Assembly: GCA_944391115.1 (NCBI GenBank)
Contig: CALXSJ010000001.1
Span: 3,169-67,168, forward strand
From: an uncultured Victivallales bacterium
GTDB taxonomy: Bacteria > Verrucomicrobiota > Lentisphaeria > Victivallales > UBA1829
Length of the DNA stretch: 64,000 bases
Direction: 5' to 3'
This document shows, one piece after another, positions 1-64,000 of the stretch; positions within the stretch are counted from its first letter, which is position 1, and each line of letters begins with the position of its first letter. The position numbers were made by a program, and so were the translations under genes. The notes under the pieces are model-generated. The model saw nothing but the letters and a program-made list of their open reading frames with translations. It did no database searches and was not told the origin of the DNA.

Positions 1-2
1 AG

Positions 3-1166
3 GAAAAAGGCGCGTTTCCGCTGCTGGACAAGGAAAAATATCTGGAAGGCGCGTTCATCTCCCAGCTTCCGGACGACATTCGCGAAGGCATCCGGAAATA
101 CGGGATCCGGAACTCGCATCTCACTTCGATCGCGCCGACCGGAACGATCAGTCTGTTTGCGGGCAACGTCTCCAGCGGTCTGGAGCCTGTTTTCGCGTTC
201 AAGTACACGCGGAAGATCCGGAACGGCAAGGAGGGCGACACCACCGACGCCGAAGTCGTCGATTACGCCTACAGCGAATACCGGAAGCTGCGGGGTGCGG
301 AATTCGATCCGAAGAAACTGCCCGCCTGTTTTGTCAGCTCCGCGGAGATCTCTCCGGAGGAACATCTGAATATTCAGGCGGCTCTGCAGCAGTATGTGGA
401 CAGCTCCATCTCCAAGACCATCAACATTCCCTCCGACTACCCCTATGAGGCGTTCAAGGACATCTACATGAAGGCCTATGAGAAGGGGCTCAAGGGGTGC
501 ACCACCTTCCGTCCGTCCGAACACATCACGGGCATTCTGGTCCGCGACGAGGACCGGAAAAAGAAGGAGAAGGAGGAGAAAAAGGCGGTCGAGCATCCGG
601 TCATTGTCCGTCCGCAGCCGCCGAAGCGTCCGGTGGAACTGGAGGGAACGACCTACAAGATCCGCACGCCGCTTGCCGCGGACGCGCTCTATGTGACGAT
701 CAACGACCTGATCGAGGAGGACGGGCGCCGCCGCCCGTATGAAATCTTCATCAATACGAAGAACCTTCAGTATTTCAGCTGGATTGTCGCGATGACGCGC
801 CTGATCTCTTCGGTGTTCCGTCATGATCCGGCGCCGCGCTTCCTTGTGGAGGAGCTCAAGAGCATCTACGATCCCAACGGCGGCTACTTCAGCGAAGGTA
901 CCTACATCCCGTCGCTTGCCGCGGACATCGGGCGCGTGATCGAAAAGCACCTGGAGAAGATCGGCATCATGCCGGCGCATTACGAGAAGAAGGCTGTGAA
1001 AAAAGCCGAACCCGCGCCGTCCGCGGAAGAGGCTCCGAAAGCCGCCGCGCCGACGGCCGACCAGTTCAACGGAATGCTGATCTGCCCGGTCTGCAACGAG
1101 CGCAAGCTCATCATGCAGGAGAACTGCGTGAAATGTCTTGCCTGCGGGCACAGCAAATGCGGCTGA
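3..1166 (+). CDS. nrdJ: Class II (adenosylcobalamin-dependent) ribonucleotide reductase, C-terminal part (5' end outside window)
   Basis: Frame is open from position 3: SHLTSIAPTGTISLFAGNVSSGLEP (RNR motif), VDSSISKTINIP, GLKGCTTFR, a TSCPD-like region and a C-terminal Zn ribbon CPVC...CVKCLACGHSKC. The ORF track starts it artificially at 396. Confidence 0.92.
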   Translation, partial: EKGAFPLLDKEKYLEGAFISQLPDDIREGIRKYGIRNSHLTSIAPTGTISLFAGNVSSGLEPVFAFKYTRKIRNGKEGDTTDAEVVDYAYSEYRKLRGAEFDPKKLPACFVSSAEISPEEHLNIQAALQQYVDSSISKTINIPSDYPYEAFKDIYMKAYEKGLKGCTTFRPSEHITGILVRDEDRKKKEKEEKKAVEHPVIVRPQPPKRPVELEGTTYKIRTPLAADALYVTINDLIEEDGRRRPYEIFINTKNLQYFSWIVAMTRLISSVFRHDPAPRFLVEELKSIYDPNGGYFSEGTYIPSLAADIGRVIEKHLEKIGIMPAHYEKKAVKKAEPAPSAEEAPKAAAPTADQFNGMLICPVCNERKLIMQENCVKCLACGHSKCG

Positions 1167-1188
1167 GCCCGGGAGGGGATGTCGAGTC

Positions 1189-2373
1189 ATGCTTTATCTT
1201 CTTGCGAATCTGCGCGGGAGTTTCGGTCCGCTGCGGCTGTTCGAGTATGTGTCGTTCCGTTCGGGCTGCGCGCTGATTACCTCGATGCTTCTGGTGATCG
1301 TGCTCGGCCCGTGGGTGATCCGCCGTCTGAAGAAGTTCTGCGTGCCGAAATCGGCGCGTCTGGAGGGATTGGTTGACGAGCGTTTCGTGGACCACTCGAA
1401 GGACAAGACGCCTACGATGGGCGGGCTTCTGATCATCTTTTCGATCGTCTTTTCGACAGTGTTCTGGGGGGATCTCTCCAACCGGATGGTGCTGGTCTTC
1501 CTTCTCCTGCTGCTGCCGCTTACGGCGCTCGGGTTCTATGACGACTATATCAAGGTCAAGTATGAGCGCAGAGTGCGTGACGGGGTGTCGGGAAAAGTGA
1601 AGCTGCTGATCCAGGTGCTGGTGAGTTTTGCCGCGCTCTGCGTGATTTACAAGATGCCGGACACGATGACCACCAAGTTCCTGATTCCGTTCTTCAAGGA
1701 TCCGGTCTGCCTGAAGCCGGCGGGGGAGTCGATTCAGTTCTGTCTCCCTCCGCAGCTTCTGGCTGAACCGTTGTTCACATTTCCAGCATCGTGGGGGCTG
1801 CTTGCGATCGGACTGATTTTTGCGGCGAACATTCTGCTCGTCACATTTTTCAGCAACGCTGTGAATCTCACAGACGGAAAGGACGGACTCGCGGCGGGGT
1901 GCACGGTGTTCTGCGTGCTCTCCTTCGCGGCGGTCGCATATATGCACGGGCACGTTGTCTTTGCAAAATATCTTTCCATTCCGTATATTCCGGAGCTTGG
2001 AGAGATCAGCGTGTTCGCGTCCGCGATGGCGGGGGCGTGCATCGGATTTCTCTGGTACAACTGCAAGCCTGCATCGGTTTTCATGGGGGACACGGGGAGT
2101 CTTCCGCTCGGAGGAAGCATCGGATTGATCGCGGTTCTGATGGGCCAGCAGTTCCTCCTGATCGTGATCGGTTTTGTCTTCCTGATGGAAGGCTTTTCGG
2201 TCATGCTTCAGGTTGCCAGTTTCCGGATGACGGGCAGACGGATTTTTCTCTGCTCGCCGATTCATCACCATTTTGAACAGAAAGGGTGGACGGAGACGCA
2301 GATTGTGACCCGGTTCTGGATCATTGCCGGGATCTGTGCCCTGATCGGGCTCGCAACATTGAAATTGCGCTGA
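1189..2373 (+). CDS. mraY: Phospho-N-acetylmuramoyl-pentapeptide transferase
   Basis: TPTMGG, GFYDDYIK, NAVNLTDGKDGLA, VFMGDTGS, PIHHHFE motifs; multi-TM. ATG at 1189 follows a GGAGGGG RBS. Confidence 0.97.
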   Translation: MLYLLANLRGSFGPLRLFEYVSFRSGCALITSMLLVIVLGPWVIRRLKKFCVPKSARLEGLVDERFVDHSKDKTPTMGGLLIIFSIVFSTVFWGDLSNRMVLVFLLLLLPLTALGFYDDYIKVKYERRVRDGVSGKVKLLIQVLVSFAALCVIYKMPDTMTTKFLIPFFKDPVCLKPAGESIQFCLPPQLLAEPLFTFPASWGLLAIGLIFAANILLVTFFSNAVNLTDGKDGLAAGCTVFCVLSFAAVAYMHGHVVFAKYLSIPYIPELGEISVFASAMAGACIGFLWYNCKPASVFMGDTGSLPLGGSIGLIAVLMGQQFLLIVIGFVFLMEGFSVMLQVASFRMTGRRIFLCSPIHHHFEQKGWTETQIVTRFWIIAGICALIGLATLKLR

Positions 2374-2410
2374 AAATGGAAGAATAATTTTCTTTGGGCC
2401 GTTTTTTTGC

Positions 2411-2438
2411 TTGCATTTTTTCAAAACAGCGATAGTGT
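2411..2438 (+). promoter_or_regulatory. Possible sigma70 promoter for the small ORF at 2491
   Basis: TTGCAT-N16-TAGTGT in an AT-rich intergenic region. Confidence 0.35.
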
Positions 2439-2490
2439 AAGCAGAATTCCTGGAAAAAAGATTGAAAAACTCAAAATAAGGATATTAAAC

Positions 2491-2736
2491 ATGAGCGACA
2501 AAAAAGAAATCTATGCCGACGGGATCGGCCAGATCCATTTCGCAGGCGGAATGGTCCGTTATGATTTTGTCACACTGCAGCCGAAAGAAGACGGTACCGC
2601 GCCGGAATCGCAATCCAGCATCCGGATTATCATGCCGCCGCAGGGTTTTCTTGCCGCGTTCAATTCCATGCAGCAGCTGATTGACAAGCTTCTGGAAGCC
2701 GGTGTGCTTCAGAAGAATCCGAACGTCAAGAAGTAA
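2491..2736 (+). CDS. Small hypothetical protein (81 aa), DUF3467-like beta/alpha pattern
   Basis: ATG 2491 after AAGGA; protein-like composition (IYADGIGQIHFAGGMVRYDF...IIMPPQGFLAAF); followed by a terminator. Confidence 0.75.
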   Translation: MSDKKEIYADGIGQIHFAGGMVRYDFVTLQPKEDGTAPESQSSIRIIMPPQGFLAAFNSMQQLIDKLLEAGVLQKNPNVKK

Positions 2737-2746
2737 GAGTGTTCCG

Positions 2747-2772
2747 CCGGACGGAAACCCCGTCCGGTTTTT
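2747..2772 (+). terminator. Intrinsic terminator
   Basis: CCGGACGG-AAACC-CCGTCCGG (8-bp stem) followed by TTTTT. Confidence 0.8.
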
Positions 2773-2869
2773 CTGTCTTTGCAGAAGAATCAAACCATGC
2801 CGTTGCCTGCCGGGAACGTTATGGTTTGGAATTTCTGGAAGCTGATATCTTAACGAACGGAGTGATCGT

Positions 2870-4366
2870 ATGCTGAAGAGATCTTTTTCAGTGGTCATGG
2901 CGCTTGGCGTTATCGCTGTGCTTGCTTTCGCCGGCTGCAAAAGCGAAGAGGATTTCCGCCTGGAGCGCGCCAATTACGCAAGACTGCATTTTGAACAGTC
3001 GCAGTTCAAGGAACTGCCTCAGGATGTCCGGCTTACCCTTCCGGAGTGCATCCGCCTGGCGCATGAGAATAATCTGGACGTGAAAGTGAACAAGCTGGAG
3101 GAGGCGGTCGCCCATGAAATGCGCACCGCGGAACTCCTCGGCATGCTTCCTGAAATCAACATCAGCAACAGCTTTACCGGACGCTCCAACACTCCGGCTT
3201 CCAGCAGCAAGGCATACAAATCCGGCGGCGCGACATACGGTGCCAGCACGAGTTCCGACCGCAACATCAATGCGTTCAACATTGACTTCGCTCTGAGCGT
3301 CATGGATTTCGGGCTTGCCTTCTTCAATTCACAGCAGGCGCACGACCGTTATCTGATGCGTCAGCAGCGCACGGAGCGCGTCTCGCAGAATTTGACGCTG
3401 GACGTTGTCCGGGTTTATTTCCAGGTCGCCGCGGCGCAGCGTGCAATCAATATCACCCGCGGTCTGCTCGCCACCTGCCGCGACCGCTACACGCTGATCA
3501 AGAAGCTCAGCGACGCCAAGAAAATCACGCCGTTCCGCGCATTTGACGAAACCAGCCGTTTCATTGAGATGGAACGTAAGCTCACCGATTACATTCTTGA
3601 TTATCAGAACGCCTGCATTGAGCTGCGTTCCCTGCTCGGATACTATCCGACGGCGAACATTACCGTGGACGATTCCGTTCTTGCCAGGGTTCCGGAATTC
3701 AAGTTCCCCGAAATGGAAGTGATGGAGCAGATCGCCCTGATGAAGCGTCCCGAGCTTTATGAGATTGACATGCAGAAGCATATCAATGTGATTGAATGCC
3801 GGAAGGTGCTTCTTTCCATGTTCCCGAGCGCAAGACTTTTTGCAGACTACAACAACAATAACAACTCCTTCCTTTACAAGGAAAACTGGTGGGAGCTCGG
3901 GATCCAGTCCGCCTTCAATCTTCTGAAAGTTCCGCAGAAGATCGGCGAATACATGAGTTATGACGCCCAGGTCGAGGCCGAGCAGGTCCGTTCCTACGGG
4001 CAGGCCATCACCGTGATGGCGCAGGTCCGCATTGCCCATGCAGACATCATGGCGAACAAGGAGATTCTCGATACGAACACCAGGACGTTTGAGAATTACA
4101 ATACGCATCTGACGAATTCTCTGAAAAACCAGAAGATTACCGGCGATCTTTCCCGTCTTGAACTTGACCATATTCGTCTTACGACTGCGGAAAGCGACAT
4201 TCAGCGCATCATGTCGCTTGGCAGCTATTATGTTTCCTACTACCGTCTCCTGAATGCCATCGGCATCCGCAGCATGTCGGACAAGGATTTGAAAGAGCTT
4301 ACCGATGAGCTGAATGCTGCGCAGAAAGCTGCGAAAACGGAAATCGCCAGCGCGGCAGTGAAGTAA
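2870..4366 (+). CDS. TolC-family outer membrane efflux lipoprotein
   Basis: Lipoprotein-like signal (LAFAGC); LTLPECIRLAHENN start; two OEP-like repeats (LLGMLPEI, LLSMFPSA; VRVYFQV, VRIAHAD). Confidence 0.85.
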   Translation: MLKRSFSVVMALGVIAVLAFAGCKSEEDFRLERANYARLHFEQSQFKELPQDVRLTLPECIRLAHENNLDVKVNKLEEAVAHEMRTAELLGMLPEINISNSFTGRSNTPASSSKAYKSGGATYGASTSSDRNINAFNIDFALSVMDFGLAFFNSQQAHDRYLMRQQRTERVSQNLTLDVVRVYFQVAAAQRAINITRGLLATCRDRYTLIKKLSDAKKITPFRAFDETSRFIEMERKLTDYILDYQNACIELRSLLGYYPTANITVDDSVLARVPEFKFPEMEVMEQIALMKRPELYEIDMQKHINVIECRKVLLSMFPSARLFADYNNNNNSFLYKENWWELGIQSAFNLLKVPQKIGEYMSYDAQVEAEQVRSYGQAITVMAQVRIAHADIMANKEILDTNTRTFENYNTHLTNSLKNQKITGDLSRLELDHIRLTTAESDIQRIMSLGSYYVSYYRLLNAIGIRSMSDKDLKELTDELNAAQKAAKTEIASAAVK

Positions 4367-4436
4367 CCTTCAAGCCGGAGCGGAACTTGAGGCTTCCGGT
4401 TCTCGCCGGTCGGTATTGTCCGCCTGTCTGCCGTTT

Positions 4437-5210
4437 TCACCGCAGGGGATGTCCGCCTGTCAGATGTTCCATCCGGAATTCCGACGGGCTTTTTCCTCTG
4501 TGATGCTTGAAATACCGGGAAAAAGCGTAAAGCGATGAGAAACGCAGTTCTCTGGCGATCTGGCTCAGAGAGAGATCCGAATAGAGCAGCTGCCGTTCCG
4601 CCATTTTCAGCAGGACCCCGTCGATGTGGCGTTTGATGTTGCCGTTTCCGAACTCCTTGCCGAAACGGTATTTGAACTGCGCCTTGGTCAGCTTGAAGAA
4701 ATCGGCCAATTCGTCAATGCTGATCGCCGCGCCGGACTGCAGGACCGCATTCAGCAGATTGGCCTCAAAATCTGAGGTGCGCGGATGTTCCGGCATTTTC
4801 GCAAGATGTCTGAGAAGGCAGGAGAGAGCGTCTTCGATGACAATCCGGCTTTCCTGTGAATAAGTTTTGAAACGCCCTTTCCCGTCGATCAGATCCCGGA
4901 TGGTGTCCAGATGAAACAGACAGACGGGATCGCGGCTGACCTGCGGTTCTGGACAGTCCGTCGCACGGAATTTGATTGAAATAAAATCCTGCGGTGAATC
5001 CGTTTTGTGAAATTTGTGCTCGATTTCCGGAGGAATCAGCCAGAACTCGCCGGGCAGCAGGACAATTTCCCTGCCCAGGCTTGACGCGATCAGTTTTCCG
5101 TCGATGCAATATTCCAGCTGACAGTAAGAATGACTGTGCATGCCGGTGGACGAGGCATATCCGTGACTGAAATAGAGCAACTCGGTTGTGAAATCGTTTT
5201 GACTCCGCAT
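4437..5210 (-). CDS. AraC-family transcriptional regulator
   Basis: Cupin (HSHSYCQLEY, HKF) plus C-terminal double HTH (LSLSQIARELRFSSLYAFSRYFKHHRGKSPSEFR); divergent from the catabolic operon. Start chosen at MRSQ. Confidence 0.92.
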   Translation of the reverse strand: MRSQNDFTTELLYFSHGYASSTGMHSHSYCQLEYCIDGKLIASSLGREIVLLPGEFWLIPPEIEHKFHKTDSPQDFISIKFRATDCPEPQVSRDPVCLFHLDTIRDLIDGKGRFKTYSQESRIVIEDALSCLLRHLAKMPEHPRTSDFEANLLNAVLQSGAAISIDELADFFKLTKAQFKYRFGKEFGNGNIKRHIDGVLLKMAERQLLYSDLSLSQIARELRFSSLYAFSRYFKHHRGKSPSEFRMEHLTGGHPLR

Positions 5211-5381
5211 CGTTCCGCATCTCCTGTTTCCCGTATGCAATATAGCATGGGAGAGTTTGAAAGACAATGCTCTCTTTCGCCAAATTGATAAACAAATACG
5301 CCATTTTGCCATTTACTCTGTTTTTCTTTCATGATATATTGCCATCAAAACAAACATTCAGAGAAAGGAGATTTCCTTATC

Positions 5382-6437
5382 ATGAAAAAAATCACGGGTG
5401 CGATTCTGTTTGACGGACAGCTGGGAACGCGGGAACAGGAAATTCCGGAACTGCAGCCCGGCCAGGTGCTGGTCGAGGTGCATGCTTCGCTGATCAGCCC
5501 CGGGACGGAAATGGCCGCCGCCCGGCAGAGACGGCAGAAACATCTTGCTCCGGATACGCCGCCGATGAATTTTGGTTATTCCAACGCCGGCGTAATTCTG
5601 GAAACCAGAGGTGATGTAAAAGGCCTCAAGGCGGGAATGCGTGTCGCCTGTATGGGCGCTGGTGCGGCGGAACACGCAAACTATGCCGTTGTGCCGGTGA
5701 ATCTTGTTGTGCCGATTCCGGATACGGTGACTTTCGAGCAGGCGTCTTATCTTTCTCTTGCCGCGACCTCGCTGCAGGCTGTGCGCCGGACGGATGTCAA
5801 GCTCGGAGAATACGGCGCGGTTCTCGGGCAGGGGATTGTCGGCAACCTTGCGGCCCAGCTGTACCGCCTGAACGGCGCCCGTGTCATCGGATGGGAATCC
5901 CTGGCGCTCCGCGCGGAGATCGCCGCGAAGTGCGGACTTGGCGCCTGTGTGGATTTCATGAAGGAGGATCCCGTTGAGCCGACCAGAAAATTCGCTTCCC
6001 CGTATGGGCTGGATTTCGCCCTGTTCGCATTCGGCGGCGACGGCGAGAGCGCATTCATGAATGTCAAGAAATGCATGAAGGTTTCCGCGGACGGGCACGC
6101 CATGGGCACCATTACGCTGGTCGGCGGCTGCCGTGTGCCGGTGGAAGGCGGTGCGGCGTCGGGCAATCTCAATCTCTGTGTTTCCTCCCGGACAGGTGCG
6201 GGCTATCATGACCGCGAATGGGAATACGGGAAGGATTATCCTCCGGCATTTGTCCAGTTCACCACGCAGCGCAACGCACGGGAACTGATTGCTCTGATTG
6301 CCGAGAAGCGTCTTCTTGTCGATCCCATGACCACGCACCGGATTCCGCTGGAAAACATTCGTGAAGCGGGCGATCTGCTGATCGACCATCCCGATCAGGC
6401 GCTCGGCGTGATTCTTACGATGAAGCATGAAGCATAA
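5382..6437 (+). CDS. MDR-superfamily dehydrogenase, probably Zn-independent subtype
   Basis: GroES-like N-domain with LISPGTE and GYS in place of the CxxD/GHE Zn ligands; Rossmann VLGQGIVG; RBS AAAGGAG. Confidence 0.85.
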   Translation: MKKITGAILFDGQLGTREQEIPELQPGQVLVEVHASLISPGTEMAAARQRRQKHLAPDTPPMNFGYSNAGVILETRGDVKGLKAGMRVACMGAGAAEHANYAVVPVNLVVPIPDTVTFEQASYLSLAATSLQAVRRTDVKLGEYGAVLGQGIVGNLAAQLYRLNGARVIGWESLALRAEIAAKCGLGACVDFMKEDPVEPTRKFASPYGLDFALFAFGGDGESAFMNVKKCMKVSADGHAMGTITLVGGCRVPVEGGAASGNLNLCVSSRTGAGYHDREWEYGKDYPPAFVQFTTQRNARELIALIAEKRLLVDPMTTHRIPLENIREAGDLLIDHPDQALGVILTMKHEA

Positions 6438-6456
6438 GAAAGAAAGGAGTCCCGTC

Positions 6457-7404
6457 ATGAGTTTCAGAATCGGCCTTGTCGGTCTTTGCACTTCCCATCC
6501 CGAATCCTGGGTTCCCCTTACCCGGGAGCTGGTTTCCCAGGGACTTTTCGAGGCGGAATTTACTGCCGCATGGGATTCCGGGGAGACCCGTCCGGCGGGA
6601 TTTGCCCGCGAATTCTGTGCCAGGTTTTCCATTCCGCATGCCGTTGAGAAGCTGGAGGATATGCTCCCGCTGGTGGACGGCGTGATCGTACATACGACAA
6701 ACTGGGACCGTCATATGGAACAGGCCGCGCCGTTTGTCAATGCCGGCAAGGCGGTTTATATCGACAAGCCCATCGCCGGGAACATGCGTGATGCCAATCA
6801 GTATCTGGACTGGATCGCACAGGGGCGCAAAGTGACCGGCGGCTCCGTCCTGCGCTATTTTCAGCCGGCGCGTGAATTTCTTGCCCTGCCCGAAAACGAG
6901 CGTGGGAAAGTTCAGACAGCCTATGCGGCGGTAGGAGTGGACGATTTCAACTACGGCATTCACGGCTACGCGATTCTTGCAAGCATTCTGGGGCCCGGAA
7001 TTGTCTCCGCCCGTTACATCGGCGAAAGCAATCAGAAGCAGATCATGCTCAAGTGGAAGGACGGGCGCATCGGACTTCTGACCGCCGGAAAGAGCGTCTG
7101 GCTGCCCTTCAATCTGACCGTGGTGACGGAACGGGATGTGAAACAGTTCACCGCGGGCGGAGGCGCGATTTACAGCGCGATGCTCCGTGAAGTCATGCCG
7201 TTCTTCACGGGGAAAACCGATATCCCGCCCGTCCCTTCTGCGGAACTGATCGAACCGGAACTTGCCGCGCTGGCGGCGAAAGTCTCCTGGAACAGCGGCG
7301 GGCGTGAGGTGTATCTGACCGATCTCCGCCATGACGATCCCGGTTTCGACGGCACCCAGTTTGCGGAAGAGTATCTCCGCGCCCGTCTTGCCCAGAAAAA
7401 GTGA
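6457..7404 (+). CDS. Gfo/Idh/MocA-family oxidoreductase
   Basis: RIGLVG start, VYIDKPIA motif, YGIHG; RBS AAAGGAG. Confidence 0.8.
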   Translation: MSFRIGLVGLCTSHPESWVPLTRELVSQGLFEAEFTAAWDSGETRPAGFAREFCARFSIPHAVEKLEDMLPLVDGVIVHTTNWDRHMEQAAPFVNAGKAVYIDKPIAGNMRDANQYLDWIAQGRKVTGGSVLRYFQPAREFLALPENERGKVQTAYAAVGVDDFNYGIHGYAILASILGPGIVSARYIGESNQKQIMLKWKDGRIGLLTAGKSVWLPFNLTVVTERDVKQFTAGGGAIYSAMLREVMPFFTGKTDIPPVPSAELIEPELAALAAKVSWNSGGREVYLTDLRHDDPGFDGTQFAEEYLRARLAQKK

Positions 7405-7436
7405 TCCGTCCAGGAAATCAGAACCGGGAGACTGTG

Positions 7437-8483
7437 ATGAAAGATAGAATCGGTTTTGGAATCATCGGCGCCGGCATGATTGCCGAACTTCATGCCAGAT
7501 CCATGCAGGAGCTCTCCAATGTGCGCCTGGTCGGCATTTATGACAAGAATGCAGAGGCCGCAAGAAGGCGCGCCGAACAGTTCCGCTGCAAAGCCTATGA
7601 GAACTTTGACGCATTTCTGGCTGACCCGGAGATCGAGGCCGTGACGATTGCCACCCCCTCCGGCATGCATGGAGAAGTTGCGATTCCCGCCGCCAAGGCG
7701 GGAAAGCACATTCTCTGCGAGAAGCCGCTGGAGATCACGCTCGAAAAGGTCGATGCGCTCATTCGCGCCTGCGACAAGAACAACGTTCTGCTCTCCCCCG
7801 TCTTCCAAACACGTTTCACGAAGCCCGTTCAGCTTGTTCACGAGGCCATGCGCTCGGGGCGTTTCGGGCGGATGGTTCTGGCGAGCGCGCAGATGCGCTG
7901 GTACCGCGATCCCGCCTATTACGCCGGTTCCTCCTGGCGCGGAACCTGGGATCTCGACGGCGGCGGTGCGCTGATGAATCAGGCGATCCACATGATCGAC
8001 CTGCTGATCTACATCAACGGCGCGCCGGACGAGGTGTTTGCGTTCGCCGGCACGCTGACGCACAGCATCGAGGTCGAGGACAACCTCTGCGCCGCGGTCA
8101 AATACCGGAACGGCTCGTTCGGAACGATTGAAGTGAGCACCTCCTGCGCCCCGGGGTTTCCCCGCCGCCTGGAGTTTTCCGGCAGCGCGGGCACCGTTGC
8201 GTTTGAGGAGGACAAGATCACGCGCTGGGAATTTGCCAGTCCGCAGCCGCAGGACGAGGAGATTCTCCGCGAACTTTCCGGGAAGGCCGACGCAAAGGGC
8301 GGACGCGCCCCCATGAACATCGGCTCCAACGGCCATGCAAGCCAGATTTCCGACCTCGCCGAAGCAATTAAAACCGGACGCCGTCCCTTCCTCGACGGGC
8401 GCGAGGGAAGACGTGCCATTGAACTCATCTGCGGCATCTATGAGTCCGCGCGGACGGGGAAACCGTTCTTTTTCCAGAGGTGA
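7437..8483 (+). CDS. Gfo/Idh/MocA-family oxidoreductase
   Basis: GIIGAGMIA, IATPSGMH, HILCEKPL, GGGALMNQAIHMID. Confidence 0.93.
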   Translation: MKDRIGFGIIGAGMIAELHARSMQELSNVRLVGIYDKNAEAARRRAEQFRCKAYENFDAFLADPEIEAVTIATPSGMHGEVAIPAAKAGKHILCEKPLEITLEKVDALIRACDKNNVLLSPVFQTRFTKPVQLVHEAMRSGRFGRMVLASAQMRWYRDPAYYAGSSWRGTWDLDGGGALMNQAIHMIDLLIYINGAPDEVFAFAGTLTHSIEVEDNLCAAVKYRNGSFGTIEVSTSCAPGFPRRLEFSGSAGTVAFEEDKITRWEFASPQPQDEEILRELSGKADAKGGRAPMNIGSNGHASQISDLAEAIKTGRRPFLDGREGRRAIELICGIYESARTGKPFFFQR

Positions 8484-8486
8484 CGC

Positions 8487-9764
8487 ATGCTTCTCAAATT
8501 CCTTCCAGTGAAAATGCGCCTTCCTCTGAAATTCGGCGCGGAGACCGTTGACTCGATCCAGATCGCCCACGTGGAAATCGACGCCTATGGAACGACCGGA
8601 ACCGGGGAAACTCCGCTTTCCGTCGCCTGGGCATGGCCGTCGGACCTTTCCTTTGCCTTCCGGGAACGCGCAATGATGGATTTCTGCCGGATGCTGGAGC
8701 GGGAATATCGCCCCTCCGGTCACGATCCGATGACAGAAGGATACGCTTTTCTGATGGAAAAACTGCCGGAGATTCATGCGCGCTTCAACCGGGAATACGC
8801 CGTTGACATGCCGCATCTTGCCGCGCTGATCTGCACATCCGCTTTCGACATCGCCCTTCATGACGCCTTCGGGAAGTCGCGTCACCTGCCCGCATTCCGG
8901 ACATATCATGCCGGATTCATGGAACATGATCTCGCGTGGTTCTATGACGATCCGGCATTCCGGGGGAAATATCCGCAGGATTATTTCGTCCGAGATGTTC
9001 CGGAGCATCTTCCCGTCTGGCATCTGGTCGGCGGACGCGACCTCCTGCTGGAATCCGAACGCACCGGAGACGAGCCGGATGACGGCTATCCGGTCTCCCT
9101 GGAAAAATGGATCGAGCGCGACGGATTGAAATGCCTGAAGATCAAGCTGACCGGCCGTGATGCGCAGTGGGATTACCGCAGGATGGCCGATGTCGGGCGC
9201 ATTGCCCTGCGTTACGGATGCGATGCGCTCTCCCCGGATTTCAACTGTCAGGTGCATGATCCCGCTTATGTCAATGCCGTCATGGACCGCCTGAAGGAGC
9301 GCGAGGAGGAAATTTTCCGGCGTGTCCTTTACGTGGAGCAGCCGTTCCCCTACGATCTTGAGTCGAACCGGATCGATGTGCATGCGTGCGCGGCACGCAA
9401 GGCGCTTTTCATGGATGAGAGCGCGCATGACTGGCGGATGGTCAGACTGGGCCGGGAACTCGGCTGGAACGGCGTCGCACTGAAAGTCTGCAAGACGATG
9501 ACCGGCGCCATCCTGTCCGCGTGCTGGGCGAAGGAGCACGGCATGCTGCTGATGGTGCAGGATCTGACCAACCCGATGCTTGCAGCAATCCCGCATGTCC
9601 TGCTTGCGGCGCACGTCGGCACAATCCGCGGTGTGGAATGCAATGCGCCGCAGTTCTATCCCGCGGCTTCGCTGGAGAACGAGAAGCGCCATCCCGGACT
9701 CTATGAACGCAGGAACGGCATAGTCGATCTTTCCACACTGCGTGGAGACGGTTTCGGCTATTGA
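8487..9764 (+). CDS. Enolase-superfamily (mandelate racemase/muconate lactonizing-like) enzyme
   Basis: KIK motif, metal ligands in PDFN, VEQP and MDES, second Lys in ALKVCK. Confidence 0.85.
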   Translation: MLLKFLPVKMRLPLKFGAETVDSIQIAHVEIDAYGTTGTGETPLSVAWAWPSDLSFAFRERAMMDFCRMLEREYRPSGHDPMTEGYAFLMEKLPEIHARFNREYAVDMPHLAALICTSAFDIALHDAFGKSRHLPAFRTYHAGFMEHDLAWFYDDPAFRGKYPQDYFVRDVPEHLPVWHLVGGRDLLLESERTGDEPDDGYPVSLEKWIERDGLKCLKIKLTGRDAQWDYRRMADVGRIALRYGCDALSPDFNCQVHDPAYVNAVMDRLKEREEEIFRRVLYVEQPFPYDLESNRIDVHACAARKALFMDESAHDWRMVRLGRELGWNGVALKVCKTMTGAILSACWAKEHGMLLMVQDLTNPMLAAIPHVLLAAHVGTIRGVECNAPQFYPAASLENEKRHPGLYERRNGIVDLSTLRGDGFGY

Positions 9765-9782
9765 CGGCGCGCGGCGTTCCGT

Positions 9783-10661
9783 TCAGCTTCTTGCCAGTTC
9801 CTCGGCATAATAGGAGCTGCGGACGAGCGGACCGGAGTTGACGTGTTCGAAGCCGATCTCTTTTGCATAGGCTCCCCAGGAGTCGAACAGCGCGGGTTCC
9901 ACATAGCGTTCCAGTTTCCAGTGTTCCCGGGACGGAGGCAGATACTGCCCGATCGTCAGAAAGGTCGCGCCCGTTTCGCGGATGTCGCGGATGGTCTGAA
10001 GCACTTCGTCATCCGTCTCTCCCATGCCGACCATGATTCCGGATTTGACCGGAATGCGTCCGTCCGTCATGGAAAACGCTTTCGCAAGCACCGCGAGAGA
10101 ACGCCGGTACTGCGCCTTCGAACGGATCAGCGGAGTCAGGCGTTCGACCGTCTCCACATTGTGGTTGTATACGTCCGGCTCCGCGTCAAGCACGGTGCGG
10201 ATATCCTTTTCCACAAAATTGAAGTCGGGAACCAGAACCTCGACCTTCACGCCGGGGATTCTGTTCTTCAGCGCCCGGATTGTTTTTGCAAAATGTTCCG
10301 CGCCGCCGTCTGGCAGGTCATCGCGCGTGACACTCGTCACGACAACGAAGGCCAGATGCATTTTCGCGGCGGCTTCGGCAAGATGTTCCGGTTCGGCGGG
10401 ATCGGGCGGAAGCGGCTGCTCGACATGCCCCACGGCGCAGAATTTGCAGTTGCGCGTGCACCGTTCTCCGAGAATCATGAACGCCGCGGTCCCGCGGTGC
10501 CAGCACTCGCAGAGATTCGGACACTGCGCCCCGCGGCAGACCGTGTTCAGACTGTTGGTTTTCAGCAGCGCATCCACATGTTCGCGCTGTTCGCCGCAGG
10601 GAACCTTGATTCGGATCCAGGGCGGCAGTTTCGGTCGGAAGTCGAATTTCCCGGTGCTCAT
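9783..10661 (-). CDS. lipA: Lipoyl synthase
   Basis: CRGAQCPNLCEC (CX4CX5C), CTRNCKFC radical SAM motif, VTRDDLPDGGA, C-terminal VRSSY. Confidence 0.98.
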   Translation of the reverse strand: MSTGKFDFRPKLPPWIRIKVPCGEQREHVDALLKTNSLNTVCRGAQCPNLCECWHRGTAAFMILGERCTRNCKFCAVGHVEQPLPPDPAEPEHLAEAAAKMHLAFVVVTSVTRDDLPDGGAEHFAKTIRALKNRIPGVKVEVLVPDFNFVEKDIRTVLDAEPDVYNHNVETVERLTPLIRSKAQYRRSLAVLAKAFSMTDGRIPVKSGIMVGMGETDDEVLQTIRDIRETGATFLTIGQYLPPSREHWKLERYVEPALFDSWGAYAKEIGFEHVNSGPLVRSSYYAEELARS

Positions 10662-10668
10662 TTCGCGC

Positions 10669-11901
10669 TCAGTATTTCGAGATCACGAGACTTGCATTGG
10701 AGCCGCCGAATCCGAAGCTGTTGCTCAGGGCATGCCGGATTTCGACGTTTTCACGCGTCTCGCGAATCAGGTCCGCCCATGCGAAGGAGTCGTCCGGATC
10801 GTCCAGATTCGCGGATTTGCAGAGGAAGGAGTGTTCGATCATCAGAGTGGTGAAGATCGCCTCGACCGCGCCCGCCGCGCCGATCATGTGTCCGGTCATG
10901 GATTTCGTGCTGTTGATCGCCACCTCGTGATCGGAACCGAACACCTTCCGGATGCCTTCCAGCTCGATGGGATCTCCGACGGGCGTCGAGGTCCCGTGCG
11001 TGTTGACATAGGTGACATCGGAACTCTTCAGTCCGGCGCACTCCAGGGCGCGGGACATGACTTCCGCCGTCGATTCCGCGTTCGGCACCACCATGTCCAC
11101 GGCATTGCTGTTGGCGTAGTAGCCGGAAATCAGTGCTTTCGGCGTGGCGCCGCGCTTCATCGCGTGCTCTTCGCTCTCCAGGACGAGCATGCCCGCGCCT
11201 TCCGCCAGCACGAATCCGTCGCGCCGTTTGTCGAAGGGGCGGCTCGCCTGTTCCGGGGTTTCGTTGAAACTGTGCGAGAGGGCGCGCATCGTGTTGAAAC
11301 CGAGCGCCTGCCCCCAGCTCAGCTCTTCGGAGCCGCCGACGATGACCATTTCATATTCGCCGGAGCGGATCAGCCGCGCTCCCGCGATGATCGCCAGCGC
11401 ACTTCCCGTGCAGGCCGCGCTGATGTTGTAGCTTTCTCCCGTGATTCCGTAAAGAAGGGAGATGTTCGCCACCGCCGAGGAGGGCATGATCTTGGGCACG
11501 GAGAACGGCGATACGCTGCGGAGACGTTTTGTCGCCTCGAACGACTTCATGTTCTTGTAGACCGTGAGGTAGGAGCTTCCGGCACAGCCGTTGATGAGGG
11601 CGATTCTGCGGTTCGGGAGATCCTCTGGCGTGAATCCCGCCTCGGTCAGAGCTTCGTAAACGGCGGCCGCCGCCATGCGGGAGTTCGGCGACATGAAGCG
11701 CAGATTCTTCACATTGAACATGGGACACTGGACCTCGTTGTCCGAGACGCCCGCCACCTGGCTTTCCAGACCCATATCCCGCCATTCCGGCATGAATACG
11801 ATTCCGGGCTTCCCGTCTTTCAGGTTCCGCACGTTCTGCGCGAGACCGTTCCCGAGCGGAGTTACGAGTCCGCGGCCCGTTACGACAACTCTCTTTGTCA
11901 T
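10669..11901 (-). CDS. fabB: Beta-ketoacyl-ACP synthase (FabB-like KAS)
   Basis: ISAACTGS catalytic Cys, HGTSTP, KSMTGH, SFGFGG; N-terminus and RFMS region resemble FabB more than FabF (by-eye judgement). Confidence 0.8.
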   Translation of the reverse strand: MTKRVVVTGRGLVTPLGNGLAQNVRNLKDGKPGIVFMPEWRDMGLESQVAGVSDNEVQCPMFNVKNLRFMSPNSRMAAAAVYEALTEAGFTPEDLPNRRIALINGCAGSSYLTVYKNMKSFEATKRLRSVSPFSVPKIMPSSAVANISLLYGITGESYNISAACTGSALAIIAGARLIRSGEYEMVIVGGSEELSWGQALGFNTMRALSHSFNETPEQASRPFDKRRDGFVLAEGAGMLVLESEEHAMKRGATPKALISGYYANSNAVDMVVPNAESTAEVMSRALECAGLKSSDVTYVNTHGTSTPVGDPIELEGIRKVFGSDHEVAINSTKSMTGHMIGAAGAVEAIFTTLMIEHSFLCKSANLDDPDDSFAWADLIRETRENVEIRHALSNSFGFGGSNASLVISKY

Positions 11902-12087
11902 GGCATGAGATCCTTTCCAGGCAGTTTTTCTATGCTCATTCGGCGCAATATAACCGTTTTTTCCGTGAATTTCAACACGGCAAGCCCGGGAGGGATGTTT
12001 TTTTTGATATTTTTACGGCTCGTTCCCTGCGGGGACATCCGCCGGTGCGGCGCGTGTCACCGCAGTGTCCGGTGCGCGGACTGCCCT

Positions 12088-14058
12088 TCAGACCGTGCCG
12101 CCGAGCAGAAGCGCAAAGGCTCTCCGTTCCTCTTCCGGCGCGATGACCGCAAGCAGGTCGCCGTCCAGGAAGATGAAATTCTCGTCCGGATTCGGGATCA
12201 GGTCGTTGCCCCGGATCACGCCGACGATGTGGACGCGGCCTTTTTCCCGGAGCGCGCCGCCGAAGGCGCGGTTTGCCAGTTCCGAATCCCTGCCGACTTC
12301 CATCCATTTGAAATCGACCATTCCGACGAAGGCGTTCAGATTGTCGCTGCGTTTTGCGTCGGCTCTGCTCAGCATCAGCGGCGTGGAGTAGCGGTCGCGC
12401 AGTTTCTGGAGATTGTTCTGAATCTGGATCATGGAGTAGTCCAGCTGGTGGAGCGCAAGGCGCGAGAGATCAAGCCCGAGCTCGAACACGGGACGCATCA
12501 CGTCGAACACCTTGTATTCGTGCATCGAGTCGGCCTCTTTCTGCGAGTAGGCCTGCGAGACGATTTTGATGTCCGGATTGAGAAGGCGCGCATTGCGGAT
12601 GATGTCCGTGTTCGTCTTGAACTCCTCCGCCGCCGCGATGATCATTCTGGCGCGCCCGACCGCCGCCGCCTTGAGGATCACCTCCTCCGAGGGCGAGCCG
12701 AATACGCATTCCAGCCCGTCCTTCCGCATTTCGTTGAACAGGAAGTAGTTCGGTTCGATGATGATGTAGGGGAGCTCGAAGTGCTCCATCACCTTCGCCA
12801 CGACGCGCTGCACCCGCCCGCCTCCGGCGAGAATGATGTGGTTGGTCAGCGTCGGCTCCGGCATCGTGAAGGTGTTCAGGACCGCCGTCGGGAAATGTTT
12901 GCGCAGATAATCGTAGGCGGGAGTTGTGAGCGAGGAGATCGGAGGTCCCAGCACCATCGAGCAGATGACCGTGCAGAGCATCAGCATGTAGAGATCCTGC
13001 GTCAGGATTCCCGCCGCGTAGCCGGAACTCAAGACGATGAAGGCGATTTCCGATGTCGGAAACATGCCGAAGAACATGGCCGTCGGAATGACATTGCGGT
13101 ATTTGAACAGCCACGCGAGGATCGCCAGGAACAGCGTCCGGCTCAGTCCGGTCAGCAGGACCAGAAGCAGAATGACCCAGAAGTGCTTCATCAGAAAGGG
13201 CACGTTCATCAGCATGCCGATGGAGACGAAAAAGAGCATGCTGAACAGATCGCGGACGGGAAGCATCTCGTACAGCGCCTTTTTCCCGTAATCGGAGCCG
13301 TTCAGGAGAATGCCCGCCATGAACGCGCCGAATGAGAAGGTCAGACACATTTTATCCGCCAGAAAACCGATCCCCAGACTGATGACGGTGATGCAGAGAA
13401 GGAACAGCTCCTGCGAGTTCCAGGAGGAGACGCGCCGCAGAATGCGCGGAATCACGCGCGGTCCGATCAGGAACAGCGCCGTTACGAAGGCCGCCCCGAT
13501 TCCGACCGGCTTCAGGGCGTTCATCAGCCCGCTGTTGAGGTTGTTCGCGTTCATCAGAAGCACCATCAGCGGGATGACGATCAGATCCTGCACCAGCGAG
13601 ACCCCGATCATCGACCGCCCGGAAAGCGTCATCATGCGGTTGTGCAGCGTCAGGCTCTTGAGCACGACCGCTGTACTGGTGGAGACAAAGGCCGCACCCG
13701 CGAACAGCGCGGGATAACTGGAAATGCCGAACATTCCCTTCAGGATGCCGAAAACGCAGAGAAGGGTCGCGCAGACCTGGATGATCGATCCCCAGACCGC
13801 GAGTTTCCGGACCGGACGGATGTCGTCCAGCGAGAATTCAAGTCCCATGGAAAAGAGCAGCAGCGCCACGCCGATGTCCGAGAGCCCCTGAAGCTGATTC
13901 TGGTCGATGACAACCCCGTTTGCCCCGCTGTTGATAAGACTGATCGTGACGCCTGCGAGAATGTATCCGAGCAGAAGCGGCTGCCCGAGGCGTTTGGCAA
14001 TGCCGCCGCCGACCAGGCCGCCGAGCATGATTGCAAGAAGCGCCGTTACAATACTCAT
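12088..14058 (-). CDS. CPA2/Kef-type cation:proton antiporter with TrkA-N and TrkA-C domains
   Basis: LGQPLLLGYILAG, LLFSMGLEFS, STSTAVV, QDLIV, FFVSIGM; C-terminal RCK domains (CVFGSPS, IVGVIRG). Confidence 0.92.
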   Translation of the reverse strand: MSIVTALLAIMLGGLVGGGIAKRLGQPLLLGYILAGVTISLINSGANGVVIDQNQLQGLSDIGVALLLFSMGLEFSLDDIRPVRKLAVWGSIIQVCATLLCVFGILKGMFGISSYPALFAGAAFVSTSTAVVLKSLTLHNRMMTLSGRSMIGVSLVQDLIVIPLMVLLMNANNLNSGLMNALKPVGIGAAFVTALFLIGPRVIPRILRRVSSWNSQELFLLCITVISLGIGFLADKMCLTFSFGAFMAGILLNGSDYGKKALYEMLPVRDLFSMLFFVSIGMLMNVPFLMKHFWVILLLVLLTGLSRTLFLAILAWLFKYRNVIPTAMFFGMFPTSEIAFIVLSSGYAAGILTQDLYMLMLCTVICSMVLGPPISSLTTPAYDYLRKHFPTAVLNTFTMPEPTLTNHIILAGGGRVQRVVAKVMEHFELPYIIIEPNYFLFNEMRKDGLECVFGSPSEEVILKAAAVGRARMIIAAAEEFKTNTDIIRNARLLNPDIKIVSQAYSQKEADSMHEYKVFDVMRPVFELGLDLSRLALHQLDYSMIQIQNNLQKLRDRYSTPLMLSRADAKRSDNLNAFVGMVDFKWMEVGRDSELANRAFGGALREKGRVHIVGVIRGNDLIPNPDENFIFLDGDLLAVIAPEEERRAFALLLGGTV

Positions 14059-14108
14059 GATGCCGTGTCATTCCCCCTGTTTGCCGGATTGCGCCGCATA
14101 CGGCCGTT

Positions 14109-16067
14109 TCAGCCGACCGGAACGCCATCCGGAAACGCGCCGCCGTCAATCGTCGCCAGCTTGAGCGTATCGCCGTTTTTCGCCGCAAGCAGCATCCCGA
14201 ACGATTCCACTCCGCGGATTTTCGCCGGCTTGAGATTTGCCACCACGATGATGACTTTCCCGACGAGCTCTTCGGGCGTGTAGTATTTCGCGATGCCGGA
14301 TACGATCTGGCGCGTTTCCGTTCCGAGCGAGATTTTCAGTTTCAGCAGCTTGTCCGCGCCCTCGACTTTTTCCGCTTCCAGGATTTTTGCGGTTTTCAGG
14401 CTGATCTTCGCAAAATCGTCGATCGTGACCGCTTCCGCGCCGAGCGCGACGGTTTCGCTTTTCTTTTCCTCCGCTTTCGGCTTGGCCTTCCGGCCTTCGG
14501 CCTTGAGCTGCGCCATGGGTTCCTCAATGACGATCCGCGGGAAGAGCGCCTCGGTGTCCTGCACCTGCGTGCCAGTCTCAAGCGTCCCCCATTTTGCGAG
14601 GCGGCCGCCGAAATCGGACTTTTCCGCGATTTCCTCGGGAAGTCCGAGCTTCATCCGGAATTCCTTCATCTTGCACGGCATGACCGGCAGCAGCAGTCCC
14701 GATACGATCCGCAGCGTTTCGGCCGCCGTGTAGAGCACGGTGGCAAGGCGCGTCATGTTCCCCTCTTTCGCGAGGGTCCAGGGCGCGGTTTTCTCCATGT
14801 AGCGGTTGGCCGCGCGGACCACGTTCATGACACTGTCGATTCCGCGGTCGATCTTCATGTTTTCCACCGCGCTGCGCATCAGGGCGATGGATGCGAGCGC
14901 CTGATCCCGGAGTTCCAGGTCGAGAGCCTCGTATTCGCCCGGCGCGGGAATGCGGCCGTCAAAGTATTTGATCGTGAGCTTGACCGCGCGGCTGAGCATG
15001 TTGCCCAGATCGTTCGCCAGATCGCTGTTGTAGCGTTTGATGAAGGACGCCTGCGTGAAGGAGGCGTCGCTTCCGAGCACCATTTCCGCCATCAGGCAGT
15101 AGCGGAACGCGTCCACGCCGAAGAGGTTCATCATGTCCATCGGGTTGACGACGTTGCCGAGCGATTTGCTCATCTTGTCCTGTCCGCTCAGCCACCAGCC
15201 GTGCGCGAAGATGGATTTCGGCATCGGAAGATCCATCGCCTTGAGCATGGTGGGCCAGTAGACCGTATGCGTTGTCAGGATGTCCTTGCCGATCAGATGG
15301 TGCGCGCCGGACCACCATTTCCGGAATTTTTCGTCGTCCGAGCCGTAGCCGATCGCGGAGATGTAGTTGATCAGCGCGTCGAACCAGACGTAGCAGACGT
15401 AATCCTTGTCGAACGGCAGCTCGATGCCCCAGGAAAGGCGCGATTTCGGACGCGAGATGCACAGATCTCCCAGCGGCTTGCGGAGGAATCCGAGCGTCTC
15501 GTTGGCACGGTATTCCGGCTGGATGAATCCGGGATGGGTCTTGATGTAGTCGACGAGCCAGTCCTGATAGAGGCTCATTTTGAAGAAATAGTTGGATTCG
15601 ATCAGTTTCGAGGTCGCCCGGCGGCATTCGGGGCAGAGGCCGCCTTCGAGCAGGTCTTTTTCCGTGAAATAGCGTTCACAGGGGATGCAGTAGTGCCCGG
15701 TGTATTCGGCCTTGTAGATCAGGCCCCGGTCGAAGAGATCCTGCAGAATCCTGCATACGATTTTCTTGTGGCGCTCCTGGGTCGTGCGGATGAAGTCGCT
15801 GTTGTGAATGCCGAGCCGTTTCCAGAGCTCCTGGAAGCGGATCACGGTCTCGTTGCAGTGGGCCAGGGGATCCATATGACGCTGTTCGGCGGCCTTCTGC
15901 ACTTTCTGCCCGTGTTCGTCGGTCCCGGTCAGGAAGAAGGTGTCGTCTCCCATTGCGGCATGGAAACGGGTCAGGACGTCGGCCAGCATGGTGGTGTAGG
16001 AGTGTCCGATATGCGGTTTGTCGTTGACGTAATAAATCGGTGTGGTGACGTAATAGTTGTTCGGCAT
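14109..16067 (-). CDS. metG: Methionine--tRNA ligase with C-terminal tRNA-binding domain
   Basis: HIGH and KMSKS signatures, CIPC/CPEC Zn knuckle, OB-fold ADKLLKL...ESFGMLL. Start at MPNNYYVTTPIYY. Confidence 0.98.
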   Translation of the reverse strand: MPNNYYVTTPIYYVNDKPHIGHSYTTMLADVLTRFHAAMGDDTFFLTGTDEHGQKVQKAAEQRHMDPLAHCNETVIRFQELWKRLGIHNSDFIRTTQERHKKIVCRILQDLFDRGLIYKAEYTGHYCIPCERYFTEKDLLEGGLCPECRRATSKLIESNYFFKMSLYQDWLVDYIKTHPGFIQPEYRANETLGFLRKPLGDLCISRPKSRLSWGIELPFDKDYVCYVWFDALINYISAIGYGSDDEKFRKWWSGAHHLIGKDILTTHTVYWPTMLKAMDLPMPKSIFAHGWWLSGQDKMSKSLGNVVNPMDMMNLFGVDAFRYCLMAEMVLGSDASFTQASFIKRYNSDLANDLGNMLSRAVKLTIKYFDGRIPAPGEYEALDLELRDQALASIALMRSAVENMKIDRGIDSVMNVVRAANRYMEKTAPWTLAKEGNMTRLATVLYTAAETLRIVSGLLLPVMPCKMKEFRMKLGLPEEIAEKSDFGGRLAKWGTLETGTQVQDTEALFPRIVIEEPMAQLKAEGRKAKPKAEEKKSETVALGAEAVTIDDFAKISLKTAKILEAEKVEGADKLLKLKISLGTETRQIVSGIAKYYTPEELVGKVIIVVANLKPAKIRGVESFGMLLAAKNGDTLKLATIDGGAFPDGVPVG

Positions 16068-16152
16068 GGCGCAGCTCCTCTCTCTGTTCTTTCCCGGTGA
16101 TGCGGCAGGGAAATAATATACTCCTCTTTTGCGCGGGAGCAAATGAAAAAGC

Positions 16153-16181
16153 TTGAAGAATCCGGAACAAACACTTATATT
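16153..16181 (+). promoter_or_regulatory. Possible sigma70 promoter for pepF
   Basis: TTGAAG-N17-TATATT in the divergent metG/pepF spacer. Confidence 0.45.
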
Positions 16182-16221
16182 TCAGGAAAAACTTCAACCA
16201 GCCAACCAGAAACGGTGAAAA

Positions 16222-18012
16222 ATGACGGACCATGCAACGAAAACACGCAGTGAAATCGCTCCGGAGATGACCTGGGATCTTACGCGTCTCTATGCGGACG
16301 ACGCAAAATGGGAACACGATTTCGCAGGAATCGACGATCTTGTGAAGGCATTTCTGCAATACCGGGGGCGCCTCGCCGAAAGCCCTGAAACGCTGCTTGC
16401 CGCGTTTCAGGCGGACGACGCGCTCTCGCTTGTCCTGGAACAGCTGTATGTCTATGCGCACCTGAAGGCGGACGAGGACACGGGTGACTCCGCCAACCGG
16501 GCGCGCCTCGACCGCATCCGTGCAAAGCATGCGGAGATCGGCGGGGAATGCGCCTGGTTTCAGCCGGAACTGACCGCGATGGATGCGTCCGTCTTTGAGC
16601 GCTTCCGCGCCTCGGAGGTTCTGGCGTTCTACCGCCGCACGCTCGATGAAATCGCGCGGGAACGTGAACACACCCTGTCCGCCGCAGAGGAGCGCATTCT
16701 CGGCATGAGTTCGGATGTGCTCGGAACTCCCTACAAAACCTTTTCGCTCCTGAATGACGCCGATCTCCGCTTCGGCACGATCCGCGGAGAGGACGGCGCG
16801 GAAGTCGAACTGACCCACGGGAACTACATCAAGTTCCTCGAATCTCCGGACCGCGCCGTCCGGAAGGCGGCTTTCGAAGCGACCTACGACACCTACGCGA
16901 AATTCAAAAACACCTTCTCTTCGCTGCTGGACGCGAATTTCAAGACTTCCGCCCTGAACGCCGATCTCCGGCATTTCCCGTCCGCGCTTGAAGCCTCGCT
17001 GTTCGAGGACAGTGTGCCGCTTTCCGTCTACGACGGCCTGATCGACACGGTCCATGCGAACATCGCCTCCCTCCACGGCTATTTCCGTCTGCGCGCGGAA
17101 AAACTCGGGCTGGAGAAGCTCGACATGTACGACATTCACACTCCCCTGCTGCCCGAATGCAGGATGCTTGTGGAGTGGCCGGACGCCGTGAAGTACGTGA
17201 AGGACTCCCTTGCCGTGCTCGGGGAGGAGTATCACTCCGCGATCGGCAACGCCTTTGAACAGCGCTGGATCGACATTCCCGAATGCCGGGGCAAGCGTTC
17301 CGGCGCCTATTCCAGCGGCTGCTACGGCAAGCCCCCCTATATCCTTCTGAACTATTCCGGGACGCTGGACAGCGTGTTCACGCTTGCGCACGAACTCGGG
17401 CATTCGATGCACTCCTACTTCTCCGACCGTAGCCAGGCGTTTCACTACGCCTCCTACAAGATTTTCGTCGCGGAGGTCGCCTCGACGACGAATGAGCTGC
17501 TTCTGCATCACCACCTGATGAGGAACGCTCCCTCCGACGAAGTGCGCGCGTATCTCCTCAACCATCTCGCCGACGAGATCCGCGGAACGGTGTTCCGGCA
17601 GACCATGTTCGCCGAATTCGAGCGGGACATGTCCGCCCTCTCCGAAGCCGGCACGCCGCTCACAGCCGACCTGCTTTCGGAAAAGTATTTCGCGCTGAAC
17701 GCGTTCTACCACGGCGACGCCGTCTGCCCCGACGGCCGCATCCGCTGGGAATGGGCGCGCATCCCCCATTTCTACTATGATTTCTACGTCTACAAGTATG
17801 CGACCGGATTTTCCGCCGCCGTCGCGCTTTCGAGAAAGATTCTCGCCGGCGAAATTCAGCCTTACATGGGATTCCTGAAGGCGGGCGATTCGCGCGACGT
17901 GCTCGACATCATGAAGGATGCCGGTGTCGATTTCCGCTCCGGAACGCCCGTTGAGGAATGCATGCGTTTCTTCGAGGAAACCGTTGGGACGCTCGCAAAA
18001 TACCTGAAGTGA
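16222..18012 (+). CDS. pepF: Oligoendopeptidase F (M3B)
   Basis: TRSEIAPEMTWDL start, GKRSGAYS, TLAHELGHSMH (HEXXH), AEVAST, WARIPHFY. Confidence 0.97.
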   Translation: MTDHATKTRSEIAPEMTWDLTRLYADDAKWEHDFAGIDDLVKAFLQYRGRLAESPETLLAAFQADDALSLVLEQLYVYAHLKADEDTGDSANRARLDRIRAKHAEIGGECAWFQPELTAMDASVFERFRASEVLAFYRRTLDEIAREREHTLSAAEERILGMSSDVLGTPYKTFSLLNDADLRFGTIRGEDGAEVELTHGNYIKFLESPDRAVRKAAFEATYDTYAKFKNTFSSLLDANFKTSALNADLRHFPSALEASLFEDSVPLSVYDGLIDTVHANIASLHGYFRLRAEKLGLEKLDMYDIHTPLLPECRMLVEWPDAVKYVKDSLAVLGEEYHSAIGNAFEQRWIDIPECRGKRSGAYSSGCYGKPPYILLNYSGTLDSVFTLAHELGHSMHSYFSDRSQAFHYASYKIFVAEVASTTNELLLHHHLMRNAPSDEVRAYLLNHLADEIRGTVFRQTMFAEFERDMSALSEAGTPLTADLLSEKYFALNAFYHGDAVCPDGRIRWEWARIPHFYYDFYVYKYATGFSAAVALSRKILAGEIQPYMGFLKAGDSRDVLDIMKDAGVDFRSGTPVEECMRFFEETVGTLAKYLK

Positions 18013-18062
18013 GCTTTTTATTGTTCGGGATCCAGTAAAACAGCGTCGGAATCGTCGATGAT

Positions 18063-18596
18063 ATGGAGAAGGACGGATACAGCGAGGAGGAGATCGAGGC
18101 GTTGATCGCGTCGACGGAACGCGCTCTGATCCGGTTCGCCGCATGGTATCTCGGGGACCGCGCCGACGCATGCGACGCGGTGCAGTCCGCCTACATCCGG
18201 TATGTGCGTTTCCTGCAGGGGCCGCCGCCGGGTGTCGTGAGGAATCCGGCGGCATGGCTCTTCCGGACGACGCGCAACATCTGTCTGGATGTGCTCAAAT
18301 CCGCACGCATGAGGCTGACGACACCGCTGGAGGAAGCGCAGCGCTGCGACTCCCGTGCGGCTGTCCCGGGATCGGACGACGCACTGCTTGCAAGAGATGA
18401 CCTGAAGCTGGTCTGTTCGGTGTTTGAAACGCTGAGCGGACGGGAACGGGAAATCGCCGTCCTGAAAATCGAACATGGCAAATCCTACCGTGAAATCGCG
18501 GAGATCACGAACCTGACGGTTTCCAACGTCGGATTCATCCTCCACGGCGCAATGAAGAAACTGCGCAGCGGTTGTAAGGAGAAGGGACTCTTATGA
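18063..18596 (+). CDS. ECF sigma-70 factor
   Basis: Region 2 DAVQSAYI...AWLFRTTRNICLD; region 4 SYREIAEITNLTVSNV. Confidence 0.93.
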   Translation: MEKDGYSEEEIEALIASTERALIRFAAWYLGDRADACDAVQSAYIRYVRFLQGPPPGVVRNPAAWLFRTTRNICLDVLKSARMRLTTPLEEAQRCDSRAAVPGSDDALLARDDLKLVCSVFETLSGREREIAVLKIEHGKSYREIAEITNLTVSNVGFILHGAMKKLRSGCKEKGLL

Positions 18597-19462
18597 AGAA
18601 CTGTGAGGCATATCAGGAGCGGATGACCGCCGGCCTTGCCGGGGAGCTCTCCCCGGAGGAGGAGGCGGAACTGCGCGCGCATCTGGAAAAGTGTCCCGCG
18701 TGCCGCGCGGAATTCGAGGAGCTCTCCCGCACATGGAAGCTGACGGAGGCGATGCTGGAGGCGACCGCGCTTGACGAAACACTTCCGGATTCGAACCGTG
18801 CGGAAATTCGCCGTGCGATGAATCCGCGCAGGCGTTTCCCCGCCGTCCGGGCGTTCTGGAAGATCGCCGCGATGTTCCTTGTCTGCGCGGCCGTTCTCTG
18901 CGTCGTGCTTCTCTCCGCGCCGGAAAACCGCCGGCATGTCAGGCTGGATGTCTTCCAGTCCTCCGGGGAGAAGCTGGAAAGTATTGCCGCGCTCAAAAAG
19001 TCATCCGTTCCGGCAAAGGGGAATCGCGCGGAAAAACCGATGGCTCCGGCTCGGGACCAGGTCCCCGCAGCGGAAGCCGTGATCTTGGCGTCTTCCGCAG
19101 CGGATTCTCCGGGAAAGGCGGAGCGCCATGCCGCCGCGGATGTTTCAAAATCCGGAATGGCTTCCAAGAACATGACTTTCAAAAGAAAGACTTGTGTCCT
19201 GCGGGAAAACAACGCTCCCGTCTCCGGCACGGCAGAGGAAACGCTGACTCTCGCATTCGGCGACTTCCCGGAAATCGGAGAGAAAGAGATTTCCGCCGTG
19301 ACCGCTTTTTTCCGGAAAAACGGCATCCGTCTCGAACCGGATGAAATCCGGCTCCGGAAGGAATCCTTTGAAATCCGTGTTTCTCCTCCGCGCATGGAGA
19401 CAATCCGCATTTTCCTCCGGAAGCGGAAACCGGAACGGACATTGCTGCCCGCGGGACGGTGA
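18593..19462 (+). CDS. Anti-sigma factor with zf-HC2 (ZAS) domain, single TM and extracytoplasmic region
   Basis: HLEKCPAC (HxxxCxxC), TM IAAMFLVCAAVLCVVLL; ATGA overlap with the ECF gene. Confidence 0.88.
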   Translation: MKNCEAYQERMTAGLAGELSPEEEAELRAHLEKCPACRAEFEELSRTWKLTEAMLEATALDETLPDSNRAEIRRAMNPRRRFPAVRAFWKIAAMFLVCAAVLCVVLLSAPENRRHVRLDVFQSSGEKLESIAALKKSSVPAKGNRAEKPMAPARDQVPAAEAVILASSAADSPGKAERHAAADVSKSGMASKNMTFKRKTCVLRENNAPVSGTAEETLTLAFGDFPEIGEKEISAVTAFFRKNGIRLEPDEIRLRKESFEIRVSPPRMETIRIFLRKRKPERTLLPAGR

Positions 19463-19467
19463 CGAAG

Positions 19468-19622
19468 TTTATTCAAAAAAATCAGGTTAATCCCGCGATG
19501 CTCCGCATCGCCGGAAATAGCTTCGTGTTCTCCTTCCGGTCCTGCCGCGGTCCAGCTGCGCAAACTGGTCGCCGGAGGTGAAATTCCCGATTCCGCACAT
19601 GCTTGCATCGCGGTAATTTATT
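19468..19622 (+). repeat. Dispersed ~150-nt intergenic element, copy 1 (candidate non-autonomous IS200/IS605-like element)
   Basis: 19475-19514 matches 40803-40842 at 38/40 and 63819-63858 at 30/40 (hand alignment); hairpin GCGATGC-TCC-GCATCGC at 19495-19511; conserved middle block TCCAGCTGCG...GGTCGCCGGAGGTGAAATTCCCGAT. Confidence 0.9.
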
Positions 19623-19720
19623 CCGATACGTTCCGGAGAGGGGAGGAATTCATTTCCCGTCCGCAGTTTGCAACTTTCCGCAGTCGGTGCTATATTGCCG
19701 CTTTGAAACATGGAAGAGAC

Positions 19721-21916
19721 ATGACGCAGAAACAGAAAATCCTTTCCGTCATCATTCCCGTTTACAACGAGGAAAAGACCGTGGTATCGCTTCTGGACAA
19801 AGTGATGCGCTGCGGTGTTTCCGTGCCTCTGGAACTCATCATTGTCAACGACGGTTCCACGGATTCTTCGCCGGAATTGATTCAGAACTGGATCTCCGGA
19901 CAGAAGAAAAGCGCGGCGAAAATTGTTTTCCTGAACAAGGAGAACGGCGGGAAGGGATCCGCCGTCAAGGCGGGAATCCAGGCCTCGACGGGTGACGTCG
20001 TCATCATTCAGGACGCCGATCTCGAATATGATCCGCGCAATTATGAAGCCTGCATCCGGCCGATTCTCGACGGGGAATGCAAGGTTGTATACGGTTCGCG
20101 CGAAGAGGAGAACCGGAACCGCCTCTATTCGTCGCCGTCGTTTTATCTCGGCGGACTTCTGCTGACGTTCTGGATCAACCTGCTTTACAATGCGGATCTG
20201 ACCGACGAGCCGACCTGTTACAAAACCTTTGACGGTTCCCTGATCCGTTCGCTTCCGATTGACGGGAACAAGTTCGAGTGGGAGCCGGAGGTGACGGCAA
20301 AACTTCTGCGGGCGGGATTTGAGATCCGCGAAGTTCCGGTCGCCTATTATCCCCGGAAAATCACCGAAGGGAAGAAGATCAAATGGAAGGACGGCGTGCA
20401 GGGACTCTGGACCGCGTTCCGCTGGCGTTTCGCTTCCCTTAAAGGGATCCGCCGGACCCTCGGAGCTTCCGCGCCGGAACTCGGGAGCGCGCTCCGCAAT
20501 CACCGGAAAATCTCTCTGCTTCTCTGGAGTGTCTTCCTGCTGGCGCTCGTCATCCGTCTCTTTTTCGCGCTGCCTTCGCTCGGCAACCCGGATCTTCAGA
20601 TGCGCGCGGAAAGCGATGCGTTCCTCACATCCGCAAATCAGATTCTCAAGCACGGTGTTTTCCGGGCGCGCTACCCGTCCTGCATCGCGATATTTCCATC
20701 CGGCACGCCGGCATACGAAATCACGTCGCTGGACAATGTCCGCGCGCCGCTGTATCCCGCATGGCTCGCCGTCCTCTTCAAACTCTCGTCCGGGAGTCTT
20801 GTCTTCTGTATTCTTGCGGGGTGTCTGCTCGGGGCGCTGATCGTGTTTCCGGTCTTTTTTTCCGGCAGGCTCTTCGGTTCTCCGCATGTCGGGCTCGGCG
20901 CGGGACTCCTGTTCGCGCTGAATCCGACGGCGGTTGCCCTGAGTCCGATGTTCCTGCCCGACACGCTGTTCGCCTTTCTCGTCGCATTGCAGGGATATTT
21001 TTTCCTCCGTTTCATCAAAAGCGCGTTCGGCATGAATCTGATCTGCGCGATTCTCCTTGCCGGGGGCGCCGCGCTGATCCGGCCTGCAAACGCGCTCTGG
21101 ATCATTCCCTGCGTGATCGTGATTCTCTTCTTCCATAAACTCCGCGCGCATCTGAAATTCAATTATGTCGTCATCTCGCTCCTGCTTTTCGCGGGTGTGA
21201 TTCTGCCGTGGATGTTCGGCAATCATCTTGCCGGAATCGGCTGGCGGATTGACACCATTTCTTCGGAGGCGCTGCTGAAAAACGCGTCCGCTCTGAAAGC
21301 GGATCTGGAAGGGAAGGGAAATCTTTTCACCCATATGGAGGCTTTCCGCCGGGAGGAGCGCGGCGTGTATGCCGCCGCGCCGGAACAATACGTCACGGTT
21401 GCCGCGCAGCTGCGCCATCGTGACAGAAAAATGCTGGATCTGATTTTCTCCCATCCCCTGCGTTATCTGAAAGTCCATTTCAGCGGGGACAGCCTGCGCC
21501 GGATCATCTCTCCGGATTTCAGCGCGCTGTTTGAAAATTTCAATATCGGCAGGACGGGAAACCGGCCGCCGGATTCTCCCTGGGCGCAGCCGGTTGCGTC
21601 GGGCGCGTTTGCCGCAACTGCCGTGCTGTACATGTTCTATGCGCTCGGGCTGGGTTGGTTTCTGCTTCTTTCGCTGGACCGCAGGCATTTCCTGTATTTT
21701 CTGATCCTGCTTCTGCTTGCGGGGTATTATCTTTTCATGCCGGGACCGATCGCGATTCCGCGCTACCAGCTTCCGGCGCTTCCGTTTGTCTGCGTCGCGG
21801 CGGCTTTCGGTCTGTTCCAGTTTTTCCGGATCCTCCGGAGGAAACCGCTTCTTCGCGGTCTGGAGCTCTCGCCCGGAAATGAAAGTGCGGAAGTGTCTGC
21901 CGGCGCGGTCCGCTGA
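19721..21916 (+). CDS. Fusion of a GT2 (polyprenol-phosphate sugar synthase-like) domain and an ArnT/PMT-like GT-C membrane domain
   Basis: N-terminal IIPVYNEE, VNDGSTD, GKGSAV, IQDADLEYDP, TDEPTCYK; then ~11 TM segments with RAPLYP, ALNPTAV, LPDTLF, RYQLP. One uninterrupted frame. Confidence 0.85.
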   Translation: MTQKQKILSVIIPVYNEEKTVVSLLDKVMRCGVSVPLELIIVNDGSTDSSPELIQNWISGQKKSAAKIVFLNKENGGKGSAVKAGIQASTGDVVIIQDADLEYDPRNYEACIRPILDGECKVVYGSREEENRNRLYSSPSFYLGGLLLTFWINLLYNADLTDEPTCYKTFDGSLIRSLPIDGNKFEWEPEVTAKLLRAGFEIREVPVAYYPRKITEGKKIKWKDGVQGLWTAFRWRFASLKGIRRTLGASAPELGSALRNHRKISLLLWSVFLLALVIRLFFALPSLGNPDLQMRAESDAFLTSANQILKHGVFRARYPSCIAIFPSGTPAYEITSLDNVRAPLYPAWLAVLFKLSSGSLVFCILAGCLLGALIVFPVFFSGRLFGSPHVGLGAGLLFALNPTAVALSPMFLPDTLFAFLVALQGYFFLRFIKSAFGMNLICAILLAGGAALIRPANALWIIPCVIVILFFHKLRAHLKFNYVVISLLLFAGVILPWMFGNHLAGIGWRIDTISSEALLKNASALKADLEGKGNLFTHMEAFRREERGVYAAAPEQYVTVAAQLRHRDRKMLDLIFSHPLRYLKVHFSGDSLRRIISPDFSALFENFNIGRTGNRPPDSPWAQPVASGAFAATAVLYMFYALGLGWFLLLSLDRRHFLYFLILLLLAGYYLFMPGPIAIPRYQLPALPFVCVAAAFGLFQFFRILRRKPLLRGLELSPGNESAEVSAGAVR

Positions 21917-21961
21917 GCGGCGGCAGTCTCCTGAAAAATCAAACTTTTTGTTCTTTCCCTC

Positions 21962-22016
21962 TTGTTTTTTTCTTTTTCCGATGTATAATAGATACCAGTA
22001 TCTGATACCGGTATCT
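21962..22016 (+). promoter_or_regulatory. Sigma70 promoter plus tandem palindromic operator
   Basis: TTGTTT-N16-TATAAT (21984-89), followed by GATACCAGTATC (21991-22002) and the perfect palindrome GATACCGGTATC (22004-22015). Confidence 0.75.
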
Positions 22017-22032
22017 AAAGAGGATCTCTTTG

Positions 22033-23079
22033 ATGGATAAGAAATCGGAATACGTGATTCTTTACGAGGAGCTGAAGCAGCATATCCGCAACGGCGAAAT
22101 TCCGCCGGGGAACAAGCTGCCTTCGGAACGGGGCTTCATGGAGACCTACCGGATCAGCCGGACGACGGTCCGGAGCGCGCTGGCGCTGCTGGAGCGGGAG
22201 AAGTATGTGAAAAAGCAGCCCGGCGTCGGCTGCATCGTTCTTTCCCGGACGGAAAAGGAACGGCGCGAGAAACTGCGGATCGGGATTTCCCTGTCTTCCG
22301 CCTCGGATCAGACTTACCAGACGCTGCTCTACGAATCCCTGATGCATGCGGCGGAACGCCTGAACGCCGAACTGATTGTGAAGAAGAACCATGAACTGAT
22401 CCGGGGCGAGGGGATCGACGGCGCCGTTTTCATTGCGAATACAAGCCCGGACGAGCTCCGGCGGATGGAAAAGGAATACCGGTCCGGCTGCCCGGTCGTG
22501 TTCATCAACCGCATGCCGGTTCATCCGCAGTTCGCCTATTTTGCCGTGGACTATGAGAACACGTCGCGGAAACTGGTGGCGCGGCTTCTGCGGAACGGAG
22601 CTGAACGCATTGCCATGATCGGCGGGGCGGATCATCCGGGCGACCGGTATTTTGCGGATTATACAAGATCGCAGGGCTGGCGCGCGGCTTACCGCGAGCT
22701 TATGGGCCGTGTGCCGGAAGAACTGCTGTTCCGCACCGGGGAGCTGTATGCGGACCTGGATCTGGTGCGCCGCAGAATCGAACGGTTGCAGCCGCAGGTG
22801 TTTTTTGTTTCCTGCAGCAGTCTGCTGTCTGTTCTCTCCGTGATTCTGAAGCAGATGAACATTGCCGTGGGAAAAGATGTCAGTGTGATATGTTTCGACA
22901 ATGTGGAACGGATCGCGGAAAATATGCGGATTCCGATTTCCTGTTTGAAAATGCCGTTTGCCGAAATGACGGACCGGGCGCTCTCCTATCTTCGCGCCGC
23001 GCAGCGCGGGAATGTGCCTGTCCCGAAGGAGATTCTTGAGGCTCAGCTTGTTGTGGATCAGTGCCATTATCTGTTTTGA
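22033..23079 (+). CDS. GntR-HTH plus LacI-type sugar-binding domain regulator (AraR-like architecture)
   Basis: [23 protein letters not shown]...PGVG wHTH; periplasmic-binding-like C-domain ([14 protein letters not shown]). Confidence 0.9.
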
Positions 23080-23117
23080 GAGAAAAATTTCAAAATAAAA
23101 AACAACGGGAGGAAAAA

Positions 23118-23972
23118 ATGATGGGTGGGAGACGCATTGCGGTAGGCATGGAGAGAACGGAGCGGTTTTGCGCCGGAACGGGAGTCCTGATCCGGAGGAA
23201 TTTTACCTTGATAGAGCTCCTCGTCGTGATTGCGATCATCGCGATTCTGGCCAGTCTGCTGATGCCGGCATTGACCAAAGTCCGGGAGAAGGCCAGGGGA
23301 ATCCAGTGCGTCAGCAACCTGAAGCAGGCGGGAACGGGAATGCTGATGTATGCCATGGATTTCAATGACTATGCGCCGCTGTCCTACAACACCAGCGACA
23401 GCGGAAGCAAATACAAGCCCGGCTGGGCGGGCATTCTCGCCACTCCCATCGATTCCGCGGACAACAAGGATATTGCGCAGGGATATATCCGCAACTGGAA
23501 GGTTTTCCATTGTCCGTCAAGCAACAACATCCCCGCTCCGGACAAGTACAATTCCGCGAATACCTATGGCATCTGGGAAAGCTGGAACAATCCCGCGGCC
23601 CGTTATGTGGTCAGCCTTTCCGGCGGCAGGCAGTTTGTCGCCCTCCCGATTCGTCTGGTGAACAAGCTTTCCTCCACCATGTATGCGATCGACAATACAA
23701 AGGCCACTCCTTTCACCAATGTGAACGTCGGTTACTGGGCGTCCTCCGCCGACTCCACCGCATTGAGACACAACAATGTCGCGAACGCGGTCTGCTTCGA
23801 CGGGCATGTCAGCTCCAATACCCGGGGCGACTTCATCAGCAAGAGAATTTACCGGCATAACATGAAAGAGTCTTATTTTGTCGATTATGCAAAGTATCAG
23901 GAGGCGATGAAGGATTACCGCGGCTTCAGCAGCGGTTATCTCAGCAACAATATGCAGATCAATCTGCGTTGA
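23118..23972 (+). CDS. Prepilin-type N-terminal methylation protein with H-X9-DG motif (DUF1559-like)
   Basis: RRN|[24 protein letters not shown]...CVSNLKQ; FHCPS; [16 protein letters not shown] (H-X9-DG); RBS GGGAGG. Confidence 0.9.
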
Positions 23973-24054
23973 CTGTTTCACTGGATCTCCCGCCATGCTG
24001 TGGCGGGGTGTCACAGGCGATTGCGGGAAAACTGCAAAATAAACGGGAGTTTTC

Positions 24055-26379
24055 ATGCTGCTGAGCGGAATATTATTGAGTCTGTTTGTTCTCTGCGCGT
24101 CACTTTCCGGCGCGGAAACGGAGAAGGCCGTTGCGCTGGAGCGGATGCGGGAGGCGCGCGCGGGTTCTCTGATCCGCGGTCATCTGCTCGGCAGACAGGA
24201 CTGGAAAAAGGTCCTGGAGCTTCTGGACGCGGACGGTTCGTTCCGCGACCTGAAAGAGTTTGAAAAGGAGATCGCCGAAAAAGATCTGCTGCGGAAGGAG
24301 CTTTCCTACACGGAACCCCAGGCGCGGATTCTCGCCATGACCACGAAAGCCTTCCGGCGGCTCTGGACGCTTTCCGAGGCGCTTCGCAAGGGAGAAATTC
24401 CCGCCGGTCGCAGCGGGGATGTCAGACGGCGCATTTACAAGGCCGTTGCGCGTTACGGCGGCATCGAGGTGAACCGTCTCAGCACTCATGCCGGACGCTG
24501 GACGAATTCGGCATTCTTCATTCCGACCGTTGCCGTCAATCTTTACTTCGCCGACTTTCCCGCTATGAAAGATGTGGAAAAAGGGGTTCTGAAGGATCCC
24601 CTTGCCCTCGGCGCCTGCGAGATGCTGAAGAAAATCGCGTTTCAGGCGTGGAGCCAGCCGATGCGCGGCGACGCGACGGATCGGAACATCATCTCGCCGG
24701 AACGATTCCGCGGGAATACGCTCTATATCGGCGGCAACGCCGTAGGCTACCGCCCGCTGCTGGAAAGCGCGCTGCTCATGAGTTCTCCTGAAATGGTTGA
24801 TGTTGTCGCGGAAGTCGCACGGGCATCGCTCGGGATCACTTCCCAGACCACGAAGGGAATCTCATTCTGGGACGAGGGGTTTACGGCGGACGGCGCAGGA
24901 TGGGGGCATGGACGGCAGACACTCGTCTGGGGTTATCCGATCGACGGCGCGACCGGGGGGCTTTCCATTCTGAAAGAGCTCAAGGGAACCCCATGGGACA
25001 GGCCGTTTTCCCGGGAAATGGCGGAAAACTGCATGAACTTCATCCGGGGATCGAACTGGTATTATTACAAGGGATATCTGGCTCCTCTGGTCAGCCGCGA
25101 CAATTTCCGCACTTCATACGGCAGACAGGTTCCGATCCGGACCGCTTTCATGGCAAACTTCCTGCTTGCGCATTTCCCGGACAGTTTCACTCCGGACGAA
25201 CGGAAGGAACTGAAAGCGTTCTGCCGCGAGGCGCGGCGGATGGACATTTCCATGAAGGAATACGGCCCCGGCGTCTATTCCGGCATCCGCTATTTCTACA
25301 ACAACGACGACATGATCTGCAAGAATGATTCCTGGTACATGTTCCTGAACATGGCGTCCTGCCGCTGCGACGGACTCGAGAGCGGATCCCGCGGTTTCAA
25401 TATGTTTGCCAACGACGGCGCAACGTTTTTCGGGAGGACGGGCGGCGAGTTTTATGAAGTCTGCTCCGCGATGAATCCGAATTATTTCCCGGGCGTGACC
25501 GCGCGGATTCTTGAAACGCTGGAACCGGAAGCCAACTGGAGCGGCTATTGCAGCGCAAGGAATCTTGCCGCCGGCGTTACGGACGGGAAGGAGAATTTCG
25601 CCGCCGGTTTCCAGTTTGAGAAATACAACGCAACCTGGAAGTATTCCGAGTGGAAACGGAAAAAGCGTTTCGGGGACAATCCGCGCCTTTCCGGCGTTTC
25701 CGCCGTGAAATCCTGCTTCCGGTTCGGTGATCTTTTCATCCTGCTTGCCAGCGGGATCACGGATGCCGAACCCGCCAACGGCGGCCGGCTGGTCACGACG
25801 ATTGAACAAAGCGTCCGGAAATCCGACTTCGCGCAGCTGGACGGTGCGGGGCGCTGGTTCCGCAACAACGGCTTTGTCTACGGAATTCTTTCCGGGACGG
25901 GAAAAAGCATTGTCGAAACGCGTCCCATGAAACCCGAAAAAATGCACAGCGGCAACCGGAAGACGACCGGTTCCGTCCCCGTCTTCCAGTTCTGGATCGA
26001 CCACGGCGTCAATCCGGAAAACGCATCCTGCGCCTACCTGGTTTCCGCGAACGGTTCCGTTCCTGCGAAGTATCCGGCGATCCTGAGCAATACGCCGGGC
26101 GTGCAGGCGGCGCTTTCTCCGGATGGTCTGTGTGCCGGGGCTCTTTTCTTTTCGGAGAAATCCCGGCTCGAGACTCCGTGGGGAACCCTTTCCGTTTCGG
26201 CTCCCTGCGCGCTGCTGATTCAGCAGGAGAAGAGTCTCCTGCGCATTACGGCGGCTGACGCGGCGATGAACCGGAATCTTTCCGAACTATCCATCACGCT
26301 CGGAGCGCGGAAACTGAACCTCCCGCTGCCCCGGGAACCGTTCCGCGGGGCTCAGGCCGCAGCCTCCGTCGGGATCTGA
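24055..26379 (+). CDS. Polysaccharide lyase family 8-like (chondroitin/hyaluronate lyase) secreted enzyme
   Basis: Signal peptide; helical N-domain with GFTADGAGWGHGRQ...WGY; beta C-domains (FWIDHG, YLV, ILSNTPGVQAA, VSAPCALLI, ITAADA) typical of Lyase_8/Lyase_8_C. Confidence 0.75.
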   Translation: MLLSGILLSLFVLCASLSGAETEKAVALERMREARAGSLIRGHLLGRQDWKKVLELLDADGSFRDLKEFEKEIAEKDLLRKELSYTEPQARILAMTTKAFRRLWTLSEALRKGEIPAGRSGDVRRRIYKAVARYGGIEVNRLSTHAGRWTNSAFFIPTVAVNLYFADFPAMKDVEKGVLKDPLALGACEMLKKIAFQAWSQPMRGDATDRNIISPERFRGNTLYIGGNAVGYRPLLESALLMSSPEMVDVVAEVARASLGITSQTTKGISFWDEGFTADGAGWGHGRQTLVWGYPIDGATGGLSILKELKGTPWDRPFSREMAENCMNFIRGSNWYYYKGYLAPLVSRDNFRTSYGRQVPIRTAFMANFLLAHFPDSFTPDERKELKAFCREARRMDISMKEYGPGVYSGIRYFYNNDDMICKNDSWYMFLNMASCRCDGLESGSRGFNMFANDGATFFGRTGGEFYEVCSAMNPNYFPGVTARILETLEPEANWSGYCSARNLAAGVTDGKENFAAGFQFEKYNATWKYSEWKRKKRFGDNPRLSGVSAVKSCFRFGDLFILLASGITDAEPANGGRLVTTIEQSVRKSDFAQLDGAGRWFRNNGFVYGILSGTGKSIVETRPMKPEKMHSGNRKTTGSVPVFQFWIDHGVNPENASCAYLVSANGSVPAKYPAILSNTPGVQAALSPDGLCAGALFFSEKSRLETPWGTLSVSAPCALLIQQEKSLLRITAADAAMNRNLSELSITLGARKLNLPLPREPFRGAQAAASVGI

Positions 26380-26584
26380 CTGGAAAAAACGGCATTTGCC
26401 TGCGGCGTACCAGCCTTTCCGCAGCGTCCGGCGGACCTCTTGCCGTTCTGCGGCGCACAGAATATCCGGCATTTGTCATTGTTCCGGTTTTCAGGATTTC
26501 CAGACATTGCGTCCGGTCTGCCCGGAAGTTGCGGGACGGGACGGGGCGAGAGCCGGTATTCCACGGGAAAACAATCCGCGCAGC

Positions 26585-26613
26585 TTGCAAAACCGGAGAA
26601 GACGGTGTATATT
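26585..26613 (+). promoter_or_regulatory. Possible sigma70 promoter for the symporter
   Basis: TTGCAA-N17-TATATT upstream of an AT-rich leader. Confidence 0.5.
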
Positions 26614-26703
26614 ATAAGGTTTTAAATATCATATTTTTATAACAATGCAACAAAACATGAACAGGGCCGGAACAGAGAAAGGAAAAGCAAGGCAATGACG
26701 TGA

Positions 26704-28968
26704 TTGGACTGGATGATTGTAATCATCCCGATGGTGCTGTTGATCGGCGTGGCGATTTATTCCCGGAAGTATGCGCGCGGCGTAGTGGATTTTCTTGCCG
26801 CCGGACGTATCGCGGGGAGGTATGTGATTTCTGTGGGCGACATGACGGCGGGACTGTCCGTCATTACGCTTGTGGCGGGAGCGGAACAATATTACCAGAC
26901 CGGATTCGCGGTCAGTTTCTGGTCGGCGATCACGGCGCCGGTCGGCGTGTTCATGGCGCTGACCGGATATTGCGTTTACCGCTGGCGGCAGACCCGGTGC
27001 CTTTCGTTCGGGCAGTTTCTGGAGCTGCGCTACGGGAGCAAGTTCTTCCGCATTTTCTGCGCCGTGCTGCGCACGATTGCGGAAATGGTGACGAATGCCA
27101 TAGGACCGGCGATCGCCACCAATTTCTTCATCTATTATCTCGGGCTGCCGCATCATATCATGATCTGCGGAATCAATCTGCCCTGTTATCTGATTATTGT
27201 AACGCTCTGCCTCTGTCTGGCGATGGTTTTCATCTGGCCGAGCGGACGCATTTCGCTCCTGATCACCGACTGTTTCCAGGGGCTTCTCAGCTATCCGATC
27301 TTCGTCATCATCGTCGGCTACATCATTTTGAATTTCTCATGGAACAACGACATTGCGCCCGTCATGTGGAACCGCGTGGAGGGCCAGAGCTTCATGAATC
27401 CCTACGACATCAAGCAGCTCCGCGATTTCAACATCTTCGCGCTGATCGTGACCCTGCTCGGCTCCGTTCTCAACCGCGCCGGATGGATCGGAAACGACAC
27501 CAGCGGAACGGGAAGAACCCCGCACGAACAGAAAATGGCGAACGTGCTCGGTTCGTGGAAGAACGGTTTCTCCTACATGATGATTCTTCTGCTTGCGATC
27601 GTTGTGATCGTGTTCATGACGAGTCCGCACTTTGCGAACCCGGACAACCGCTTCAAAGTCTCCAACACGCAGATCCGGCAGGAACTCTCCGCGAAGATTC
27701 TGGACGAGGTCATTTCCGACAATTCCGTCAAGGCGAAGGTGATCGACGAAATCCACAAGATTCCGCAGACGCTGACCAGCGAGACATGGGAGGCTCCCGT
27801 TTCCCAGAAGAACAATCCGGACACTCCTTATTTCGCCGCGGTCAGAAACACGCTCGGCGACACGCCGGAGGCGCGTTATCAGTTCCAGAAATACCGCTCG
27901 CTCTATCAGCAGATGATGATGCCCGCCGTGGTAAGCAGGATCTTCCCCGTCGGCATGCTCGGACTCTTCTGTCTGCTGATGATCATGCTCCTGATTTCGA
28001 CCGACGACAGCCGGATCTTCAATGCATCGTCAACCCTGATGCAGGACGTGATTCTTCCTCTCTTCAAAGGCCGTCTGCCGCAGGAGCTGCATCTGCTGCT
28101 GCTGCGTCTCACGAGTGTGGGGGTTGCGGTTTTCTTCCTGATCGTTTCGCTCTTTTTCGCCCAGCTGGACTACATCAACATGTTTACGACGATCATGTGC
28201 GCGGTCTGGCTCGGCGGGGCGGGGCCGATCATGGTGTTCGGGCTCTACAGCCGCTTCGGCAATCTGACCGGCGCGTGGTGCGCGATCATTCTGGGATCCG
28301 GAACTTCCCTGCTCGGACTGATTTTCCAGCGGAACTGGGCCAAGAACATCTACCCGATCCTGGAGCAGAACGGCATGGTGGAGCCGCTGAACTCCTTTCT
28401 CGAAACCGTTTCGTCGCCCTTCAATCCCTGGATTGAATGGAGTATGGATCCGGTGAAATTTCCGATCAACTCCTTTGAAATCTACTTCATTTCCATGATC
28501 CTTTCCGTCGGCGGATATATCGTCGGATCCTATCTCACCTACAAGCCCTTCAATCTGGACAAGCTTCTGCATCGCGGCGCCTACGCCGACCCGGACGATG
28601 CGGTGCAGCCTCCCGAACCCTGGACGATCCGCAACATTTTCAGCAAGCTGATCGGCATCACGAAGGAATACACGCTCGGCGACAAGATCATCGCCTATTC
28701 CGTCTTCGGCTACTCGATTGTCTATCAGATCGGGATCGTGTTCATCATGATCGTCATCTGGAATGTAATCAGCCCGTGGCCGCATGAATGGTGGACGGTC
28801 AAATTCTACATCACTTCGCTGATTATTCCCGCCATTGTCGGAATCATCTCGACGGTCTGGTTCCTGATCGGCGGCATTCATGACGCGCGCCGGCTGTTCA
28901 TCGACCTGGAAAAGCGCGTGGAGGATCCCAACGACAACGGACAGATCCTTTCTTCCGATCGGAAATAA
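26704..28968 (+). CDS. Sodium:solute symporter (SSS) family protein; the natural ATG (26695) is separated from it by an in-frame TGA
   Basis: DFLAAGR, YRWRQTRCLSFGQFLELRYG, LISTDDS, many TMs; upstream reads ATG ACG TGA TTG GAC TGG ATG. Confidence 0.85.
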   Translation: MDWMIVIIPMVLLIGVAIYSRKYARGVVDFLAAGRIAGRYVISVGDMTAGLSVITLVAGAEQYYQTGFAVSFWSAITAPVGVFMALTGYCVYRWRQTRCLSFGQFLELRYGSKFFRIFCAVLRTIAEMVTNAIGPAIATNFFIYYLGLPHHIMICGINLPCYLIIVTLCLCLAMVFIWPSGRISLLITDCFQGLLSYPIFVIIVGYIILNFSWNNDIAPVMWNRVEGQSFMNPYDIKQLRDFNIFALIVTLLGSVLNRAGWIGNDTSGTGRTPHEQKMANVLGSWKNGFSYMMILLLAIVVIVFMTSPHFANPDNRFKVSNTQIRQELSAKILDEVISDNSVKAKVIDEIHKIPQTLTSETWEAPVSQKNNPDTPYFAAVRNTLGDTPEARYQFQKYRSLYQQMMMPAVVSRIFPVGMLGLFCLLMIMLLISTDDSRIFNASSTLMQDVILPLFKGRLPQELHLLLLRLTSVGVAVFFLIVSLFFAQLDYINMFTTIMCAVWLGGAGPIMVFGLYSRFGNLTGAWCAIILGSGTSLLGLIFQRNWAKNIYPILEQNGMVEPLNSFLETVSSPFNPWIEWSMDPVKFPINSFEIYFISMILSVGGYIVGSYLTYKPFNLDKLLHRGAYADPDDAVQPPEPWTIRNIFSKLIGITKEYTLGDKIIAYSVFGYSIVYQIGIVFIMIVIWNVISPWPHEWWTVKFYITSLIIPAIVGIISTVWFLIGGIHDARRLFIDLEKRVEDPNDNGQILSSDRK

Positions 28969-29037
28969 GCGGAAGAAGCTCCCCCGGGCAGGAGAGAGGG
29001 AGACCCGGAGGAGCGGGAGAGAGTCCATGGAATTTCC

Positions 29038-29068
29038 CTTTCCCCGCAGCTTCATGCGGCGGGGAAAG
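29038..29068. terminator. Hairpin between the convergent symporter and amtB, probable bidirectional terminator
   Basis: CTTTCCCCGC (29038-47) pairs perfectly with GCGGGGAAAG (29059-68). Confidence 0.7.
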
Positions 29069-29080
29069 AGGACAGACGGT

Positions 29081-30397
29081 TTACTGATTGCTGAAGATCT
29101 GGAAGCCCGCGTAAGCCTCCATGCCGTGTTCTCCGAGATCCAGTCCGCGCAGTTCCTCGTCCGCGGAGACCCGGATGCCGATCGTCTTTTTGAGAACCCA
29201 GAAGATTGCAAGGGCGCACGGGAAGGAGAGCGCCGCGCAGGCCGCTCCCGCGAGCTGGGTCAGGAATGTGTATTCCGGATTCGTGGAAAAGACCCCGACC
29301 GCAAGCGTTCCCCAGATGCCGCCGCAGAGGTGAACCGACAGCGCGCCGACCGGATCGTCGAGGCGGAGCCGGTCGAAAAGAAGGACGCCGCCGACGGCGA
29401 TGACTCCCGCGACCGCTCCGATCGCAAGAGAAGAGGAAATGCTCACGCAGTCCGCGCCCGCCGTGATTCCGACGAGTCCGGCGAGACAGCCGTTCAGCGT
29501 CATGGAGAGGTCCGGTTTTTTGAGGAAGACCGTGCTTGCCAGCATCGCCGCGACAATTCCCGCAACCGCTCCGAGCGTTGTTGTCACCAGCACATAGGAG
29601 ACCTTTTCCGGGTCCGCGCTCAGAACCGAGCCGCCGTTGAAGCCGAACCATCCGAACCAGAGCAGAAACACGCCGATCGTCGCCAGCGGCATGCTGTGCC
29701 CCATGATCGGCATGCTGTGCCCGTTCACAAACTTGCCGATGCGCGGTCCCAGAAGAATCACGCCCGCAAGCGCACCCCAGCCGCCGACACTGTGAACGAA
29801 TGTCGATCCGGCGAAGTCGTGGAAGTGCATTTTATCCAGAAAGCCGCCGCCCCAGCCCCAGGATCCGATCACCGGATAGACGAGCGCCGCATAGAGGAGC
29901 GTGAAGATCAGGAACGCGTTCAGTTTGATCCGTTCCGCGACCGCTCCCGAGACGATCGTCGCCGCCGTTGCCGCGAACATGCTCTGGAAGAAAAACATCG
30001 TCCAGTATGTGAATGTTCCGTTATATCCTTCCGGCGCGCCGGCGGGCGCGGCAAGACCGAAGCCGTTCCACCCCAGAATCCCGGAAAGCGTCCAGCGCCC
30101 TTCCGGATACATCAGCGAGAATCCGCAGAGCGCGAACGTCAGAATGCCGATTGCCGGGACCATCAGGTTTTTGAAGAGAATGTTCGTGCAGTTTTTGGCC
30201 CGGGCGAGTCCGGACTCCACCGTGGCGAACCCCAGATTCATGATGAATACGAGCATCGCGGCGATCATGATCCAGAGATTGTTCACGGTGAACACCGCGT
30301 CCTTCGCCGTTGCCGCCGTTGTTCCTGAGTCCGCGCCTCCGGCGCATGCCGCGAGACACAGCATGATTATGCAGAGTGGAAATTTCGTCCGATTCAT
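29081..30397 (-). CDS. amtB: Ammonium transporter
   Basis: FQSMFAATAATIVSGAVAER, DFAGSTFVHSVGG, WFGWFGFNGGS, DDPVGALSVH (twin His present). Confidence 0.97.
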   Translation of the reverse strand: MNRTKFPLCIIMLCLAACAGGADSGTTAATAKDAVFTVNNLWIMIAAMLVFIMNLGFATVESGLARAKNCTNILFKNLMVPAIGILTFALCGFSLMYPEGRWTLSGILGWNGFGLAAPAGAPEGYNGTFTYWTMFFFQSMFAATAATIVSGAVAERIKLNAFLIFTLLYAALVYPVIGSWGWGGGFLDKMHFHDFAGSTFVHSVGGWGALAGVILLGPRIGKFVNGHSMPIMGHSMPLATIGVFLLWFGWFGFNGGSVLSADPEKVSYVLVTTTLGAVAGIVAAMLASTVFLKKPDLSMTLNGCLAGLVGITAGADCVSISSSLAIGAVAGVIAVGGVLLFDRLRLDDPVGALSVHLCGGIWGTLAVGVFSTNPEYTFLTQLAGAACAALSFPCALAIFWVLKKTIGIRVSADEELRGLDLGEHGMEAYAGFQIFSNQ

Positions 30398-30451
30398 GGT
30401 AAGCTCCTTTTTTATGTGCCTTGATTTTTTATGGGAAAACGGCTGCGGAAT

Positions 30452-30793
30452 TCAGCCGATGGCGTCGCGTCCCCGTTCGCCGGTCCGGATCCGGATGCAC
30501 TCCTCCATCGGGAGAATGAAGATTTTTCCGTCTCCGATGAATCCGGTGCGTGCGCCGGCAATGATCCCTTCCACGGTTTTTTCGACAAACTCGTCATTCA
30601 CGCCGATGGCGAGACGCACTTTTTTGTGAAGATTCACTTCCACTTCCGAACCGCGATATGTGGAGACATATCCTTTCTGCTGGCCGCAGCCCAGTGCGTT
30701 CGTGACGGAAATTTTGAAGATTTCCCTTGCATAGAGTTCCTGTTTCACGGCATTGAGCCGTTCGGGTTTGATGTAGGCGATAATCAGTTTCAT
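30452..30793 (-). CDS. glnK: P-II nitrogen regulatory protein (amtB-linked, GlnK-like)
   Basis: [35 protein letters not shown]; directly upstream of amtB. Confidence 0.95.
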
Positions 30794-30845
30794 GCGTCAA
30801 GCTCCTTTCCTGCTGCGTGTTTCTTTTCCGCATGGCTTTCTTAAC

Positions 30846-30861
30846 AGCAAAAAATATGCCA
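30846..30861 (-). promoter_or_regulatory. Sigma54 (-24/-12) promoter of glnK-amtB
   Basis: Minus strand TGGCATATTTTTTGCT = GG-N10-GC, about 50 nt upstream of the glnK ATG. Confidence 0.85.
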
Positions 30862-30936
30862 GCTTTTTATGCGATGATGCAACTGCTTCGATCGCAAAGG
30901 ATTATATTTGGCTATGGATGAAAAACAAAAAATTAA

Positions 30937-30958
30937 TTTATTACAAAAATGTAATAAA
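30937..30958. promoter_or_regulatory. Candidate enhancer (UAS) for a sigma54 activator
   Basis: Perfect 9-bp inverted repeat TTTATTACA-AAAA-TGTAATAAA about 80-100 bp upstream of the -24 box, within an AT-rich tract. Confidence 0.55.
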
Positions 30959-31108
30959 CAATTAAAAATCGCGCAAAAAATGTAGCTTTTTACGCTCCGG
31001 GCTGGCAATCTTCCGCGCGCGGGAATATATTAACGCTCTTTGGGACGTTCGGACGGCTTCCGCCGCGTCGTGTCTGTTGCGTCCCGCCGTATTCGGAGGC
31101 TTATTCTG

Positions 31109-32377
31109 ATGAACAGGAAAATTCTTTTTTTATCTCTGGCCATTCTCGCCGTTCCGCCGGTCTTCTGCGATGAGGAGAAGCCCGTCGACAAACTGCGGTC
31201 TGAGGCGCAGTCCGGAAAACTGGATGCGTGCTTTTACCTCGGCAACGAGTATTTCTACGGAGAGAACCGGAAACAGAATTTCACGCTTGCCGCACACTGG
31301 TACCGCAAAGCGGCGGAAGGCGGGATTCCCGAGGCACAGTTCAATTATGCGCACTGTCTCGAAACCGGGCGCGGAACGGAAAAAGATCTCTTTGCCGCCT
31401 ATCAGTGGTACCGGAAGGCGGCGGACCGGGATTTCAAACCCGCGCTTTACATGTGTTCGCGCCTGACCGCCTCCGGCATTTATTCCAAAGACGGGAAGGC
31501 GCTTTTGCGCCCCTCGCAGGCGGGCGCGCTGGAGATCCTTGAACGCCTTGCCGCACAGGAGTTTGAAGCGGCGGAACTGGATCTTGCCTCCTATCTCCTG
31601 CGGCGCGATTCCCCGCTTTCGGAAAAGGCGCGCGCTTTTTCGATTCTTTCCAAGGTCACCGCCCGCAAAAAGTTCGATCCCGCCGCGCTCCGGATGCTGG
31701 CGGACTGTTACTACGGGGGATTCGGCTGTCCTTCCGATCCGGATAAAATGGCGGAGCTTCTGACCCGCGCTTCGGATCTCGGCGACGCCGAGGCGAAGGC
31801 GAAACTGGGTTTTCTGTATGAATCCGGACGCATCCTCGAAGCCGATCCTGAAAAGGCCGCCGCGTTTTACCGCGACGCGGCAAAACTGGGACACCCGATG
31901 GGGCAGTTCAAATACGCCGAGCAACTGTCCCGGGGGAAGCCGTCCGCCGATCAGCAGAAGGAGGCTCTGGAGTGGTACCGGAAGTCCGCGGATCAGCGTT
32001 GTGCCCAGGCTCTTTTCAAGCTCGGGCTGATTTATTTCGACGGCACTTTCGGCGTGGAGTCGGACAGGCAGCTGGCAGCCCAGTATTTCTATGAGGCTGC
32101 GCAGCTGGGATATCCCCGCGCCCAGTACAATCTTGCGGCGATGTTTGCCGACGGCAGCGGATTGAACAAGGATCTTCAGGCTGCGTTCTACTGGTTCATG
32201 CAGGCGGCACGGCGTCAGGACCCCGCGGCGCAGCGGCGAGTTGCGCTCTGTTATGCCGAAGGACTCGGGGTGGACAAGAATACGGCGAAGGCGCAGGAAT
32301 GGCTGCTCCGCGCCGCGCAGAACGGCGACATCATTGCGGCGAAAATGCTGGAGACCTCCCGTTTTTCCGTCTGGTGA
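31109..32377 (+). CDS. Secreted Sel1-like repeat protein
   Basis: Signal peptide, then ~9 SLR units (AAHWYRKAAEGG, AQFNYA, WYRKSADQ, AQYNLA, AFYWFMQAA). Confidence 0.92.
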   Translation: MNRKILFLSLAILAVPPVFCDEEKPVDKLRSEAQSGKLDACFYLGNEYFYGENRKQNFTLAAHWYRKAAEGGIPEAQFNYAHCLETGRGTEKDLFAAYQWYRKAADRDFKPALYMCSRLTASGIYSKDGKALLRPSQAGALEILERLAAQEFEAAELDLASYLLRRDSPLSEKARAFSILSKVTARKKFDPAALRMLADCYYGGFGCPSDPDKMAELLTRASDLGDAEAKAKLGFLYESGRILEADPEKAAAFYRDAAKLGHPMGQFKYAEQLSRGKPSADQQKEALEWYRKSADQRCAQALFKLGLIYFDGTFGVESDRQLAAQYFYEAAQLGYPRAQYNLAAMFADGSGLNKDLQAAFYWFMQAARRQDPAAQRRVALCYAEGLGVDKNTAKAQEWLLRAAQNGDIIAAKMLETSRFSVW

Positions 32378-32572
32378 CACGGCACGACAGGAGCCGGCGA
32401 TCCGGGAAACAAGCAGGCGGGGAATCGTCTGCGCGGGAAAATCCTGCAAAACCGCTCCGTCCGGCGCAAAAGTCCCGCCATCCGCCGGCATATCGCAGTG
32501 TTTCCGCTGGAAAAAATGGTGTTCCGGGTGTATATTCCCGCATGATCTGCTGACGCGGAGGATTTTACCGAT

Positions 32573-33532
32573 ATGGAAAACAAGAAGAAAAAAACGAAAA
32601 ACGCCCTTCTGATGGAAGTGGAATACCGGCTCTTTCTGCTTCTGCCGCTTCTGGTCCGGGCGCTGAGTCTGAAACAGGCCTATGCGCTGGCGAATGTCTG
32701 CGCATGGTTTTTCTATCTGCTGGATTTCAAGCACCGGAAGCGGGTGATTACCCATATCCTGCACAGCGGGATCCGGACTACCCTTCCGGAGGCGAAAGCG
32801 CTGGCAAAAGCCAATTTCCGCCATATGGTAAAGGTTTTTGTCGAGGTTGTGAAATTCGATCAGATCGTGACACCGGAAAGTTTGCATGAGCATCTGCGTT
32901 ATGCCTCCGATTCCCCCGAGCTGGACAAAATCATGGATCCGGAACATCCGGTCACGGCGATTCTGGCTTCCGCCCATCTCGGGAACTGGGAGCTTGCCGG
33001 CAATATGTATACGATATTTTCCGGTCAGAACCTCTGTTCGATCATGCGTCCTCTGGCGAACAGGAAGCTTGGAGAGTATTTCTATGCGCACCGCATGAGC
33101 CGGAAACATACGACCGTTTCCAAGGAAAAGGGGCTCCGGCCTCTGCTTGCGGCGCTGAACAAAGGCGACTCCATCGCCGTCGTCTCCGATCAGCACGCGA
33201 CCAGCCGCGAAGGAGTGGAAATCACGTTTTTCGGACATCCCGCAAGGGCGCATATGACGGTTGCGCTGCTGCATCTGAAAACGGGGCACCCGATTCTGCC
33301 GATTCTTGCGATCCGGGAGGATGACAGCTATCACTTCAAGCTTACCGGAACGGCGCCGATCCGCTACACGCCCATAGGAGACAAGGAACATGACATCCGG
33401 GAGATCACCCAGCTTTATTCCAATGCGTTCGAGGAACTGATCCGGAAATATCCCGACCAGTGGCTCTGGGCGCACCGCCGCTGGCTCGACTGCAACCGAA
33501 ATCACAAGCACAAGGATAACGAACATGATTAA
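32573..33532 (+). CDS. Lipid A biosynthesis acyltransferase (LpxL/HtrB family)
   Basis: SAHLGNWE, SDQH, FFGHPA, PDQWLWAHRRW. Confidence 0.9.
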   Translation: MENKKKKTKNALLMEVEYRLFLLLPLLVRALSLKQAYALANVCAWFFYLLDFKHRKRVITHILHSGIRTTLPEAKALAKANFRHMVKVFVEVVKFDQIVTPESLHEHLRYASDSPELDKIMDPEHPVTAILASAHLGNWELAGNMYTIFSGQNLCSIMRPLANRKLGEYFYAHRMSRKHTTVSKEKGLRPLLAALNKGDSIAVVSDQHATSREGVEITFFGHPARAHMTVALLHLKTGHPILPILAIREDDSYHFKLTGTAPIRYTPIGDKEHDIREITQLYSNAFEELIRKYPDQWLWAHRRWLDCNRNHKHKDNEHD

Positions 33533-34232
33533 AAAACCGGTCACGGACTTTGATGCGCGCAGGGTGCTGGTGTCACCCTCTCTGCTTGCCGCGGATTTTG
33601 CCGATCTCGCCAGTGAAATCAAACGTGTCGAGGCCGCGGGCGCCGATCTGCTGCATCTCGACATCATGGACGGCCATTTCGTGCCGAATCTCACGATGGG
33701 GCCGCCTGTGATCGCGGCGATCCGGAAGCACTCCATCCTGACGTTCGACACCCATCTGATGATTACCAATCCCCTCAAATACGTCAAACCGTTTTCCGCT
33801 GCGGGCGCGGACCATATCACATTTCATCTGGAGTCGGACGACAATCCGGACGAGACGATCCGGGCGATCCGCGCGGAGGGCTGTTCCGTCGGAATTTCCA
33901 TCAAGCCGGCCACCCCCGCTTCCGCGGTCGTCAATTATCTGGACAGGATTGATCTGGTGCTTGTGATGACCGTGGAGCCCGGATTCGGCGGGCAGTCGTT
34001 CATGGCGGACATGATTCCGAAGGTGGCGGAAATCCGCGCCCTGGCGGGGAAACTCAATCCGAAGCTTCATGTCGAAGTGGACGGAGGGATCGACGGCGAA
34101 ACGGTGAAGCGGATTGTTCCCGCGGGAGCCAACATGCTCGTTGCCGGAACCGCCGTTTTCCGCGCGCCGGACGGAGCCCAGGCGGCTGTCGAGCGTCTGC
34201 ACAACGCGCAGAAACTGCTTCCCGTTCACTGA
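33525..34232 (+). CDS. rpe: Ribulose-phosphate 3-epimerase
   Basis: SPSLLAADF, HLDIMDGHFVPNLTMG, DTHLM, VMTVEPGFGGQ, EVDGG. Confidence 0.98.
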   Translation: MIKKPVTDFDARRVLVSPSLLAADFADLASEIKRVEAAGADLLHLDIMDGHFVPNLTMGPPVIAAIRKHSILTFDTHLMITNPLKYVKPFSAAGADHITFHLESDDNPDETIRAIRAEGCSVGISIKPATPASAVVNYLDRIDLVLVMTVEPGFGGQSFMADMIPKVAEIRALAGKLNPKLHVEVDGGIDGETVKRIVPAGANMLVAGTAVFRAPDGAQAAVERLHNAQKLLPVH

Positions 34233-34259
34233 CCGTGCTGCCGCATATCCCGTGCCGTC

Positions 34260-36005
34260 ATGAAGCAGCTCCGTTTTTTCCGGGATTATCTTGCAGAACG
34301 CTATGGAAAACCGCTCCAGCGGATTCCGTTCGATCTCGGACTTTCCTGTCCCAACCGGAATCCGGACGGTTCAGGCGGATGCGCCTTCTGCGCCGGAGAC
34401 GGTTCCGCGGCGAGGCATCTTTCGCCCGGCATGGGTCTTGCGGAACAGGCCCGGCGCGGCATCCGTTATGTCCGGGACCGCTATGCGTCGGACGGTCCCT
34501 ATCTTGCCTATTTCCAGTCTTTCACCAATACCTATGCCGGAGTGTCCGTTCTCCGGCGTCTTTATGAAGAGGCGCTTTGCACGGCGGATTACAAGGCCGT
34601 TCTGATTGCGACCCGTCCGGACTGCCTTTCCAGCGAGTGTGTGGAATATCTTGCCTCGCTGGGACGCCGTTATGAGGTCTGGGTGGAACTGGGGGTCCAG
34701 AGCGCCAATGATCTTACCCTCCGGAGAATCAACCGGGGACATGATTTCGCCGCCGTCGGGGATGCGGCGAGGCGTCTTGACGCGCATGGAATCAAAGTTG
34801 CCGCGCATGTCATTCTCGGACTGCCCGGAGAGACGGCGTCCGACTTCCGCGCGACCGCGGAGAAAATCGCGGCCCTTCCCTTTTCCGGGATCAAGGCGCA
34901 CAATCTTCTGGTTCTGAAAGGCACGGAGATGGCGCGGATGTTCCACCGCGGGGAGGTGACGCCGCTCAATGAATACGAATATGCCGACGCGCTCGCGGAT
35001 TTTCTGTCCGTTCTGCCGGAAAAGACCGTCGTGATGCGCCTCTGCGCCGATGCGGATTCTGCGGGGGTGATCGCTCCGAAGTGGTGGATGAAAAAAGGGC
35101 AGTTTCTTTCCATGTTCCGCACGGTTTTCGAGGCTCGAGCCGCCGGACGCGACGACGGAGTCCGCGCGGTGCGGACGGAGGACGGCTCCTATACGCTCTA
35201 TCATCCCGGATACCGCCAGCATTTTCACAGCGTTGCCGGTGCGCGGACGGAATCCTGGAAGAAATACATCGAGCCCTGCCGGATCGGGGAACGTCTGCAG
35301 GAAGGACGCTCCGTCACGGTTCTGGATATCGGATTCGGGATGGGATACAATGTCGCCGCCCTCGCGCAACTCGCCGAATGCACGGGCGCGGGCACGCTCC
35401 GCTGCATCTCTCTGGAGTCGGACCGCAATGCATTGCGCAATGCGCTTTTCCTTCCCGGGTTCCCGCGAAAGGATGTGCTTGAGACACTGGCTTCCGCCGG
35501 GTGTTACCGGAGCGCCTCCGCCCGGATCGAAATCGCCTGGGGCGATGCGCGGCATTTTGTGCAGGAGACCGGTGAAATGTTCGATTTCATTTTTCTTGAC
35601 GCGTTTTCCCCGGACCGGAATCCGGAGCTCTGGACACTGGATTTTCTCGCCGCCTTGAAACGGATTCTGAATCCCTTCGGCATTCTGGCAACCTATTCGA
35701 GCGCCTATCCGTTTCTCGGAGCGCTGCTCCGGACCGGCTTTTTTGTTTCAGAATCCGTTCCGTTCGGACGGAAGCGCGGCGGAACGGTTGCATCGTTTCA
35801 GACGCTCGAACACCTGACCCCGCTGCGGGAAAAGGACCGGCGCATCGCTCTGGAATCCACGGCGGGCGTTCCCTATCGCGATCCTTCGCTGGACTGGACC
35901 CGCAGGCAGATTCTTGCGGAACATGCCGCCCGGATTGCGGAACTTCGGGCCGCCGGTGTTCCGAAATGGTTCCATCCGGGTGTGAAACCGGTTTCGCAGT
36001 CATGA
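34260..36005 (+). CDS. TIGR01212 (YhcC/YtqA-type) radical SAM protein fused to an MnmD/MnmC-type SAM methyltransferase
   Basis: CPNRNPDGSGGCAFC, YFQSFTNTY, IATRPDC, ELGVQS; then TEDGSYTLY...HFHSVAGARTES, LDIGFGMGYN, FLDAFSPDRNPELW, ATYS, GRKR. Confidence 0.88.
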   Translation: MKQLRFFRDYLAERYGKPLQRIPFDLGLSCPNRNPDGSGGCAFCAGDGSAARHLSPGMGLAEQARRGIRYVRDRYASDGPYLAYFQSFTNTYAGVSVLRRLYEEALCTADYKAVLIATRPDCLSSECVEYLASLGRRYEVWVELGVQSANDLTLRRINRGHDFAAVGDAARRLDAHGIKVAAHVILGLPGETASDFRATAEKIAALPFSGIKAHNLLVLKGTEMARMFHRGEVTPLNEYEYADALADFLSVLPEKTVVMRLCADADSAGVIAPKWWMKKGQFLSMFRTVFEARAAGRDDGVRAVRTEDGSYTLYHPGYRQHFHSVAGARTESWKKYIEPCRIGERLQEGRSVTVLDIGFGMGYNVAALAQLAECTGAGTLRCISLESDRNALRNALFLPGFPRKDVLETLASAGCYRSASARIEIAWGDARHFVQETGEMFDFIFLDAFSPDRNPELWTLDFLAALKRILNPFGILATYSSAYPFLGALLRTGFFVSESVPFGRKRGGTVASFQTLEHLTPLREKDRRIALESTAGVPYRDPSLDWTRRQILAEHAARIAELRAAGVPKWFHPGVKPVSQS

Positions 36006-36893
36006 ACGCGGCGTACGGATTCTGCTGCGGAATTCCGATGGGCTGTAACGGGTTTCCTCCCGTTTGAAGGCCCGGGAGAAGGCCGCCGCGGAGCTGTATC
36101 CGCACAATGCGGCGATCTGGCTGATGTTCTGGTCGGAGGAGCGCAGAAGTCCCGCGGCGAACATCATTCTTCTGGAGCGGAGATATCTGCCGAGGCTTTT
36201 TCCAATCTGTTTTTTGAAGCACCGGCGCAGATTGCTCGCCGACACTCCCAGACGGCGGCTCAGTTCCGCGATCGTGATTTTCCGGTGCGGATTTTCCACG
36301 ATATACTGTGAGATTTTCCGGTAAAGTTCGCTGCCGCCGTCGGCATAATCCGCCTTGCGGAAGGTTTCCGGGGGGGCGGGCAGATTCTTCACTCGCAGAT
36401 GTTCCAGAAGTTCGCCCAGAAGATAAGGCGTCGTATTGATTTCCCGGTTCCTCTCCGGATAGTGCGCAAGAAAATCCCGGAGTGCGCGGAGCAGAAGGTT
36501 CCGGATTCCTGCATCCGTTTCCAGCACGGTTCCCCGCAGAACCTCCATTGTTTTTTCTTCGTCCCGCAGATAAAACGAGCAGAACAGCATGGAGCTTCCT
36601 CCGTCTTTTTCAGAGAGGATCCTGTGCGATTCGCCGGGGAAAACCAGATAGAGCTGGAACGGTTTCAGGGAGCGGAGGCGCTTATTGACTTCAAGCCGGG
36701 CGTTTCCGGCAAGAAGACATGCCAGGATGTAGCGGTTGTGGAAAAACGTATTGGTATCACGGTTTCTCCGGCGGTAATAGAATTGAATGCGGTATGGCAG
36801 GAACGGAGGAAAATCCGGGAATCCGGGAGAGGAATAGGCAAAATCGGGAAGGGATTCCGCCGCTTTCAGACATTTTTCAGAAAAGGATTTCAT
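36000..36893 (-). CDS. AraC-family transcriptional regulator
   Basis: Cupin (FFHNRY, PGESHRI) plus HTH (ISQIAALCGYSSAAAFSRAFKRE...SPSEFR). Confidence 0.92.
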   Translation of the reverse strand: MKSFSEKCLKAAESLPDFAYSSPGFPDFPPFLPYRIQFYYRRRNRDTNTFFHNRYILACLLAGNARLEVNKRLRSLKPFQLYLVFPGESHRILSEKDGGSSMLFCSFYLRDEEKTMEVLRGTVLETDAGIRNLLLRALRDFLAHYPERNREINTTPYLLGELLEHLRVKNLPAPPETFRKADYADGGSELYRKISQYIVENPHRKITIAELSRRLGVSASNLRRCFKKQIGKSLGRYLRSRRMMFAAGLLRSSDQNISQIAALCGYSSAAAFSRAFKREETRYSPSEFRSRIRTPRS

Positions 36894-36932
36894 TTTTGAT
36901 CACTTCTGCAAAGAATATAATCACTTTTATCA

Positions 36933-36960
36933 TTGTCATCGTGCGTTATTGTAGTATAAT
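36933..36960 (+). promoter_or_regulatory. Sigma70 promoter for the pilin-like operon
   Basis: TTGTCA-N16-TATAAT in the spacer divergent from AraC. Confidence 0.6.
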
Positions 36961-37007
36961 GATAAGCGGAAGTCAAATGGAAAAGCCATGCAGGAAGGAG
37001 TTTTTTC

Positions 37008-37793
37008 ATGCGAATCTGCCGTCTATGCGCCCCATCTCCGGGTTCCGCTGTTTTCAAGCGGGGCGGGGCAGTGTCCGTTTTGCGGAGAACATACTTTTCT
37101 CTGATAGAACTTCTGGTTGTGATTGCGATTATCGCGGTTCTGGTCTCGATGCTGCTGCCGGGACTTCAGAAGGCGAAAGAAGCCGCGCGCCGGATCAGCT
37201 GCAACAGCCATCTGAAACAGTTCGGAACCGCATTTCATTCCTATGTCGGCGACAGCCGGGATTTTTTCCCGCCGGCGGATCTCAACGATTTGAGCGGGGA
37301 GGAAATCAACAAGAACTACTGGAACTGGGCATGGATGTTCCAGCGGGAAAAATACATTCCGACGGGAAAAATTTATAAATGCCCCACAGCCGCGGGAATC
37401 ATGCCTCCGGAATCCAATTATCATCGTGATCTTGACGTCTTTATCAATACGGTCGGCCCGGGCAGCGCCGCGTCATGGACTTTCATCGGTTACGGTTATA
37501 ACAACAATTATGTCGGGTCCCATAAAAATGTTCTCGGATCCGGAGATCCCAGACGCTGGATTCCAGTGAAACTCTCCGAAATGAAAAAGACATCGGACTG
37601 TTTCCTTCTGGCCGAAACAAAAACGGAATTCAATGCCGGCTCCTATGTCTCCTATTCCAACGGGCTGTATATTCACGATCTGCACAGCGGCGGAACCAAT
37701 CTCCTTTTCGCCGACGGCCACACGGGATATCTCAAAAACGGAAAAACGCACTTGAACAGCGCCGTCACGAAAAAATATTTCACCTGGGAGTGA
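37008..37793 (+). CDS. Prepilin-type N-terminal methylation protein with H-X9-DG motif (DUF1559-like)
   Basis: RTY|[24 protein letters not shown]...CNSHLKQ; YKCPT; [14 protein letters not shown] (H-X9-DG); RBS AAGGAG. Confidence 0.9.
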
Positions 37794-37795
37794 AG

Positions 37796-40699
37796 ATGAA
37801 AACGAAACATTGCGGATTGCTTTTGACAGGAATCCTTTCGGCTTTGACCGCCTCCGCTTCCGGAGCGGAATGTCATCTTCCCTGCATGCCGCCTGCGCCG
37901 GACGCCGCGGCTGCGCTTGAGCGCATGAAGCGGGAGGCACCGCGCCGCCGGGCGCATACGGAACGGCCGTTTCTCTTTGTGCGGACGCAGCTGAAATACG
38001 GATTGGAACGGGACGACTATCTGCATAAATGGCTGGACCGTCCTCTGATGCAGGACTCCTCGCTGGCGAAAGCGGACGATCCCCGGCATTTCATCAATGA
38101 AAACTCTTATCGCCGGATGGCTGCGATGATCCGTTTCGGCGGCATGGACGGAGCCGCCTTTTTCCCGGCGACTTCCGGACGGCGCGATCTTTTTTCCCGT
38201 TCGCTTCTGCCGGAAGCGAAGCTGCCTGTTCTCGTGGAACTGGTTCCCGTGGGCAGGAATCCGCTGGAAACTGACCTTGAAATGGCGGGACTTGCCATGA
38301 AAGCGCCGAACGCTTTCCGCATCAACGGGAAAATTGTCCTGACGCGCTATCCCGGAGGAACACCGGAATATTCCAGGGAACTCAGGCAGAAACTCCGGCA
38401 GCGTTATGGAGATCATTTCTTGTATCTGCCCTATCTGCATTTCAAAACATTTCAGCCGGACAGAAAACTGGATGGAAAAACCATCGAACGCATGAAAGAG
38501 GAGCTGCGCACCGGACTGCGCGCGGCGGACGGCATCTTTTTCAGCGACCGGAGTTCTGTCTGGAAACGCAGATTCAACCTGGATTTTGAGCAGCAGGTCA
38601 TCATCCCGATTTTGAACAGCGTCTATTCCGAAAAGGAGTTTCAGAACAAGATCCTGGGGTATGCCGTGGTTGCGGAACACTCGAATTCCTACCGTTTCAC
38701 GCATACCCTGGACTGCACCGGGACCACCTTCCTGCGGCACAAGCTGGAGGCCGCGCGCTCCCTGCGCCCCGATTTCATCGTCATGACGGAATGGGATGAA
38801 CAGAATGAACATACGCACTTCCGCCCGACGGTCTGCAACTCCTTTTCCACGCAGCGGATCGTCCGCGCCTATGCAGCGCTTCTGGCCGGCGGGAAGCATG
38901 CGCCGCTTCCCGGAGACGATTTGTCCATTCCCAATCTGATTGTCAGCTTCCGCCGGAATCTGAGCGCGGGGGAATGGCTCGAGATGGAAGTCGCGAATGT
39001 TCCGGACGGGACGCTGGATGACGCGGTGTTCCGGATTGATGCGCGTCTGAAGGATCTCAGGGGAAATACGGTAAAAACGTTTTCTCCCCTGTCGCTTCGC
39101 GGCAGCGCGCTCGCGGAGTCCGTCTGGTTCCGGATGCCTTGCGCGGAACTGCTCCGGCATCAGGTTGTCCGGCCGGAAATTTCCGTATCCCGGGGCGGGA
39201 AACGCGTTGTTTTTTCCGACGCCATGGCTGCGATTGAGATTCGCGCCAACTGGAATATGGATTACAAATGGGTGAAACATCCGCTGCGCGATCTTCCGAA
39301 AGGTATCCGGAGCGAGCTTGGCGCGGCGGAAATGCGGCCGGATGGAACGCTGCTGCTGAAAGGAAGAGTTTCCTCCCCGAAAAAACTGCGCAGCGTGGAG
39401 ATTCTGGAAGGGAGCAATGTTGTTTATTCCCATGCGAAACGGGGATTTCCGAAAGAGGATGGCGACACCGTCATCCTGAGCATCGCTCATCAGGCTTCGA
39501 AGAAACGTGTCTTCAACGGCACGATTGCGTTGAACCATGGAGTGGAAGCTGTGAAAGGCGCCCGCGGCGTCAGGTTCCGGGATGGAAAGCTGCTCTACCG
39601 GAATGTGGAATTCAGCCTGTATCCATTTTCCGTCTATCTGGCAGTGAAGCGAAAGGATATGGAAAGCGGAGAACTGATCGTGGATCTGCCTCCGGTGCGC
39701 GGCAGAATCCGAACGGCGGATCTGATGAAACAGGGGATTTTCGGCATCGGCGGTCCGGACGGTTCCAATCTGGTCGTTTCCCGTTTTCTCTCCCAGGAGT
39801 CCATGCCGGAACCGCTATTTGAAAATACGGCGGAGTTTTCCGTGACTGTCCGCCCTCCGGACAAAAAGGCGGTCTATTCAATTCTCGCTGTGGACGAGGA
39901 TTATGGAATTTACCGGGGAAGCGTCCTTTCTCTTTACCGGCCGTCGAACAGAACCCGTGTCATTCACGTGTTTGACATGGAAAGGGAACAGGTGTTTCCC
40001 GTGGAGGCGGACGAGAATCTGCTGACTGATTTCGAATACCGTTTTCTGCCTCAGTGCGGGTCTGTGGTCCCCTGCGCGGCGGGGAGCAAGTACAGCGGCA
40101 TTCTCGGCGGATTTGTCCCTCTGGCGACGGGATACGGTTCCGGCGAAGCCGGATACGGCAATCTGGTGTGGCGATCCCTGCGCGCGGATCTCCCGGGTGT
40201 GGAAAATCAGGCTCCGGAGTATGTCCGGGAATCCGATGGAAGCTGGAGTCTGCAGTTCCGGGACTGCAATTATGTCAGTCTGCCTCTGCATGTGGTTCCC
40301 CCTTACTGCGGATTTGAACTTGAACTCAAAGTCATGCCGGATGCGCTGCCGGAGCGGACTCAAACTCTTTTCAGCAGCGGAATCAACGGGTTTAACCTGA
40401 CACTTTCCGGCGGCAGAGTGTCCGCTGAAATATTCTCCGGCAACCGCTTCTACCGGAAAGGCGGACGTTTTGCGACGGTGAGGGCCTCCGCGGACGGCGT
40501 CAGGGCGAAGGAATGGAACATCATCCGGGTGCTGTTCAGCGGAAGCTGCCTGGAAGTCGAGGTGAACGGAATTTCCGGAAGGAAAGTGTCTTTCTCCGGC
40601 TGTCTCATGCTGCCGCGGGCAACCGCTCTGGGCGCCGCCCAAACGGGGAACCGTTTTTTCCGGGGCAGAATTGCAGGCGTGAAGTGCCAGCCCCGCTGA
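37796..40699 (+). CDS. Large secreted protein: putative TIM-barrel glycoside-hydrolase-like N-domain and C-terminal LamG/ConA-like domain
   Basis: Signal peptide; DFIVMTEWDEQNEHTHFRP resembles the GH71/GH99 WNEwxExT motif; C-terminal beta-sandwich (WNIIRVLF, LEVEVNG, LGAAQ...FFRGRI). Confidence 0.6.
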   Translation: MKTKHCGLLLTGILSALTASASGAECHLPCMPPAPDAAAALERMKREAPRRRAHTERPFLFVRTQLKYGLERDDYLHKWLDRPLMQDSSLAKADDPRHFINENSYRRMAAMIRFGGMDGAAFFPATSGRRDLFSRSLLPEAKLPVLVELVPVGRNPLETDLEMAGLAMKAPNAFRINGKIVLTRYPGGTPEYSRELRQKLRQRYGDHFLYLPYLHFKTFQPDRKLDGKTIERMKEELRTGLRAADGIFFSDRSSVWKRRFNLDFEQQVIIPILNSVYSEKEFQNKILGYAVVAEHSNSYRFTHTLDCTGTTFLRHKLEAARSLRPDFIVMTEWDEQNEHTHFRPTVCNSFSTQRIVRAYAALLAGGKHAPLPGDDLSIPNLIVSFRRNLSAGEWLEMEVANVPDGTLDDAVFRIDARLKDLRGNTVKTFSPLSLRGSALAESVWFRMPCAELLRHQVVRPEISVSRGGKRVVFSDAMAAIEIRANWNMDYKWVKHPLRDLPKGIRSELGAAEMRPDGTLLLKGRVSSPKKLRSVEILEGSNVVYSHAKRGFPKEDGDTVILSIAHQASKKRVFNGTIALNHGVEAVKGARGVRFRDGKLLYRNVEFSLYPFSVYLAVKRKDMESGELIVDLPPVRGRIRTADLMKQGIFGIGGPDGSNLVVSRFLSQESMPEPLFENTAEFSVTVRPPDKKAVYSILAVDEDYGIYRGSVLSLYRPSNRTRVIHVFDMEREQVFPVEADENLLTDFEYRFLPQCGSVVPCAAGSKYSGILGGFVPLATGYGSGEAGYGNLVWRSLRADLPGVENQAPEYVRESDGSWSLQFRDCNYVSLPLHVVPPYCGFELELKVMPDALPERTQTLFSSGINGFNLTLSGGRVSAEIFSGNRFYRKGGRFATVRASADGVRAKEWNIIRVLFSGSCLEVEVNGISGRKVSFSGCLMLPRATALGAAQTGNRFFRGRIAGVKCQPR

Positions 40700-40756
40700 T
40701 GCTCCCTCTTTCCCTTGGGCATTTCGTTCTGCAGAAAATGCCTGTTCCGTTTCCCG

Positions 40757-40786
40757 CATGCGGAAGGATTTCATGTCTTCCGCATG
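40757..40786 (+). terminator. Hairpin downstream of the large secreted-protein gene
   Basis: CATGCGGAAG (40757-66) pairs with CTTCCGCATG (40777-86); no strong U tract. Confidence 0.5.
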
Positions 40787-40796
40787 GATCCATTGA

Positions 40797-40949
40797 TTTA
40801 TTAAAAAAATCAGGTTGATCCCGCGATGCTCTGCATCGCCGGGACAGTTTCGGGATTTCCAGTGAGTCCTGCCGCGCCGCCTGCGCAGACTGGTCACCGG
40901 AGACGAAATCCCCGATCTTTGCGCGTGCTCTGCACCGGGGCGGTTCATT
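40797..40949 (+). repeat. Dispersed ~150-nt intergenic element, copy 2
   Basis: TTTAT|TAAAAAAATCAGGTTGATCCC, hairpin GCGATGC-TCT-GCATCGC (40823-39), right hairpin GTGC-TCT-GCAC (40925-35), ends CGGGGCGGTTCAT. Confidence 0.9.
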
Positions 40950-41042
40950 TCCCTTCTTCAAGGACGGATTCCCGGAAAAAAACGCTGTTTCCGGAAGCCG
41001 GGGAGATATTTTTTTCAGAAAAATGCAATTCCCTCTTGATTT

Positions 41043-41072
41043 TTGCACAATAAATGGCAAAGTTGTTACGTT
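41043..41072 (+). promoter_or_regulatory. Possible promoter of the T2SS cluster
   Basis: TTGCAC-N18-TACGTT with an extended -10 TGn. Confidence 0.35.
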
Positions 41073-41132
41073 AAGCGAACGTTTGGCTGGATGGGTGCTG
41101 ATGGGTTTTCAATTATTTCAGGAGCAATCTGT

Positions 41133-42026
41133 ATGAAACGGACAACAACAGCGGGGATTTTGCTGCTTGCCTCCGCCTGTCTCATGCTTTCCGCGCAGGG
41201 GCCGGGCAGACAGCGTTTCCGGAACGGGGAGAATGAGCGTCCCCGGCAGGACAATACCGCGGAATGGGCTGAGGTTCAGGCAACGCTCAAAAAGAAGTAT
41301 CCGGAAAAATTCAAGGAAATTGAAAAACTTCAGGCGGGCAATCTCTATGCTGCGCTGGAGAAAATGCGCGAGCTTGCGTCTGAAGCCTCTGTGACGCTTC
41401 CGTCCGCGAGGCGGGGGGCGCGCGGCGACCGGCGTTTCGGCATGGGCGGCGGCAGGAATGACCGGCGCTCCGGCATGGGGATGTTTTCGAATATGAGGAA
41501 TCAGCGCGCATCTGTGGAAGCGGAACTGAAGAAAAAATATCCCGCGGAATACGCGGAAATTGAAAAACAGCGGATTCAGGCGGAAAATAAGCTGGAAGAA
41601 CTGGCGAAAAAGGCAAATGTCGAGCTGCCCGCGACCATGGAATCCGTTCAGCTTAAAATGACGGAACTGAAGAATTCCGGCAAGTTCAAGGCGGAATTCG
41701 ATGAAATCGAAAAACTTCGTGCGGAGGATCCGCGCGCGGCTTACCTGAAGACCTGGGAACTGATGCAGAAGGCCGGGGTGAAAATGCCGGAAATGCGGCG
41801 TTCCGGGTCTGGCGGATTCAGCCATGCCGGAGCCGGCGAGGATGCCGTTCCGCGCACGCCGAGAGTGAATCCTGTGCGCCAGATCATGGAGCTGCGGAAA
41901 AAATATCCCGGTGAAATGCAGAAACTGGATGCCTTGCGCCGGAATGATCCGGAAGCCTACCGGAAAGGCGTTGTGGAGCTTCTGAAAAAATCCGAAGCCG
42001 AACGCGGCTCCGGATCGAAACCGTAA
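41133..42026 (+). CDS. Secreted/periplasmic helical repeat protein at the head of the T2SS cluster
   Basis: RBS GGAG, signal peptide, four related repeats (LKKKYPEKFKEIEKL, LKKKYPAEYAEIEKQ, KFKAEFDEIEKLRAEDP, LRKKYPGEMQKLDALRRNDP). Confidence 0.75.
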   Translation: MKRTTTAGILLLASACLMLSAQGPGRQRFRNGENERPRQDNTAEWAEVQATLKKKYPEKFKEIEKLQAGNLYAALEKMRELASEASVTLPSARRGARGDRRFGMGGGRNDRRSGMGMFSNMRNQRASVEAELKKKYPAEYAEIEKQRIQAENKLEELAKKANVELPATMESVQLKMTELKNSGKFKAEFDEIEKLRAEDPRAAYLKTWELMQKAGVKMPEMRRSGSGGFSHAGAGEDAVPRTPRVNPVRQIMELRKKYPGEMQKLDALRRNDPEAYRKGVVELLKKSEAERGSGSKP

Positions 42027-42045
42027 CGCTGCAGGGAAGCCTTTC

Positions 42046-43272
42046 ATGAAATTTTCCACAATGAAAGAGTTCGCCGTCCTGCTTTTCGCTCCGGGCAGTG
42101 TCCGCTGCTGCTCGTTCCGGCGGGACGCAAAAGGGGTCCGCCTGAAGGCTTTCGCCCATTGCACCCATGATGAAACCGATCCGGCGAAGGCGTGGAAACA
42201 GGTGCTGCGCGAAACCTCGTACAGCCGTGTCTGTCCGCTGATTCTGTCCGGTGCGCTCAAGGGGGGGACGTTCTTCCGCTGCGCCGGGGTCCGGCTTGCC
42301 CCGAAGGCGATGCGCGGCGCGCTGGAATTTGAACTTCCGCAGAGACTGCTCCAGGATACGGCGAATTTTGAACTGGAATTTGTCACGCGTCCTGAGGCGG
42401 CCGAAGGCGAGACGATTCCCGTCAACGTCTATGCGTTTCCCGCCACGGACAAGGAACGTCTGGCCGCGATGCTGACCCAGAGCATCGGAAAGGCGGATTA
42501 TTTTGTCTATCCGCTTCTGGCGCTCCGGGAATCCGACGGGCCCGTTTATCTGCCCGGCATTGAAAGCGATTTCTATTTTTCCGAAGGCGGATGGCATCCG
42601 GTTGCGGAACTTCCGCCGGACTGGCTTTCCTTCTGGGAGAAGGAGATGCGCGGCAGTTTTCTGCTTCCGGAAGAACCGGAATTCAAGCTTTCCGAATGGC
42701 TCGGGTGTCTTCTCTGCGCGCGTCTTGCCGCCGCCGCGGACGTGAAGCATACGTTCGCCGGGCTCAATGTGCTGCCCCGGCAGCTGCGGCCGAGCCGTTT
42801 GCGCAACCAGCTGCGCCTGACCGCGCTGCTGCTGGTTCTGCTGGCCGTGAACTTCGCATGGGGACTGGCCGGCACCCTTTCCGGCAATCACAGGGAGTAT
42901 TCCCGGCTGACTGCCGCCCGGAACCGTCTCCGCACGGAGGTTATGACATCGCAGCGGAAGCTCAAGACGGCGGAAAAGGAGCTGCGCGAGCTTACGCGCG
43001 TCATCAACCAGTCGCCCGGGGAGCGCGATGTGATAGGAAAGCTGGCGCGCTTTTCCGAGGTCCTGCCCAACAATGTCATGGTGACCAATCTGCGCTGGAC
43101 CGACAGCAGTGTCGACCTGACGCTGCGCAGCGAGGCGGAGAGCCTGAACGTTCCGGAGATGATCCGCCCCCTGAAATTCTGGAAGATTGAGCAGATCCAG
43201 CAGCGGCGGAGGAACAACGACACGACGAACACGATCATGCTGAAACTCGTTTCCTCGGAGGAGCGAAAATGA
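42046..43272 (+). CDS. GspL/PilN-like inner-membrane assembly protein
   Basis: Long cytoplasmic N-region, TM (LTALLLVLLAVNFAW), coiled coil, PilN-like C-domain (LPNNVMVTNLRW...LTLRS); position in the T2SS operon. Confidence 0.7.
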   Translation: MKFSTMKEFAVLLFAPGSVRCCSFRRDAKGVRLKAFAHCTHDETDPAKAWKQVLRETSYSRVCPLILSGALKGGTFFRCAGVRLAPKAMRGALEFELPQRLLQDTANFELEFVTRPEAAEGETIPVNVYAFPATDKERLAAMLTQSIGKADYFVYPLLALRESDGPVYLPGIESDFYFSEGGWHPVAELPPDWLSFWEKEMRGSFLLPEEPEFKLSEWLGCLLCARLAAAADVKHTFAGLNVLPRQLRPSRLRNQLRLTALLLVLLAVNFAWGLAGTLSGNHREYSRLTAARNRLRTEVMTSQRKLKTAEKELRELTRVINQSPGERDVIGKLARFSEVLPNNVMVTNLRWTDSSVDLTLRSEAESLNVPEMIRPLKFWKIEQIQQRRRNNDTTNTIMLKLVSSEERK

Positions 43273-43952
43273 ATGATAAGATCAAGGCGTTTCTGAAAAC
43301 GGGAAAGGGCAAGCTTGCGGTTGCCTGTGGCGCGCTCCTTCTCAGCTGGATTTTCCTTCTGACCCAGCTGGGCGGAAGCTTTTCCTCCTGGTTTCCGAAC
43401 GAGGCGCGAAAGGAAGCGCTGCGCAAGGAGATCAAAAAACTGGAAGCCGAACAGGCGGAACAGCAGAAAAAGCTCCGGGAAATGGACGAGGTTCAGAGGA
43501 AATACCGCGGCATGATCGAGAACAGCTGGCAGTATGAACGCGACGGTGATCCGGAACTGCTGCTCCGCCGGGCGGTGGAGATTACGGCAAAGGAAACGGA
43601 AATCAGCCTCAACAACCTCGGTTCCGTTCGTACATCGCGCATCAATGACGATTTTTATTTCGCGGAACTGGACGTTTCTTTCAGCGCGCCGTTTGAAAAT
43701 CTGATGCATTTCATTGCGAAACTGCAGGCGAACAAGCCGGCGCTTCCCTGGCGGCGCATCACGGCGAATCTGTCGATGCGTCCGCCGCATCAGCAGAATA
43801 CCCGCGTCGTGTCGAACACCGCGACAACCGCCGCCACCCAGACTACGCTCATGTTCAACGGGACGATCCGCGTGATCGCCTTTGACGGCGAACTGCCGCC
43901 CGAGGGAAAGACGCTTGCGCGCATTCCGCAGCGTCGGGGAGGAAGAAAATGA
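43269..43952 (+). CDS. GspM/PilO-like protein
   Basis: N-terminal TM, coiled coil, ferredoxin-like C-domain (ELDVSFSAPFENLMHFIAKL); ATGA overlap. Confidence 0.7.
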   Translation: MNDKIKAFLKTGKGKLAVACGALLLSWIFLLTQLGGSFSSWFPNEARKEALRKEIKKLEAEQAEQQKKLREMDEVQRKYRGMIENSWQYERDGDPELLLRRAVEITAKETEISLNNLGSVRTSRINDDFYFAELDVSFSAPFENLMHFIAKLQANKPALPWRRITANLSMRPPHQQNTRVVSNTATTAATQTTLMFNGTIRVIAFDGELPPEGKTLARIPQRRGGRK

Positions 43953-44851
43953 AAACAGCTTTGATCCTGTTCAATGTCTTTCTTGCCGCAATGCTTCTCT
44001 GGGGGGTTGCCTCCCATTTCAAGTCTGCGGATAAAACCGTTTACACCGTCAAGAAACATTCCTCGGTCCGTCCGGTGAAGACTCCCGCAAAGTCGGTTTT
44101 GAAAGTATCCGAGACACGCAAAAAAGAGATGACGCCGGACGAGCAGCTTGCAAAGATCATCGAAACCAATGTCTTCAATGCCGACCGCTGCCCCAATGCG
44201 AGCACGCCCGGCAGAAATACCCGTGTCGAACTTTCTCTGGTCGGAACATTTAAAATCGGGGACTGCGTGGGCGCCATTATCAAGCAGAAGGGATCCGGCG
44301 CTCCCGCGCGGCGGAATTTCCCGTTTCCCCAGGGCGGTCCGCTTCCGCCGGGAATCATGCCTCCAGGACGGCAGATGGGAATCTCGCGAAATGACAGAAC
44401 GGAAAATGTCAACACCACCAACACGCGCGGTGCGGCGCGCGGCGTCCGGGGACAGATGAAGGCGATCTTTTCCAATATCACCGTGGCGGCCGCAGGCAAT
44501 CAGGTTTCCTACAAGCAGTATGTCCGGCTCGGAGAGACGCTCAGCAACGGGTATACGCTGGCCGAAGTCAACCGCGACAGCGTGCTTCTGACCCGCGGCA
44601 GTGACAAACTTGAACTCGAACTGCTTGACGCTTCAAAGAATGCTCCGCAGACGGTGCGGCGGACGAACCGGCGCGTGAACACCGGCACCCAGATGCTCCG
44701 GACTCTCCAGAACATGCAGCGCATGCAGATGTTCCAGAACAGACAGATGATAAACATCATGCGCCAGAACATGAACCGGCAGCAGGCGCAGCCGCAGCAG
44801 AGCGCCACCGGCAACATGCGGACGAACCGTGCACGCACCGGACGACGATAG
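43949..44851 (+). CDS. GspC-like protein (HR domain, no PDZ, Q/M/R-rich tail)
   Basis: N-terminal TM, NVFNADR, LSLVGT...GAII, VRLGETLSNGYTLAEVNRDSVLL. Confidence 0.65.
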   Translation: MKTALILFNVFLAAMLLWGVASHFKSADKTVYTVKKHSSVRPVKTPAKSVLKVSETRKKEMTPDEQLAKIIETNVFNADRCPNASTPGRNTRVELSLVGTFKIGDCVGAIIKQKGSGAPARRNFPFPQGGPLPPGIMPPGRQMGISRNDRTENVNTTNTRGAARGVRGQMKAIFSNITVAAAGNQVSYKQYVRLGETLSNGYTLAEVNRDSVLLTRGSDKLELELLDASKNAPQTVRRTNRRVNTGTQMLRTLQNMQRMQMFQNRQMINIMRQNMNRQQAQPQQSATGNMRTNRARTGRR

Positions 44852-44886
44852 AAAGATGCAGTAAAATAACATAGGATGCCCCAGAA

Positions 44887-47280
44887 ATGATTGATGTTGT
44901 GCAAAACCGAATGAAGCTCCGGATTTTCCGGATCGCAGCGCTGCTGTTCGGCGTGCTGCTTCTGCAATCCTGTTCCCATCTTCAGAAAGATCTGGACGAG
45001 ATCACGCAGGACGCCCCGGAAAAGAAGGAGGAGCCGGGAAAAGCCGACCGTTTCGCTTTCCTGAAAACCGAGACGAGGGAAATCTCCAAGGTGCGCGGCG
45101 CGACCGAGAGCATCAACGAGGAGCTGGTTCAGACCAATGCGGAACGGGAGCTGCCTTCGAATTTGAAAAGCAAAACCGAAAAGATTCCCGTGACCGCGCT
45201 TGCGCCGAAGCCGGAGACGCCGAAGACGCCGCTGCACTTCTATGACGATTTCGTAATCCTGAACGGCGACGAGGAGATCACCGTGAATCTGGTGTTCAAC
45301 AGCGCCCCGCTGCTGGACGTGATTCCCTCCTTTGCGGACGCGCTCGGATTCAACTTCCTGGCCGACAGCGATCTCAAGGGGGTCGTTACGCTGAACATCG
45401 ACCAGAAAATGACCAGGAAAGAGCTCTGGGACACCTTTGACAAGATGCTGAATCTCTCGGGAGCCGGCGTCACGGTCGAGGGCACCCTCCTGCGGATCAT
45501 GGCGCTGCCGAAGGTCGCGAGACAGTCCGATTCCCGCCTTGCCGTCGACGGAAGCGGCGAACTCTTTTACTATCCGCTCAAGAACACCACAGCCAAGGAA
45601 GTCGTCAACCAGATCAAGCCGTTCATCGGGAAGGATGCGGTCTGTGTCGAGCTGACGCGTCCGAACGCGGTCATGATTGCCGACGACCGCGCGAACATGC
45701 CGAAGCTCAAGCAGCTGCTCGACATCATCGACATGAGCGGAAAAAGCGCATGGAAGCGCAAAATCCTCCTCTGCTCGAACATTCTTCCGAGCAAACTGAC
45801 CAATGAGCTCAAAACCATTCTTCCGGTTCTCGGATTCAACGTCCAGCAGATCACGGACAAGACCGAGACGCCCGGTTCCGTCCAGATCAACGGACTCGAC
45901 CGCCTTCACATTCTGGTTGTCTCCGCCGCGACCGAGGAGGCGATTCAGGAGATTCAGCAGTGGGTGGATCTCCTTGACAGCTCGAACTCGCTGGATCAGG
46001 AGCGTGTGTTCGTCTACAAGGTCCGCCACAACAAGGCGTCCCAGCTGGCGCAGGCGCTTTCGATCATCTACGACATTCAGGGATCGAGCCTGACGATTGA
46101 CACCACCACCGGCAATACGAAAATGGAAACCGTCAATTCCACCCAGACGAACCGCAACCGGAACACCAACACCAGGACGCCCGCCGGACAGATCGACATC
46201 AACAGCACGGAAAACACGCTGACCGACCGGAATTCCAATGTGTTCAACACCCCGGTCCGGGTGTTCGCCGACGGCGTGCTGAACCGTCTCGTGGTTCGGA
46301 CGACGCCGCGCACCTACGCCTCGATCAAGGCGCTGCTCAACCGCCTGGACGTCGTGCCTGCGCAGGTGCTTCTGCAGGTGCTCATCGTCGAGGTCTCTCT
46401 GACGGAATCCACCCAGTTCGGCATTGAGCTTTCCGGCGCCTACAACGGAAGCAAGACCAACTCGCTGATCGGCACCAATTACACGGATCTCACCACGCCG
46501 ACCACCTCGACGATCAAGGACGAGAATACGGGGGAAATCACCAGAACGACGAACCGCCAGACCGGATTCAGCTATTTCCTTACCGACCCGGACAATCCCA
46601 GCAACAAGTTCGCCTATATCCGCGCGCTCGCCGGAAACGGAAACACGAAGATCATCTCCAGTCCGCAGCTGCTGGTTTCCAGTCATACCGAGGCGAAGAT
46701 CAACGTCGGCACCGAAGTGTCCGTCATCACCGGATCGATCACAAACACCTCCTCCTCCGGGAGCATGTCCAACACCTATGACTGGGAAACCACCGGCGTG
46801 ACGCTTACCGTGACGCCGCAGATCACCAGCAACGACCTGATTTCCCTGAAGGTCGAGCAGGAACTTTCCAGCGTCGATTACACGAATTCGACCGCGGAGA
46901 ATCCGAACCCGAACAAGAACAACCGCAGCATCACCACGAACATGACGATCGCCAACGGGAAAACGATGATTCTCGGCGGACTGATCCAGGAGCAGAAGAC
47001 CGATAAGCTCGATTCCGTGCCGATCATCAATCAGATTCCCATTCTGCGGCGCCTGATCGGTTCGACCGACGCATCCGTGGACCGCACGGAGATTCTCGTG
47101 CTCGTGACCGGCTATATTGTCAACGAACGCAACAAGGTAGAGGAGCTGATCGAGCGTTACAACGACGCTCTGAAGGCGCTGAACGACTTCGACGACAATC
47201 TCTCCGGCAAGAACGGCGTGTTCCTCTCCAAACCGCGCATCATGACAACGAAGGAGTTCTGGTCCAATGACCTCTTCTGA
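44887..47280 (+). CDS. gspD: Type II secretion system secretin
   Basis: Lipobox LLQSC, N0/N domains, QVLLQVLIVEV, KIISSPQLLV, TGVTLTVTPQI, GKTMILGGLI, PIINQIPILRRL, EILVLVT. Confidence 0.95.
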   Translation: MIDVVQNRMKLRIFRIAALLFGVLLLQSCSHLQKDLDEITQDAPEKKEEPGKADRFAFLKTETREISKVRGATESINEELVQTNAERELPSNLKSKTEKIPVTALAPKPETPKTPLHFYDDFVILNGDEEITVNLVFNSAPLLDVIPSFADALGFNFLADSDLKGVVTLNIDQKMTRKELWDTFDKMLNLSGAGVTVEGTLLRIMALPKVARQSDSRLAVDGSGELFYYPLKNTTAKEVVNQIKPFIGKDAVCVELTRPNAVMIADDRANMPKLKQLLDIIDMSGKSAWKRKILLCSNILPSKLTNELKTILPVLGFNVQQITDKTETPGSVQINGLDRLHILVVSAATEEAIQEIQQWVDLLDSSNSLDQERVFVYKVRHNKASQLAQALSIIYDIQGSSLTIDTTTGNTKMETVNSTQTNRNRNTNTRTPAGQIDINSTENTLTDRNSNVFNTPVRVFADGVLNRLVVRTTPRTYASIKALLNRLDVVPAQVLLQVLIVEVSLTESTQFGIELSGAYNGSKTNSLIGTNYTDLTTPTTSTIKDENTGEITRTTNRQTGFSYFLTDPDNPSNKFAYIRALAGNGNTKIISSPQLLVSSHTEAKINVGTEVSVITGSITNTSSSGSMSNTYDWETTGVTLTVTPQITSNDLISLKVEQELSSVDYTNSTAENPNPNKNNRSITTNMTIANGKTMILGGLIQEQKTDKLDSVPIINQIPILRRLIGSTDASVDRTEILVLVTGYIVNERNKVEELIERYNDALKALNDFDDNLSGKNGVFLSKPRIMTTKEFWSNDLF

Positions 47281-48856
47281 AGCGAAGAGCATTTCCCCGC
47301 GCGAAAAACTCAAGGAGCTTTTCGCCGCGCGCTTTCCCGATTCCCCCGGGCCCTCCCGCGAAGGGGACCGCGCGCTTGTGCAGTCCTCCGCCGTCACGGA
47401 GCCGGAGCTGATTGCCCTGTATTCGGAGGCATACGGGGTTCCGGTGCTGCCCGAGGATGAGATCCGCCAGCCGGAACCCTTCCCGAATGCGCCGCTGGAA
47501 TTCTTCAATGCGAACGTCTGCCTTCCTTATGAGTGGGAGGAGGATTCGATCACCTTTCTCGTCGTGGATCCCTATGCGCTGGATCAGCTGGCGTTTCTGG
47601 TTCAGAAGACCTGGAAGCTGAAGGCGGAGTTCCGTTTTGTCCGCCGGACGTTTCTCGAACGTCTGCTCAGCAAGGCGCAGAGCATGGAGGAGGACGACGA
47701 GGAGACGGCGGTCGACGTCGATGACGAAAACACGCTCCGCACGATGGCGGGCGAGGCGCGGATCGTCCGGCTTGTGAACGACATCTTCACGCAGGCGATC
47801 GAGCTTGGCGCCAGCGATATTCACGTTGAGCCGGACGAGGATCATGTCGCGGTCCGCTGCCGCGTGGACGGCGTGCTCACCGAAATCATCAGCTGCCCGC
47901 TGAACCAGTTTCCCGCGATTGCTTCGCGCATCAAGCTGCTCGGCGGGCTCAACATTGCCGAGAGCCGTCTGCCGCAGGACGGGCGCACCAACGTCCAGCT
48001 CGGACGCACCGAACTGGACATGCGCATCAGCACGATCCCGATTCTGACGGGGGAGAGCATTGTCCTCCGCCTTCTGAATCAGGACGCGATCACCTTCGAT
48101 CTTCAGACGCTCGGGATGTCGCCGGAGCATCTTGCGCAGTTCCGGCGTCTCATCAGCATTCCGCACGGCATGATTCTCGTCGTCGGTCCGACCGGAAGCG
48201 GCAAGACCACGACGCTGTACAGCGTAATCAGCCAGCTGAACGACAGCCGCAAGAAAATCATCACAGTCGAGGATCCCGTGGAATACAAGATGCGCGGGCT
48301 CTGCCAGATGCAGGTCAACGCCAAGATCGGCGTGACCTTCGCCAACGGACTGCGGAGCATCGTCCGTCAGGACCCGGACATCATTCTCGTCGGCGAGATC
48401 CGCGACCGCGAAACGGCGGACATCGCGATCAACGCCGCGCTCACAGGACATCTGGTTCTGAGCACGCTGCATACGAACGATGCGGTCGGCGCGGTGACGC
48501 GCCTCATCGATATGGGCGTGGAAAACTTTCTGGTTTCGTCCGCGCTTTACGGCGTGCTTTCGCAGCGGCTTGTCCGGAAAATCTGCACCGTCTGCCATGG
48601 AAAAGGAACGGATGAACACGGGGCGAAATGCCGCCGCTGCAACGGCAGCGGATTCAAGGGCCGCTCCGGAATCTTTGAACTGCTGTTCCTGGATGATGAA
48701 CTGCGCACGGCGGTAAACCGCAACGCGTCTAGTTCGGAACTTCAGGAAATTGCGGTCCGGCACGGCATGGTGACGCTGCAGCAGGACGGTGCGTCCAAGG
48801 TGGCCGCGGGCATTACCACGCAGGAGGAGCTCAACCGCTCCACCGCCGAACTGTAA
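47267..48856 (+). CDS. gspE: Type II secretion system ATPase
   Basis: ASDIHVEP, RLPQDGR, Walker A GPTGSGKTTT, TVEDPVEY, RQDPDIILVGEIRD, CTVC/CRRC. Confidence 0.97.
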   Translation: MTSSEAKSISPREKLKELFAARFPDSPGPSREGDRALVQSSAVTEPELIALYSEAYGVPVLPEDEIRQPEPFPNAPLEFFNANVCLPYEWEEDSITFLVVDPYALDQLAFLVQKTWKLKAEFRFVRRTFLERLLSKAQSMEEDDEETAVDVDDENTLRTMAGEARIVRLVNDIFTQAIELGASDIHVEPDEDHVAVRCRVDGVLTEIISCPLNQFPAIASRIKLLGGLNIAESRLPQDGRTNVQLGRTELDMRISTIPILTGESIVLRLLNQDAITFDLQTLGMSPEHLAQFRRLISIPHGMILVVGPTGSGKTTTLYSVISQLNDSRKKIITVEDPVEYKMRGLCQMQVNAKIGVTFANGLRSIVRQDPDIILVGEIRDRETADIAINAALTGHLVLSTLHTNDAVGAVTRLIDMGVENFLVSSALYGVLSQRLVRKICTVCHGKGTDEHGAKCRRCNGSGFKGRSGIFELLFLDDELRTAVNRNASSSELQEIAVRHGMVTLQQDGASKVAAGITTQEELNRSTAEL

Positions 48857-48871
48857 CGCGGAGGATTCCGG

Positions 48872-50089
48872 ATGGGGCTTTACAAATATCTTGCCGCCGC
48901 CAGAGGCGAACCGCCGCATGAGATGCTGATCGAAGCGGACAATGAGAAGGAGGCGCTGAACAAACTGCGCAGCCGTCAGGTTACTCCGGTGCGTTTTTAC
49001 GGGGAAGTCTCCGTCGGGGGGAAAGGGAAACTGCTGTTCCGCCGTTCCAAAATCGACACCTATGATTTCACGCGTCAGCTTGCCCCGCTTCTGGATTCCT
49101 TCATTCCGCTGGAAAAAGCTCTTGCGATCATTGCCGAAAGCGCCGTCGAGCCGGAACAGCGCGATTTTGTCAACTCTCTCCGGCAGGGGCTTCACGAAGG
49201 GAAAAAATTTTCCGAGCTGGTGCGTTCCCACGGGTCGCTGTTTCCGGGATATTACGCGAATCTGATCGAGAGCGGCGAGGAGACCGGCTGTCTTCCCGAG
49301 GTGGTCGGACAGCTCTACAAGTTCATGGGGGAGAGCAAGGAGCTCAAGGACTTCATCATTTCGAGCTCGATCTATCCTCTTGCGATTCTTTCGATCACGC
49401 TGATCGTGACGGTGCTGCTGTTCACTGTTTTCGTGCCCCGCTTTGCAAAGATTTTTCAGGACATGGGACGGGAAATGCCTCCCTCGATGAACTTTCTCCT
49501 GGGAGTCAGCGCCTTTGCCTCCTGGGCATGGTGGGTGATTCCGTGTGTCGCGGCAGGCGCCTGGACCGGGCTCAAGAAATTTTTCGGAGAGGAAGCGTTC
49601 CGCTATAATTACAGCCGGTTCCTGCTTTCGCTGCCGCTGTTCGGGCGGATCATCGTGGATCTGGAGATGTGCAAGTACATCCGCACGCTTTCGATTCTGA
49701 TTGCAAATCATGTGGAGATCATCCGGACCGTTCGGATTTCCGGAAGAATCCTTTCCAACCCTGTGGTGGCCAAGGCGTTCGGCGACATTTCGCGCAAGCT
49801 CAAGGGCGGGGCGAAGCTTTCCGCCGCGCTTGCGGGGAACGCGTTCGTGCCAGCCGGAATGGTGCCGATGCTGCGGGTCGGCGAGGAGTCCGGAACCGTC
49901 GGCGAGATGCTTTCGCGTATCGCGAACCATCTGGAAAACGACACGCGCCTGAAGATCAAACGTCTGCTGAGCCTTTTCGAGCCGGCGGTGATTGTGTTTC
50001 TGGCTCTGGTGGTTCTGATTGTCGTGGTATCGATTTTTGTGGCTATGATGGAAATCAACTCAATCAGTCAAGGAGGACCCAAGATATGA
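48872..50089 (+). CDS. gspF: Type II secretion system inner membrane platform protein
   Basis: FTRQLAPLL, SGEETG, SSIYP, VGEESG, LFEP; two T2SSF repeats. Confidence 0.95.
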   Translation: MGLYKYLAAARGEPPHEMLIEADNEKEALNKLRSRQVTPVRFYGEVSVGGKGKLLFRRSKIDTYDFTRQLAPLLDSFIPLEKALAIIAESAVEPEQRDFVNSLRQGLHEGKKFSELVRSHGSLFPGYYANLIESGEETGCLPEVVGQLYKFMGESKELKDFIISSSIYPLAILSITLIVTVLLFTVFVPRFAKIFQDMGREMPPSMNFLLGVSAFASWAWWVIPCVAAGAWTGLKKFFGEEAFRYNYSRFLLSLPLFGRIIVDLEMCKYIRTLSILIANHVEIIRTVRISGRILSNPVVAKAFGDISRKLKGGAKLSAALAGNAFVPAGMVPMLRVGEESGTVGEMLSRIANHLENDTRLKIKRLLSLFEPAVIVFLALVVLIVVVSIFVAMMEINSISQGGPKI

Positions 50090-50508
50090 AAAGAAAGAAA
50101 TGGAAAAGAACGGACTTCACCCTGATCGAAGTCGTCGTCGTGATCATTATTCTGGTCACGCTGGCGTCCATTGCGACGCCGCTCTATCTGAACTACGTCA
50201 AGAAGGCGAACGTCGGCGCAGCCAAGACGCAGATCAAACTCCTGGAAGAGGCGCTGACCGGTTTCCGTCTGGACGTCGGAAGCTATCCGGATTCGACCGT
50301 CGGACTCCGCGCGCTGGTCGAGAATGTCGATCAGAACGCCAAATGGAACGGTCCTTATCTCCAGCCCTCCGTCCCGAAGGACCCCTGGGGCAATGATTAC
50401 ATTTACGTGTTTCCCGGCGAGCACCGCGAATTTGACATCATGAGTTACGGCGCGGACGGACAGCCCGGCGGCGAAGGCGAGAATGCCGACATTACGAACT
50501 GGGAATAA
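50086..50508 (+). CDS. gspG: Major pseudopilin
   Basis: KRTD|FTLIEVVVVIIIL; AKTQI, FRLDVGSYP, WNGPYL, PKDPWG, SYGADGQPGGEGENADI; RBS AAGGAGG; ATGA overlap with gspF. Confidence 0.96.
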   Translation: MKRKKWKRTDFTLIEVVVVIIILVTLASIATPLYLNYVKKANVGAAKTQIKLLEEALTGFRLDVGSYPDSTVGLRALVENVDQNAKWNGPYLQPSVPKDPWGNDYIYVFPGEHREFDIMSYGADGQPGGEGENADITNWE

Positions 50509-50521
50509 ACGCGTTCCGGCT

Positions 50522-50598
50522 TTTCCCGCGGAACTGTCTGTTGCCAGGAGTCCCGCGGGAGGTTTTCATGATCTCTTCTGAATTCTGTCCGCGGGAAA
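50522..50598 (+). promoter_or_regulatory. Symmetric stem-loop between gspG and gspH
   Basis: TTTCCCGCGGA (50522-32) and TCCGCGGGAAA (50588-98) are perfect inverted repeats around the palindrome TCCCGCGGGA (50551-60). Confidence 0.6.
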
Positions 50599-50602
50599 CG
50601 AA

Positions 50603-51142
50603 ATGAAAAGACAGAGACGGTCTCCTTTGCATTTCACGCTTCTGGAGCTTGTCGTCGCCATCGCGATCATTGCGCTGACGACGGCGCTGGCCGTTTCCGC
50701 CTTCCGGGGCGAATCCCCCGCGCGGCAGATGGAAAGCGCAGGGCTCCAGTTTGCGGCGTTCTGTGCGAAAGTCCGCTTTCAGGCCCTGGAAAACGGCGCG
50801 GACCGCATGGTTGTGTTCTATCCCGAAACCCGGACGTTTAAAATGGCGGTTCCGGAAGAGTTTCAGGCGAAGGAAGAGGAGGCGAAGGAGGAAGAGGAGA
50901 AGAAACTGCGCCTTGCGGCAATCGAATGGACGCTGCCGGAAAATTTCGAGCTTGGAACCGAGTTTGCGGACAAGGAGCGGGAAATGGAACAGGAGTATTT
51001 TGAACTGTTCCGCTTTTTTTCCGACGGCGGAGCCTCCGGAAAACTCAAATTCGAGTTGCGTTATCAGATGCTCCGGAAGGTCTTCGACATCTCTCCTCTG
51101 ACGGGACTGCTGACGCAGAATGAGGGAGACGAAGAAACATGA
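50603..51142 (+). CDS. gspH: Minor pseudopilin H-like
   Basis: PLH|FTLLELVVAIAII; position after gspG. Confidence 0.8.
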   Translation: MKRQRRSPLHFTLLELVVAIAIIALTTALAVSAFRGESPARQMESAGLQFAAFCAKVRFQALENGADRMVVFYPETRTFKMAVPEEFQAKEEEAKEEEEKKLRLAAIEWTLPENFELGTEFADKEREMEQEYFELFRFFSDGGASGKLKFELRYQMLRKVFDISPLTGLLTQNEGDEET

Positions 51143-51561
51143 ATCGGAGATCCCGGCCGTTTTTCACCTTGATCGAAGTTGTTGTCGCGCTCGGAATTCT
51201 GGGCCTGAGCATCACTGGACTGCTTTCCCTTCTGATTGCCTCGCAGAAGCGGATCGCGACCGGTTATGAAAAGTGGGAGCATATGCATATGCTTGCCCAG
51301 GCGGCGGAGTATTTCATGCTCATGGGCGAGGACCCCGGCGGCATTCCCGAGGAATTCTTCCCCTACAAGGGATACCGGATCACGGTCGCTTACGAGGATG
51401 TCTCCGACGAACAGGTGCCGGACGATTACAGCAATCTCCTCGGACAGCTGCCTTTGAAATGCATGGTGGTGACGCTGGAACGGGAAGGCGACGGCAAGCA
51501 GCTGGATCAGATCAGAATCGACAGGATCAGTTATGAAACGGCAATCGGAAACGAGGAATAG
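51139..51561 (+). CDS. gspI: Minor pseudopilin I-like
   Basis: RPF|FTLIEVVVALGILGL; ATGA overlap. Confidence 0.8.
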   Translation: MNRRSRPFFTLIEVVVALGILGLSITGLLSLLIASQKRIATGYEKWEHMHMLAQAAEYFMLMGEDPGGIPEEFFPYKGYRITVAYEDVSDEQVPDDYSNLLGQLPLKCMVVTLEREGDGKQLDQIRIDRISYETAIGNEE

Positions 51562-52240
51562 GACAAAAGGATGGTTCACGCTGGTGGAAATCATCGTCGC
51601 CATGGCGATCATGATCTTCGTCGCGCTGATTATCGCCTCGGCGTCCATGACGTTTTACAACGCGTGGCGGCGTTCCGTCAGGATCAGCGACCTGCTGAAA
51701 ACCTATCAGACCATTGACCGCATCATGGACAACTGTGTCCGCAACATGATCCCGTTCACCTGGCGCGACGAGGATCTCAATCAGGAGCGGGTCGTATTCA
51801 AGGGCGAACCCGACAGCATCCATTTCACCGCCTTGCGCCGCGCATACCGGAACGACAAGGGGGCGCTGATCTTCCTCCGCATCAAGGTGGAAAATGAACA
51901 GCTTGTTGCCGAATATTCCCAGTATCCGCGCCTGCAGTGGAACGAGGACGACTCCGAACAGAACTCCTATACCCGCGAGGTGCTCGCCGACCGGGTCCGT
52001 TCGATCACCTTCCGCTATGCGACAGAGGAAAACGACGAGCTGGTCTGGAACGACACCTGGGAAGAGGATCTGAACCTCAACGTCTCCCGCACCAATCCCC
52101 GTCCCGCGATCCCGAACAGCTCCCGCACGTTCCTGATTCCGATCGCCGTCCAGATGACGGTCGAATGGACCGACGGCAGAAAGGAAATCTGGCTCCGCCG
52201 GACTGCCGGGAATTCCAAAAACACCCAGCTGCTGCTTTGA
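51533..52240 (+). CDS. gspJ: Minor pseudopilin J-like
   Basis: KGW|FTLVEIIVAMAIM; IRFRYA and PIAVQMTVEW-type C-terminal motifs. Confidence 0.8.
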   Translation: MKRQSETRNRTKGWFTLVEIIVAMAIMIFVALIIASASMTFYNAWRRSVRISDLLKTYQTIDRIMDNCVRNMIPFTWRDEDLNQERVVFKGEPDSIHFTALRRAYRNDKGALIFLRIKVENEQLVAEYSQYPRLQWNEDDSEQNSYTREVLADRVRSITFRYATEENDELVWNDTWEEDLNLNVSRTNPRPAIPNSSRTFLIPIAVQMTVEWTDGRKEIWLRRTAGNSKNTQLLL

Positions 52241-52248
52241 GGAAGACC

Positions 52249-53244
52249 ATGAGACCCAAGAGATTCCGGAAAAAGAGAGAAGAGAAGGGCTCCGCCCTGA
52301 TTGCGGCGCTCTGTCTGATTTTCACGGCCGGCATGCTGACCGCGTCCGTGCTGATCCTTTCCCGGATTTCCACTTACGACATTGCCGCGCATATTGATCT
52401 TCAGCGCTCTTCCTACCTCAACGAGGGCGTCATGAACCGCGTCCAGTGGCTGCTTGCCGCGGAACAGAACCTTTATCCGGACCGTGCGCTGGGAGATATC
52501 GATTATACGGAATACGACCATGACCGCTATATGGCCGACGGCGTGACTCACGAGATGGATTACTACGGGACCAAAGTGTATTTTTCGATCACGGACGCCA
52601 GGTCCGGGCTCGACCTCAGCCGGAGCGCATTCCGCTCCACCCTGCAGCGTCTCGGCACGCCGATCGACACGGAAACCGAGTTTATCGACCAGTTGAGTTC
52701 GATTCGCGACAAGATCAGTGATTATTACGACACCAATGATGAAGTCGCGCTGGACGGCATGGAGGCCGACGAATACGAGGCGGAAAACATGGCGCCCCTC
52801 CCGCGCAACTCCTCGACAAAGGTGCTCCGGGAGGAGTTTTTCTACATCCCCGGCCTGATCGACCTGTTTCCGCCGGACCGTTTCGGCCGTCTGAGCATCA
52901 TCCGTCTGCTTCGCGCTCCGACGGGCTCTCCGACGTTCTTTACCGCCACGCCGCTGCTGCTGAAGGTTTACTGCAATTTGGAGGACGAGGAGATCGAGGA
53001 GGTGCTTGCCGCGCGGGAGGTCTGGTTCAGGGAACGCACCACGCTGCGCGATCAGCTCGATCCGATGCTGTATGCCGCGCTCGGCACTCTCTCCTGGCGG
53101 GAAAGCGGCACTTATACGATTCTGATCGGACAGAAGGAGAAGCCGGAACGCCCCACGCGCCGGCTTGCCGTCTCCTTCGAGCGGTTCGACGTCACGGGCG
53201 CTTCCGACAACAATGTAAAGCTGATCGAGTGGATGCAGTACTGA
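52249..53244 (+). CDS. gspK: Minor pseudopilin K-like
   Basis: EKG|SALIAALCLIF (no Glu5, as in GspK); ITDARSGLDL; last gene of the cluster. Confidence 0.8.
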   Translation: MRPKRFRKKREEKGSALIAALCLIFTAGMLTASVLILSRISTYDIAAHIDLQRSSYLNEGVMNRVQWLLAAEQNLYPDRALGDIDYTEYDHDRYMADGVTHEMDYYGTKVYFSITDARSGLDLSRSAFRSTLQRLGTPIDTETEFIDQLSSIRDKISDYYDTNDEVALDGMEADEYEAENMAPLPRNSSTKVLREEFFYIPGLIDLFPPDRFGRLSIIRLLRAPTGSPTFFTATPLLLKVYCNLEDEEIEEVLAAREVWFRERTTLRDQLDPMLYAALGTLSWRESGTYTILIGQKEKPERPTRRLAVSFERFDVTGASDNNVKLIEWMQY

Positions 53245-53283
53245 TCCGGGAAAAGGCTTCGTTTGCTCCGCCGGACAGACCGC

Positions 53284-55206
53284 TTATTGCGGAACCAGAG
53301 TGTCCATCTGTCTCGCCGGATAAGCCGGAAGTCCATCCTTGTGTGTCTGCTGAGTCTTTTCAAACTCTCTTTTGAGACGTTCGAATTCCGCGGCCGCCTC
53401 TCTGGATTTCTTCGCGGCGCGCGTGGCCTCCTCCGCAGCCTCTTTCGCTTTTCTGGCGGCCGCTTCGACCGCGGCGGCTTCCGGTGAAATCACATACCCC
53501 GGAGCGCGCGGGATTTCAACGATCTTGTTCTTGATGTGGGAGAAATCGGCAAAACATGCGTAGATGGCAAAGACGATCAGCAGCAGGGCGATGCCCGCAT
53601 GTTTCGCATATTTCCACGGCGTCATGTCCGTCGCTTTCGCGTCGATCGGAACATATGCGGTTTCACGCGGGCGGAATTTTCCGATGATCAGCATCATGGC
53701 GATGATGACAAGAAAGACGATAGCCACAAAATGGTATTCGTTCATGTAATTGAGGATTCCGTTGAAGGGCGGGACGAAATACCCCATGGCAATCAGGAGA
53801 ATCCCGGCGATCAGAGCCGCTTTCGCCGCGACGGACGGCACCCATTTCGAAGCCATGCCGACCAGGACCACCGCCAGAATCGGGATGAAGTAGATTGCGT
53901 TCATTTTCTGGAGATAGCCGAAAATGCCGCCCGTGCTGGCAAGCAGCGGCGCGACAATCACGGAAACGACTGTAATTACGACGCCGAAATAGCGTCCCAT
54001 TGCGACAACCCGCTTATCCGGTGCGTTCGGATTGATCAGGCGCTTGTAGATGCCGAGACTGAACAGCGTGCATGTGCTGTTCAGGGCGGAGTTGAAGCTC
54101 GAAAGAATCGCGCCGAGAAGCGCGGCGGCGAAAAAGCCGGTCAGCCAGTTGGGAAGCACGAAGCTCACCAGGGAACCGTAGGCCTTGTCGGAGGCGATCG
54201 TGCCGTCCGCGTTGATGTTTCCGAGGTGGAATCCCCTGGTCAGCATGACCGCGGCGATGATGCCGGGCAGCACGAGATAAAGCGGTCCGATCAGCTTGAG
54301 GACGCCGGTCAGCAGAACGCCCTTCTGGCCCTCGCCGAGCGACTTCGCTCCGAAGGTGCGCTGGATGATCTGCTGGTTTGTGCACCAGTAGAACACGTTG
54401 ATGAACAGAATGCCCGTGAAGAGAGAGAAGAAGGGAGCCTTGGCGTCATTTGATCCGATGCTGTTCAGGCGTCCGGCCTCGCCCGCTTCCTTGAGGAAAA
54501 CGGAAAGTCCGTTTGTGAAACTGCCGGAGCCGGCGGTCACATTTCCCGCCGCGTCGGGGGTCCCGCCAAGCGCGTAAATGGCAAAATAGGTGATGAGGAA
54601 GCCGCCGGTCAGCAGTCCGATTCCGTTCAGGGTGTCGGAGACGGCGCAGGAGCTCAGGCCGCCCCAGATCGCATACACCGAACCGATGAGGGCCACAAGG
54701 ATCACAACGCACCAGAGCGCCTGAATGTCGGAGGAAAATCCGATCAGTTTCTGAAGATTGAGCACGTCCAGCATGCCGCGCGCGCCGGTATAAAGAATGA
54801 TCGGCAGAAGAATAATCGCATAGGCGGCGAGAAAAATGATGTTGCAGATCAGTTCCGTCTGACGGTCGAACCGCTGTTCCAGATATTCGGGAACGGTGGT
54901 AATGCCGGCGCGGAGGAATTTCGGAAGGAAAAAGAGGGCCATCAGAACCAGCGCGATGACGGCGACGACCTCCCATGCCATGACGCTGAGTCCGTCTGTG
55001 AACGCGTCGCCGTTCAGCCCGACCATCTGTTCCGTCGAAAGATTGGTCAGAAGCAGAGACCCGGCGATGAACGGGAAGGTCAGCGAGCGGCCCGCAAGGA
55101 AAAATCCGTCGTTGTTGTCCAGCTTGTTTTTCCGGGTCATGAACCATGTGATGACGGCGACCAGTCCTGTAAAAAACAGGAACGACAGAATTGTTACGGC
55201 AAACAT
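53284..55206 (-). CDS. Sodium:solute symporter (YidK-like) with an Ala/Glu/Lys-rich C-terminal extension
   Basis: GFFLAGRSL, SLLLTNLSTEQMVGLNG, YWCTNQQIIQR, AILSSFNSALNS. Confidence 0.92.
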   Translation of the reverse strand: MFAVTILSFLFFTGLVAVITWFMTRKNKLDNNDGFFLAGRSLTFPFIAGSLLLTNLSTEQMVGLNGDAFTDGLSVMAWEVVAVIALVLMALFFLPKFLRAGITTVPEYLEQRFDRQTELICNIIFLAAYAIILLPIILYTGARGMLDVLNLQKLIGFSSDIQALWCVVILVALIGSVYAIWGGLSSCAVSDTLNGIGLLTGGFLITYFAIYALGGTPDAAGNVTAGSGSFTNGLSVFLKEAGEAGRLNSIGSNDAKAPFFSLFTGILFINVFYWCTNQQIIQRTFGAKSLGEGQKGVLLTGVLKLIGPLYLVLPGIIAAVMLTRGFHLGNINADGTIASDKAYGSLVSFVLPNWLTGFFAAALLGAILSSFNSALNSTCTLFSLGIYKRLINPNAPDKRVVAMGRYFGVVITVVSVIVAPLLASTGGIFGYLQKMNAIYFIPILAVVLVGMASKWVPSVAAKAALIAGILLIAMGYFVPPFNGILNYMNEYHFVAIVFLVIIAMMLIIGKFRPRETAYVPIDAKATDMTPWKYAKHAGIALLLIVFAIYACFADFSHIKNKIVEIPRAPGYVISPEAAAVEAAARKAKEAAEEATRAAKKSREAAAEFERLKREFEKTQQTHKDGLPAYPARQMDTLVPQ

Positions 55207-55341
55207 CTTATCTCTCTCCCATTGTTTTTACTTTTTGCATATGATTCAGCTCTGTTTTCAGCAGCGCCCGGCGACGGCGGAAGATGACAACAGCATTCCG
55301 GGATTTCCTGTTTCCGCGTCCATTCCGGGATTTGCGGATTT

Positions 55342-55626
55342 TCATTTGTAAATGAGAATCTGTTCTCCTTCCCGGCAGAAGTTGTATTTCTCGCGGGCAA
55401 CTTTTTCCGCCGCGGCGGCGCTGTGTTCCAGATCATGCACCTCGCGTGTCAGAGTCAGACACTCGTTCTGTGCATTTTTGAGTTCTGCATTCAGGTCTGC
55501 GACATTTCTTTCCATATCGGTGTAACGCTTGTAGACAGGAAGCACAAGAATAACGGAAAAAGCAAAAATAATCCCCAGAAGCACATAGAGGGAAAATGAG
55601 AGCATTGCCTGCACTTTCTGATTCAT
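55342..55626 (-). CDS. ftsB: Septum formation initiator FtsB/DivIC-like protein
   Basis: Single TM, coiled coil, EKVAREKYNFCREGE (ExxAR motif); GGAGA RBS about 8 nt before ATG 55626. Confidence 0.75.
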   Translation of the reverse strand: MNQKVQAMLSFSLYVLLGIIFAFSVILVLPVYKRYTDMERNVADLNAELKNAQNECLTLTREVHDLEHSAAAAEKVAREKYNFCREGEQILIYK

Positions 55627-55822
55627 ATGCATATCTCCGCGTTTAGAGTTTGAACGGCTGTTTTCCGGAAAATCCTTATCTTTCCGCAGATGTAATATAG
55701 CACGGCAGGAGTGTTTCTGCAATCCGGAAAAAAGATTTGTCTGTCAAATCCGGCGGAACCGGATGCTTCCCGGAATCCCTGCAAATATTTGCAGGATAAA
55801 TTGTTGTTTGAAGTTTTCCTGC

Positions 55823-55856
55823 TTGACAAGCGCGGGAAACGGCGGTATTTTACCGC
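55823..55856 (+). promoter_or_regulatory. Sigma70 promoter with an operator palindrome over the -10
   Basis: TTGACA (55823-28)-N17-TATTTT, overlapped by GCGGTA-TTT-TACCGC (55842-56). Confidence 0.65.
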
Positions 55857-55906
55857 GTGATTGTTTTTATAGAAAAAAAGCATGCTTTCTATTAAGGAGA
55901 ACAAGA

Positions 55907-57307
55907 ATGCTGGATAAGATTACTGAAGCCGTTTCGTGCGCAATGGTTCCGTGCCTCGACAAGGATTTCGTACCTGCGACTCTTTGGGACAGAGAGTTCC
56001 GCAAAGCGGTCAGGGCGTCCGGAAAAAGCAAGGATATCGTCATCGCCGTGGAGCGCAATCCGGAAAGTGTCAGCGTCTATCCGACTGTGGTGTTCGACAA
56101 TGCGGATGCCTCCGAAATGGCGGCGAACGTCCGGCATGTGGAGCGTCTGGTGAAGGGACTGCTCTGGATGCGCGGCGGCTGGAAGGTTACCATTGCAGGC
56201 GATGAGAAAATCGCTGCCGAACTGGAAAAAATTTATTCCCCCGACGGTGAGCGGTCGTTCGACTATGCCATGATGGGAAGAATTTACAGCAATCGCATGC
56301 AGATCGTTTCCTGCGCTTATGCGGACGCCCCGAAAGCCAAGGAGCCGTCGATGCCGCTCGGAAGGCATCTGGACGGCTGCCGGATCGGTTTCGACCTCGG
56401 CGGTTCCGACAGAAAGTGCGCGGCAACCATCGACGGCAAACTTGTGTTCAGCGAGGAAGTTCCGTGGGATCCCTATTTCCAGAAAGATCCGCAGTATCAT
56501 CGCGACGGCATCAACGACACGCTCCGGCGTGCGGCCGCGCATCTGCCCCGCGTCGACGCGATCGGCGGCAGTTCCGCCGGCGTTTACGTGAACAACCGTG
56601 TGCGTCTTGCCTCCTTGTTCCGCGGCGTGCCCGAGGATCAGTTTGAGTCCAAGGTCAAGGACCTGTTCATCGAACTCGGCAGGGAATGGGGCGTTCCGTT
56701 TGAAGTCGTCAATGACGGCGAGGTTACGGCGCTTGCCGGATCCATGGAAATGAACGCCAACTGCGTGCTCGGCATTTCGATGGGCACAAGCGTTGCCGGC
56801 GGTTACGTCAACCGCGAAGGCAATATCACCGACTGGCTGAACGAACTGGCGTTTGTTCCGGTGGACTACCGGGCGGGCGCGCCGGCCGATGAATGGTCCG
56901 GCGATCTCGGATGCGCCGTGCAGTATTTCTGCCAGCAGGGGGTGGCGCGGCTCGTTCCTCTGGCGGGCATTGAACTGCCGAAGGATATGAAGTTCGCCGA
57001 ACAGCTCAAAGAGGTGCAGAAGCTCATGGAGGCCGGCGACGGGCGCGCGGCGAAAATCTATGAGAGCATCGGCGTCTGCTTCGGTTATACGATTGCGAGA
57101 TACTGTGAATTCTACGATATGGAGAAACTCCTGATTCTCGGCCGTGTCACGACCGGAAAAGGCGGCGACATTATTCTTGCGAAAGCGGCGGAGGTGCTCA
57201 AAGTCGAATTTCCGGAACTTGCCGGAAAGGTGGAGTTCCGGATCCCGGATGAGAAAGGCCGCCGTCACGGACAGGCTGTCGCCGCGGCGAGTCTGCCTGT
57301 GATTTAA
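55907..57307 (+). CDS. ROK-family sugar kinase-like protein with an N-terminal extra domain
   Basis: IGFDLGGS, VNDGEVTALAG, GISMGTSVAGG; RBS AAGGAG; no obvious HTH. Confidence 0.8.
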   Translation: MLDKITEAVSCAMVPCLDKDFVPATLWDREFRKAVRASGKSKDIVIAVERNPESVSVYPTVVFDNADASEMAANVRHVERLVKGLLWMRGGWKVTIAGDEKIAAELEKIYSPDGERSFDYAMMGRIYSNRMQIVSCAYADAPKAKEPSMPLGRHLDGCRIGFDLGGSDRKCAATIDGKLVFSEEVPWDPYFQKDPQYHRDGINDTLRRAAAHLPRVDAIGGSSAGVYVNNRVRLASLFRGVPEDQFESKVKDLFIELGREWGVPFEVVNDGEVTALAGSMEMNANCVLGISMGTSVAGGYVNREGNITDWLNELAFVPVDYRAGAPADEWSGDLGCAVQYFCQQGVARLVPLAGIELPKDMKFAEQLKEVQKLMEAGDGRAAKIYESIGVCFGYTIARYCEFYDMEKLLILGRVTTGKGGDIILAKAAEVLKVEFPELAGKVEFRIPDEKGRRHGQAVAAASLPVI

Positions 57308-57327
57308 GTCGGATAACGGAGTTGTTT

Positions 57328-58233
57328 ATGAAGCCAGCATTGCTCGTGCTAGCCGCCGGAATGGGAAGCCGTTACGGCGGACTCAAGCAAATTGATCCTG
57401 TCGGCCCCTCCGGGGAAATCATTCTGGACTATTCCATTTACGATGCGCTCAGAAGTGGATTCGGCAAGGTGGTTTTCGTCATCCGCCGCGATATTGAGCA
57501 GGCGTTCCGCGAACATATCGGCGCAAAATGGGAGAATAAGCTTCAGGTCGAATACGCATTTCAGGAACTGGACAAACTGCCTCCGCCGTTCCGTGTGCCG
57601 GAAGGACGTGTCAAGCCGTGGGGCACCGGTCATGCGATCCTCTGCGCAAAAGAGAAAATTTCCGAACCGTTCGCCGCGATCAATGCGGACGATTTCTACG
57701 GGCGGAGCGGTTACGCGCTTCTTGCGGAAAGTTTTCAGAACAATGCAAATCCGGCCAGGCGGCATTTCATGGTCGGGTTCACGCTGCGGAACACTCTCTC
57801 GGAAAACGGGTCAGTTGCGCGCGGCGTATGCCGCTGCGATTCCGAAGGGTTCCTCACGGAAGTCACGGAACGCACCAATATCGTGCCGGACGGCAAAGGC
57901 GGCGCAGTGTTCACCGGGGAAAACGGTGCCGTTGTTCCGCTGACAGGCGATGAAACCGTCTCCATGAACATGTGGGGATTCATGCCCGGCATTTTCGATC
58001 ATTTGACCGGATTGTTTGAACAGTTCCTTTCCGAACGCGGAACGGAATTGAAATCCGAATTCTACATTCCTTCGGCGGTTGCATCGCTGATCCGTTCCGG
58101 CAATGCCGAGATCAAAGTCATGAAGAGCGGCGATTCGTGGTTCGGCGTGACATACCGCGAAGACAAACCTCTGGTTCAGGCGTCGATTGCACGCCTTGTC
58201 CGGGATCAAATTTATCCCTCGCCCCTGGAGTAA
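57328..58233 (+). CDS. Sugar-1-phosphate nucleotidyltransferase
   Basis: LVLAAGMGSRYGGLKQ, KPWGTGHA, INADDFYG. Confidence 0.9.
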   Translation: MKPALLVLAAGMGSRYGGLKQIDPVGPSGEIILDYSIYDALRSGFGKVVFVIRRDIEQAFREHIGAKWENKLQVEYAFQELDKLPPPFRVPEGRVKPWGTGHAILCAKEKISEPFAAINADDFYGRSGYALLAESFQNNANPARRHFMVGFTLRNTLSENGSVARGVCRCDSEGFLTEVTERTNIVPDGKGGAVFTGENGAVVPLTGDETVSMNMWGFMPGIFDHLTGLFEQFLSERGTELKSEFYIPSAVASLIRSGNAEIKVMKSGDSWFGVTYREDKPLVQASIARLVRDQIYPSPLE

Positions 58234-58241
58234 GCGCATTT

Positions 58242-59336
58242 ATGGAAAACACAGTGAAAGAAGTCGCCGCCCGTTTCCGGCTGGAAGGCGATTTCATCAA
58301 AGCCGAGCCGTTCGGAAGCGGCCATATCAACGATACCTACAAAGTGGTCTATGCGCTGGACGGCAGAAATACCAAATACATTTTCCAGAAAATCAACACA
58401 AAGGTTTTCCGCCGTCCGGATCATCTTATGGAGAATGTCTCAAGGGTTCTGGCTCATTCCGTGAAAAAACTTGCCTCCTTTCCGGATGCCGACCGTCGCT
58501 GCATTCATCTGATTCCGGTCCGGGAGGGAAAAATGTATTACCTGGACGGCGAAGAATGCTGGCGCGCCTACAAATTTGTCGATCATGCCCGCACCTACAA
58601 CATTCTTGAGACGGAGGAGCAGGCATACCAGGCGGCAAAGGCGTTCGGCAATTTTCAGATGCTGCTGTCGGATCTTCCCGGAGAGCGTCTGTATGAGACC
58701 ATTCCGAATTTTCATAACACGCCGTCCCGCATGTTCGATTTTGACGAGGCGGTTCGGAAAGATGTCCGCGGACGTGCCGCCGCGGCAAAAAATGAAATCC
58801 GTTTCGTGCAGGAACACCGCTGGATGGCGCCTGTACTGCTCGACCTTCTGGCAAAAGGGGAAATTCCCGAGCGGATTACGCACAATGACACAAAGCTCAA
58901 CAATGTCCTGCTGGACGATGAAACAGGAGAGGGAATCTGCGTGCTTGACCTCGATACCGTCATGCCGGGGCTTTCGCTCTATGATTTCGGCGATCTTGTC
59001 CGCAGCAGTGTCAGTCCCGCCGCCGAGGACGAGACTGATCTTTCCAAAGTGTGCGTCAGAATCGAAATTTTCCGTGCGCTGGTCAAGGGATTTCTGGAAG
59101 GAGCGCATGGATGTCTGACGAAAAAGGAAATCGAGCTTCTGCCCTTTTCCGGAGAACTCATCACCTTTGAAATCGGCGTGCGTTTCCTGACCGATTATCT
59201 CAACGGCGACAATTATTTCAAAATCAGCCGGGACAATCATAACCTGGACCGCTGCCGCACGCAGTTCATGCTCGTGAAACGCCTGATCGAGCAGGAGAAA
59301 AAACTCAAGAAGATTGTAAAGGAATTCATGCCATGA
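58242..59336 (+). CDS. APH-fold anomeric sugar kinase (N-acetylhexosamine 1-kinase-like)
   Basis: GSGHINDTY, QKINTKVF, THNDTKLNN, VLDLDTVMPG, YDFGD, RFLTDYLNGD. Confidence 0.82.
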   Translation: MENTVKEVAARFRLEGDFIKAEPFGSGHINDTYKVVYALDGRNTKYIFQKINTKVFRRPDHLMENVSRVLAHSVKKLASFPDADRRCIHLIPVREGKMYYLDGEECWRAYKFVDHARTYNILETEEQAYQAAKAFGNFQMLLSDLPGERLYETIPNFHNTPSRMFDFDEAVRKDVRGRAAAAKNEIRFVQEHRWMAPVLLDLLAKGEIPERITHNDTKLNNVLLDDETGEGICVLDLDTVMPGLSLYDFGDLVRSSVSPAAEDETDLSKVCVRIEIFRALVKGFLEGAHGCLTKKEIELLPFSGELITFEIGVRFLTDYLNGDNYFKISRDNHNLDRCRTQFMLVKRLIEQEKKLKKIVKEFMP

Positions 59337-60244
59337 AGCGCATTCTCGTCACCGGCGGCTCCGGTTTCATCGGAAGCCACATTGTCGAACATTATCAGGG
59401 CAGGGCGGAAATCCGCGTCCTGGACAATCTCCGGACCGGAAGACGTGAAAATCTCAACGGTCTGGCGTGTGAATTCATCGAAGGCGATGTCAGCGACCGC
59501 GCAACGGTTGCGAGAGCCGTGGAAGGCGTGGATTATATTTTTCATCTGGCCGCGCTGGTCAGCGTTCCGGAATCCATGGAGAAAATCGTCGAATGCAACA
59601 GGATCAATTCCGTCGGAACGATTGTCCTGCTGGAGGAGGCGGCGAGAGCGGGGGTCAAAAAACTGATTCTGAGTACTTCCGCCGCGAATTACGGAGACAA
59701 TCCCGTTTCTCCGAAGGTTGAAACGATGACCCCCGAGCCCAAGAGCCCTTATGCCATTACAAAACTTGACGGGGAGTACTACTGCGACATGTTCAGCCGG
59801 ACCGGACGGCTTCAGACTGCCTGTCTGCGCTATTTCAACGTGTTCGGTCCTCGGCAGAATCCGAAGAGCGCCTATGCCGCCGCCGTTCCGATTTTCATCA
59901 CAAAAGCGCTTGCCGGCGAGGATATTACAATTTTCGGTGATGGCGAACAAACCCGCGATTTTGTGTTTGTGAAGGACATTGCCGCCGCCAATGCTTTCAT
60001 GGCTGAACATGATTTTTCCGGCGTCTACAATGTCGCCTACGGGGGCAGGATGACAATCAACCATCTGGCGGAACTGATTGTGGAAATTCTCGGATCGAAA
60101 TCGAAGATTGTTCATCTGCCGGAACGTCCTGGAGACGTGAAACATTCCACTGCCTGTGTCGACAAGCTGCTTGCCACCGGATTCCGTCCCTCGTGGGACT
60201 TCAAACGTGGTCTGGAAGTTACAGTGCAGAGCTACCGGCACTGA
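59333..60244 (+). CDS. NAD-dependent UDP-sugar 4-epimerase (WbpP/GalE-like SDR)
   Basis: GGSGFIG, YAITK, RYFNVFGPRQNPKSAYAA, QTRDF, RPGDVKHS. Confidence 0.92.
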   Translation: MKRILVTGGSGFIGSHIVEHYQGRAEIRVLDNLRTGRRENLNGLACEFIEGDVSDRATVARAVEGVDYIFHLAALVSVPESMEKIVECNRINSVGTIVLLEEAARAGVKKLILSTSAANYGDNPVSPKVETMTPEPKSPYAITKLDGEYYCDMFSRTGRLQTACLRYFNVFGPRQNPKSAYAAAVPIFITKALAGEDITIFGDGEQTRDFVFVKDIAAANAFMAEHDFSGVYNVAYGGRMTINHLAELIVEILGSKSKIVHLPERPGDVKHSTACVDKLLATGFRPSWDFKRGLEVTVQSYRH

Positions 60245-60261
60245 TCCTTCTTTTGGAAATC

Positions 60262-60295
60262 CTGTTTTTCCGGCGATGCAATGCCGGAAAAACAG
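60262..60295. terminator. Intrinsic terminator after the epimerase operon
   Basis: CTGTTTTTCCGGC-N8-GCCGGAAAAACAG perfect 13-bp stem. Confidence 0.75.
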
Positions 60296-60797
60296 AATTC
60301 CTTATTGTTACTTGATCGGATCATATCATTTTCAATCTTTGTTTTTGAACCTGCGCCATCAAGCCCGACAGGCAAATCACTCTTTGTAGCCTGAATGATT
60401 TTTACGGTTCCGGAAAGTCCGCTCTGGTTCGGAAAAATGCTGCTTGCTTCCCTTGTTGATCTTTTCTGCCAATATTTTGCGATTTTCTCATACTGTTTCT
60501 GTGCAGTCTTCATGCTGGCGTTGGCATCAATACAGAAAAAGTCAAACGTGAGAACAGAATTAAAAAAATGGGCAGGCTGAAACAGTATCTTCCAATGGAG
60601 TCTGGCGCAGAGAGGGATATGGCGGCCATCTCGGCGTCAAACCGATTGTTCTGGCGAACCCCCGATCCGGACACCCGGAAACGGATACGGCGGCGAAGAT
60701 GAGAGTTCGCCTCCGGCGACCGGCATTTTATCACTGGAGCGTGAAAAGGGACAAGGGTTCTTGAACCCGCGGAAAATGCTTCCGCAAATTTCCATTT

Positions 60798-62525
60798 TCA
60801 GCACAGGAAGAATGGCGTCGAAACGGCAATTTTTCCTGGGTCGTCTCCTTCGATTTCCACGCGAAGGAATGTATCCGGAACAATGTCGCGCAGCGAGAGA
60901 TCGCAGTCCATGCGTTTCCTGTCCGGTGCGAGTGCAAGCACGACCTGTGCTCCGGAATAGACTCGGACGCTGCGGATGACTCCTTCCGTGATTTCCGCGG
61001 CGATGTGCAACGTTCCGGCGGCTTCATCCCGTGTGATTTCATCGCCGGGCAGACGCCCTGAAAGCGTAATGTCCGCTTCCTGGAACCATGCGGCGGCGAT
61101 GGTATGGTGGGCACGAATGGCGCTCACGACGCTGTCCCTGCATGGTATCTCTCCTTCACGCAGATAGAGGAAATTGACCGCGGGATTGTCAAACATCCGG
61201 CGGATGCCGAAAAGATCCACGGAGTTCATAACCGCGATTCTCCGCCCTGAAAGCCAGTATCGTTCGATGTCCGATCCGGCAAGCGAAGTCAGCTTTTCCT
61301 GATCGACGGCGTCAAAGTCATAGTCGAACCAGTAATCGACATGGCTCGGATGAGTCGCACAGACCGCGCCGTGATGGGCATGGACATAAGAAACGGCTTT
61401 TTTCAGATAGGCGTCGATTTCCGCGTCGGAATAAAGGCTTCGTGTGAATTCCTGTGTATAGGCTTCCGGATCAATTCCGATGGCGAGCATATGATAGTTG
61501 TTGTGCCCGATCTTATGGTTTCTGTCCCCCCAGTTGAACGGGTGATACTCCTGTCCGTTGAGGAAGAGGACGCGGTTGTCGGAATAGTCGACAGGCTGGC
61601 GTTTGCCCTCATAGGGGGTGATGTCCTTCATCGCCAGTGCGCAGATGTCAAAATTCATATAACGCATCAGGGCGCGGATTGTGCCGACGAAGGTATCGCA
61701 GCCATACCAGTCGAGGGAGTGCATGTGAATGGCGAGTTTGTAGTTTTTCTTCCGCACCGGAGCTGCGGGCGCAGGCATGGCAGGAGCTGCCGCGCTTTGT
61801 TGAAAACGTTCGCAATAAGCCAGCAGATTGCGGATGTATTTTTTCCAGAAGAGCAGACAGCGGTCGTGCTCCGGTATTTTCTCCTCCGGAAAGAGGATCT
61901 GACTGAGAAAATACATGCCTTTCCCGTATTTCCCCTGGAGGATCAGAGCCCCGGAGCGGACGGCGGGATCCATGTAAGAGCCGAGAACCTGCCACTCCGA
62001 ACCGGGCAGAAAACAGGAGAGCGCCGCCGTCCGGACGGTTTCAGCAGGACGCGTTCCCGGCGGCTCCACGGTCGAAAAACTGTTGACTGGAATCCGCCAG
62101 TCCAGCATTTCTTCCGGAGCGATTGGTTCCGGGAACTGAAAAAGGCTGTTCCCCTCGTTTTCCGGATACGGCATCATATAGTTGTAATAGACGGACTTAT
62201 CCGTTCTGCCGCGGATTGTCGGAACATAGCGGTGAATCAGCTGGACATAACCGAGTTCCGGCGGCAGGAAGCAGGGGGCCCAGCGCCGGTAGTCCTGATG
62301 CAGAAAAAGGACGATTCCCCCGCGCCTGACCCAGTCGCGGATGTAGAGTTCATCATTTTCGATATAATCGTTGAAGCTGTTCTGCTCGATCAGCGCCACA
62401 TCGTATTTTTCGAGATATCCGGGCTTAGAATAGTCGATCCGTTCGCTTTCGATTCCTTCTCCGCGCAGAAATTCCGTGAAGCGGCAAGGCGCTTGAAACC
62501 AGTGCTGAAAATATCCGATCCGCAT
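60798..62525 (-). CDS. PHP/CehA-McbA-like metallohydrolase with an N-terminal GATase-like domain
   Basis: IHMHS, GQEYH, YHML, ATHP; C-terminal FLRVEIE...IAVSTPFF. Confidence 0.65.
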   Translation of the reverse strand: MRIGYFQHWFQAPCRFTEFLRGEGIESERIDYSKPGYLEKYDVALIEQNSFNDYIENDELYIRDWVRRGGIVLFLHQDYRRWAPCFLPPELGYVQLIHRYVPTIRGRTDKSVYYNYMMPYPENEGNSLFQFPEPIAPEEMLDWRIPVNSFSTVEPPGTRPAETVRTAALSCFLPGSEWQVLGSYMDPAVRSGALILQGKYGKGMYFLSQILFPEEKIPEHDRCLLFWKKYIRNLLAYCERFQQSAAAPAMPAPAAPVRKKNYKLAIHMHSLDWYGCDTFVGTIRALMRYMNFDICALAMKDITPYEGKRQPVDYSDNRVLFLNGQEYHPFNWGDRNHKIGHNNYHMLAIGIDPEAYTQEFTRSLYSDAEIDAYLKKAVSYVHAHHGAVCATHPSHVDYWFDYDFDAVDQEKLTSLAGSDIERYWLSGRRIAVMNSVDLFGIRRMFDNPAVNFLYLREGEIPCRDSVVSAIRAHHTIAAAWFQEADITLSGRLPGDEITRDEAAGTLHIAAEITEGVIRSVRVYSGAQVVLALAPDRKRMDCDLSLRDIVPDTFLRVEIEGDDPGKIAVSTPFFLC

Positions 62526-63224
62526 TTGTGCAGTTCTCCTGTTTTCCCGATGCAGTCAGTTTGAAAACGGATTTCGTCAGAATGCATTCCATGATAAGAT
62601 AATCCGGCCGACAGCAAAAAGCAAATGGAAAAAGTGGAACAAGTTGAGCGGAAGGGGGATCTCTTCCTCTGTCCCTCGTGGCCAGCATCTTTTCCGGTGT
62701 GCTGACCGCCGCCTGCAATTTCCTGCAGGAAGATTCCCTCTGAGGTGCCGGGGAAACGGCTCTGCGCGTTCCATGGGGGAATGTTTGCTGCGTCTGCGGG
62801 GTTTCCGGAGGCGGATTGCCGGGGAAACGCGATATGGATTCCGCTTTTCCGCAGCCGGCCTCTGTCATTACCGGGCGGCGTTTGTGCGGGAGCTAGTCAC
62901 TCCGGTTCCCGATCTTCAGCCGAAATCCCGTTCTCCGCCGTTTCTGGAGAATCCATGGGAATCCCATACGCGGCCCGGTGTCCTCCGGTGTCCGGTCTGA
63001 CTATGCGGCAGGTCGGCGCAAGAGAAAATGTTCCGGAATGGATGGAAGAACTCGCACCGGCACAGGGCAGATATCGCAAATGAGCCATAGTGTGCCGCGA
63101 TTCCGGCGGCACGGGACTTGAGGAGCAGAGGGCTGAAGCCGGCGAAAATTCCCGGTGCGTGGAAAACGGCATGGATATATCAGGGCATTTTAACGGCTTC
63201 CGCCAGCAGAAATTTCGGCAGCAG

Positions 63225-63722
63225 TCAATCCCTCTTTGCGGGGAATATCTCCATTGCCTTGCGCGCCACTCTTTCACCAAAGATACGGAACAGCGGTTTG
63301 CTTTCCTCTAACTTTTCTCCGAGCGCAACCGCGCCGAGATGAATGTAAGGCATTCCGCAGGCTCCGCCTCCGGAATACACGAGCATCCCTTTGACCAGCA
63401 TATGCGTCAGAAGTGTCTGGATGGCGATATCCGCGCCGCCCTGCACGAAATTCGCAGTGGCGAATACTGCTCCGAGTTTGCCGGCGAGCGGACAAGGCGC
63501 GGGTTCGTCGAACCATTTTTTCCATTGCCAGCAGGTGCTGGCAAGATATGTCGGCGTCCCGAAGAACACAGCTTTGCTTTCAGAAAGAAAATCTCTGTCG
63601 ATCGCGTCAAGGGGAAACAGGCCGACTTCAATTCCGGAAACGGTGCGCGCGCCTTCGGCAACAGATTCTGCCATTTCACGGGTATGTCCGGTTCGACTGT
63701 AATAAAGAATGGAAATTTTCAT
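63225..63722 (-). CDS. Flavodoxin / WrbA-like NAD(P)H oxidoreductase
   Basis: YYSRTGHTREMA FMN loop, FGTPTY, GKLGAVFAT; RBS AGGAG. Confidence 0.9.
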   Translation of the reverse strand: MKISILYYSRTGHTREMAESVAEGARTVSGIEVGLFPLDAIDRDFLSESKAVFFGTPTYLASTCWQWKKWFDEPAPCPLAGKLGAVFATANFVQGGADIAIQTLLTHMLVKGMLVYSGGGACGMPYIHLGAVALGEKLEESKPLFRIFGERVARKAMEIFPAKRD

Positions 63723-63750
63723 GAGGATTCTCCTGCAGCTGTTTTCACAT

Positions 63751-63779
63751 AGTATAACATACTCCTTGCCAAAAATCAA
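63751..63779 (-). promoter_or_regulatory. Sigma70 promoter of the flavodoxin gene
   Basis: Minus strand TTGATT-N17-TATACT with an extended -10 TGn. Confidence 0.7.
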
Positions 63780-63802
63780 ATGAGTTGCCCCGGTGCAGGG
63801 CA
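63780..63802 (-). repeat. Isolated inverted copy of the element's right end
   Basis: Minus strand TGCCCTGCACCGGGGCAACTCAT vs copy-2 end TGCTCTGCACCGGGGCGGTTCAT (19/23). Confidence 0.7.
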
Positions 63803-63812
63803 AACGGGGTGG

Positions 63813-63969
63813 TTCATTAAAAAAATTGGGTTAATTCCGTGATGCCCTGCATTGCAAAAATAGGGTGTTTCGCGCTTTCCTTTCAGTCCAGTTTTGGTCC
63901 AGCTGCGTAAGCTGGGCGCCGGAAGCGAAATCCCCGATATCTCATGCATCCTGCGTCGGGGCTGTTCAT
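63813..63969 (+). repeat. Dispersed ~150-nt intergenic element, copy 3 (more diverged)
   Basis: TTCAT|TAAAAAAATTGGGTTAATTCC, hairpin GTGATGC-CCT-GCATTGC (63839-55), middle TCCAGCTGCGTAAGCTGGGCGCCGGAAGCGAAATCCCCGAT, ends CGGGGCTGTTCAT. Confidence 0.85.
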
Positions 63970-64000
63970 GTGAAAGGGGGGTTCTGTTCTTTCCAACACC

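Follow-up and report, generated by a model that had tools for sequence, protein, structure and literature searches.

A gene-less intergenic repeat of gut Victivallales with the architecture of IS200/IS605-type elements

Introduction

Three similar sequences of about 150 nt lie between the genes of a 64,000-nt stretch of DNA (hereafter the window) from an uncultured gut bacterium of the Victivallales/Lentisphaeria. The window is an ordinary chromosomal region (ENA ERZ28614196 scaffold_16, with a contig of NCBI GCA_902472675.1 covering the same region). It has genes for methionyl-tRNA synthetase, lipoyl synthase, beta-ketoacyl synthase, a type II secretion operon, P-II, an ammonium transporter and DUF1559 proteins. 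What these repeats are, and how they came to occupy several places, is the question that the locus raises. An earlier note, made from the sequence alone, took them for a non-autonomous family of the IS200/IS605 type, mobilised in trans by a TnpA- or RAYT-type enzyme encoded elsewhere.

The mechanistic model of the IS200/IS605 family is IS608 of Helicobacter pylori, an element of 1.8 kb that carries tnpA and tnpB. IS608 inserts 3' of a short motif without duplicating it, its motifs being TTAC and TCAA. Its left cleavage site lies about 19 nt 5' of the left hairpin and its right one about 10 nt 3' of the right hairpin, and elements of the IS608 type keep a DNA guide just beside the left hairpin. 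MITEs such as Correia/NEMIS and RUP are bounded by terminal inverted repeats and, as a rule, by target duplications. REPs are palindromes of 20-40 nt, single or paired, with a 5' tetranucleotide of the GTAG/GTGG type, and RAYTs are Y1 enzymes whose substrates are palindromic repeats. We argue here that the Victivallales repeat is a gene-less, non-autonomous IS200/IS605-type element, a PATE, with a Y1 TnpA as its presumed partner, and we put the probability of this reading at roughly 60%.

Three copies of the repeat in the window

Rereading of the sequence and an nhmmer search with a three-copy profile confirmed three copies on the same strand, at 19468-19622, 40797-40949 and 63813-63969. Each was retrieved with E ~1e-46, the next best match in the window having E=0.02, and their pairwise identity is 70-78%. 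All three are intergenic, as originally described, and lie on the + strand between genes called with a codon-usage model. The earlier note had also read TTTAT, TTTAT and TTCAT, each followed by an A7 tract, at the left ends, and its readings of these ends and of the three left hairpins proved exact. In the right hairpins the loops consist of pyrimidines; the terminal pentanucleotides of copies 1 to 3 are TTTAT, TTCAT and TTCAT. Refined element boundaries were taken from a strain with a fresh insertion (L113, described below), those of copy 1 being set by analogy with it, and a 5-nt target motif precedes each copy. The features are as follows.

19468..19472, + strand: target motif (TAM-like) TTTAT of copy 1, 5 nt past the stop codon of a zf-HC2 anti-sigma gene
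19473..19621, + strand: copy 1, 149 nt; it begins directly after the TAM and finishes with the final T of TTTAT
19487..19491, + strand: internal TTAAT of copy 1, which lies 3 nt before the left hairpin and is a candidate DNA guide of the left end for the TAM
19495..19511, + strand: left subterminal hairpin of copy 1, GCGATGC-TCC-GCATCGC (96% of cells paired, 31 sequences)
19565..19591, + strand: conserved core of copy 1, CTGGTCGCCGGAGGTGAAATTCCCGAT, the best-conserved stretch of the family; the core end, CCGAT plus 2 nt, abuts the right hairpin
19593..19613, + strand: right subterminal hairpin of copy 1, CCGCAC-ATGC-TT-GCAT-CGCGG, with compensatory changes at three pairs
19617..19621, + strand: element-encoded end motif (TEM-like) TTTAT of copy 1
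40797..40801, + strand: target motif TTTAT of copy 2, just 3' of a terminator-like hairpin of the upstream gene
40802..40948, + strand: copy 2, 147 nt
40823-40839, + strand: left hairpin of copy 2, GCGATGC-TCT-GCATCGC
40890-40916, + strand: core of copy 2
40925-40935, + strand: right hairpin of copy 2, GTGC-TCT-GCAC, enclosed by CCCCG (40910-14) and CGGGG (40936-40)
40944-40948, + strand: end motif TTCAT of copy 2; immediately after 40948, other strains have an additional copy
63779..63812, + strand: right-end-like relic CCCCGGTGCAGGGCAAACGGGGTGG, a weak nhmmer match
63813-63817, + strand: TTCAT, which together with the relic at 63779..63812 supplies the target motif of copy 3
63818..63969, + strand: copy 3, 152 nt
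63839-63855, + strand: left hairpin of copy 3, GTGATGC-CCT-GCATTGC
63912-63938, + strand: core of copy 3
63965-63969, + strand: end motif TTCAT of copy 3

The neighbours of copy 3 are flavodoxin and GFO/IDH/MocA oxidoreductase genes, and the copy is antisense to both. Several proteins without a Pfam match precede a type II secretion-like operon at 41043-53244 (secretin GspD, ATPase, GspF, pseudopilins), and copy 2 lies just upstream of the first gene. A sigma-70-like promoter, TTGCAA-N17-TATATT (19667-19696), is found between copy 1 and a GT2/PMT_2 glycosyltransferase gene. In sister species (L133/L134), a near-identical promoter follows the orthologous anti-sigma gene and drives a rhamnosidase instead. 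On the - strand at 60704-60741, just downstream of a gene of 575 aa, the sequence CCGGTCGCCGGAGGCGAA contains an 18-nt match to the family core. Its profile score is weak (E=0.014), it is conserved in other strains, and it may be a relic or a chance match.

Anatomy of the repeat

Alignment of the copies together with their flanks showed sharp ends, similarity starting just after TTNAT (middle base T in 15 cases, C in 5 and G in 3) and stopping at an element-encoded TTYAT. The motif TT[T/C/G]AT, mostly TTTAT, precedes 22 of about 25 copies, and nearly all copies end in TT[C/T]AT, mostly as GTTCAT and often with TT after it. A conserved target motif and sharp ends, on which the first interpretation depended, were therefore both found. 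In 10 of 21 copies the left pentanucleotide is identical to the right one, against about 8 expected by chance, and so there is no signal of target duplication. The right motif tracks the hairpin subtype, which indicates that it belongs to the element.

The left part of the element consists of a tract of six to eight A residues, a TTNAT-like pentamer, 2 nt and the left hairpin, GCGATGC-YYY-GCATCGC. The middle comprises a variable spacer, a subfamily-specific hairpin and a CCAGC...GCTGG hairpin, which is followed by the almost invariant core TCGCCGGAGGCGAAATCCCCGAT. Two nucleotides after the core comes the right hairpin, and then 8 nt that end in TTYAT. From end to hairpin the element measures 22 nt at its left side and 8 nt at its right. 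Over 31 sequences, 96% of cells keep their pairing in the left hairpin and 81% in the right one, where compensatory changes are seen at three pairs (GC/CG/UG, AU/GC and UA/CG); the subfamily-specific helix H2 is 64% paired. RNAalifold run on the same number of sequences returned no consensus fold beyond the left hairpin.

On the + strand the loops of both hairpins are pyrimidine-rich, with purines at 7 of 69 positions on the left and 5 of 59 on the right. This shared strand bias makes the hairpins direct repeats rather than the arms of a terminal inverted repeat; it is the polarity of the loops that decides this, not the stem sequence. The earlier claim that long terminal inverted repeats are lacking therefore holds, with the correction that the similarity of the hairpins makes the ends align weakly in inverted orientation too.

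Position 3 of the target motif and position 3 of the internal TTNAT form Watson-Crick pairs in 14 of 22 copies (T-A in 10, G-C in 2, C-G in 2; permutation p=0.04), a position that was chosen after the data had been seen. At the right end, CCGAT occurs with TTCAT or TTTAT and CCAAT with TTTAT, the CCAAT state coming from a single lineage. We also tried to read the folding strand from an excess of G.T over A.C mismatches; this looked promising in the three copies and was not significant once orthologues had been collapsed (36:26, p=0.25). Terminator hairpins were considered as the target and rejected, since a clear hairpin is present in only about one third of left flanks and right flanks are equally structured. 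No conserved open reading frame was found in the element: copies differ by 1-nt indels, and the ATG of the only long antisense frame, which lies in GTTCAT, is not conserved. The same two observations exclude a small ORF or a type I toxin.

Two length variants were noted. In L010:6491-6659 (- strand), an 11-nt duplication (AAAATCACTAT twice) lies between the A-tract and the left hairpin, so that this spacer tolerates a change in length. In L052, a 9-nt duplication (CCCGATCTC) is found in the core.

Distribution and genomic setting

A core-pattern scan of one genome per species identified 15 further copies, all in three Lentisphaeria/Victivallales MAGs (10, 4 and 2 copies), and a scan of metagenomes gave about 10 more, mainly from one sample containing the same species. 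The family total is about 25 independent copies, confined to gut Victivallales/Lentisphaeria genomes and metagenomes, as counted by strict-pattern scans of incomplete MAGs and metagenomes. No true copies were found in the viral contigs, plasmids and phages scanned. Nothing in the window reached the gathering score of an Rfam family, be it a riboswitch, a ribozyme or an omegaRNA-type motif such as IS605-orfB or HEARO, and searches of copy 2 and L053 at E<=10 gave only noise. The family appears to be undescribed and, so far, restricted to a narrow clade of gut Victivallales.

The expectation of many copies genome-wide was only roughly borne out: incomplete MAGs each yielded 2-10 copies, a single metagenome of low coverage yielded at least 10, and the approximately 67 kb made up of the window and the sequence just beyond it yielded 4. 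The fourth of these, L100:6802-6919, lies about 3 kb past position 64000 on the same strand as copies 1-3 and is truncated after the core (profile positions 2-119). It stands at the edge of a strain-variable region adjoining a tRNA-Met gene. In strain L099 this region encodes a type I restriction-modification system, a Fic protein and a D5-type primase; in the strain of the window it is occupied by a glycosyltransferase cluster. Several metagenomic contigs (L022, L023, L026, L004 and L039) end inside the element, which implies that the family causes assembly breaks and that copy counts from MAGs are underestimates.

All of the approximately 25 independent copies are intergenic, and the four kinds of intergenic arrangement all occur. 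They adjoin unrelated housekeeping genes (groEL, aconitase, ackA, pta, Fe-ADH, maf and a PLP enzyme). In 13 of 18 cases the copy points the same way as the upstream gene, the downstream gene is often convergent, and orientation relative to the downstream gene is mixed. At one locus, two copies 3.5 kb apart lie in opposite orientation. Elements of the IS200/IS605 type are expected to show an orientation bias towards replication, with the active strand on the lagging-strand template. Relative to local GC skew, about 14 are positive and 7 negative across loci, a weak bias; all 4 copies in or near the window are on the G-rich strand.

A 27-mer, TGGTCGCCGGAGGCGAAATCCCCGATA, was observed in contigs of another gut metagenome (L053:2465-2498 and L054:9011-9044, - strand). 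Before it stands a hairpin whose arms carry compensating changes (CCAAGG...CCTTGG, in place of CCAGC...GCTGG), after it TTTTCAT, and it is located about 70 nt upstream of a gene whose product starts MIKNIILVGVGGQGILLAARII and resembles a 2-oxoacid:ferredoxin oxidoreductase. Rfam gave no match for this locus, which may be a distant relative of the repeat family or of the family's source.

Candidate enzymes were sought around the copies. Pfam searches found no transposase among the genes of the 64-kb window or those adjoining the approximately 25 copies, and none in about 10 kb beyond the window, which includes the strain-variable island at the tRNA-Met gene. No TnpB was found in the 64-kb window, in the approximately 10 kb beyond it, or beside any copy. 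A tblastn search with an IS608-like TnpA also found nothing, a weak check because its query was an approximate sequence.

Copy number differs between strains of one species

Strains of the same species, whose flanks are 98-99% identical, differ in copy number at two of the three sites in the window. At site 2, five contigs, including the window, have a single copy, and L113 carries a second, non-identical copy of 152 nt exactly between the GTTCAT of copy 2 and the flank: GGTTCAT[TTCAAAAAAATTTAGG...GCGGTAATTTAT]TTCCCTTC. The unfilled and filled sites read GGTTCAT^TTCCC and GGTTCAT[152 nt ...TTTAT]TTCCC, with 3 nt ambiguous. At site 1, L123 and L127 have a full extra copy 5' of copy 1, and L126/L018 have the same extra copy minus 22 nt internally. 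The two sites are unlinked, all four combinations of single and double being present, with one reservation: the strain that combines a lone copy at site 1 with the new site-2 copy has the latter in a 3'-truncated form.

Both new copies have the diagnostic CCCCAAT in place of CCCCGAT, and their right ends are of one type. Between the new copy at site 1 and resident copy 1 there are 13 substitutions, confined to the centre, and the new copy at site 2 departs from copy 2 in the centre and at the right end. The shared CCCCAAT and these differences from the residents indicate that the new copies were imported from a young subfamily and are not local duplications. Empty sites in related strains, a check proposed with the first interpretation, are available for comparison: some strains carry extra copies at sites 1 and 2, and the orthologous spacer of sister species has none.

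Both insertions sit on the boundary of a resident copy despite the presence of 57 intergenic TT[TCG]AT sites in the window, which would happen by chance in about 1% of cases. This suggests that the target is longer than 5 bases, that insertions elsewhere are selected against, or that homology helps. The alleles with an extra copy at site 1 (L123, L127 and L126/L018) read GACGAAG-GGC-TTTAT against GACGAAG-TTTAT in the single-copy allele, and the extra GGC is explained by neither peel-and-paste, duplication nor homologous deletion. The 5' arm of the subfamily-specific hairpin has two six-base states, CAGGAC, which pairs with GTCCTG, and CTCTCC, which is unpaired. The state switches between the orthologous copies L011:4299-4443 and L052:1990-2143, and also between the two new copies, and such block switching points to gene conversion between copies at different places.

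A mobile or recombining repeat that moves by other than Y1 means, for example through a site-specific recombinase acting on TTNAT or by homology-assisted copying, with its likeness to IS605 convergent, would suit several of these observations. The abutment of both polymorphic insertions on resident copies, the GGC that fits no peel-and-paste product, the block switching as active gene conversion and the lack of a Y1 gene in the window, about 10 kb beyond it or beside the copies all lean towards it. It is countered by the new copies themselves, which are not duplicates of their neighbours (13 substitutions at one site, a different right-end type at the other). Moreover, most copies are solitary, in unrelated flanks, with the same sharp ends and motifs, and the architecture matches PATEs and IS605 point by point. 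We consider movement by such means unlikely.

Products of decay were also observed. The new copy of site 2 is present with three different deletions in L117:244-366, L118:242-364 and L120:238-360. Each deletion begins at the 5' foot of the right hairpin (following CCCCAAT or CCCCAATAC) and extends 3, 10 or 19 nt into the flank, microhomology being limited to 1-2 nt. They could be deletions provoked by the hairpin, failed excisions or the scars of a nuclease. Elsewhere, decay takes forms that are typical of PATEs: L016 has a copy without the left hairpin, and L002:3584-3653 is a core-less, terminal-only copy of about 65 nt whose two hairpins have collapsed into one. In L039, head-to-tail pairs have one pentanucleotide in common, and right-end relics give a full copy its target motif in three cases (copy 3, L002 and L003).

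Conservation across species and possible host functions

Two sister lineages, in which the anti-sigma protein is 75-77% identical and upstream synteny is kept, have a spacer of 86 nt, without the element, downstream of the anti-sigma gene. At a locus common to two species, the element is 89.7% identical and the flanks 92-96%, so that individual copies are without detectable purifying selection. The corresponding test on same-species orthologues has no power, their flanks being 98-99% identical. The possibility that the copies are fixed orthologous regulatory sites, which had been raised against the original reading, is contradicted by strain polymorphism, absence from the sister species and the lack of any extra conservation.

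These data bear on whether the repeat is a multi-copy structured RNA gene or a 3'-UTR module, such as a terminator or mRNA stabiliser, that has a host function and was spread by duplication. Such a role would fit the shared orientation with the upstream gene in 13 of 18 cases, the right hairpin and T-rich tail of copy 2, which score as terminator-like, the conservation of core and hairpins across the family, and the single occurrence of a core-like motif upstream of a gene in an unrelated contig. On the other side, neither Rfam nor RNAalifold offers a match or a consensus beyond the left hairpin, copies point either with or against the downstream gene, and copy 3 opposes the genes on both its sides. 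The orthologous copy changes no more slowly than the flanking sequence; strains vary in whether a copy is there, is truncated or has internal deletions, and sister species lack the element. We therefore regard a host function of this kind as very unlikely. A riboswitch or 5' leader is excluded by the varied gene arrangements, the convergent genes that many copies precede and the antisense position of copy 3; Rfam gave no match, and the gene downstream of copy 1 has its own TTGCAA-N17-TATATT promoter after the element.

Like MITEs and REP/BIME repeats, the Victivallales repeat is small, intergenic, multi-copy and structured, and can give terminator-like hairpins; unlike them, it has no terminal inverted repeats, no target duplication and no solo palindromes. 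A REP/BIME-type repeat served by a domesticated RAYT transposase would be in keeping with the action of RAYTs on palindromic repeats. However, no hairpin was found outside the 150-nt unit in the Victivallales loci L001-L054 and the window, the unit is a fixed composite with asymmetric ends and a non-palindromic core, and its copies number tens, not hundreds. No tetranucleotide of the GTAG/GTGG type was noticed on reading the copies, and a REP origin seems scarcely credible. Of the first interpretation, the non-autonomous IS200/IS605-type family is thus supported by architecture, motifs and mobility, and the RAYT/REP variant is not, no hairpin having been found alone in the loci covered.

A MITE bounded by terminal inverted repeats is excluded by the absence of both such repeats and target-site duplication. 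IS110/bridge-RNA elements, IS91 and integron attC sites were rejected because flanks beyond TTNAT are unconserved, the element itself contains GTTC, and housekeeping genes, not cassette arrays, surround the scattered copies.

Comparison with known elements

The distances from end to hairpin, 22 and 8 nt, compare with about 19 and about 10 nt in IS608. The right end of IS608 is not a target, whereas that of the Victivallales repeat is a valid target motif, which allows tandem arrays.

PATEs derive from IS605-type transposons (PMC3119063), and those of Haloquadratum walsbyi, such as HqIRS46 (Dyall-Smith et al. 2011, PMC3119063), resemble the Victivallales repeat in many respects. Both are too short for a transposase, have neither terminal inverted repeats nor target duplication, and carry two mutually similar palindromes near their ends, with a longer distance from end to palindrome on the 5' than on the 3' side. 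Both have a 5' targeting sequence of 4-5 nt and strain-specific insertions, and both tend to land on other mobile elements. Terminal-only derivatives formed by deletion between the palindromes are also shared, being represented here by L002:3584-3653 (PMC3119063). The two differ in that one comes from a bacterium of the PVC group and the other from a haloarchaeon, and they have no sequence similarity. In addition, the best-conserved part of the Victivallales repeat is a non-palindromic core of about 30 nt by the right palindrome, and no related full-length IS605 element was found for it. Taken together, architecture, motifs, absence of target-site duplication, strain-level insertions and terminal-only derivatives fit the published definition of PATEs.

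The motifs have a parallel in Geobacillus, in which TTTAT (ISGst2) and TTCAT (ISGst5) are experimentally verified target motifs and the end motif of both elements is a slight variant of the target motif (Meers et al. 2023, PMC10055086). The Victivallales repeat has the same target motifs and an end motif near-identical to the target; this comparison concerns motifs and organisation. In Geobacillus stearothermophilus, gene-less PATE-like relatives within the same genome are mobilised in trans by one TnpA (PMC10055086). Covariation between target motif and internal guide, reported for the Geobacillus elements (PMC10055086), is hinted at in the Victivallales repeat. The Geobacillus elements differ in that most carry tnpB or iscB and a proven omegaRNA, whereas the Victivallales repeat is without a nuclease gene.

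Proposed mechanism and role of the conserved core

In the model that we favour, a Y1 (HUH) TnpA encoded elsewhere in the genome would recognise the two subterminal hairpins on one strand and cut after the flanking TTNAT on the left and after the element's own TTYAT on the right. The element would be excised as a single-stranded circle and pasted 3' of another TTNAT, without target duplication. As the right end of the element is itself a valid target motif, tandem arrays follow, and new copies landing directly behind residents would produce head-to-tail arrays. The conserved core beside the right hairpin may serve in recognition of the right end and possibly as a guide-RNA scaffold.

PATEs often encode omegaRNAs (Meers et al., PMC10055086). 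By extension, the stretch of about 65 nt from the left hairpin to the right end, with the CCAGC...GCTGG hairpin and TCGCCGGAGGCGAAATCCCCGAT, could be an omegaRNA-like guide scaffold used in trans by TnpB or IscB, a reading that we consider quite unlikely. The guide would then be read across the right end, the TAM of the nuclease would be TTTAT or TTCAT, and the repeats would be PATEs that home under RNA guidance. Since the end motif TTTAT of the new copy would be such a TAM, the three deletions at the right hairpin would be the scars of self-targeting.

Biological implications

On present evidence, the Victivallales repeat is an ordinary selfish repeat of a known kind. The earlier interpretation was largely right in kind, with its enzyme postulated, as here, from the form of the element. 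If the repeat is a PATE mobilised in trans, it extends the transposase-free derivatives of IS605 to the PVC group, in uncultured gut bacteria of the Victivallales, and gives a population-level view of a PATE-type element that still varies in copy number within one species. The repeats break metagenomic assemblies and mark differences between strains, and they add hairpin or terminator-like modules beside housekeeping genes. Should the core be a guide-RNA scaffold, the family would offer a compact natural case of guide RNAs dispersed without their nuclease.

Follow-up and report, generated by a model that had tools for sequence, protein, structure and literature searches.

A predicted MnmL-MnmC2 fusion protein of an uncultured Victivallales bacterium: a further member of a published family of probable tRNA wobble-uridine enzymes

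Known routes to mnm5s2U and the published fusion family

Wobble-position mnm5s2U tunes split-codon-box decoding. How anaerobes complete this modification without the O2-dependent oxidase MnmC1 was open until 2023-2026, and a family of proteins in which the radical SAM protein YtqA (MnmL) is fused to the methyltransferase MnmC2 was the comparative-genomics clue by which this was solved. This fusion, together with the clustering of ytqA with mnmM, was the Rosetta-stone clue that YtqA is MnmL, and genetic work in S. mutans and B. subtilis then confirmed the role of MnmL (10.1101/2023.12.21.572861). The TIGR01212 family is by now established as a 'demodifying' enzyme, which converts cmnm5s2U to nm5s2U (10.1101/2023.12.21.572861; 10.64898/2026.05.18.725915). 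An earlier note on the DNA studied here, made from the sequence alone, regarded the fusion as evidence for the function of the TIGR01212 family, and this is indeed how it had served in finding MnmL (10.1101/2023.12.21.572861).

The MnmL of E. coli is YhcC, which genetics showed to be needed for anaerobic cmnm5s2U demodification and which converts cmnm5s2U to nm5s2U in vitro; MnmC1 depends on O2, the YhcC product is methylated by MnmC2, and organisms that have MnmL only tend to be anaerobes (10.64898/2026.05.18.725915). The O2-independent replacement of MnmC1 by MnmL is a conclusion of that 2026 preprint, drawn from the unfused YhcC (10.64898/2026.05.18.725915). The earlier note proposed an oxygen-independent route with the radical SAM domain in place of the flavin oxidase; this is supported, and the literature has it already. 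In E. coli the two activities reside on separate proteins and MnmC2 is joined to MnmC1. B. subtilis and S. mutans follow the same logic with MnmL (YtqA) and MnmM (YtqB), a radical SAM demodifier and a methyltransferase that are often adjacent or fused. In Aquifex aeolicus, MnmC2 stands alone and a YtqA/YhcC homologue is encoded separately (published tables, 10.1101/2023.12.21.572861).

The earlier note could not tell whether the fusion had been catalogued. It has: Jaroch et al. list three COG genomes and 70 InterPro entries with a YtqA-MnmC2 fusion, including Lentisphaerae and Victivallales (bioRxiv 10.1101/2023.12.21.572861, supplementary data S3/S4A). Among them are Victivallis vadensis A0A2U1AFG2 (570 aa), Victivallales CCUG 44730 WP_106054069 (569 aa), Lentisphaerae GWF2_45_14 (577 aa, our locus L008) and GWF2_44_16 (579 aa, the organism named for our homologue P0092), Kiritimatiella glycovorans (597 aa), Sulfurospirillum barnesii (558 aa), Malaciobacter and others (10.1101/2023.12.21.572861). 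The catalogued fusions extend over PVC bacteria, Campylobacterota, Margulisbacteria and Desulfobulbia. In Victivallales CCUG 44730, MnmA, MnmE and MnmG are scored present, and there is no COG4121 or YtqA-family protein besides the fusion (10.1101/2023.12.21.572861).

The protein studied here shares its domain order, size and phylum with these catalogued fusions; the species differs and there is a C-terminal extension of ~8 aa, which is unconserved, while the architecture is identical. Its full-length identity to the proteins of Lentisphaerae GWF2_45_14 (L008) and V. vadensis (locus L022) is 50-51%, and it falls in the same clade. The shared single-ORF architecture and the clustering with these listed taxa place it, on sequence grounds, in the published fusion class. 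It is a further, unremarkable member of the YtqA-MnmC2 family and its finding a rediscovery of what was already known; the window adds one more family member and no new insight.

Domain architecture, motifs and conservation of the fusion protein

The window, as we call the whole 64-kb stretch of DNA that was analysed, carries on its forward strand a complete mnmL-mnmC2 fusion gene at 34260..36005, which is one uninterrupted ORF of 581 aa with an ATG start and a TGA stop. A convergent AraC-type gene overlaps its 3′ end by 6 bp. The product consists of a MnmL (YtqA/YhcC, TIGR01212) radical SAM domain (residues 1-285; 34260..35114, + strand), an interdomain linker (residues 286-304; 35115..35171, + strand) and a MnmC2 (MnmD/DUF752/PF05430) SAM-dependent methyltransferase domain that includes a C-terminal helical tail (residues 305-571; 35172..35972, + strand). 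In Pfam, Radical_SAM was matched at residues 39-202, Radical_SAM_C (PF16199) at 209-285 with 73.7 bits, and Methyltransf_30 (PF05430) at 418-512 with 92.9 bits against a gathering score of 22. In NCBIfam, TIGR01212, an equivalog model presently named 'tRNA modification radical SAM protein MnmL/YtqA', was matched by residues 6-294 over model positions 4-293 of 302, and the score of 278.7 bits exceeds its cutoff of 180. The equivalog-domain model tRNA_MNMC2 (NF033855) was matched by residues 314-512 over model positions 2-207 of 209, with 102.9 bits and under its cutoff of 136. A FAD/DAO domain of the MnmC1 oxidase type had no match in the fusion protein in Pfam or NCBIfam, and the bifunctional-MnmC (PRK01747) models reached 79.8 and 50.9 bits against cutoffs of 540 and 600, matching in their N-terminal methyltransferase part only. 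The name 'bifunctional protein MnmC', which databases give to relatives such as homologue P0013, is therefore imprecise. Public annotations of the family are inconsistent, alternating between 'MnmC' and 'TIGR01212 family radical SAM protein', and 'bifunctional MnmL/MnmC2' would be a possible correction.

E. coli YhcC aligns colinearly, along its whole length, with the N-terminal half (279 aa at 36% identity, E = 2e-58). The same type of cysteine motif (CX10-11CX2C) is present in both, here as C30-X10-C41-X2-C44 (34347..34391, + strand), and is predicted to bind the [4Fe-4S] cluster. In the alignment these cysteines correspond to C33, C45 and C48 of YhcC, whose C33A variant gave no complementation (10.64898/2026.05.18.725915). 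The proposed tRNA-cleft residue R279 of YhcC is matched by K279, invariant in the fusions, and K21 of YhcC, highlighted as a conserved cleft residue, is matched by P18, flanked by the basic residues K17 and R21 (R21 in 85 of 86 sequences).

The methyltransferase half found its best match, by both sequence and fold, in the stand-alone MnmC2 of Aquifex aeolicus (structure 3VYW), to which residues 297-560 align over the whole domain (E = 2.4e-41, 263 residues, 34% identity), including the helical tail past the Pfam domain. On this evidence it is best assigned to the Aquifex stand-alone type, being closer to it than to the E. coli type. Aquifex MnmC2 is a separate polypeptide of 308 aa, with the YtqA/YhcC homologue encoded by another gene, whereas the window protein fuses both. 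Likewise, the window protein has MnmC2 joined to MnmL and without MnmC1, in contrast to E. coli, and its methyltransferase is MnmC2 (PF05430), in contrast to the unrelated MnmM of B. subtilis and S. mutans.

An AlphaFold2 model of the fusion protein, built on the homologue alignment, had a mean pLDDT of 92.1 and a pTM of 0.78, with the pLDDT dipping to 78-82 in the linker. A Foldseek search of the model against the PDB returned 3VYW with a TM of 0.74-0.75 and the N-terminal domain of E. coli YfcK (2QY6) with a TM of 0.72. For the radical SAM half, no MnmL structure was found in the PDB copy searched, and the best matches were Elp3 radical SAM domains (e.g. 6IAD, 5L7J), which represent the nearest solved fold. 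Elp3 is likewise a radical SAM enzyme that modifies C5 of tRNA U34; at ~20% identity it is a superfamily neighbour and belongs to a separate family. It has a GNAT/KAT domain and builds cm5U. A fusion enzyme that behaves well as a single chain and has a confident model could lend itself to studies of the structure and mechanism of radical demodification.

Conservation was measured on 86 aligned fusion homologues. All 86 have the cysteine triad, and 44 other positions of the radical SAM domain are likewise invariant. Invariant or nearly so are, besides the triad and K279, R260, G358-x-G360-x-G362-x-N364, E386, D447-x-F449, N454-PELW458 and G503-R504. The SAM-binding motif I of the methyltransferase, G358-F-G360-M-G362-Y-N364 (35331..35351, + strand), has G358, G360, G362 and N364 in all 86 sequences, and the acidic motif II residue E386 is invariant. 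The MnmC2 motifs align with those of E. coli MnmC: the predicted catalytic/substrate motif D447-A-F449-S-P451-x2-N454-P-E-L-W458 (35598..35633, + strand) aligns to residues 178-190 of MnmC, where the equivalent is DGFAPAKNPDMW, and the two have the common core D-x-F-x-P-x2-N-P-x-x-W. The mean column entropy was 1.30 vs 1.27-1.37 bits in the two domains and 2.66 bits in the linker, whose length varies between 18 and 32 residues among the homologues and which carries an insert of ~55 aa in two of them (P0062 and P0074). As column entropy is equal in both domains, the two halves are under comparable purifying selection, as would be expected for a bifunctional enzyme.

These results agree with what the earlier note had read from the letters, namely a single ORF with a YhcC/YtqA-type radical SAM domain (CX10CX2C), a complete MnmC N-terminal-like methyltransferase, for which the end-to-end alignment with 3VYW speaks, and the lack of a FAD oxidase domain.

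Proposed function and alternative readings

We propose that the gene encodes a bifunctional MnmL-MnmC2 tRNA wobble-uridine enzyme that finishes mnm5(s2)U34 without O2, and we give this reading a probability of about 85%. The architecture, the motifs, the constraint and the orthology-level similarity to enzymes of established activity, on which it is based, were obtained here, and the reactions are taken over from unfused orthologues in the literature. MnmE and MnmG, encoded elsewhere in the genome, would put cmnm5 on (s2)U34 of tRNAs such as those for Glu, Lys and Gln, and the host is expected to make cmnm5s2U. In the N-terminal domain, a [4Fe-4S] cluster held by C30, C41 and C44 would cleave SAM reductively, and the ensuing radical chemistry would strip the carboxymethyl group to give nm5(s2)U34 in an O2-free reaction. 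The Aquifex-type MnmC2 domain would then transfer the methyl group of a second SAM molecule to the free amine, yielding mnm5(s2)U34. Both steps would be performed by one fused protein, and the same two O2-independent reactions are expected as for YhcC and MnmC of E. coli. For the radical step we infer abstraction of a hydrogen atom at the glycyl C-alpha followed by hydrolysis of an imine, since the text of the 2026 preprint describes no mechanism (10.64898/2026.05.18.725915). The radical SAM domain occupies the place that the O2-dependent FAD oxidase MnmC1 has in E. coli MnmC, an arrangement that suits an anaerobe.

The bifunctional reading is supported by the TIGR01212 score above the equivalog cutoff, the matches to the biochemically validated YhcC and to 3VYW, the confident model, the invariant motifs, the equal constraint on the two halves, the architecture kept in at least 120 clusters and 29 genome loci, the published results on the fusion class, MnmL and YhcC, and the gene content of Victivallales CCUG 44730. 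Against it stand the tRNA_MNMC2 score under the cutoff (102.9 vs 136), the proline at the position of K21 of YhcC, and the absence of mnmE, mnmG and mnmA from the 64-kb window.

The replacement of K21 bears also on the alternative that fares best, in which the radical SAM half, as part of a TIGR01212 subgroup with a function other than that of MnmL, carries out another radical reaction, on tRNA or another substrate, so that only the MnmC2 half takes part in the mnm5 pathway. The identity to YhcC is just 36%, and Jaroch et al. cautioned that functions may not be the same across the YtqA/YhcC subgroups and that transferred annotations have to be tested (10.1101/2023.12.21.572861). This warning was weakened when E. 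coli YhcC, from a subgroup once thought divergent, later proved to be a true MnmL (10.64898/2026.05.18.725915), and the subgroups that include fusions had been rated highly likely to be isofunctional (10.1101/2023.12.21.572861). A fusion to the enzyme of the next step, conserved in at least 120 clusters, would also be hard to explain otherwise, and we consider this alternative unlikely.

Less likely still, to a degree that leaves it little room, is a host that uses the ammonium route only, with MnmEG leading directly to nm5s2U and the radical SAM half being vestigial or a module for tRNA binding or regulation. The Aquifex type of the methyltransferase half is in line with such a host, Aquifex being the published case of an MnmC2 without a demodifying enzyme (10.1101/2023.12.21.572861). 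However, Aquifex itself has a YtqA/YhcC homologue, the supposed ammonium-route product of E. coli has been credited to YhcC (10.64898/2026.05.18.725915), and a vestigial domain is at odds with the invariance of the cluster cysteines and of the 44 other radical SAM positions and with the equal constraint on both halves.

The preferred reading, a bifunctional MnmL-MnmC2 enzyme, can be extended in three ways, which we put forward as tentative suggestions and hold to be rather doubtful: the nm5 intermediate may be handed over between the two domains in a coupled manner on one bound tRNA, the fusion may have arisen repeatedly, and 'MnmC2-only' organisms may rely on MnmL. If the hand-over were coupled, the fusion would be more than a convenience; the domains of E. 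coli MnmC act independently. The third suggestion concerns 'MnmC2-only, ammonium-route' organisms and comes from the Aquifex type of the methyltransferase half and the MnmL homologue of Aquifex. The Aquifex MnmC2 and its YtqA/YhcC homologue are the unfused counterpart of the fusion protein, and they bear on the supposed bypass of demodification in 'MnmC2-only' organisms. As to repeated origin, this is possible because fusions of the PVC group and of Campylobacterota (Helicobacter, Sulfurospirillum) separate in a crude tree: in a neighbour-joining tree of the radical SAM half, crude and unbootstrapped, the PVC fusions formed one clade and the Helicobacter fusion lay outside it. A tree of the methyltransferase domain, also unbootstrapped, was muddied by short, possibly fragmentary proteins.

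Distribution of the fusion and genomic context

The architecture occurs mostly in Lentisphaerota. A search of 5.8 billion proteins retrieved at least 120 clusters that share it at 49-99% identity, nearly all of ~570-600 aa and with all three Pfam domains, and the named ones are Lentisphaeria. In species-representative genomes the two halves are contiguous and on one strand in all 29 related loci, which come from Lentisphaeria, Victivallales and Victivallis vadensis as well as from a Kiritimatiellota MAG, a 'Verrucomicrobia' MAG and Helicobacter sp. 15-1451, whose fusion is 33% identical to the window protein. Among the genome representatives, the nearest is an uncultured Lentisphaeria MAG (81% identity), which assigns the window to this lineage. 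At E <= 1e-3, 4,818 representative sequences are related to the methyltransferase half. Of the best 150, ~21 are of fusion length and have the domain C-terminally, and the others are mostly stand-alone proteins of ~270-300 aa. No MnmC2-like gene was found within ±6 kb of stand-alone MnmL in 51 loci.

The earlier note named a sequencing artefact as refuting. That an error of sequencing or assembly joined adjacent genes, through a lost stop codon or a frameshift, has practically no probability left and is refuted: the identical 581-aa product is encoded by five or more contigs of different samples, one of them a 325,782-bp ENA scaffold (ERZ28614196 scaffold_16) within which the window lies, the architecture is conserved in the 29 genomes (Lentisphaerota, Kiritimatiellota, a Helicobacter) and the at least 120 clusters, and cultured strains with the fusion appear in the published lists (10.1101/2023.12.21.572861). 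One homologue, P0064, has an assembly frameshift of the opposite sense, by which the fusion is broken.

Directly upstream of the fusion gene, on the same strand, lie a gene for an LpxL-like lipid A acyltransferase (32573-33532) and rpe (33525-34232), which overlap by 8 bp, and rpe is separated from the fusion gene by 27 bp. A promoter-like site was detected at 32508-32536, upstream of the LpxL-like gene, and none in the 27-bp gap, and hence the fusion gene is probably co-transcribed with these two genes. Among the related loci, only a subclade retains this gene order, so that a functional link to lpxL-like and rpe was set aside in favour of incidental operon membership. With the whole window annotated, mnmE, mnmG, mnmA and mnmC1 were not found within its 64 kb, and a tRNA scan of the window found no tRNA genes. 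Elsewhere the window encodes MetRS, PepF, an ECF sigma/anti-sigma pair, AmtB with P-II and a type II secretion cluster, and it also carries glycan-utilisation modules with SBP_bac_10 proteins and a family-8 polysaccharide lyase. This remaining content is ordinary for Lentisphaerae.

Homologues of the fusion protein

Two homologues of the fusion protein encoded at 34260-36005 (+ strand), P0062 and P0074 (634-635 aa), have ~55 additional residues, among them many acidic residues, serines and prolines, exactly at the interdomain linker, at the position equivalent to residues ~286-304 of the window protein. These two sequences confirm that large insertions are tolerated in the linker. Another homologue, P0064 (465 aa), matches P0005 identically to about residue 355 and is unrelated in sequence beyond it, and it looks like a frameshift error of one assembly rather than a natural truncated form.

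A more distant fusion with the same architecture is encoded in Helicobacter sp. 15-1451 (locus L033, 6001-7581), with an identity of only 33-34% and a position outside the PVC fusion clade. Stand-alone MnmLs of Desulfobacterales and Brocadia are nearer to the window's radical SAM half (~38-44%) than is the Helicobacter protein. The Helicobacter and PVC fusions may have arisen by independent fusion events or have been spread by horizontal transfer.

The public names of these relatives disagree across records (P0013 versus P0029, P0031 and P0082). Some are called 'bifunctional protein MnmC', despite having no FAD domain, and others merely 'TIGR01212 family radical SAM protein'. The combination of MnmL and MnmC2 is expressed by neither.

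Separate equivalents in Aquifex aeolicus

Aquifex aeolicus is the textbook organism for MnmC2 without a demodifying enzyme, that is, for the ammonium route. A stand-alone MnmC2 of 308 aa is tabulated for it, and so is a YtqA/YhcC homologue of 317 aa (Jaroch et al., 10.1101/2023.12.21.572861, supplementary files 5 and 6); these two are the separate-protein equivalents of the two halves of the window fusion. Together with the 2026 YhcC preprint (10.64898/2026.05.18.725915), this pair puts the ammonium-only view in question.

Other genes of the window

A layout of transcription regulator, SBP_bac_10 protein with a prepilin-like N-terminus and large enzyme occurs in two copies, at 22000-26400 and 36000-40700. 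One combines GntR/LacI, SBP_bac_10 and a polysaccharide lyase of family 8; the other combines AraC, SBP_bac_10 (37008-37793) and a 969-aa protein (37790-40699) that had no Pfam match. A type II secretion cluster (~41100-52600, + strand) encodes the secretin GspD (44887-47280), the ATPase GspE (47267-48856) and GspF (48872-50089), all on the + strand, as well as a GspC-like protein, GspG and several pseudopilin-like proteins, some of them without a Pfam match.

Although the GC content of the genome is only ~57%, unusually long antisense ORFs (621-999 aa) lie on the - strand opposite well-supported genes: 15676-18255 opposite PepF, 31130-33820 opposite Sel1/LpxL-like/Rpe, 37673-39538 opposite the 969-aa ORF, 44509-47508 opposite gspD and 47240-49930 opposite gspE/F. 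They are probably a codon-usage effect that depletes stop codons on the antisense strand.

The window edges, both distant from the fusion gene, hold the C-terminal part of a TSCPD-domain ribonucleotide reductase (396-1166, + strand), class II-like and O2-independent, and a flavodoxin-like ORF (63225-63803, - strand). Flavodoxin is a usual reductant of radical SAM enzymes. Both genes fit an anaerobic lifestyle.

Follow-up and report, generated by a model that had tools for sequence, protein, structure and literature searches.

Phylum-wide loss of glycine at position -1 in the prepilin-type signals of Lentisphaerota type II secretion pseudopilins and H-X9-DG proteins

Glycine at position -1 is regarded as the defining residue of prepilin cleavage: PROSITE pattern PS00409 incorporates it, as do the tools that search for pilins, and it has been used to explain substrate choice by the GxGD aspartyl peptidases. 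Mutagenesis of the Pseudomonas aeruginosa pilin and of PulG reportedly showed that the known enzymes need this residue, the P. aeruginosa mutants having been made, it is said, in an FTLIE context and left uncleaved. Glu+5 is known to pair with a free amine at the N-terminus, and neither PulG nor pilin is known to assemble when left uncleaved. The Ala(-1) of ComGC-type pilins is a small residue within the tolerance of PilD-type enzymes, and in substrates of the archaeal peptidase PibD this position is mostly Gly, Ala or Ser. Mutagenesis of M. voltae archaellins also showed that known enzymes need Gly, and PibD, one permissive peptidase with many non-pilus substrates that include sugar-binding proteins, tolerates both substitutions around the cleavage site and leaders of 3-4 aa (reviewed in PMC4307647). 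In the mitochondrial type II secretion system (miT2SS), GspG keeps a polar anchor and Glu+5, no A24/GspO peptidase is identifiable, and a metallopeptidase has been proposed as an alternative (PMC8134430). Full-text searching of the literature found no account of Lentisphaerae or PVC bacteria whose prepilins lack Gly(-1).

Here, a 64-kb stretch of DNA from an uncultured Victivallales bacterium (the window) was analyzed together with related loci. It carries, all on the plus strand, genes of a type II secretion system (T2SS): gspD (secretin, 44887-47280), gspE (ATPase, 47267-48856) and gspF (inner-membrane platform, 48872-50089), whose best NCBIfam matches are TIGR02517, TIGR02533 and TIGR02120, respectively, all scoring under the equivalog cut-offs (329 vs 351, 541 vs 630, and 290 vs 424 bits). 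These are followed on the same strand by gspG for the major pseudopilin (50086..50508), the start codon of which overlaps the gspF stop codon (ATGA) and has the ribosome-binding site aaggagg upstream, and by genes for gspH-like (50603..51142), gspI-like (51139..51561), gspJ-like (51533..52240), and gspK-like (52249..53244) minor pseudopilins. GspG matches TIGR01710 at equivalog level (151 bits, cut-off 88.85), and its globular domain is canonical: the solved GspG structures 3fu1, 4lw9, and 3gn9 match it at E=2e-21 over a region that takes in the C-terminal GADGxxGGEGxxADI segment. The minor pseudopilins gave weak matches: GspH to TIGR01708 and XpsH, GspI to nothing nearer than the related models XpsI and ComGE, GspJ to PRK08808, TIGR01711, and PF11612, and GspK to T2SS_GspK and T2SSK_1st. 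Their positions are conserved among 23 Lentisphaerota loci, with gspH in 20, gspI in 22, and gspJ in 22.

Three putative L/M/C genes lie before gspD (42046..44851, plus strand) and are kept alongside the operon in 17-19 of the 23 loci. The first (42046-43272, 408 aa) and the second (43269-43952, 227 aa) have no Pfam match, and their size and position alone suggest L and M; the third (43949-44851, 300 aa) matches PF11356 (T2SSC) at 28.5 bits (cut-off 27), suggesting that it encodes a GspC-like protein. The order D-E-F-G-H-I-J-K is common to the Lentisphaerota loci, with gene positions conserved in 17-23 of 23, and the window locus holds the full T2SS core of D, E, F, G-K, and C/L/M in one place, L and M being assigned by position only.

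A six-frame search of the window for [FMYWLIV][TSA][LMFI]xE ahead of a hydrophobic stretch returned exactly six open reading frames in which a basic leader precedes F[TS]L[IVL]E and then a hydrophobic helix; a seventh match at 27737(-) was a non-pilin false positive. In the T2SS operon, the sites (a slash separates positions -1 and +1) are KRTD/FTLIE in GspG, with leader MKRKKWKRTD (50086-50115), Asp(-1) at 50113-50115, and the Phe+1 codon at 50116; SPLH/FTLLE in GspH, with leader MKRQRRSPLH, His(-1) at 50630-50632, and Phe+1 at 50633; SRPF/FTLIE in GspI, with leader MNRRSRPF, Phe(-1) at 51160-51162, and Phe+1 at 51163; and TKGW/FTLVE in GspJ, with leader MKRQSETRNRTKGW, Gly at -2, Trp(-1) at 51572-51574, and Phe+1 at 51575. 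The two remaining frames, both on the plus strand, encode H-X9-DG/DUF1559 prepilin-type proteins. ORF 23118 (23118..23972) has the site IRRN/FTLIE, with Asn(-1) at 23199-23201 and Phe+1 at 23202, behind a leader of 28 aa if translation begins at the ATG at 23118, a start that is uncertain, shorter ones being possible. ORF 37008 (37008..37793) has RRTY/FSLIE, with Tyr(-1) at 37092-37094 and Phe+1 at 37095, and starts either at the ATG at 37008 or at an internal GTG.

All six signals therefore have D, H, F, W, N, or Y where a class III signal has Gly or Ala, as the first-pass annotation had noted, and translation bears out its further remark that GspK alone has Gly(-1): its N-terminus reads MRPKRFRKKREEKG/SALIAAL, with Gly(-1) at 52288-52290 and neither Phe+1 nor Glu+5. 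The six signals have Phe+1, Glu+5, and at least 15 hydrophobic residues after F-[TS]-L-[IVL]-E, and their leaders are basic, that of GspG being short as well (10 aa, six of them K/R). The GspG site can be read straight from the DNA (aga acg gac ttc acc ctg atc gaa). Independent assemblies contain the identical GspG protein, on 22 contigs or more, which rules out an assembly artefact, and a mis-called start with Met at -1 was ruled out because the -1 codons are not start codons.

Membership of the two non-T2SS proteins in the H-X9-DG family is indicated by a prepilin-type helix, a DUF1559 region, and visible H-X9-DG motifs in both. ORFs 23118 and 37008 match PF07596 at 31.4 and 45.1 bits (cut-off 23.3) and TIGR02532 at 21.9 and 18.1 bits (cut-off 16.3), the latter alignments beginning at model position 4 and so skipping the Gly. 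PF07963 scores of 18.7 and 17.0 bits lie below the cut-off of 21.2, and ORF 37008 scores 18.8 against TIGR04294 (cut-off 19). Beside the two genes lie one for a polysaccharide lyase and one that is lectin/glucanase-like. Among the best 150 representatives of the family at 50% identity, Gly occupies position -1 in 29 of 146, and 17 other residues make up the remainder; many leaders have no more than 4-6 aa, and K/R occurs at -2 to -4 in 123 of the 146. Cluster look-up of the representatives gave one organism name, a Lentisphaeria bacterium. The link that had been proposed of the H-X9-DG proteins to the T2SS pseudopilins holds, position -1 being unconstrained in both classes, and the two probably share one maturation route.

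To place the window signals in context, 24 named Lentisphaerota T2SS loci were compared with ~55 outgroup loci. Gly(-1) was present in 6 of ~93 Lentisphaerota GspG/H/I/J reading frames, which between them have 17 different residues at this position, including Pro, Arg, Trp, and Asp. The outgroup pseudopilins have 170 Gly and 4 Ala, a further four matches being non-pilin false positives. The difference in Gly(-1) between the two sets rules out chance (Fisher p=2e-53). Six non-Gly residues out of six are far past chance when set against the outgroup frequency of Gly/Ala (174/174 real pseudopilins), and are what is expected against the Lentisphaerota background of ~6% Gly; the feature is a property of the phylum and not of the window. 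What first appeared as a peculiarity of this stretch of DNA is a phylum-wide loss of Gly(-1) in Lentisphaerota, in which Gly is still tolerated.

The same pattern is seen within a single orthologous group. Across 112 unique Lentisphaeria GspG sequences, F+1, T+2, and E+5 are invariant, whereas position -1 has an entropy of 3.1 bits, the level of the most variable leader positions. The leaders span 9-13 aa and average 5.3 K/R, and R/K stands at -3 in 99 of the 112 (88%) and at -4 in 90. Position -1 is not the same in 53% of the GspG pairs that share 85% identity or more, and the nearest relatives of the window GspG alternate between Asp and Gly. Gly(-1) is still found in 17-20% of Lentisphaerota GspG and H-X9-DG sequences. 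To judge from these alignments, change at -1 looks like neutral drift, with Gly tolerated and not required.

GspK is the exception. Gly(-1) is kept by GspK in 19 of 22 Lentisphaerota loci, a frequency that differs sharply from that of G/H/I/J in the same genomes (p=9e-14), and the GspK of this lineage lacks F+1 and E+5. Taken together, the comparisons favor, with a probability of about 0.6, the interpretation that the class III signal of Lentisphaerota has lost its requirement for Gly(-1) and is cut before Phe+1 by a peptidase blind to the residue at -1. GspG, H, I, and J and the H-X9-DG/DUF1559 proteins would be made with a short basic leader, which would most likely be removed exactly ahead of Phe+1. 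The most likely enzyme would be an A24 aspartyl peptidase of the GxGD type whose gene lies elsewhere in the genome, with an S1 subsite that accepts nearly any side chain; it would instead recognize basic residues between -2 and -4 together with F+1-T-L-I-E+5, where the transmembrane helix starts. Substrates without the F...E motif would still need Gly(-1), which GspK, one such substrate, does keep.

Cleavage at the canonical position is favored because F+1, T+2, and E+5 are invariant and the leaders are short and strongly basic, and because, when GspG is aligned with mature PulG from the pseudopilus structure 5wda, its residue 11 (Phe) falls on residue 1 of PulG. The unchanged E+5 is consistent with a free N-terminus at Phe+1. 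These observations bear on the quite improbable alternative that there is no processing at all, and that pseudopili and H-X9-DG proteins work with the basic leader attached. Position -1 does evolve without constraint, as if no enzyme read it, and no peptidase was found in the ~1.2 Mb sampled (see below). However, loss of processing would leave unexplained the invariance of F+1, T+2, and E+5 and the short, highly basic leaders, which are built as in class III signals that undergo cleavage; it also runs against the pairing of E+5 with a free amine and the failure of uncleaved PulG or pilin to assemble, and extraction from the membrane of a leader with ~5 positive charges is unlikely. The specific retention of Gly in GspK is likewise hard to account for in the absence of cleavage; cleavage by an enzyme blind to -1 is favored because Gly is kept only in GspK, the sole substrate without the F...E motif.

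The known enzymes could also be less strict than supposed: the Gly rule might be weaker in such a sequence context, so that an ordinary PilD-type enzyme cuts these signals, or the cut might fall in another register, for example after R/K(-3). The two most conserved leader positions are indeed -3 and -4, archaeal PibD is more permissive than FlaK (PMC4307647), and a fraction of the sequences (17-20%) retains Gly. Yet outgroup pseudopilins in an FTL[IL]E context have Gly or Ala without exception, so ordinary enzymes select for these residues, and the P. aeruginosa pilin mutants that reportedly went uncleaved shared the FTLIE context. A cut at -3 would moreover leave a variable two-residue extension and move Glu to +7, a poor fit with the invariant F+1. 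Both forms of this explanation are accordingly unlikely. Since the characterized enzymes need Gly, the peptidase proposed here, cutting before Phe+1 irrespective of -1, would differ from every characterized bacterial one.

The peptidase gene was sought directly. A GxGDxK motif scan of the 64-kb window gave no plausible A24 gene, and none was found in ~16 kb beyond the window ends (~7-9 kb on each side) or in ~0.43 Mb of Lentisphaerota T2SS loci; the motif scan combined with phmmer, seeded with a Desulfobacteraceae sequence, the single A24 gene that was found, gave no match in any of 80 T2SS loci or in the window. A degenerate DNA pattern for non-Gly prepilins, in which the first base of the -1 codon is not G, retrieved 1 viral contig and at least 121 metagenome loci, and these 0.67 Mb of contigs also gave no A24 gene. 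At one gene per 4-8 Mb genome, ~0.2-0.5 A24 matches are expected in the total of ~1.2 Mb, a sample too small to indicate absence. A tblastn search of plasmids for an A24 seed from the PVC superphylum returned Proteobacteria only, and a search of the sampled contigs for second type IV filament loci yielded one secretin fragment and nothing more.

A membrane protease unrelated to A24, replacing or supplementing GspO/PilD, might cut the leaders before Phe+1. Such an enzyme would agree with the lack of an A24 gene in the Lentisphaerota-type sequence sampled, would have a precedent in the proposal made for the mitochondrial T2SS without a GspO homologue (PMC8134430), and would explain a total loss of P1 preference more easily than an A24 enzyme. 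It is nevertheless improbable: the sample is too small to speak for absence, no conserved non-T2SS gene that could encode an alternative peptidase stands beside the operon in the 23 Lentisphaerota loci, where the T2SS genes alone are conserved, and the Gly kept in GspK suggests that a Gly-reading enzyme is still active. Moreover, to our knowledge, every bacterial type IV filament system studied to date uses A24.

The loss of Gly(-1) has consequences beyond this operon. A whole phylum lacks the residue as a rule, in a complete T2SS as well as in the H-X9-DG family, for which public data contain >200,000 representative clusters at 50% identity, and motif-based pilin prediction under-calls such proteins. 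A prepilin peptidase with another recognition rule is to be expected, and its comparison with PilD would reveal what makes the S1 pocket. The probable shared maturation route for T2SS and H-X9-DG proteins bears on protein display and secretion by gut and marine polysaccharide degraders. More tentatively, a P1-indifferent leader peptidase, whether a strongly remodelled A24 or a non-A24 enzyme, might mature hundreds of prepilin-type proteins per genome, having evolved together with the H-X9-DG/DUF1559 family as that family expanded, to give a bacterial counterpart of the archaeal PibD/bindosome; this broader scenario is doubtful, and if true would represent a specificity rule not known before in type IV filament systems. 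Cultured Lentisphaerota exist, namely Victivallis vadensis and the deep-sea strains zth2 and WC36; growth of zth2 on laminarin induces secretion-system genes (PMC11361711), and complete genomes of the phylum include CP071032.1 (zth2) and OY787460.1.

Among known systems, PibD (signal peptidase III) offers a likeness in leader length, many Lentisphaerota H-X9-DG leaders being very short (4-6 aa) like those of its substrates; PibD is archaeal and lacks a methyltransferase domain. The miT2SS is a system of eukaryotes that has a mitochondrial targeting sequence and fewer components, whereas the Lentisphaerota T2SS is complete apart from O at the loci sampled. Streptococcal ComGC-type pilins are likewise a natural departure from Gly, having Ala(-1), as do the 4 outgroup pseudopilins. 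The Lentisphaerota T2SS resembles the standard one in the canonical globular domain of GspG, the order D-E-F-G-H-I-J-K, and the C/L/M-like genes upstream, and departs from it in having no peptidase gene in or near the operon. Its substrates share with the class III substrates of PilD/GspO (A24A), as described by PS00409, TIGR02532, and PF07963, the short basic leader, Phe+1, Glu+5, and a helix of ~20 residues. In contrast to the standard signal, with the Gly(-1) that the PROSITE pattern contains and the characterized enzymes require, ~85-94% of the Lentisphaerota substrates are without it and have nearly any residue in its place, including Pro, Arg, Trp, and Asp.

A six-frame motif scan of the window recovered exactly the six Glu5-type prepilins that the first-pass annotation had described, correctly, as lacking Gly at the last leader residue (-1), where they carry D, H, F, W, N and Y. 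The missing Gly(-1) is real, robust and phylum-wide, a trait of Lentisphaerota and not a peculiarity of the window. In a scan of T2SS loci with one genome per species (including CP071032.1 and OY787460.1), Gly preceded the F-T-L-x-E motif in 6 of ~93 ORFs from 24 Lentisphaerota loci, a set that includes two non-pilin false positives and shows 17 residues at -1. In contrast, ~55 outgroup loci from Pseudomonadota, Desulfobacterota, Nitrospirota, Omnitrophota and others yielded 170 Gly and 4 Ala (Fisher p=2e-53), the four other matches being non-pilins. The Ala cases, minor pseudopilins in loci L054, L062, L067 and L072 (KYA/FTLVE, IRA/FTLIE, YRA/FTLLE and QSA/FTLLE; slash, cleavage site), are the sole natural non-Gly residues outside Lentisphaerota in the sampled loci. 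Among the best 120 GspG homologues, all from Lentisphaeria (65-93% identity), the -1 residues were S (23), G (20), A (19), R (16), P (12), N (12), C (5), H (4), D (3), F (3), Q (1) and T (1). After removal of duplicates (112 sequences), -1 entropy was 3.1 bits, on a par with the most variable positions of the leader; F+1, T+2 and E+5 were invariant, and R or K occupied -3 in 99 sequences and -4 in 90. The -1 residue differs in 53% of GspG pairs with mature regions at least 85% identical, and it alternates between Asp and Gly among the closest relatives of the window GspG.

The host is an uncultured member of Lentisphaerota, and its complete T2SS operon occupies 42046-53244 on the forward strand. 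Three upstream genes, namely putative L and M (assigned by size and position only) and a gene encoding a GspC domain, are followed by gspD (44887-47280), gspE (47267-48856), gspF (48872-50089) and the pseudopilin genes gspG (50086-50508), gspH (50603-51142), gspI (51139-51561), gspJ (51533-52240) and gspK (52249-53244). Start and stop codons overlap at gspF/gspG (ATGA, 50086-50089), gspH/gspI (4 nt, 51139-51142) and gspI/gspJ (29 nt, 51533-51561), suggesting that the pseudopilin genes are translationally coupled. GspG scores 151 bits against an NCBIfam equivalog cut-off of 88.85, and an identical protein is encoded by at least 22 contigs that were assembled independently; its nearest named relatives (75-78% identity) come from metagenome-assembled Victivallis, Victivallales and Lentisphaeria genomes. 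Directly upstream of the operon, a gene present in all four contigs of the host species (41133-42026) has a product of 297 aa that combines a hydrophobic, signal-like segment at its N terminus with approximately four internal KKKYP-x-E-[FY]-x-EIEK repeats and belongs to no Pfam family. In the Lentisphaerota T2SS loci compared, only T2SS genes are conserved at and around the operon.

GspK, which has neither Phe+1 nor Glu+5, serves as an internal control. As previously noted for the window protein, whose translation reads EKG/SALIAAL (Gly at 52288-52290), Gly(-1) is kept in 19/22 Lentisphaerota loci within an E-x-G/[SVA]-A-L motif, versus 6/93 for GspG, H, I and J of the same genomes (p=9e-14). 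Because GspK keeps it, Gly(-1) is still relevant somewhere, and it is dispensable only when the F...E motif is present. GspK of three related loci (L021, L039 and L052) has H or N at -1 (RHH/AAL, RHN/AAL); thus, Gly has been lost even from GspK in one sub-clade.

The proposed tie between the T2SS pseudopilins and the prepilin-type H-X9-DG/DUF1559 proteins (23118-23972 and 37008-37793) was borne out by a like -1 pattern. HMMER, run in full against 1.84 billion representatives, returned 211,348 clusters (E<=1e-3); in the top 150 of these, Gly(-1) occurred in 29/146 proteins, the others being spread over 17 residues, K or R was found at -2 to -4 in 123/146, and leaders were often just 4-6 aa (e.g., MKRL/F and MKKI/F). 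A degenerate DNA pattern that excluded G as the first base of the -1 codon matched at least 121 metagenome loci. One match (3030-3073) lies on the viral-class contig IMGVR_UViG_3300005259_000078, in a non-Gly prepilin-type gene with the leader MKRKRN. A gene named "Type II secretion system protein" is listed for the chronic phage of one Lentisphaerae strain, and laminarin is reported to induce T2SS genes (PMC11361711). Each of the two H-X9-DG/DUF1559 genes of the window immediately precedes a gene whose large product has a hydrophobic, signal-like segment at its N terminus. For the first, this product is a polysaccharide lyase family 8 enzyme (24055-26379), and the pair is preceded by a GntR/LacI-type regulator (22030-23079); for the second, it is a ConA-like lectin/glucanase domain protein of 969 aa (37790-40699). 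These arrangements (22030-26379 and 37008-40699) recall archaeal sugar-binding proteins with class III signals; the Pfam name of DUF1559 is "SBP_bac_10".

As F+1 and E+5 are invariant, the leader is short and strongly basic, the mature protein is canonical and GspK retains Gly, the favored reading of these sequences is that leaders are still cleaved before Phe+1, by an enzyme that would no longer read the -1 residue. Such an enzyme would instead recognize its substrates by the basic -2 to -4 residues and by the start of the helix (F+1...E+5), falling back on Gly in GspK. A complete lack of leader processing appears improbable, and so does a different cleavage register or an ordinary enzyme. 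By structure match, the GspG globular domain resembles solved GspG structures, and residue 11 (Phe) aligns with mature PulG residue 1 in pseudopilus structure 5wda. The interpretation given in the first-pass annotation is partly supported in that its relaxed peptidase specificity is favored, although the enzyme itself was not found in the sampled sequence: no A24 peptidase gene occurs in the window, in ~16 kb beyond its ends, in ~0.43 Mb of Lentisphaerota T2SS loci or in 0.67 Mb of non-Gly prepilin contigs, samples that together are too small to argue absence. Cleavage by a non-A24 peptidase is unlikely; its precedent is the mitochondrial T2SS, where GspG has Glu+5, GspO is lacking and another type of peptidase has been suggested (PMC8134430). 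The sole A24 gene within 10 kb of gspG across 80 loci belongs to a Desulfobacteraceae MAG (L023, 18508-19299, reverse strand), whose GspG is the closest from outside Lentisphaerota (51% identity) and whose pseudopilins keep Gly(-1). The enzyme cleaving before Phe+1 would most likely be an A24 peptidase encoded elsewhere in the genome. Pseudomonas pilD/xcpA is likewise encoded away from the T2SS genes.

The missing Gly(-1) contradicts the textbook cleavage determinant, and the question it poses is testable in cultured strains. Lentisphaerota prepilin-type proteins already carry that annotation in databases, so the sequences themselves are not new; the rule they break seems to have gone unremarked, as a full-text literature search found no mention of a missing Gly(-1) in Lentisphaerae or in bacteria of PVC, the superphylum that includes Lentisphaerota. 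The Lentisphaerota T2SS matches the canonical system save for this residue and an unlinked peptidase, unseen in the sampled sequence. P. aeruginosa PilD and PulO reportedly require Gly and tolerate Ala. Methanococcus voltae FlaK also requires Gly, whereas archaeal PibD is more permissive and takes leaders of 3-4 aa (PMC4307647). Thus, the characterized peptidases PilD, PulO and FlaK need a residue that the proposed Lentisphaerota enzyme would not. In their short basic leader, Phe+1, Glu+5 and hydrophobic helix, the Lentisphaerota proteins resemble those with class III signal peptides, the defining Gly apart.
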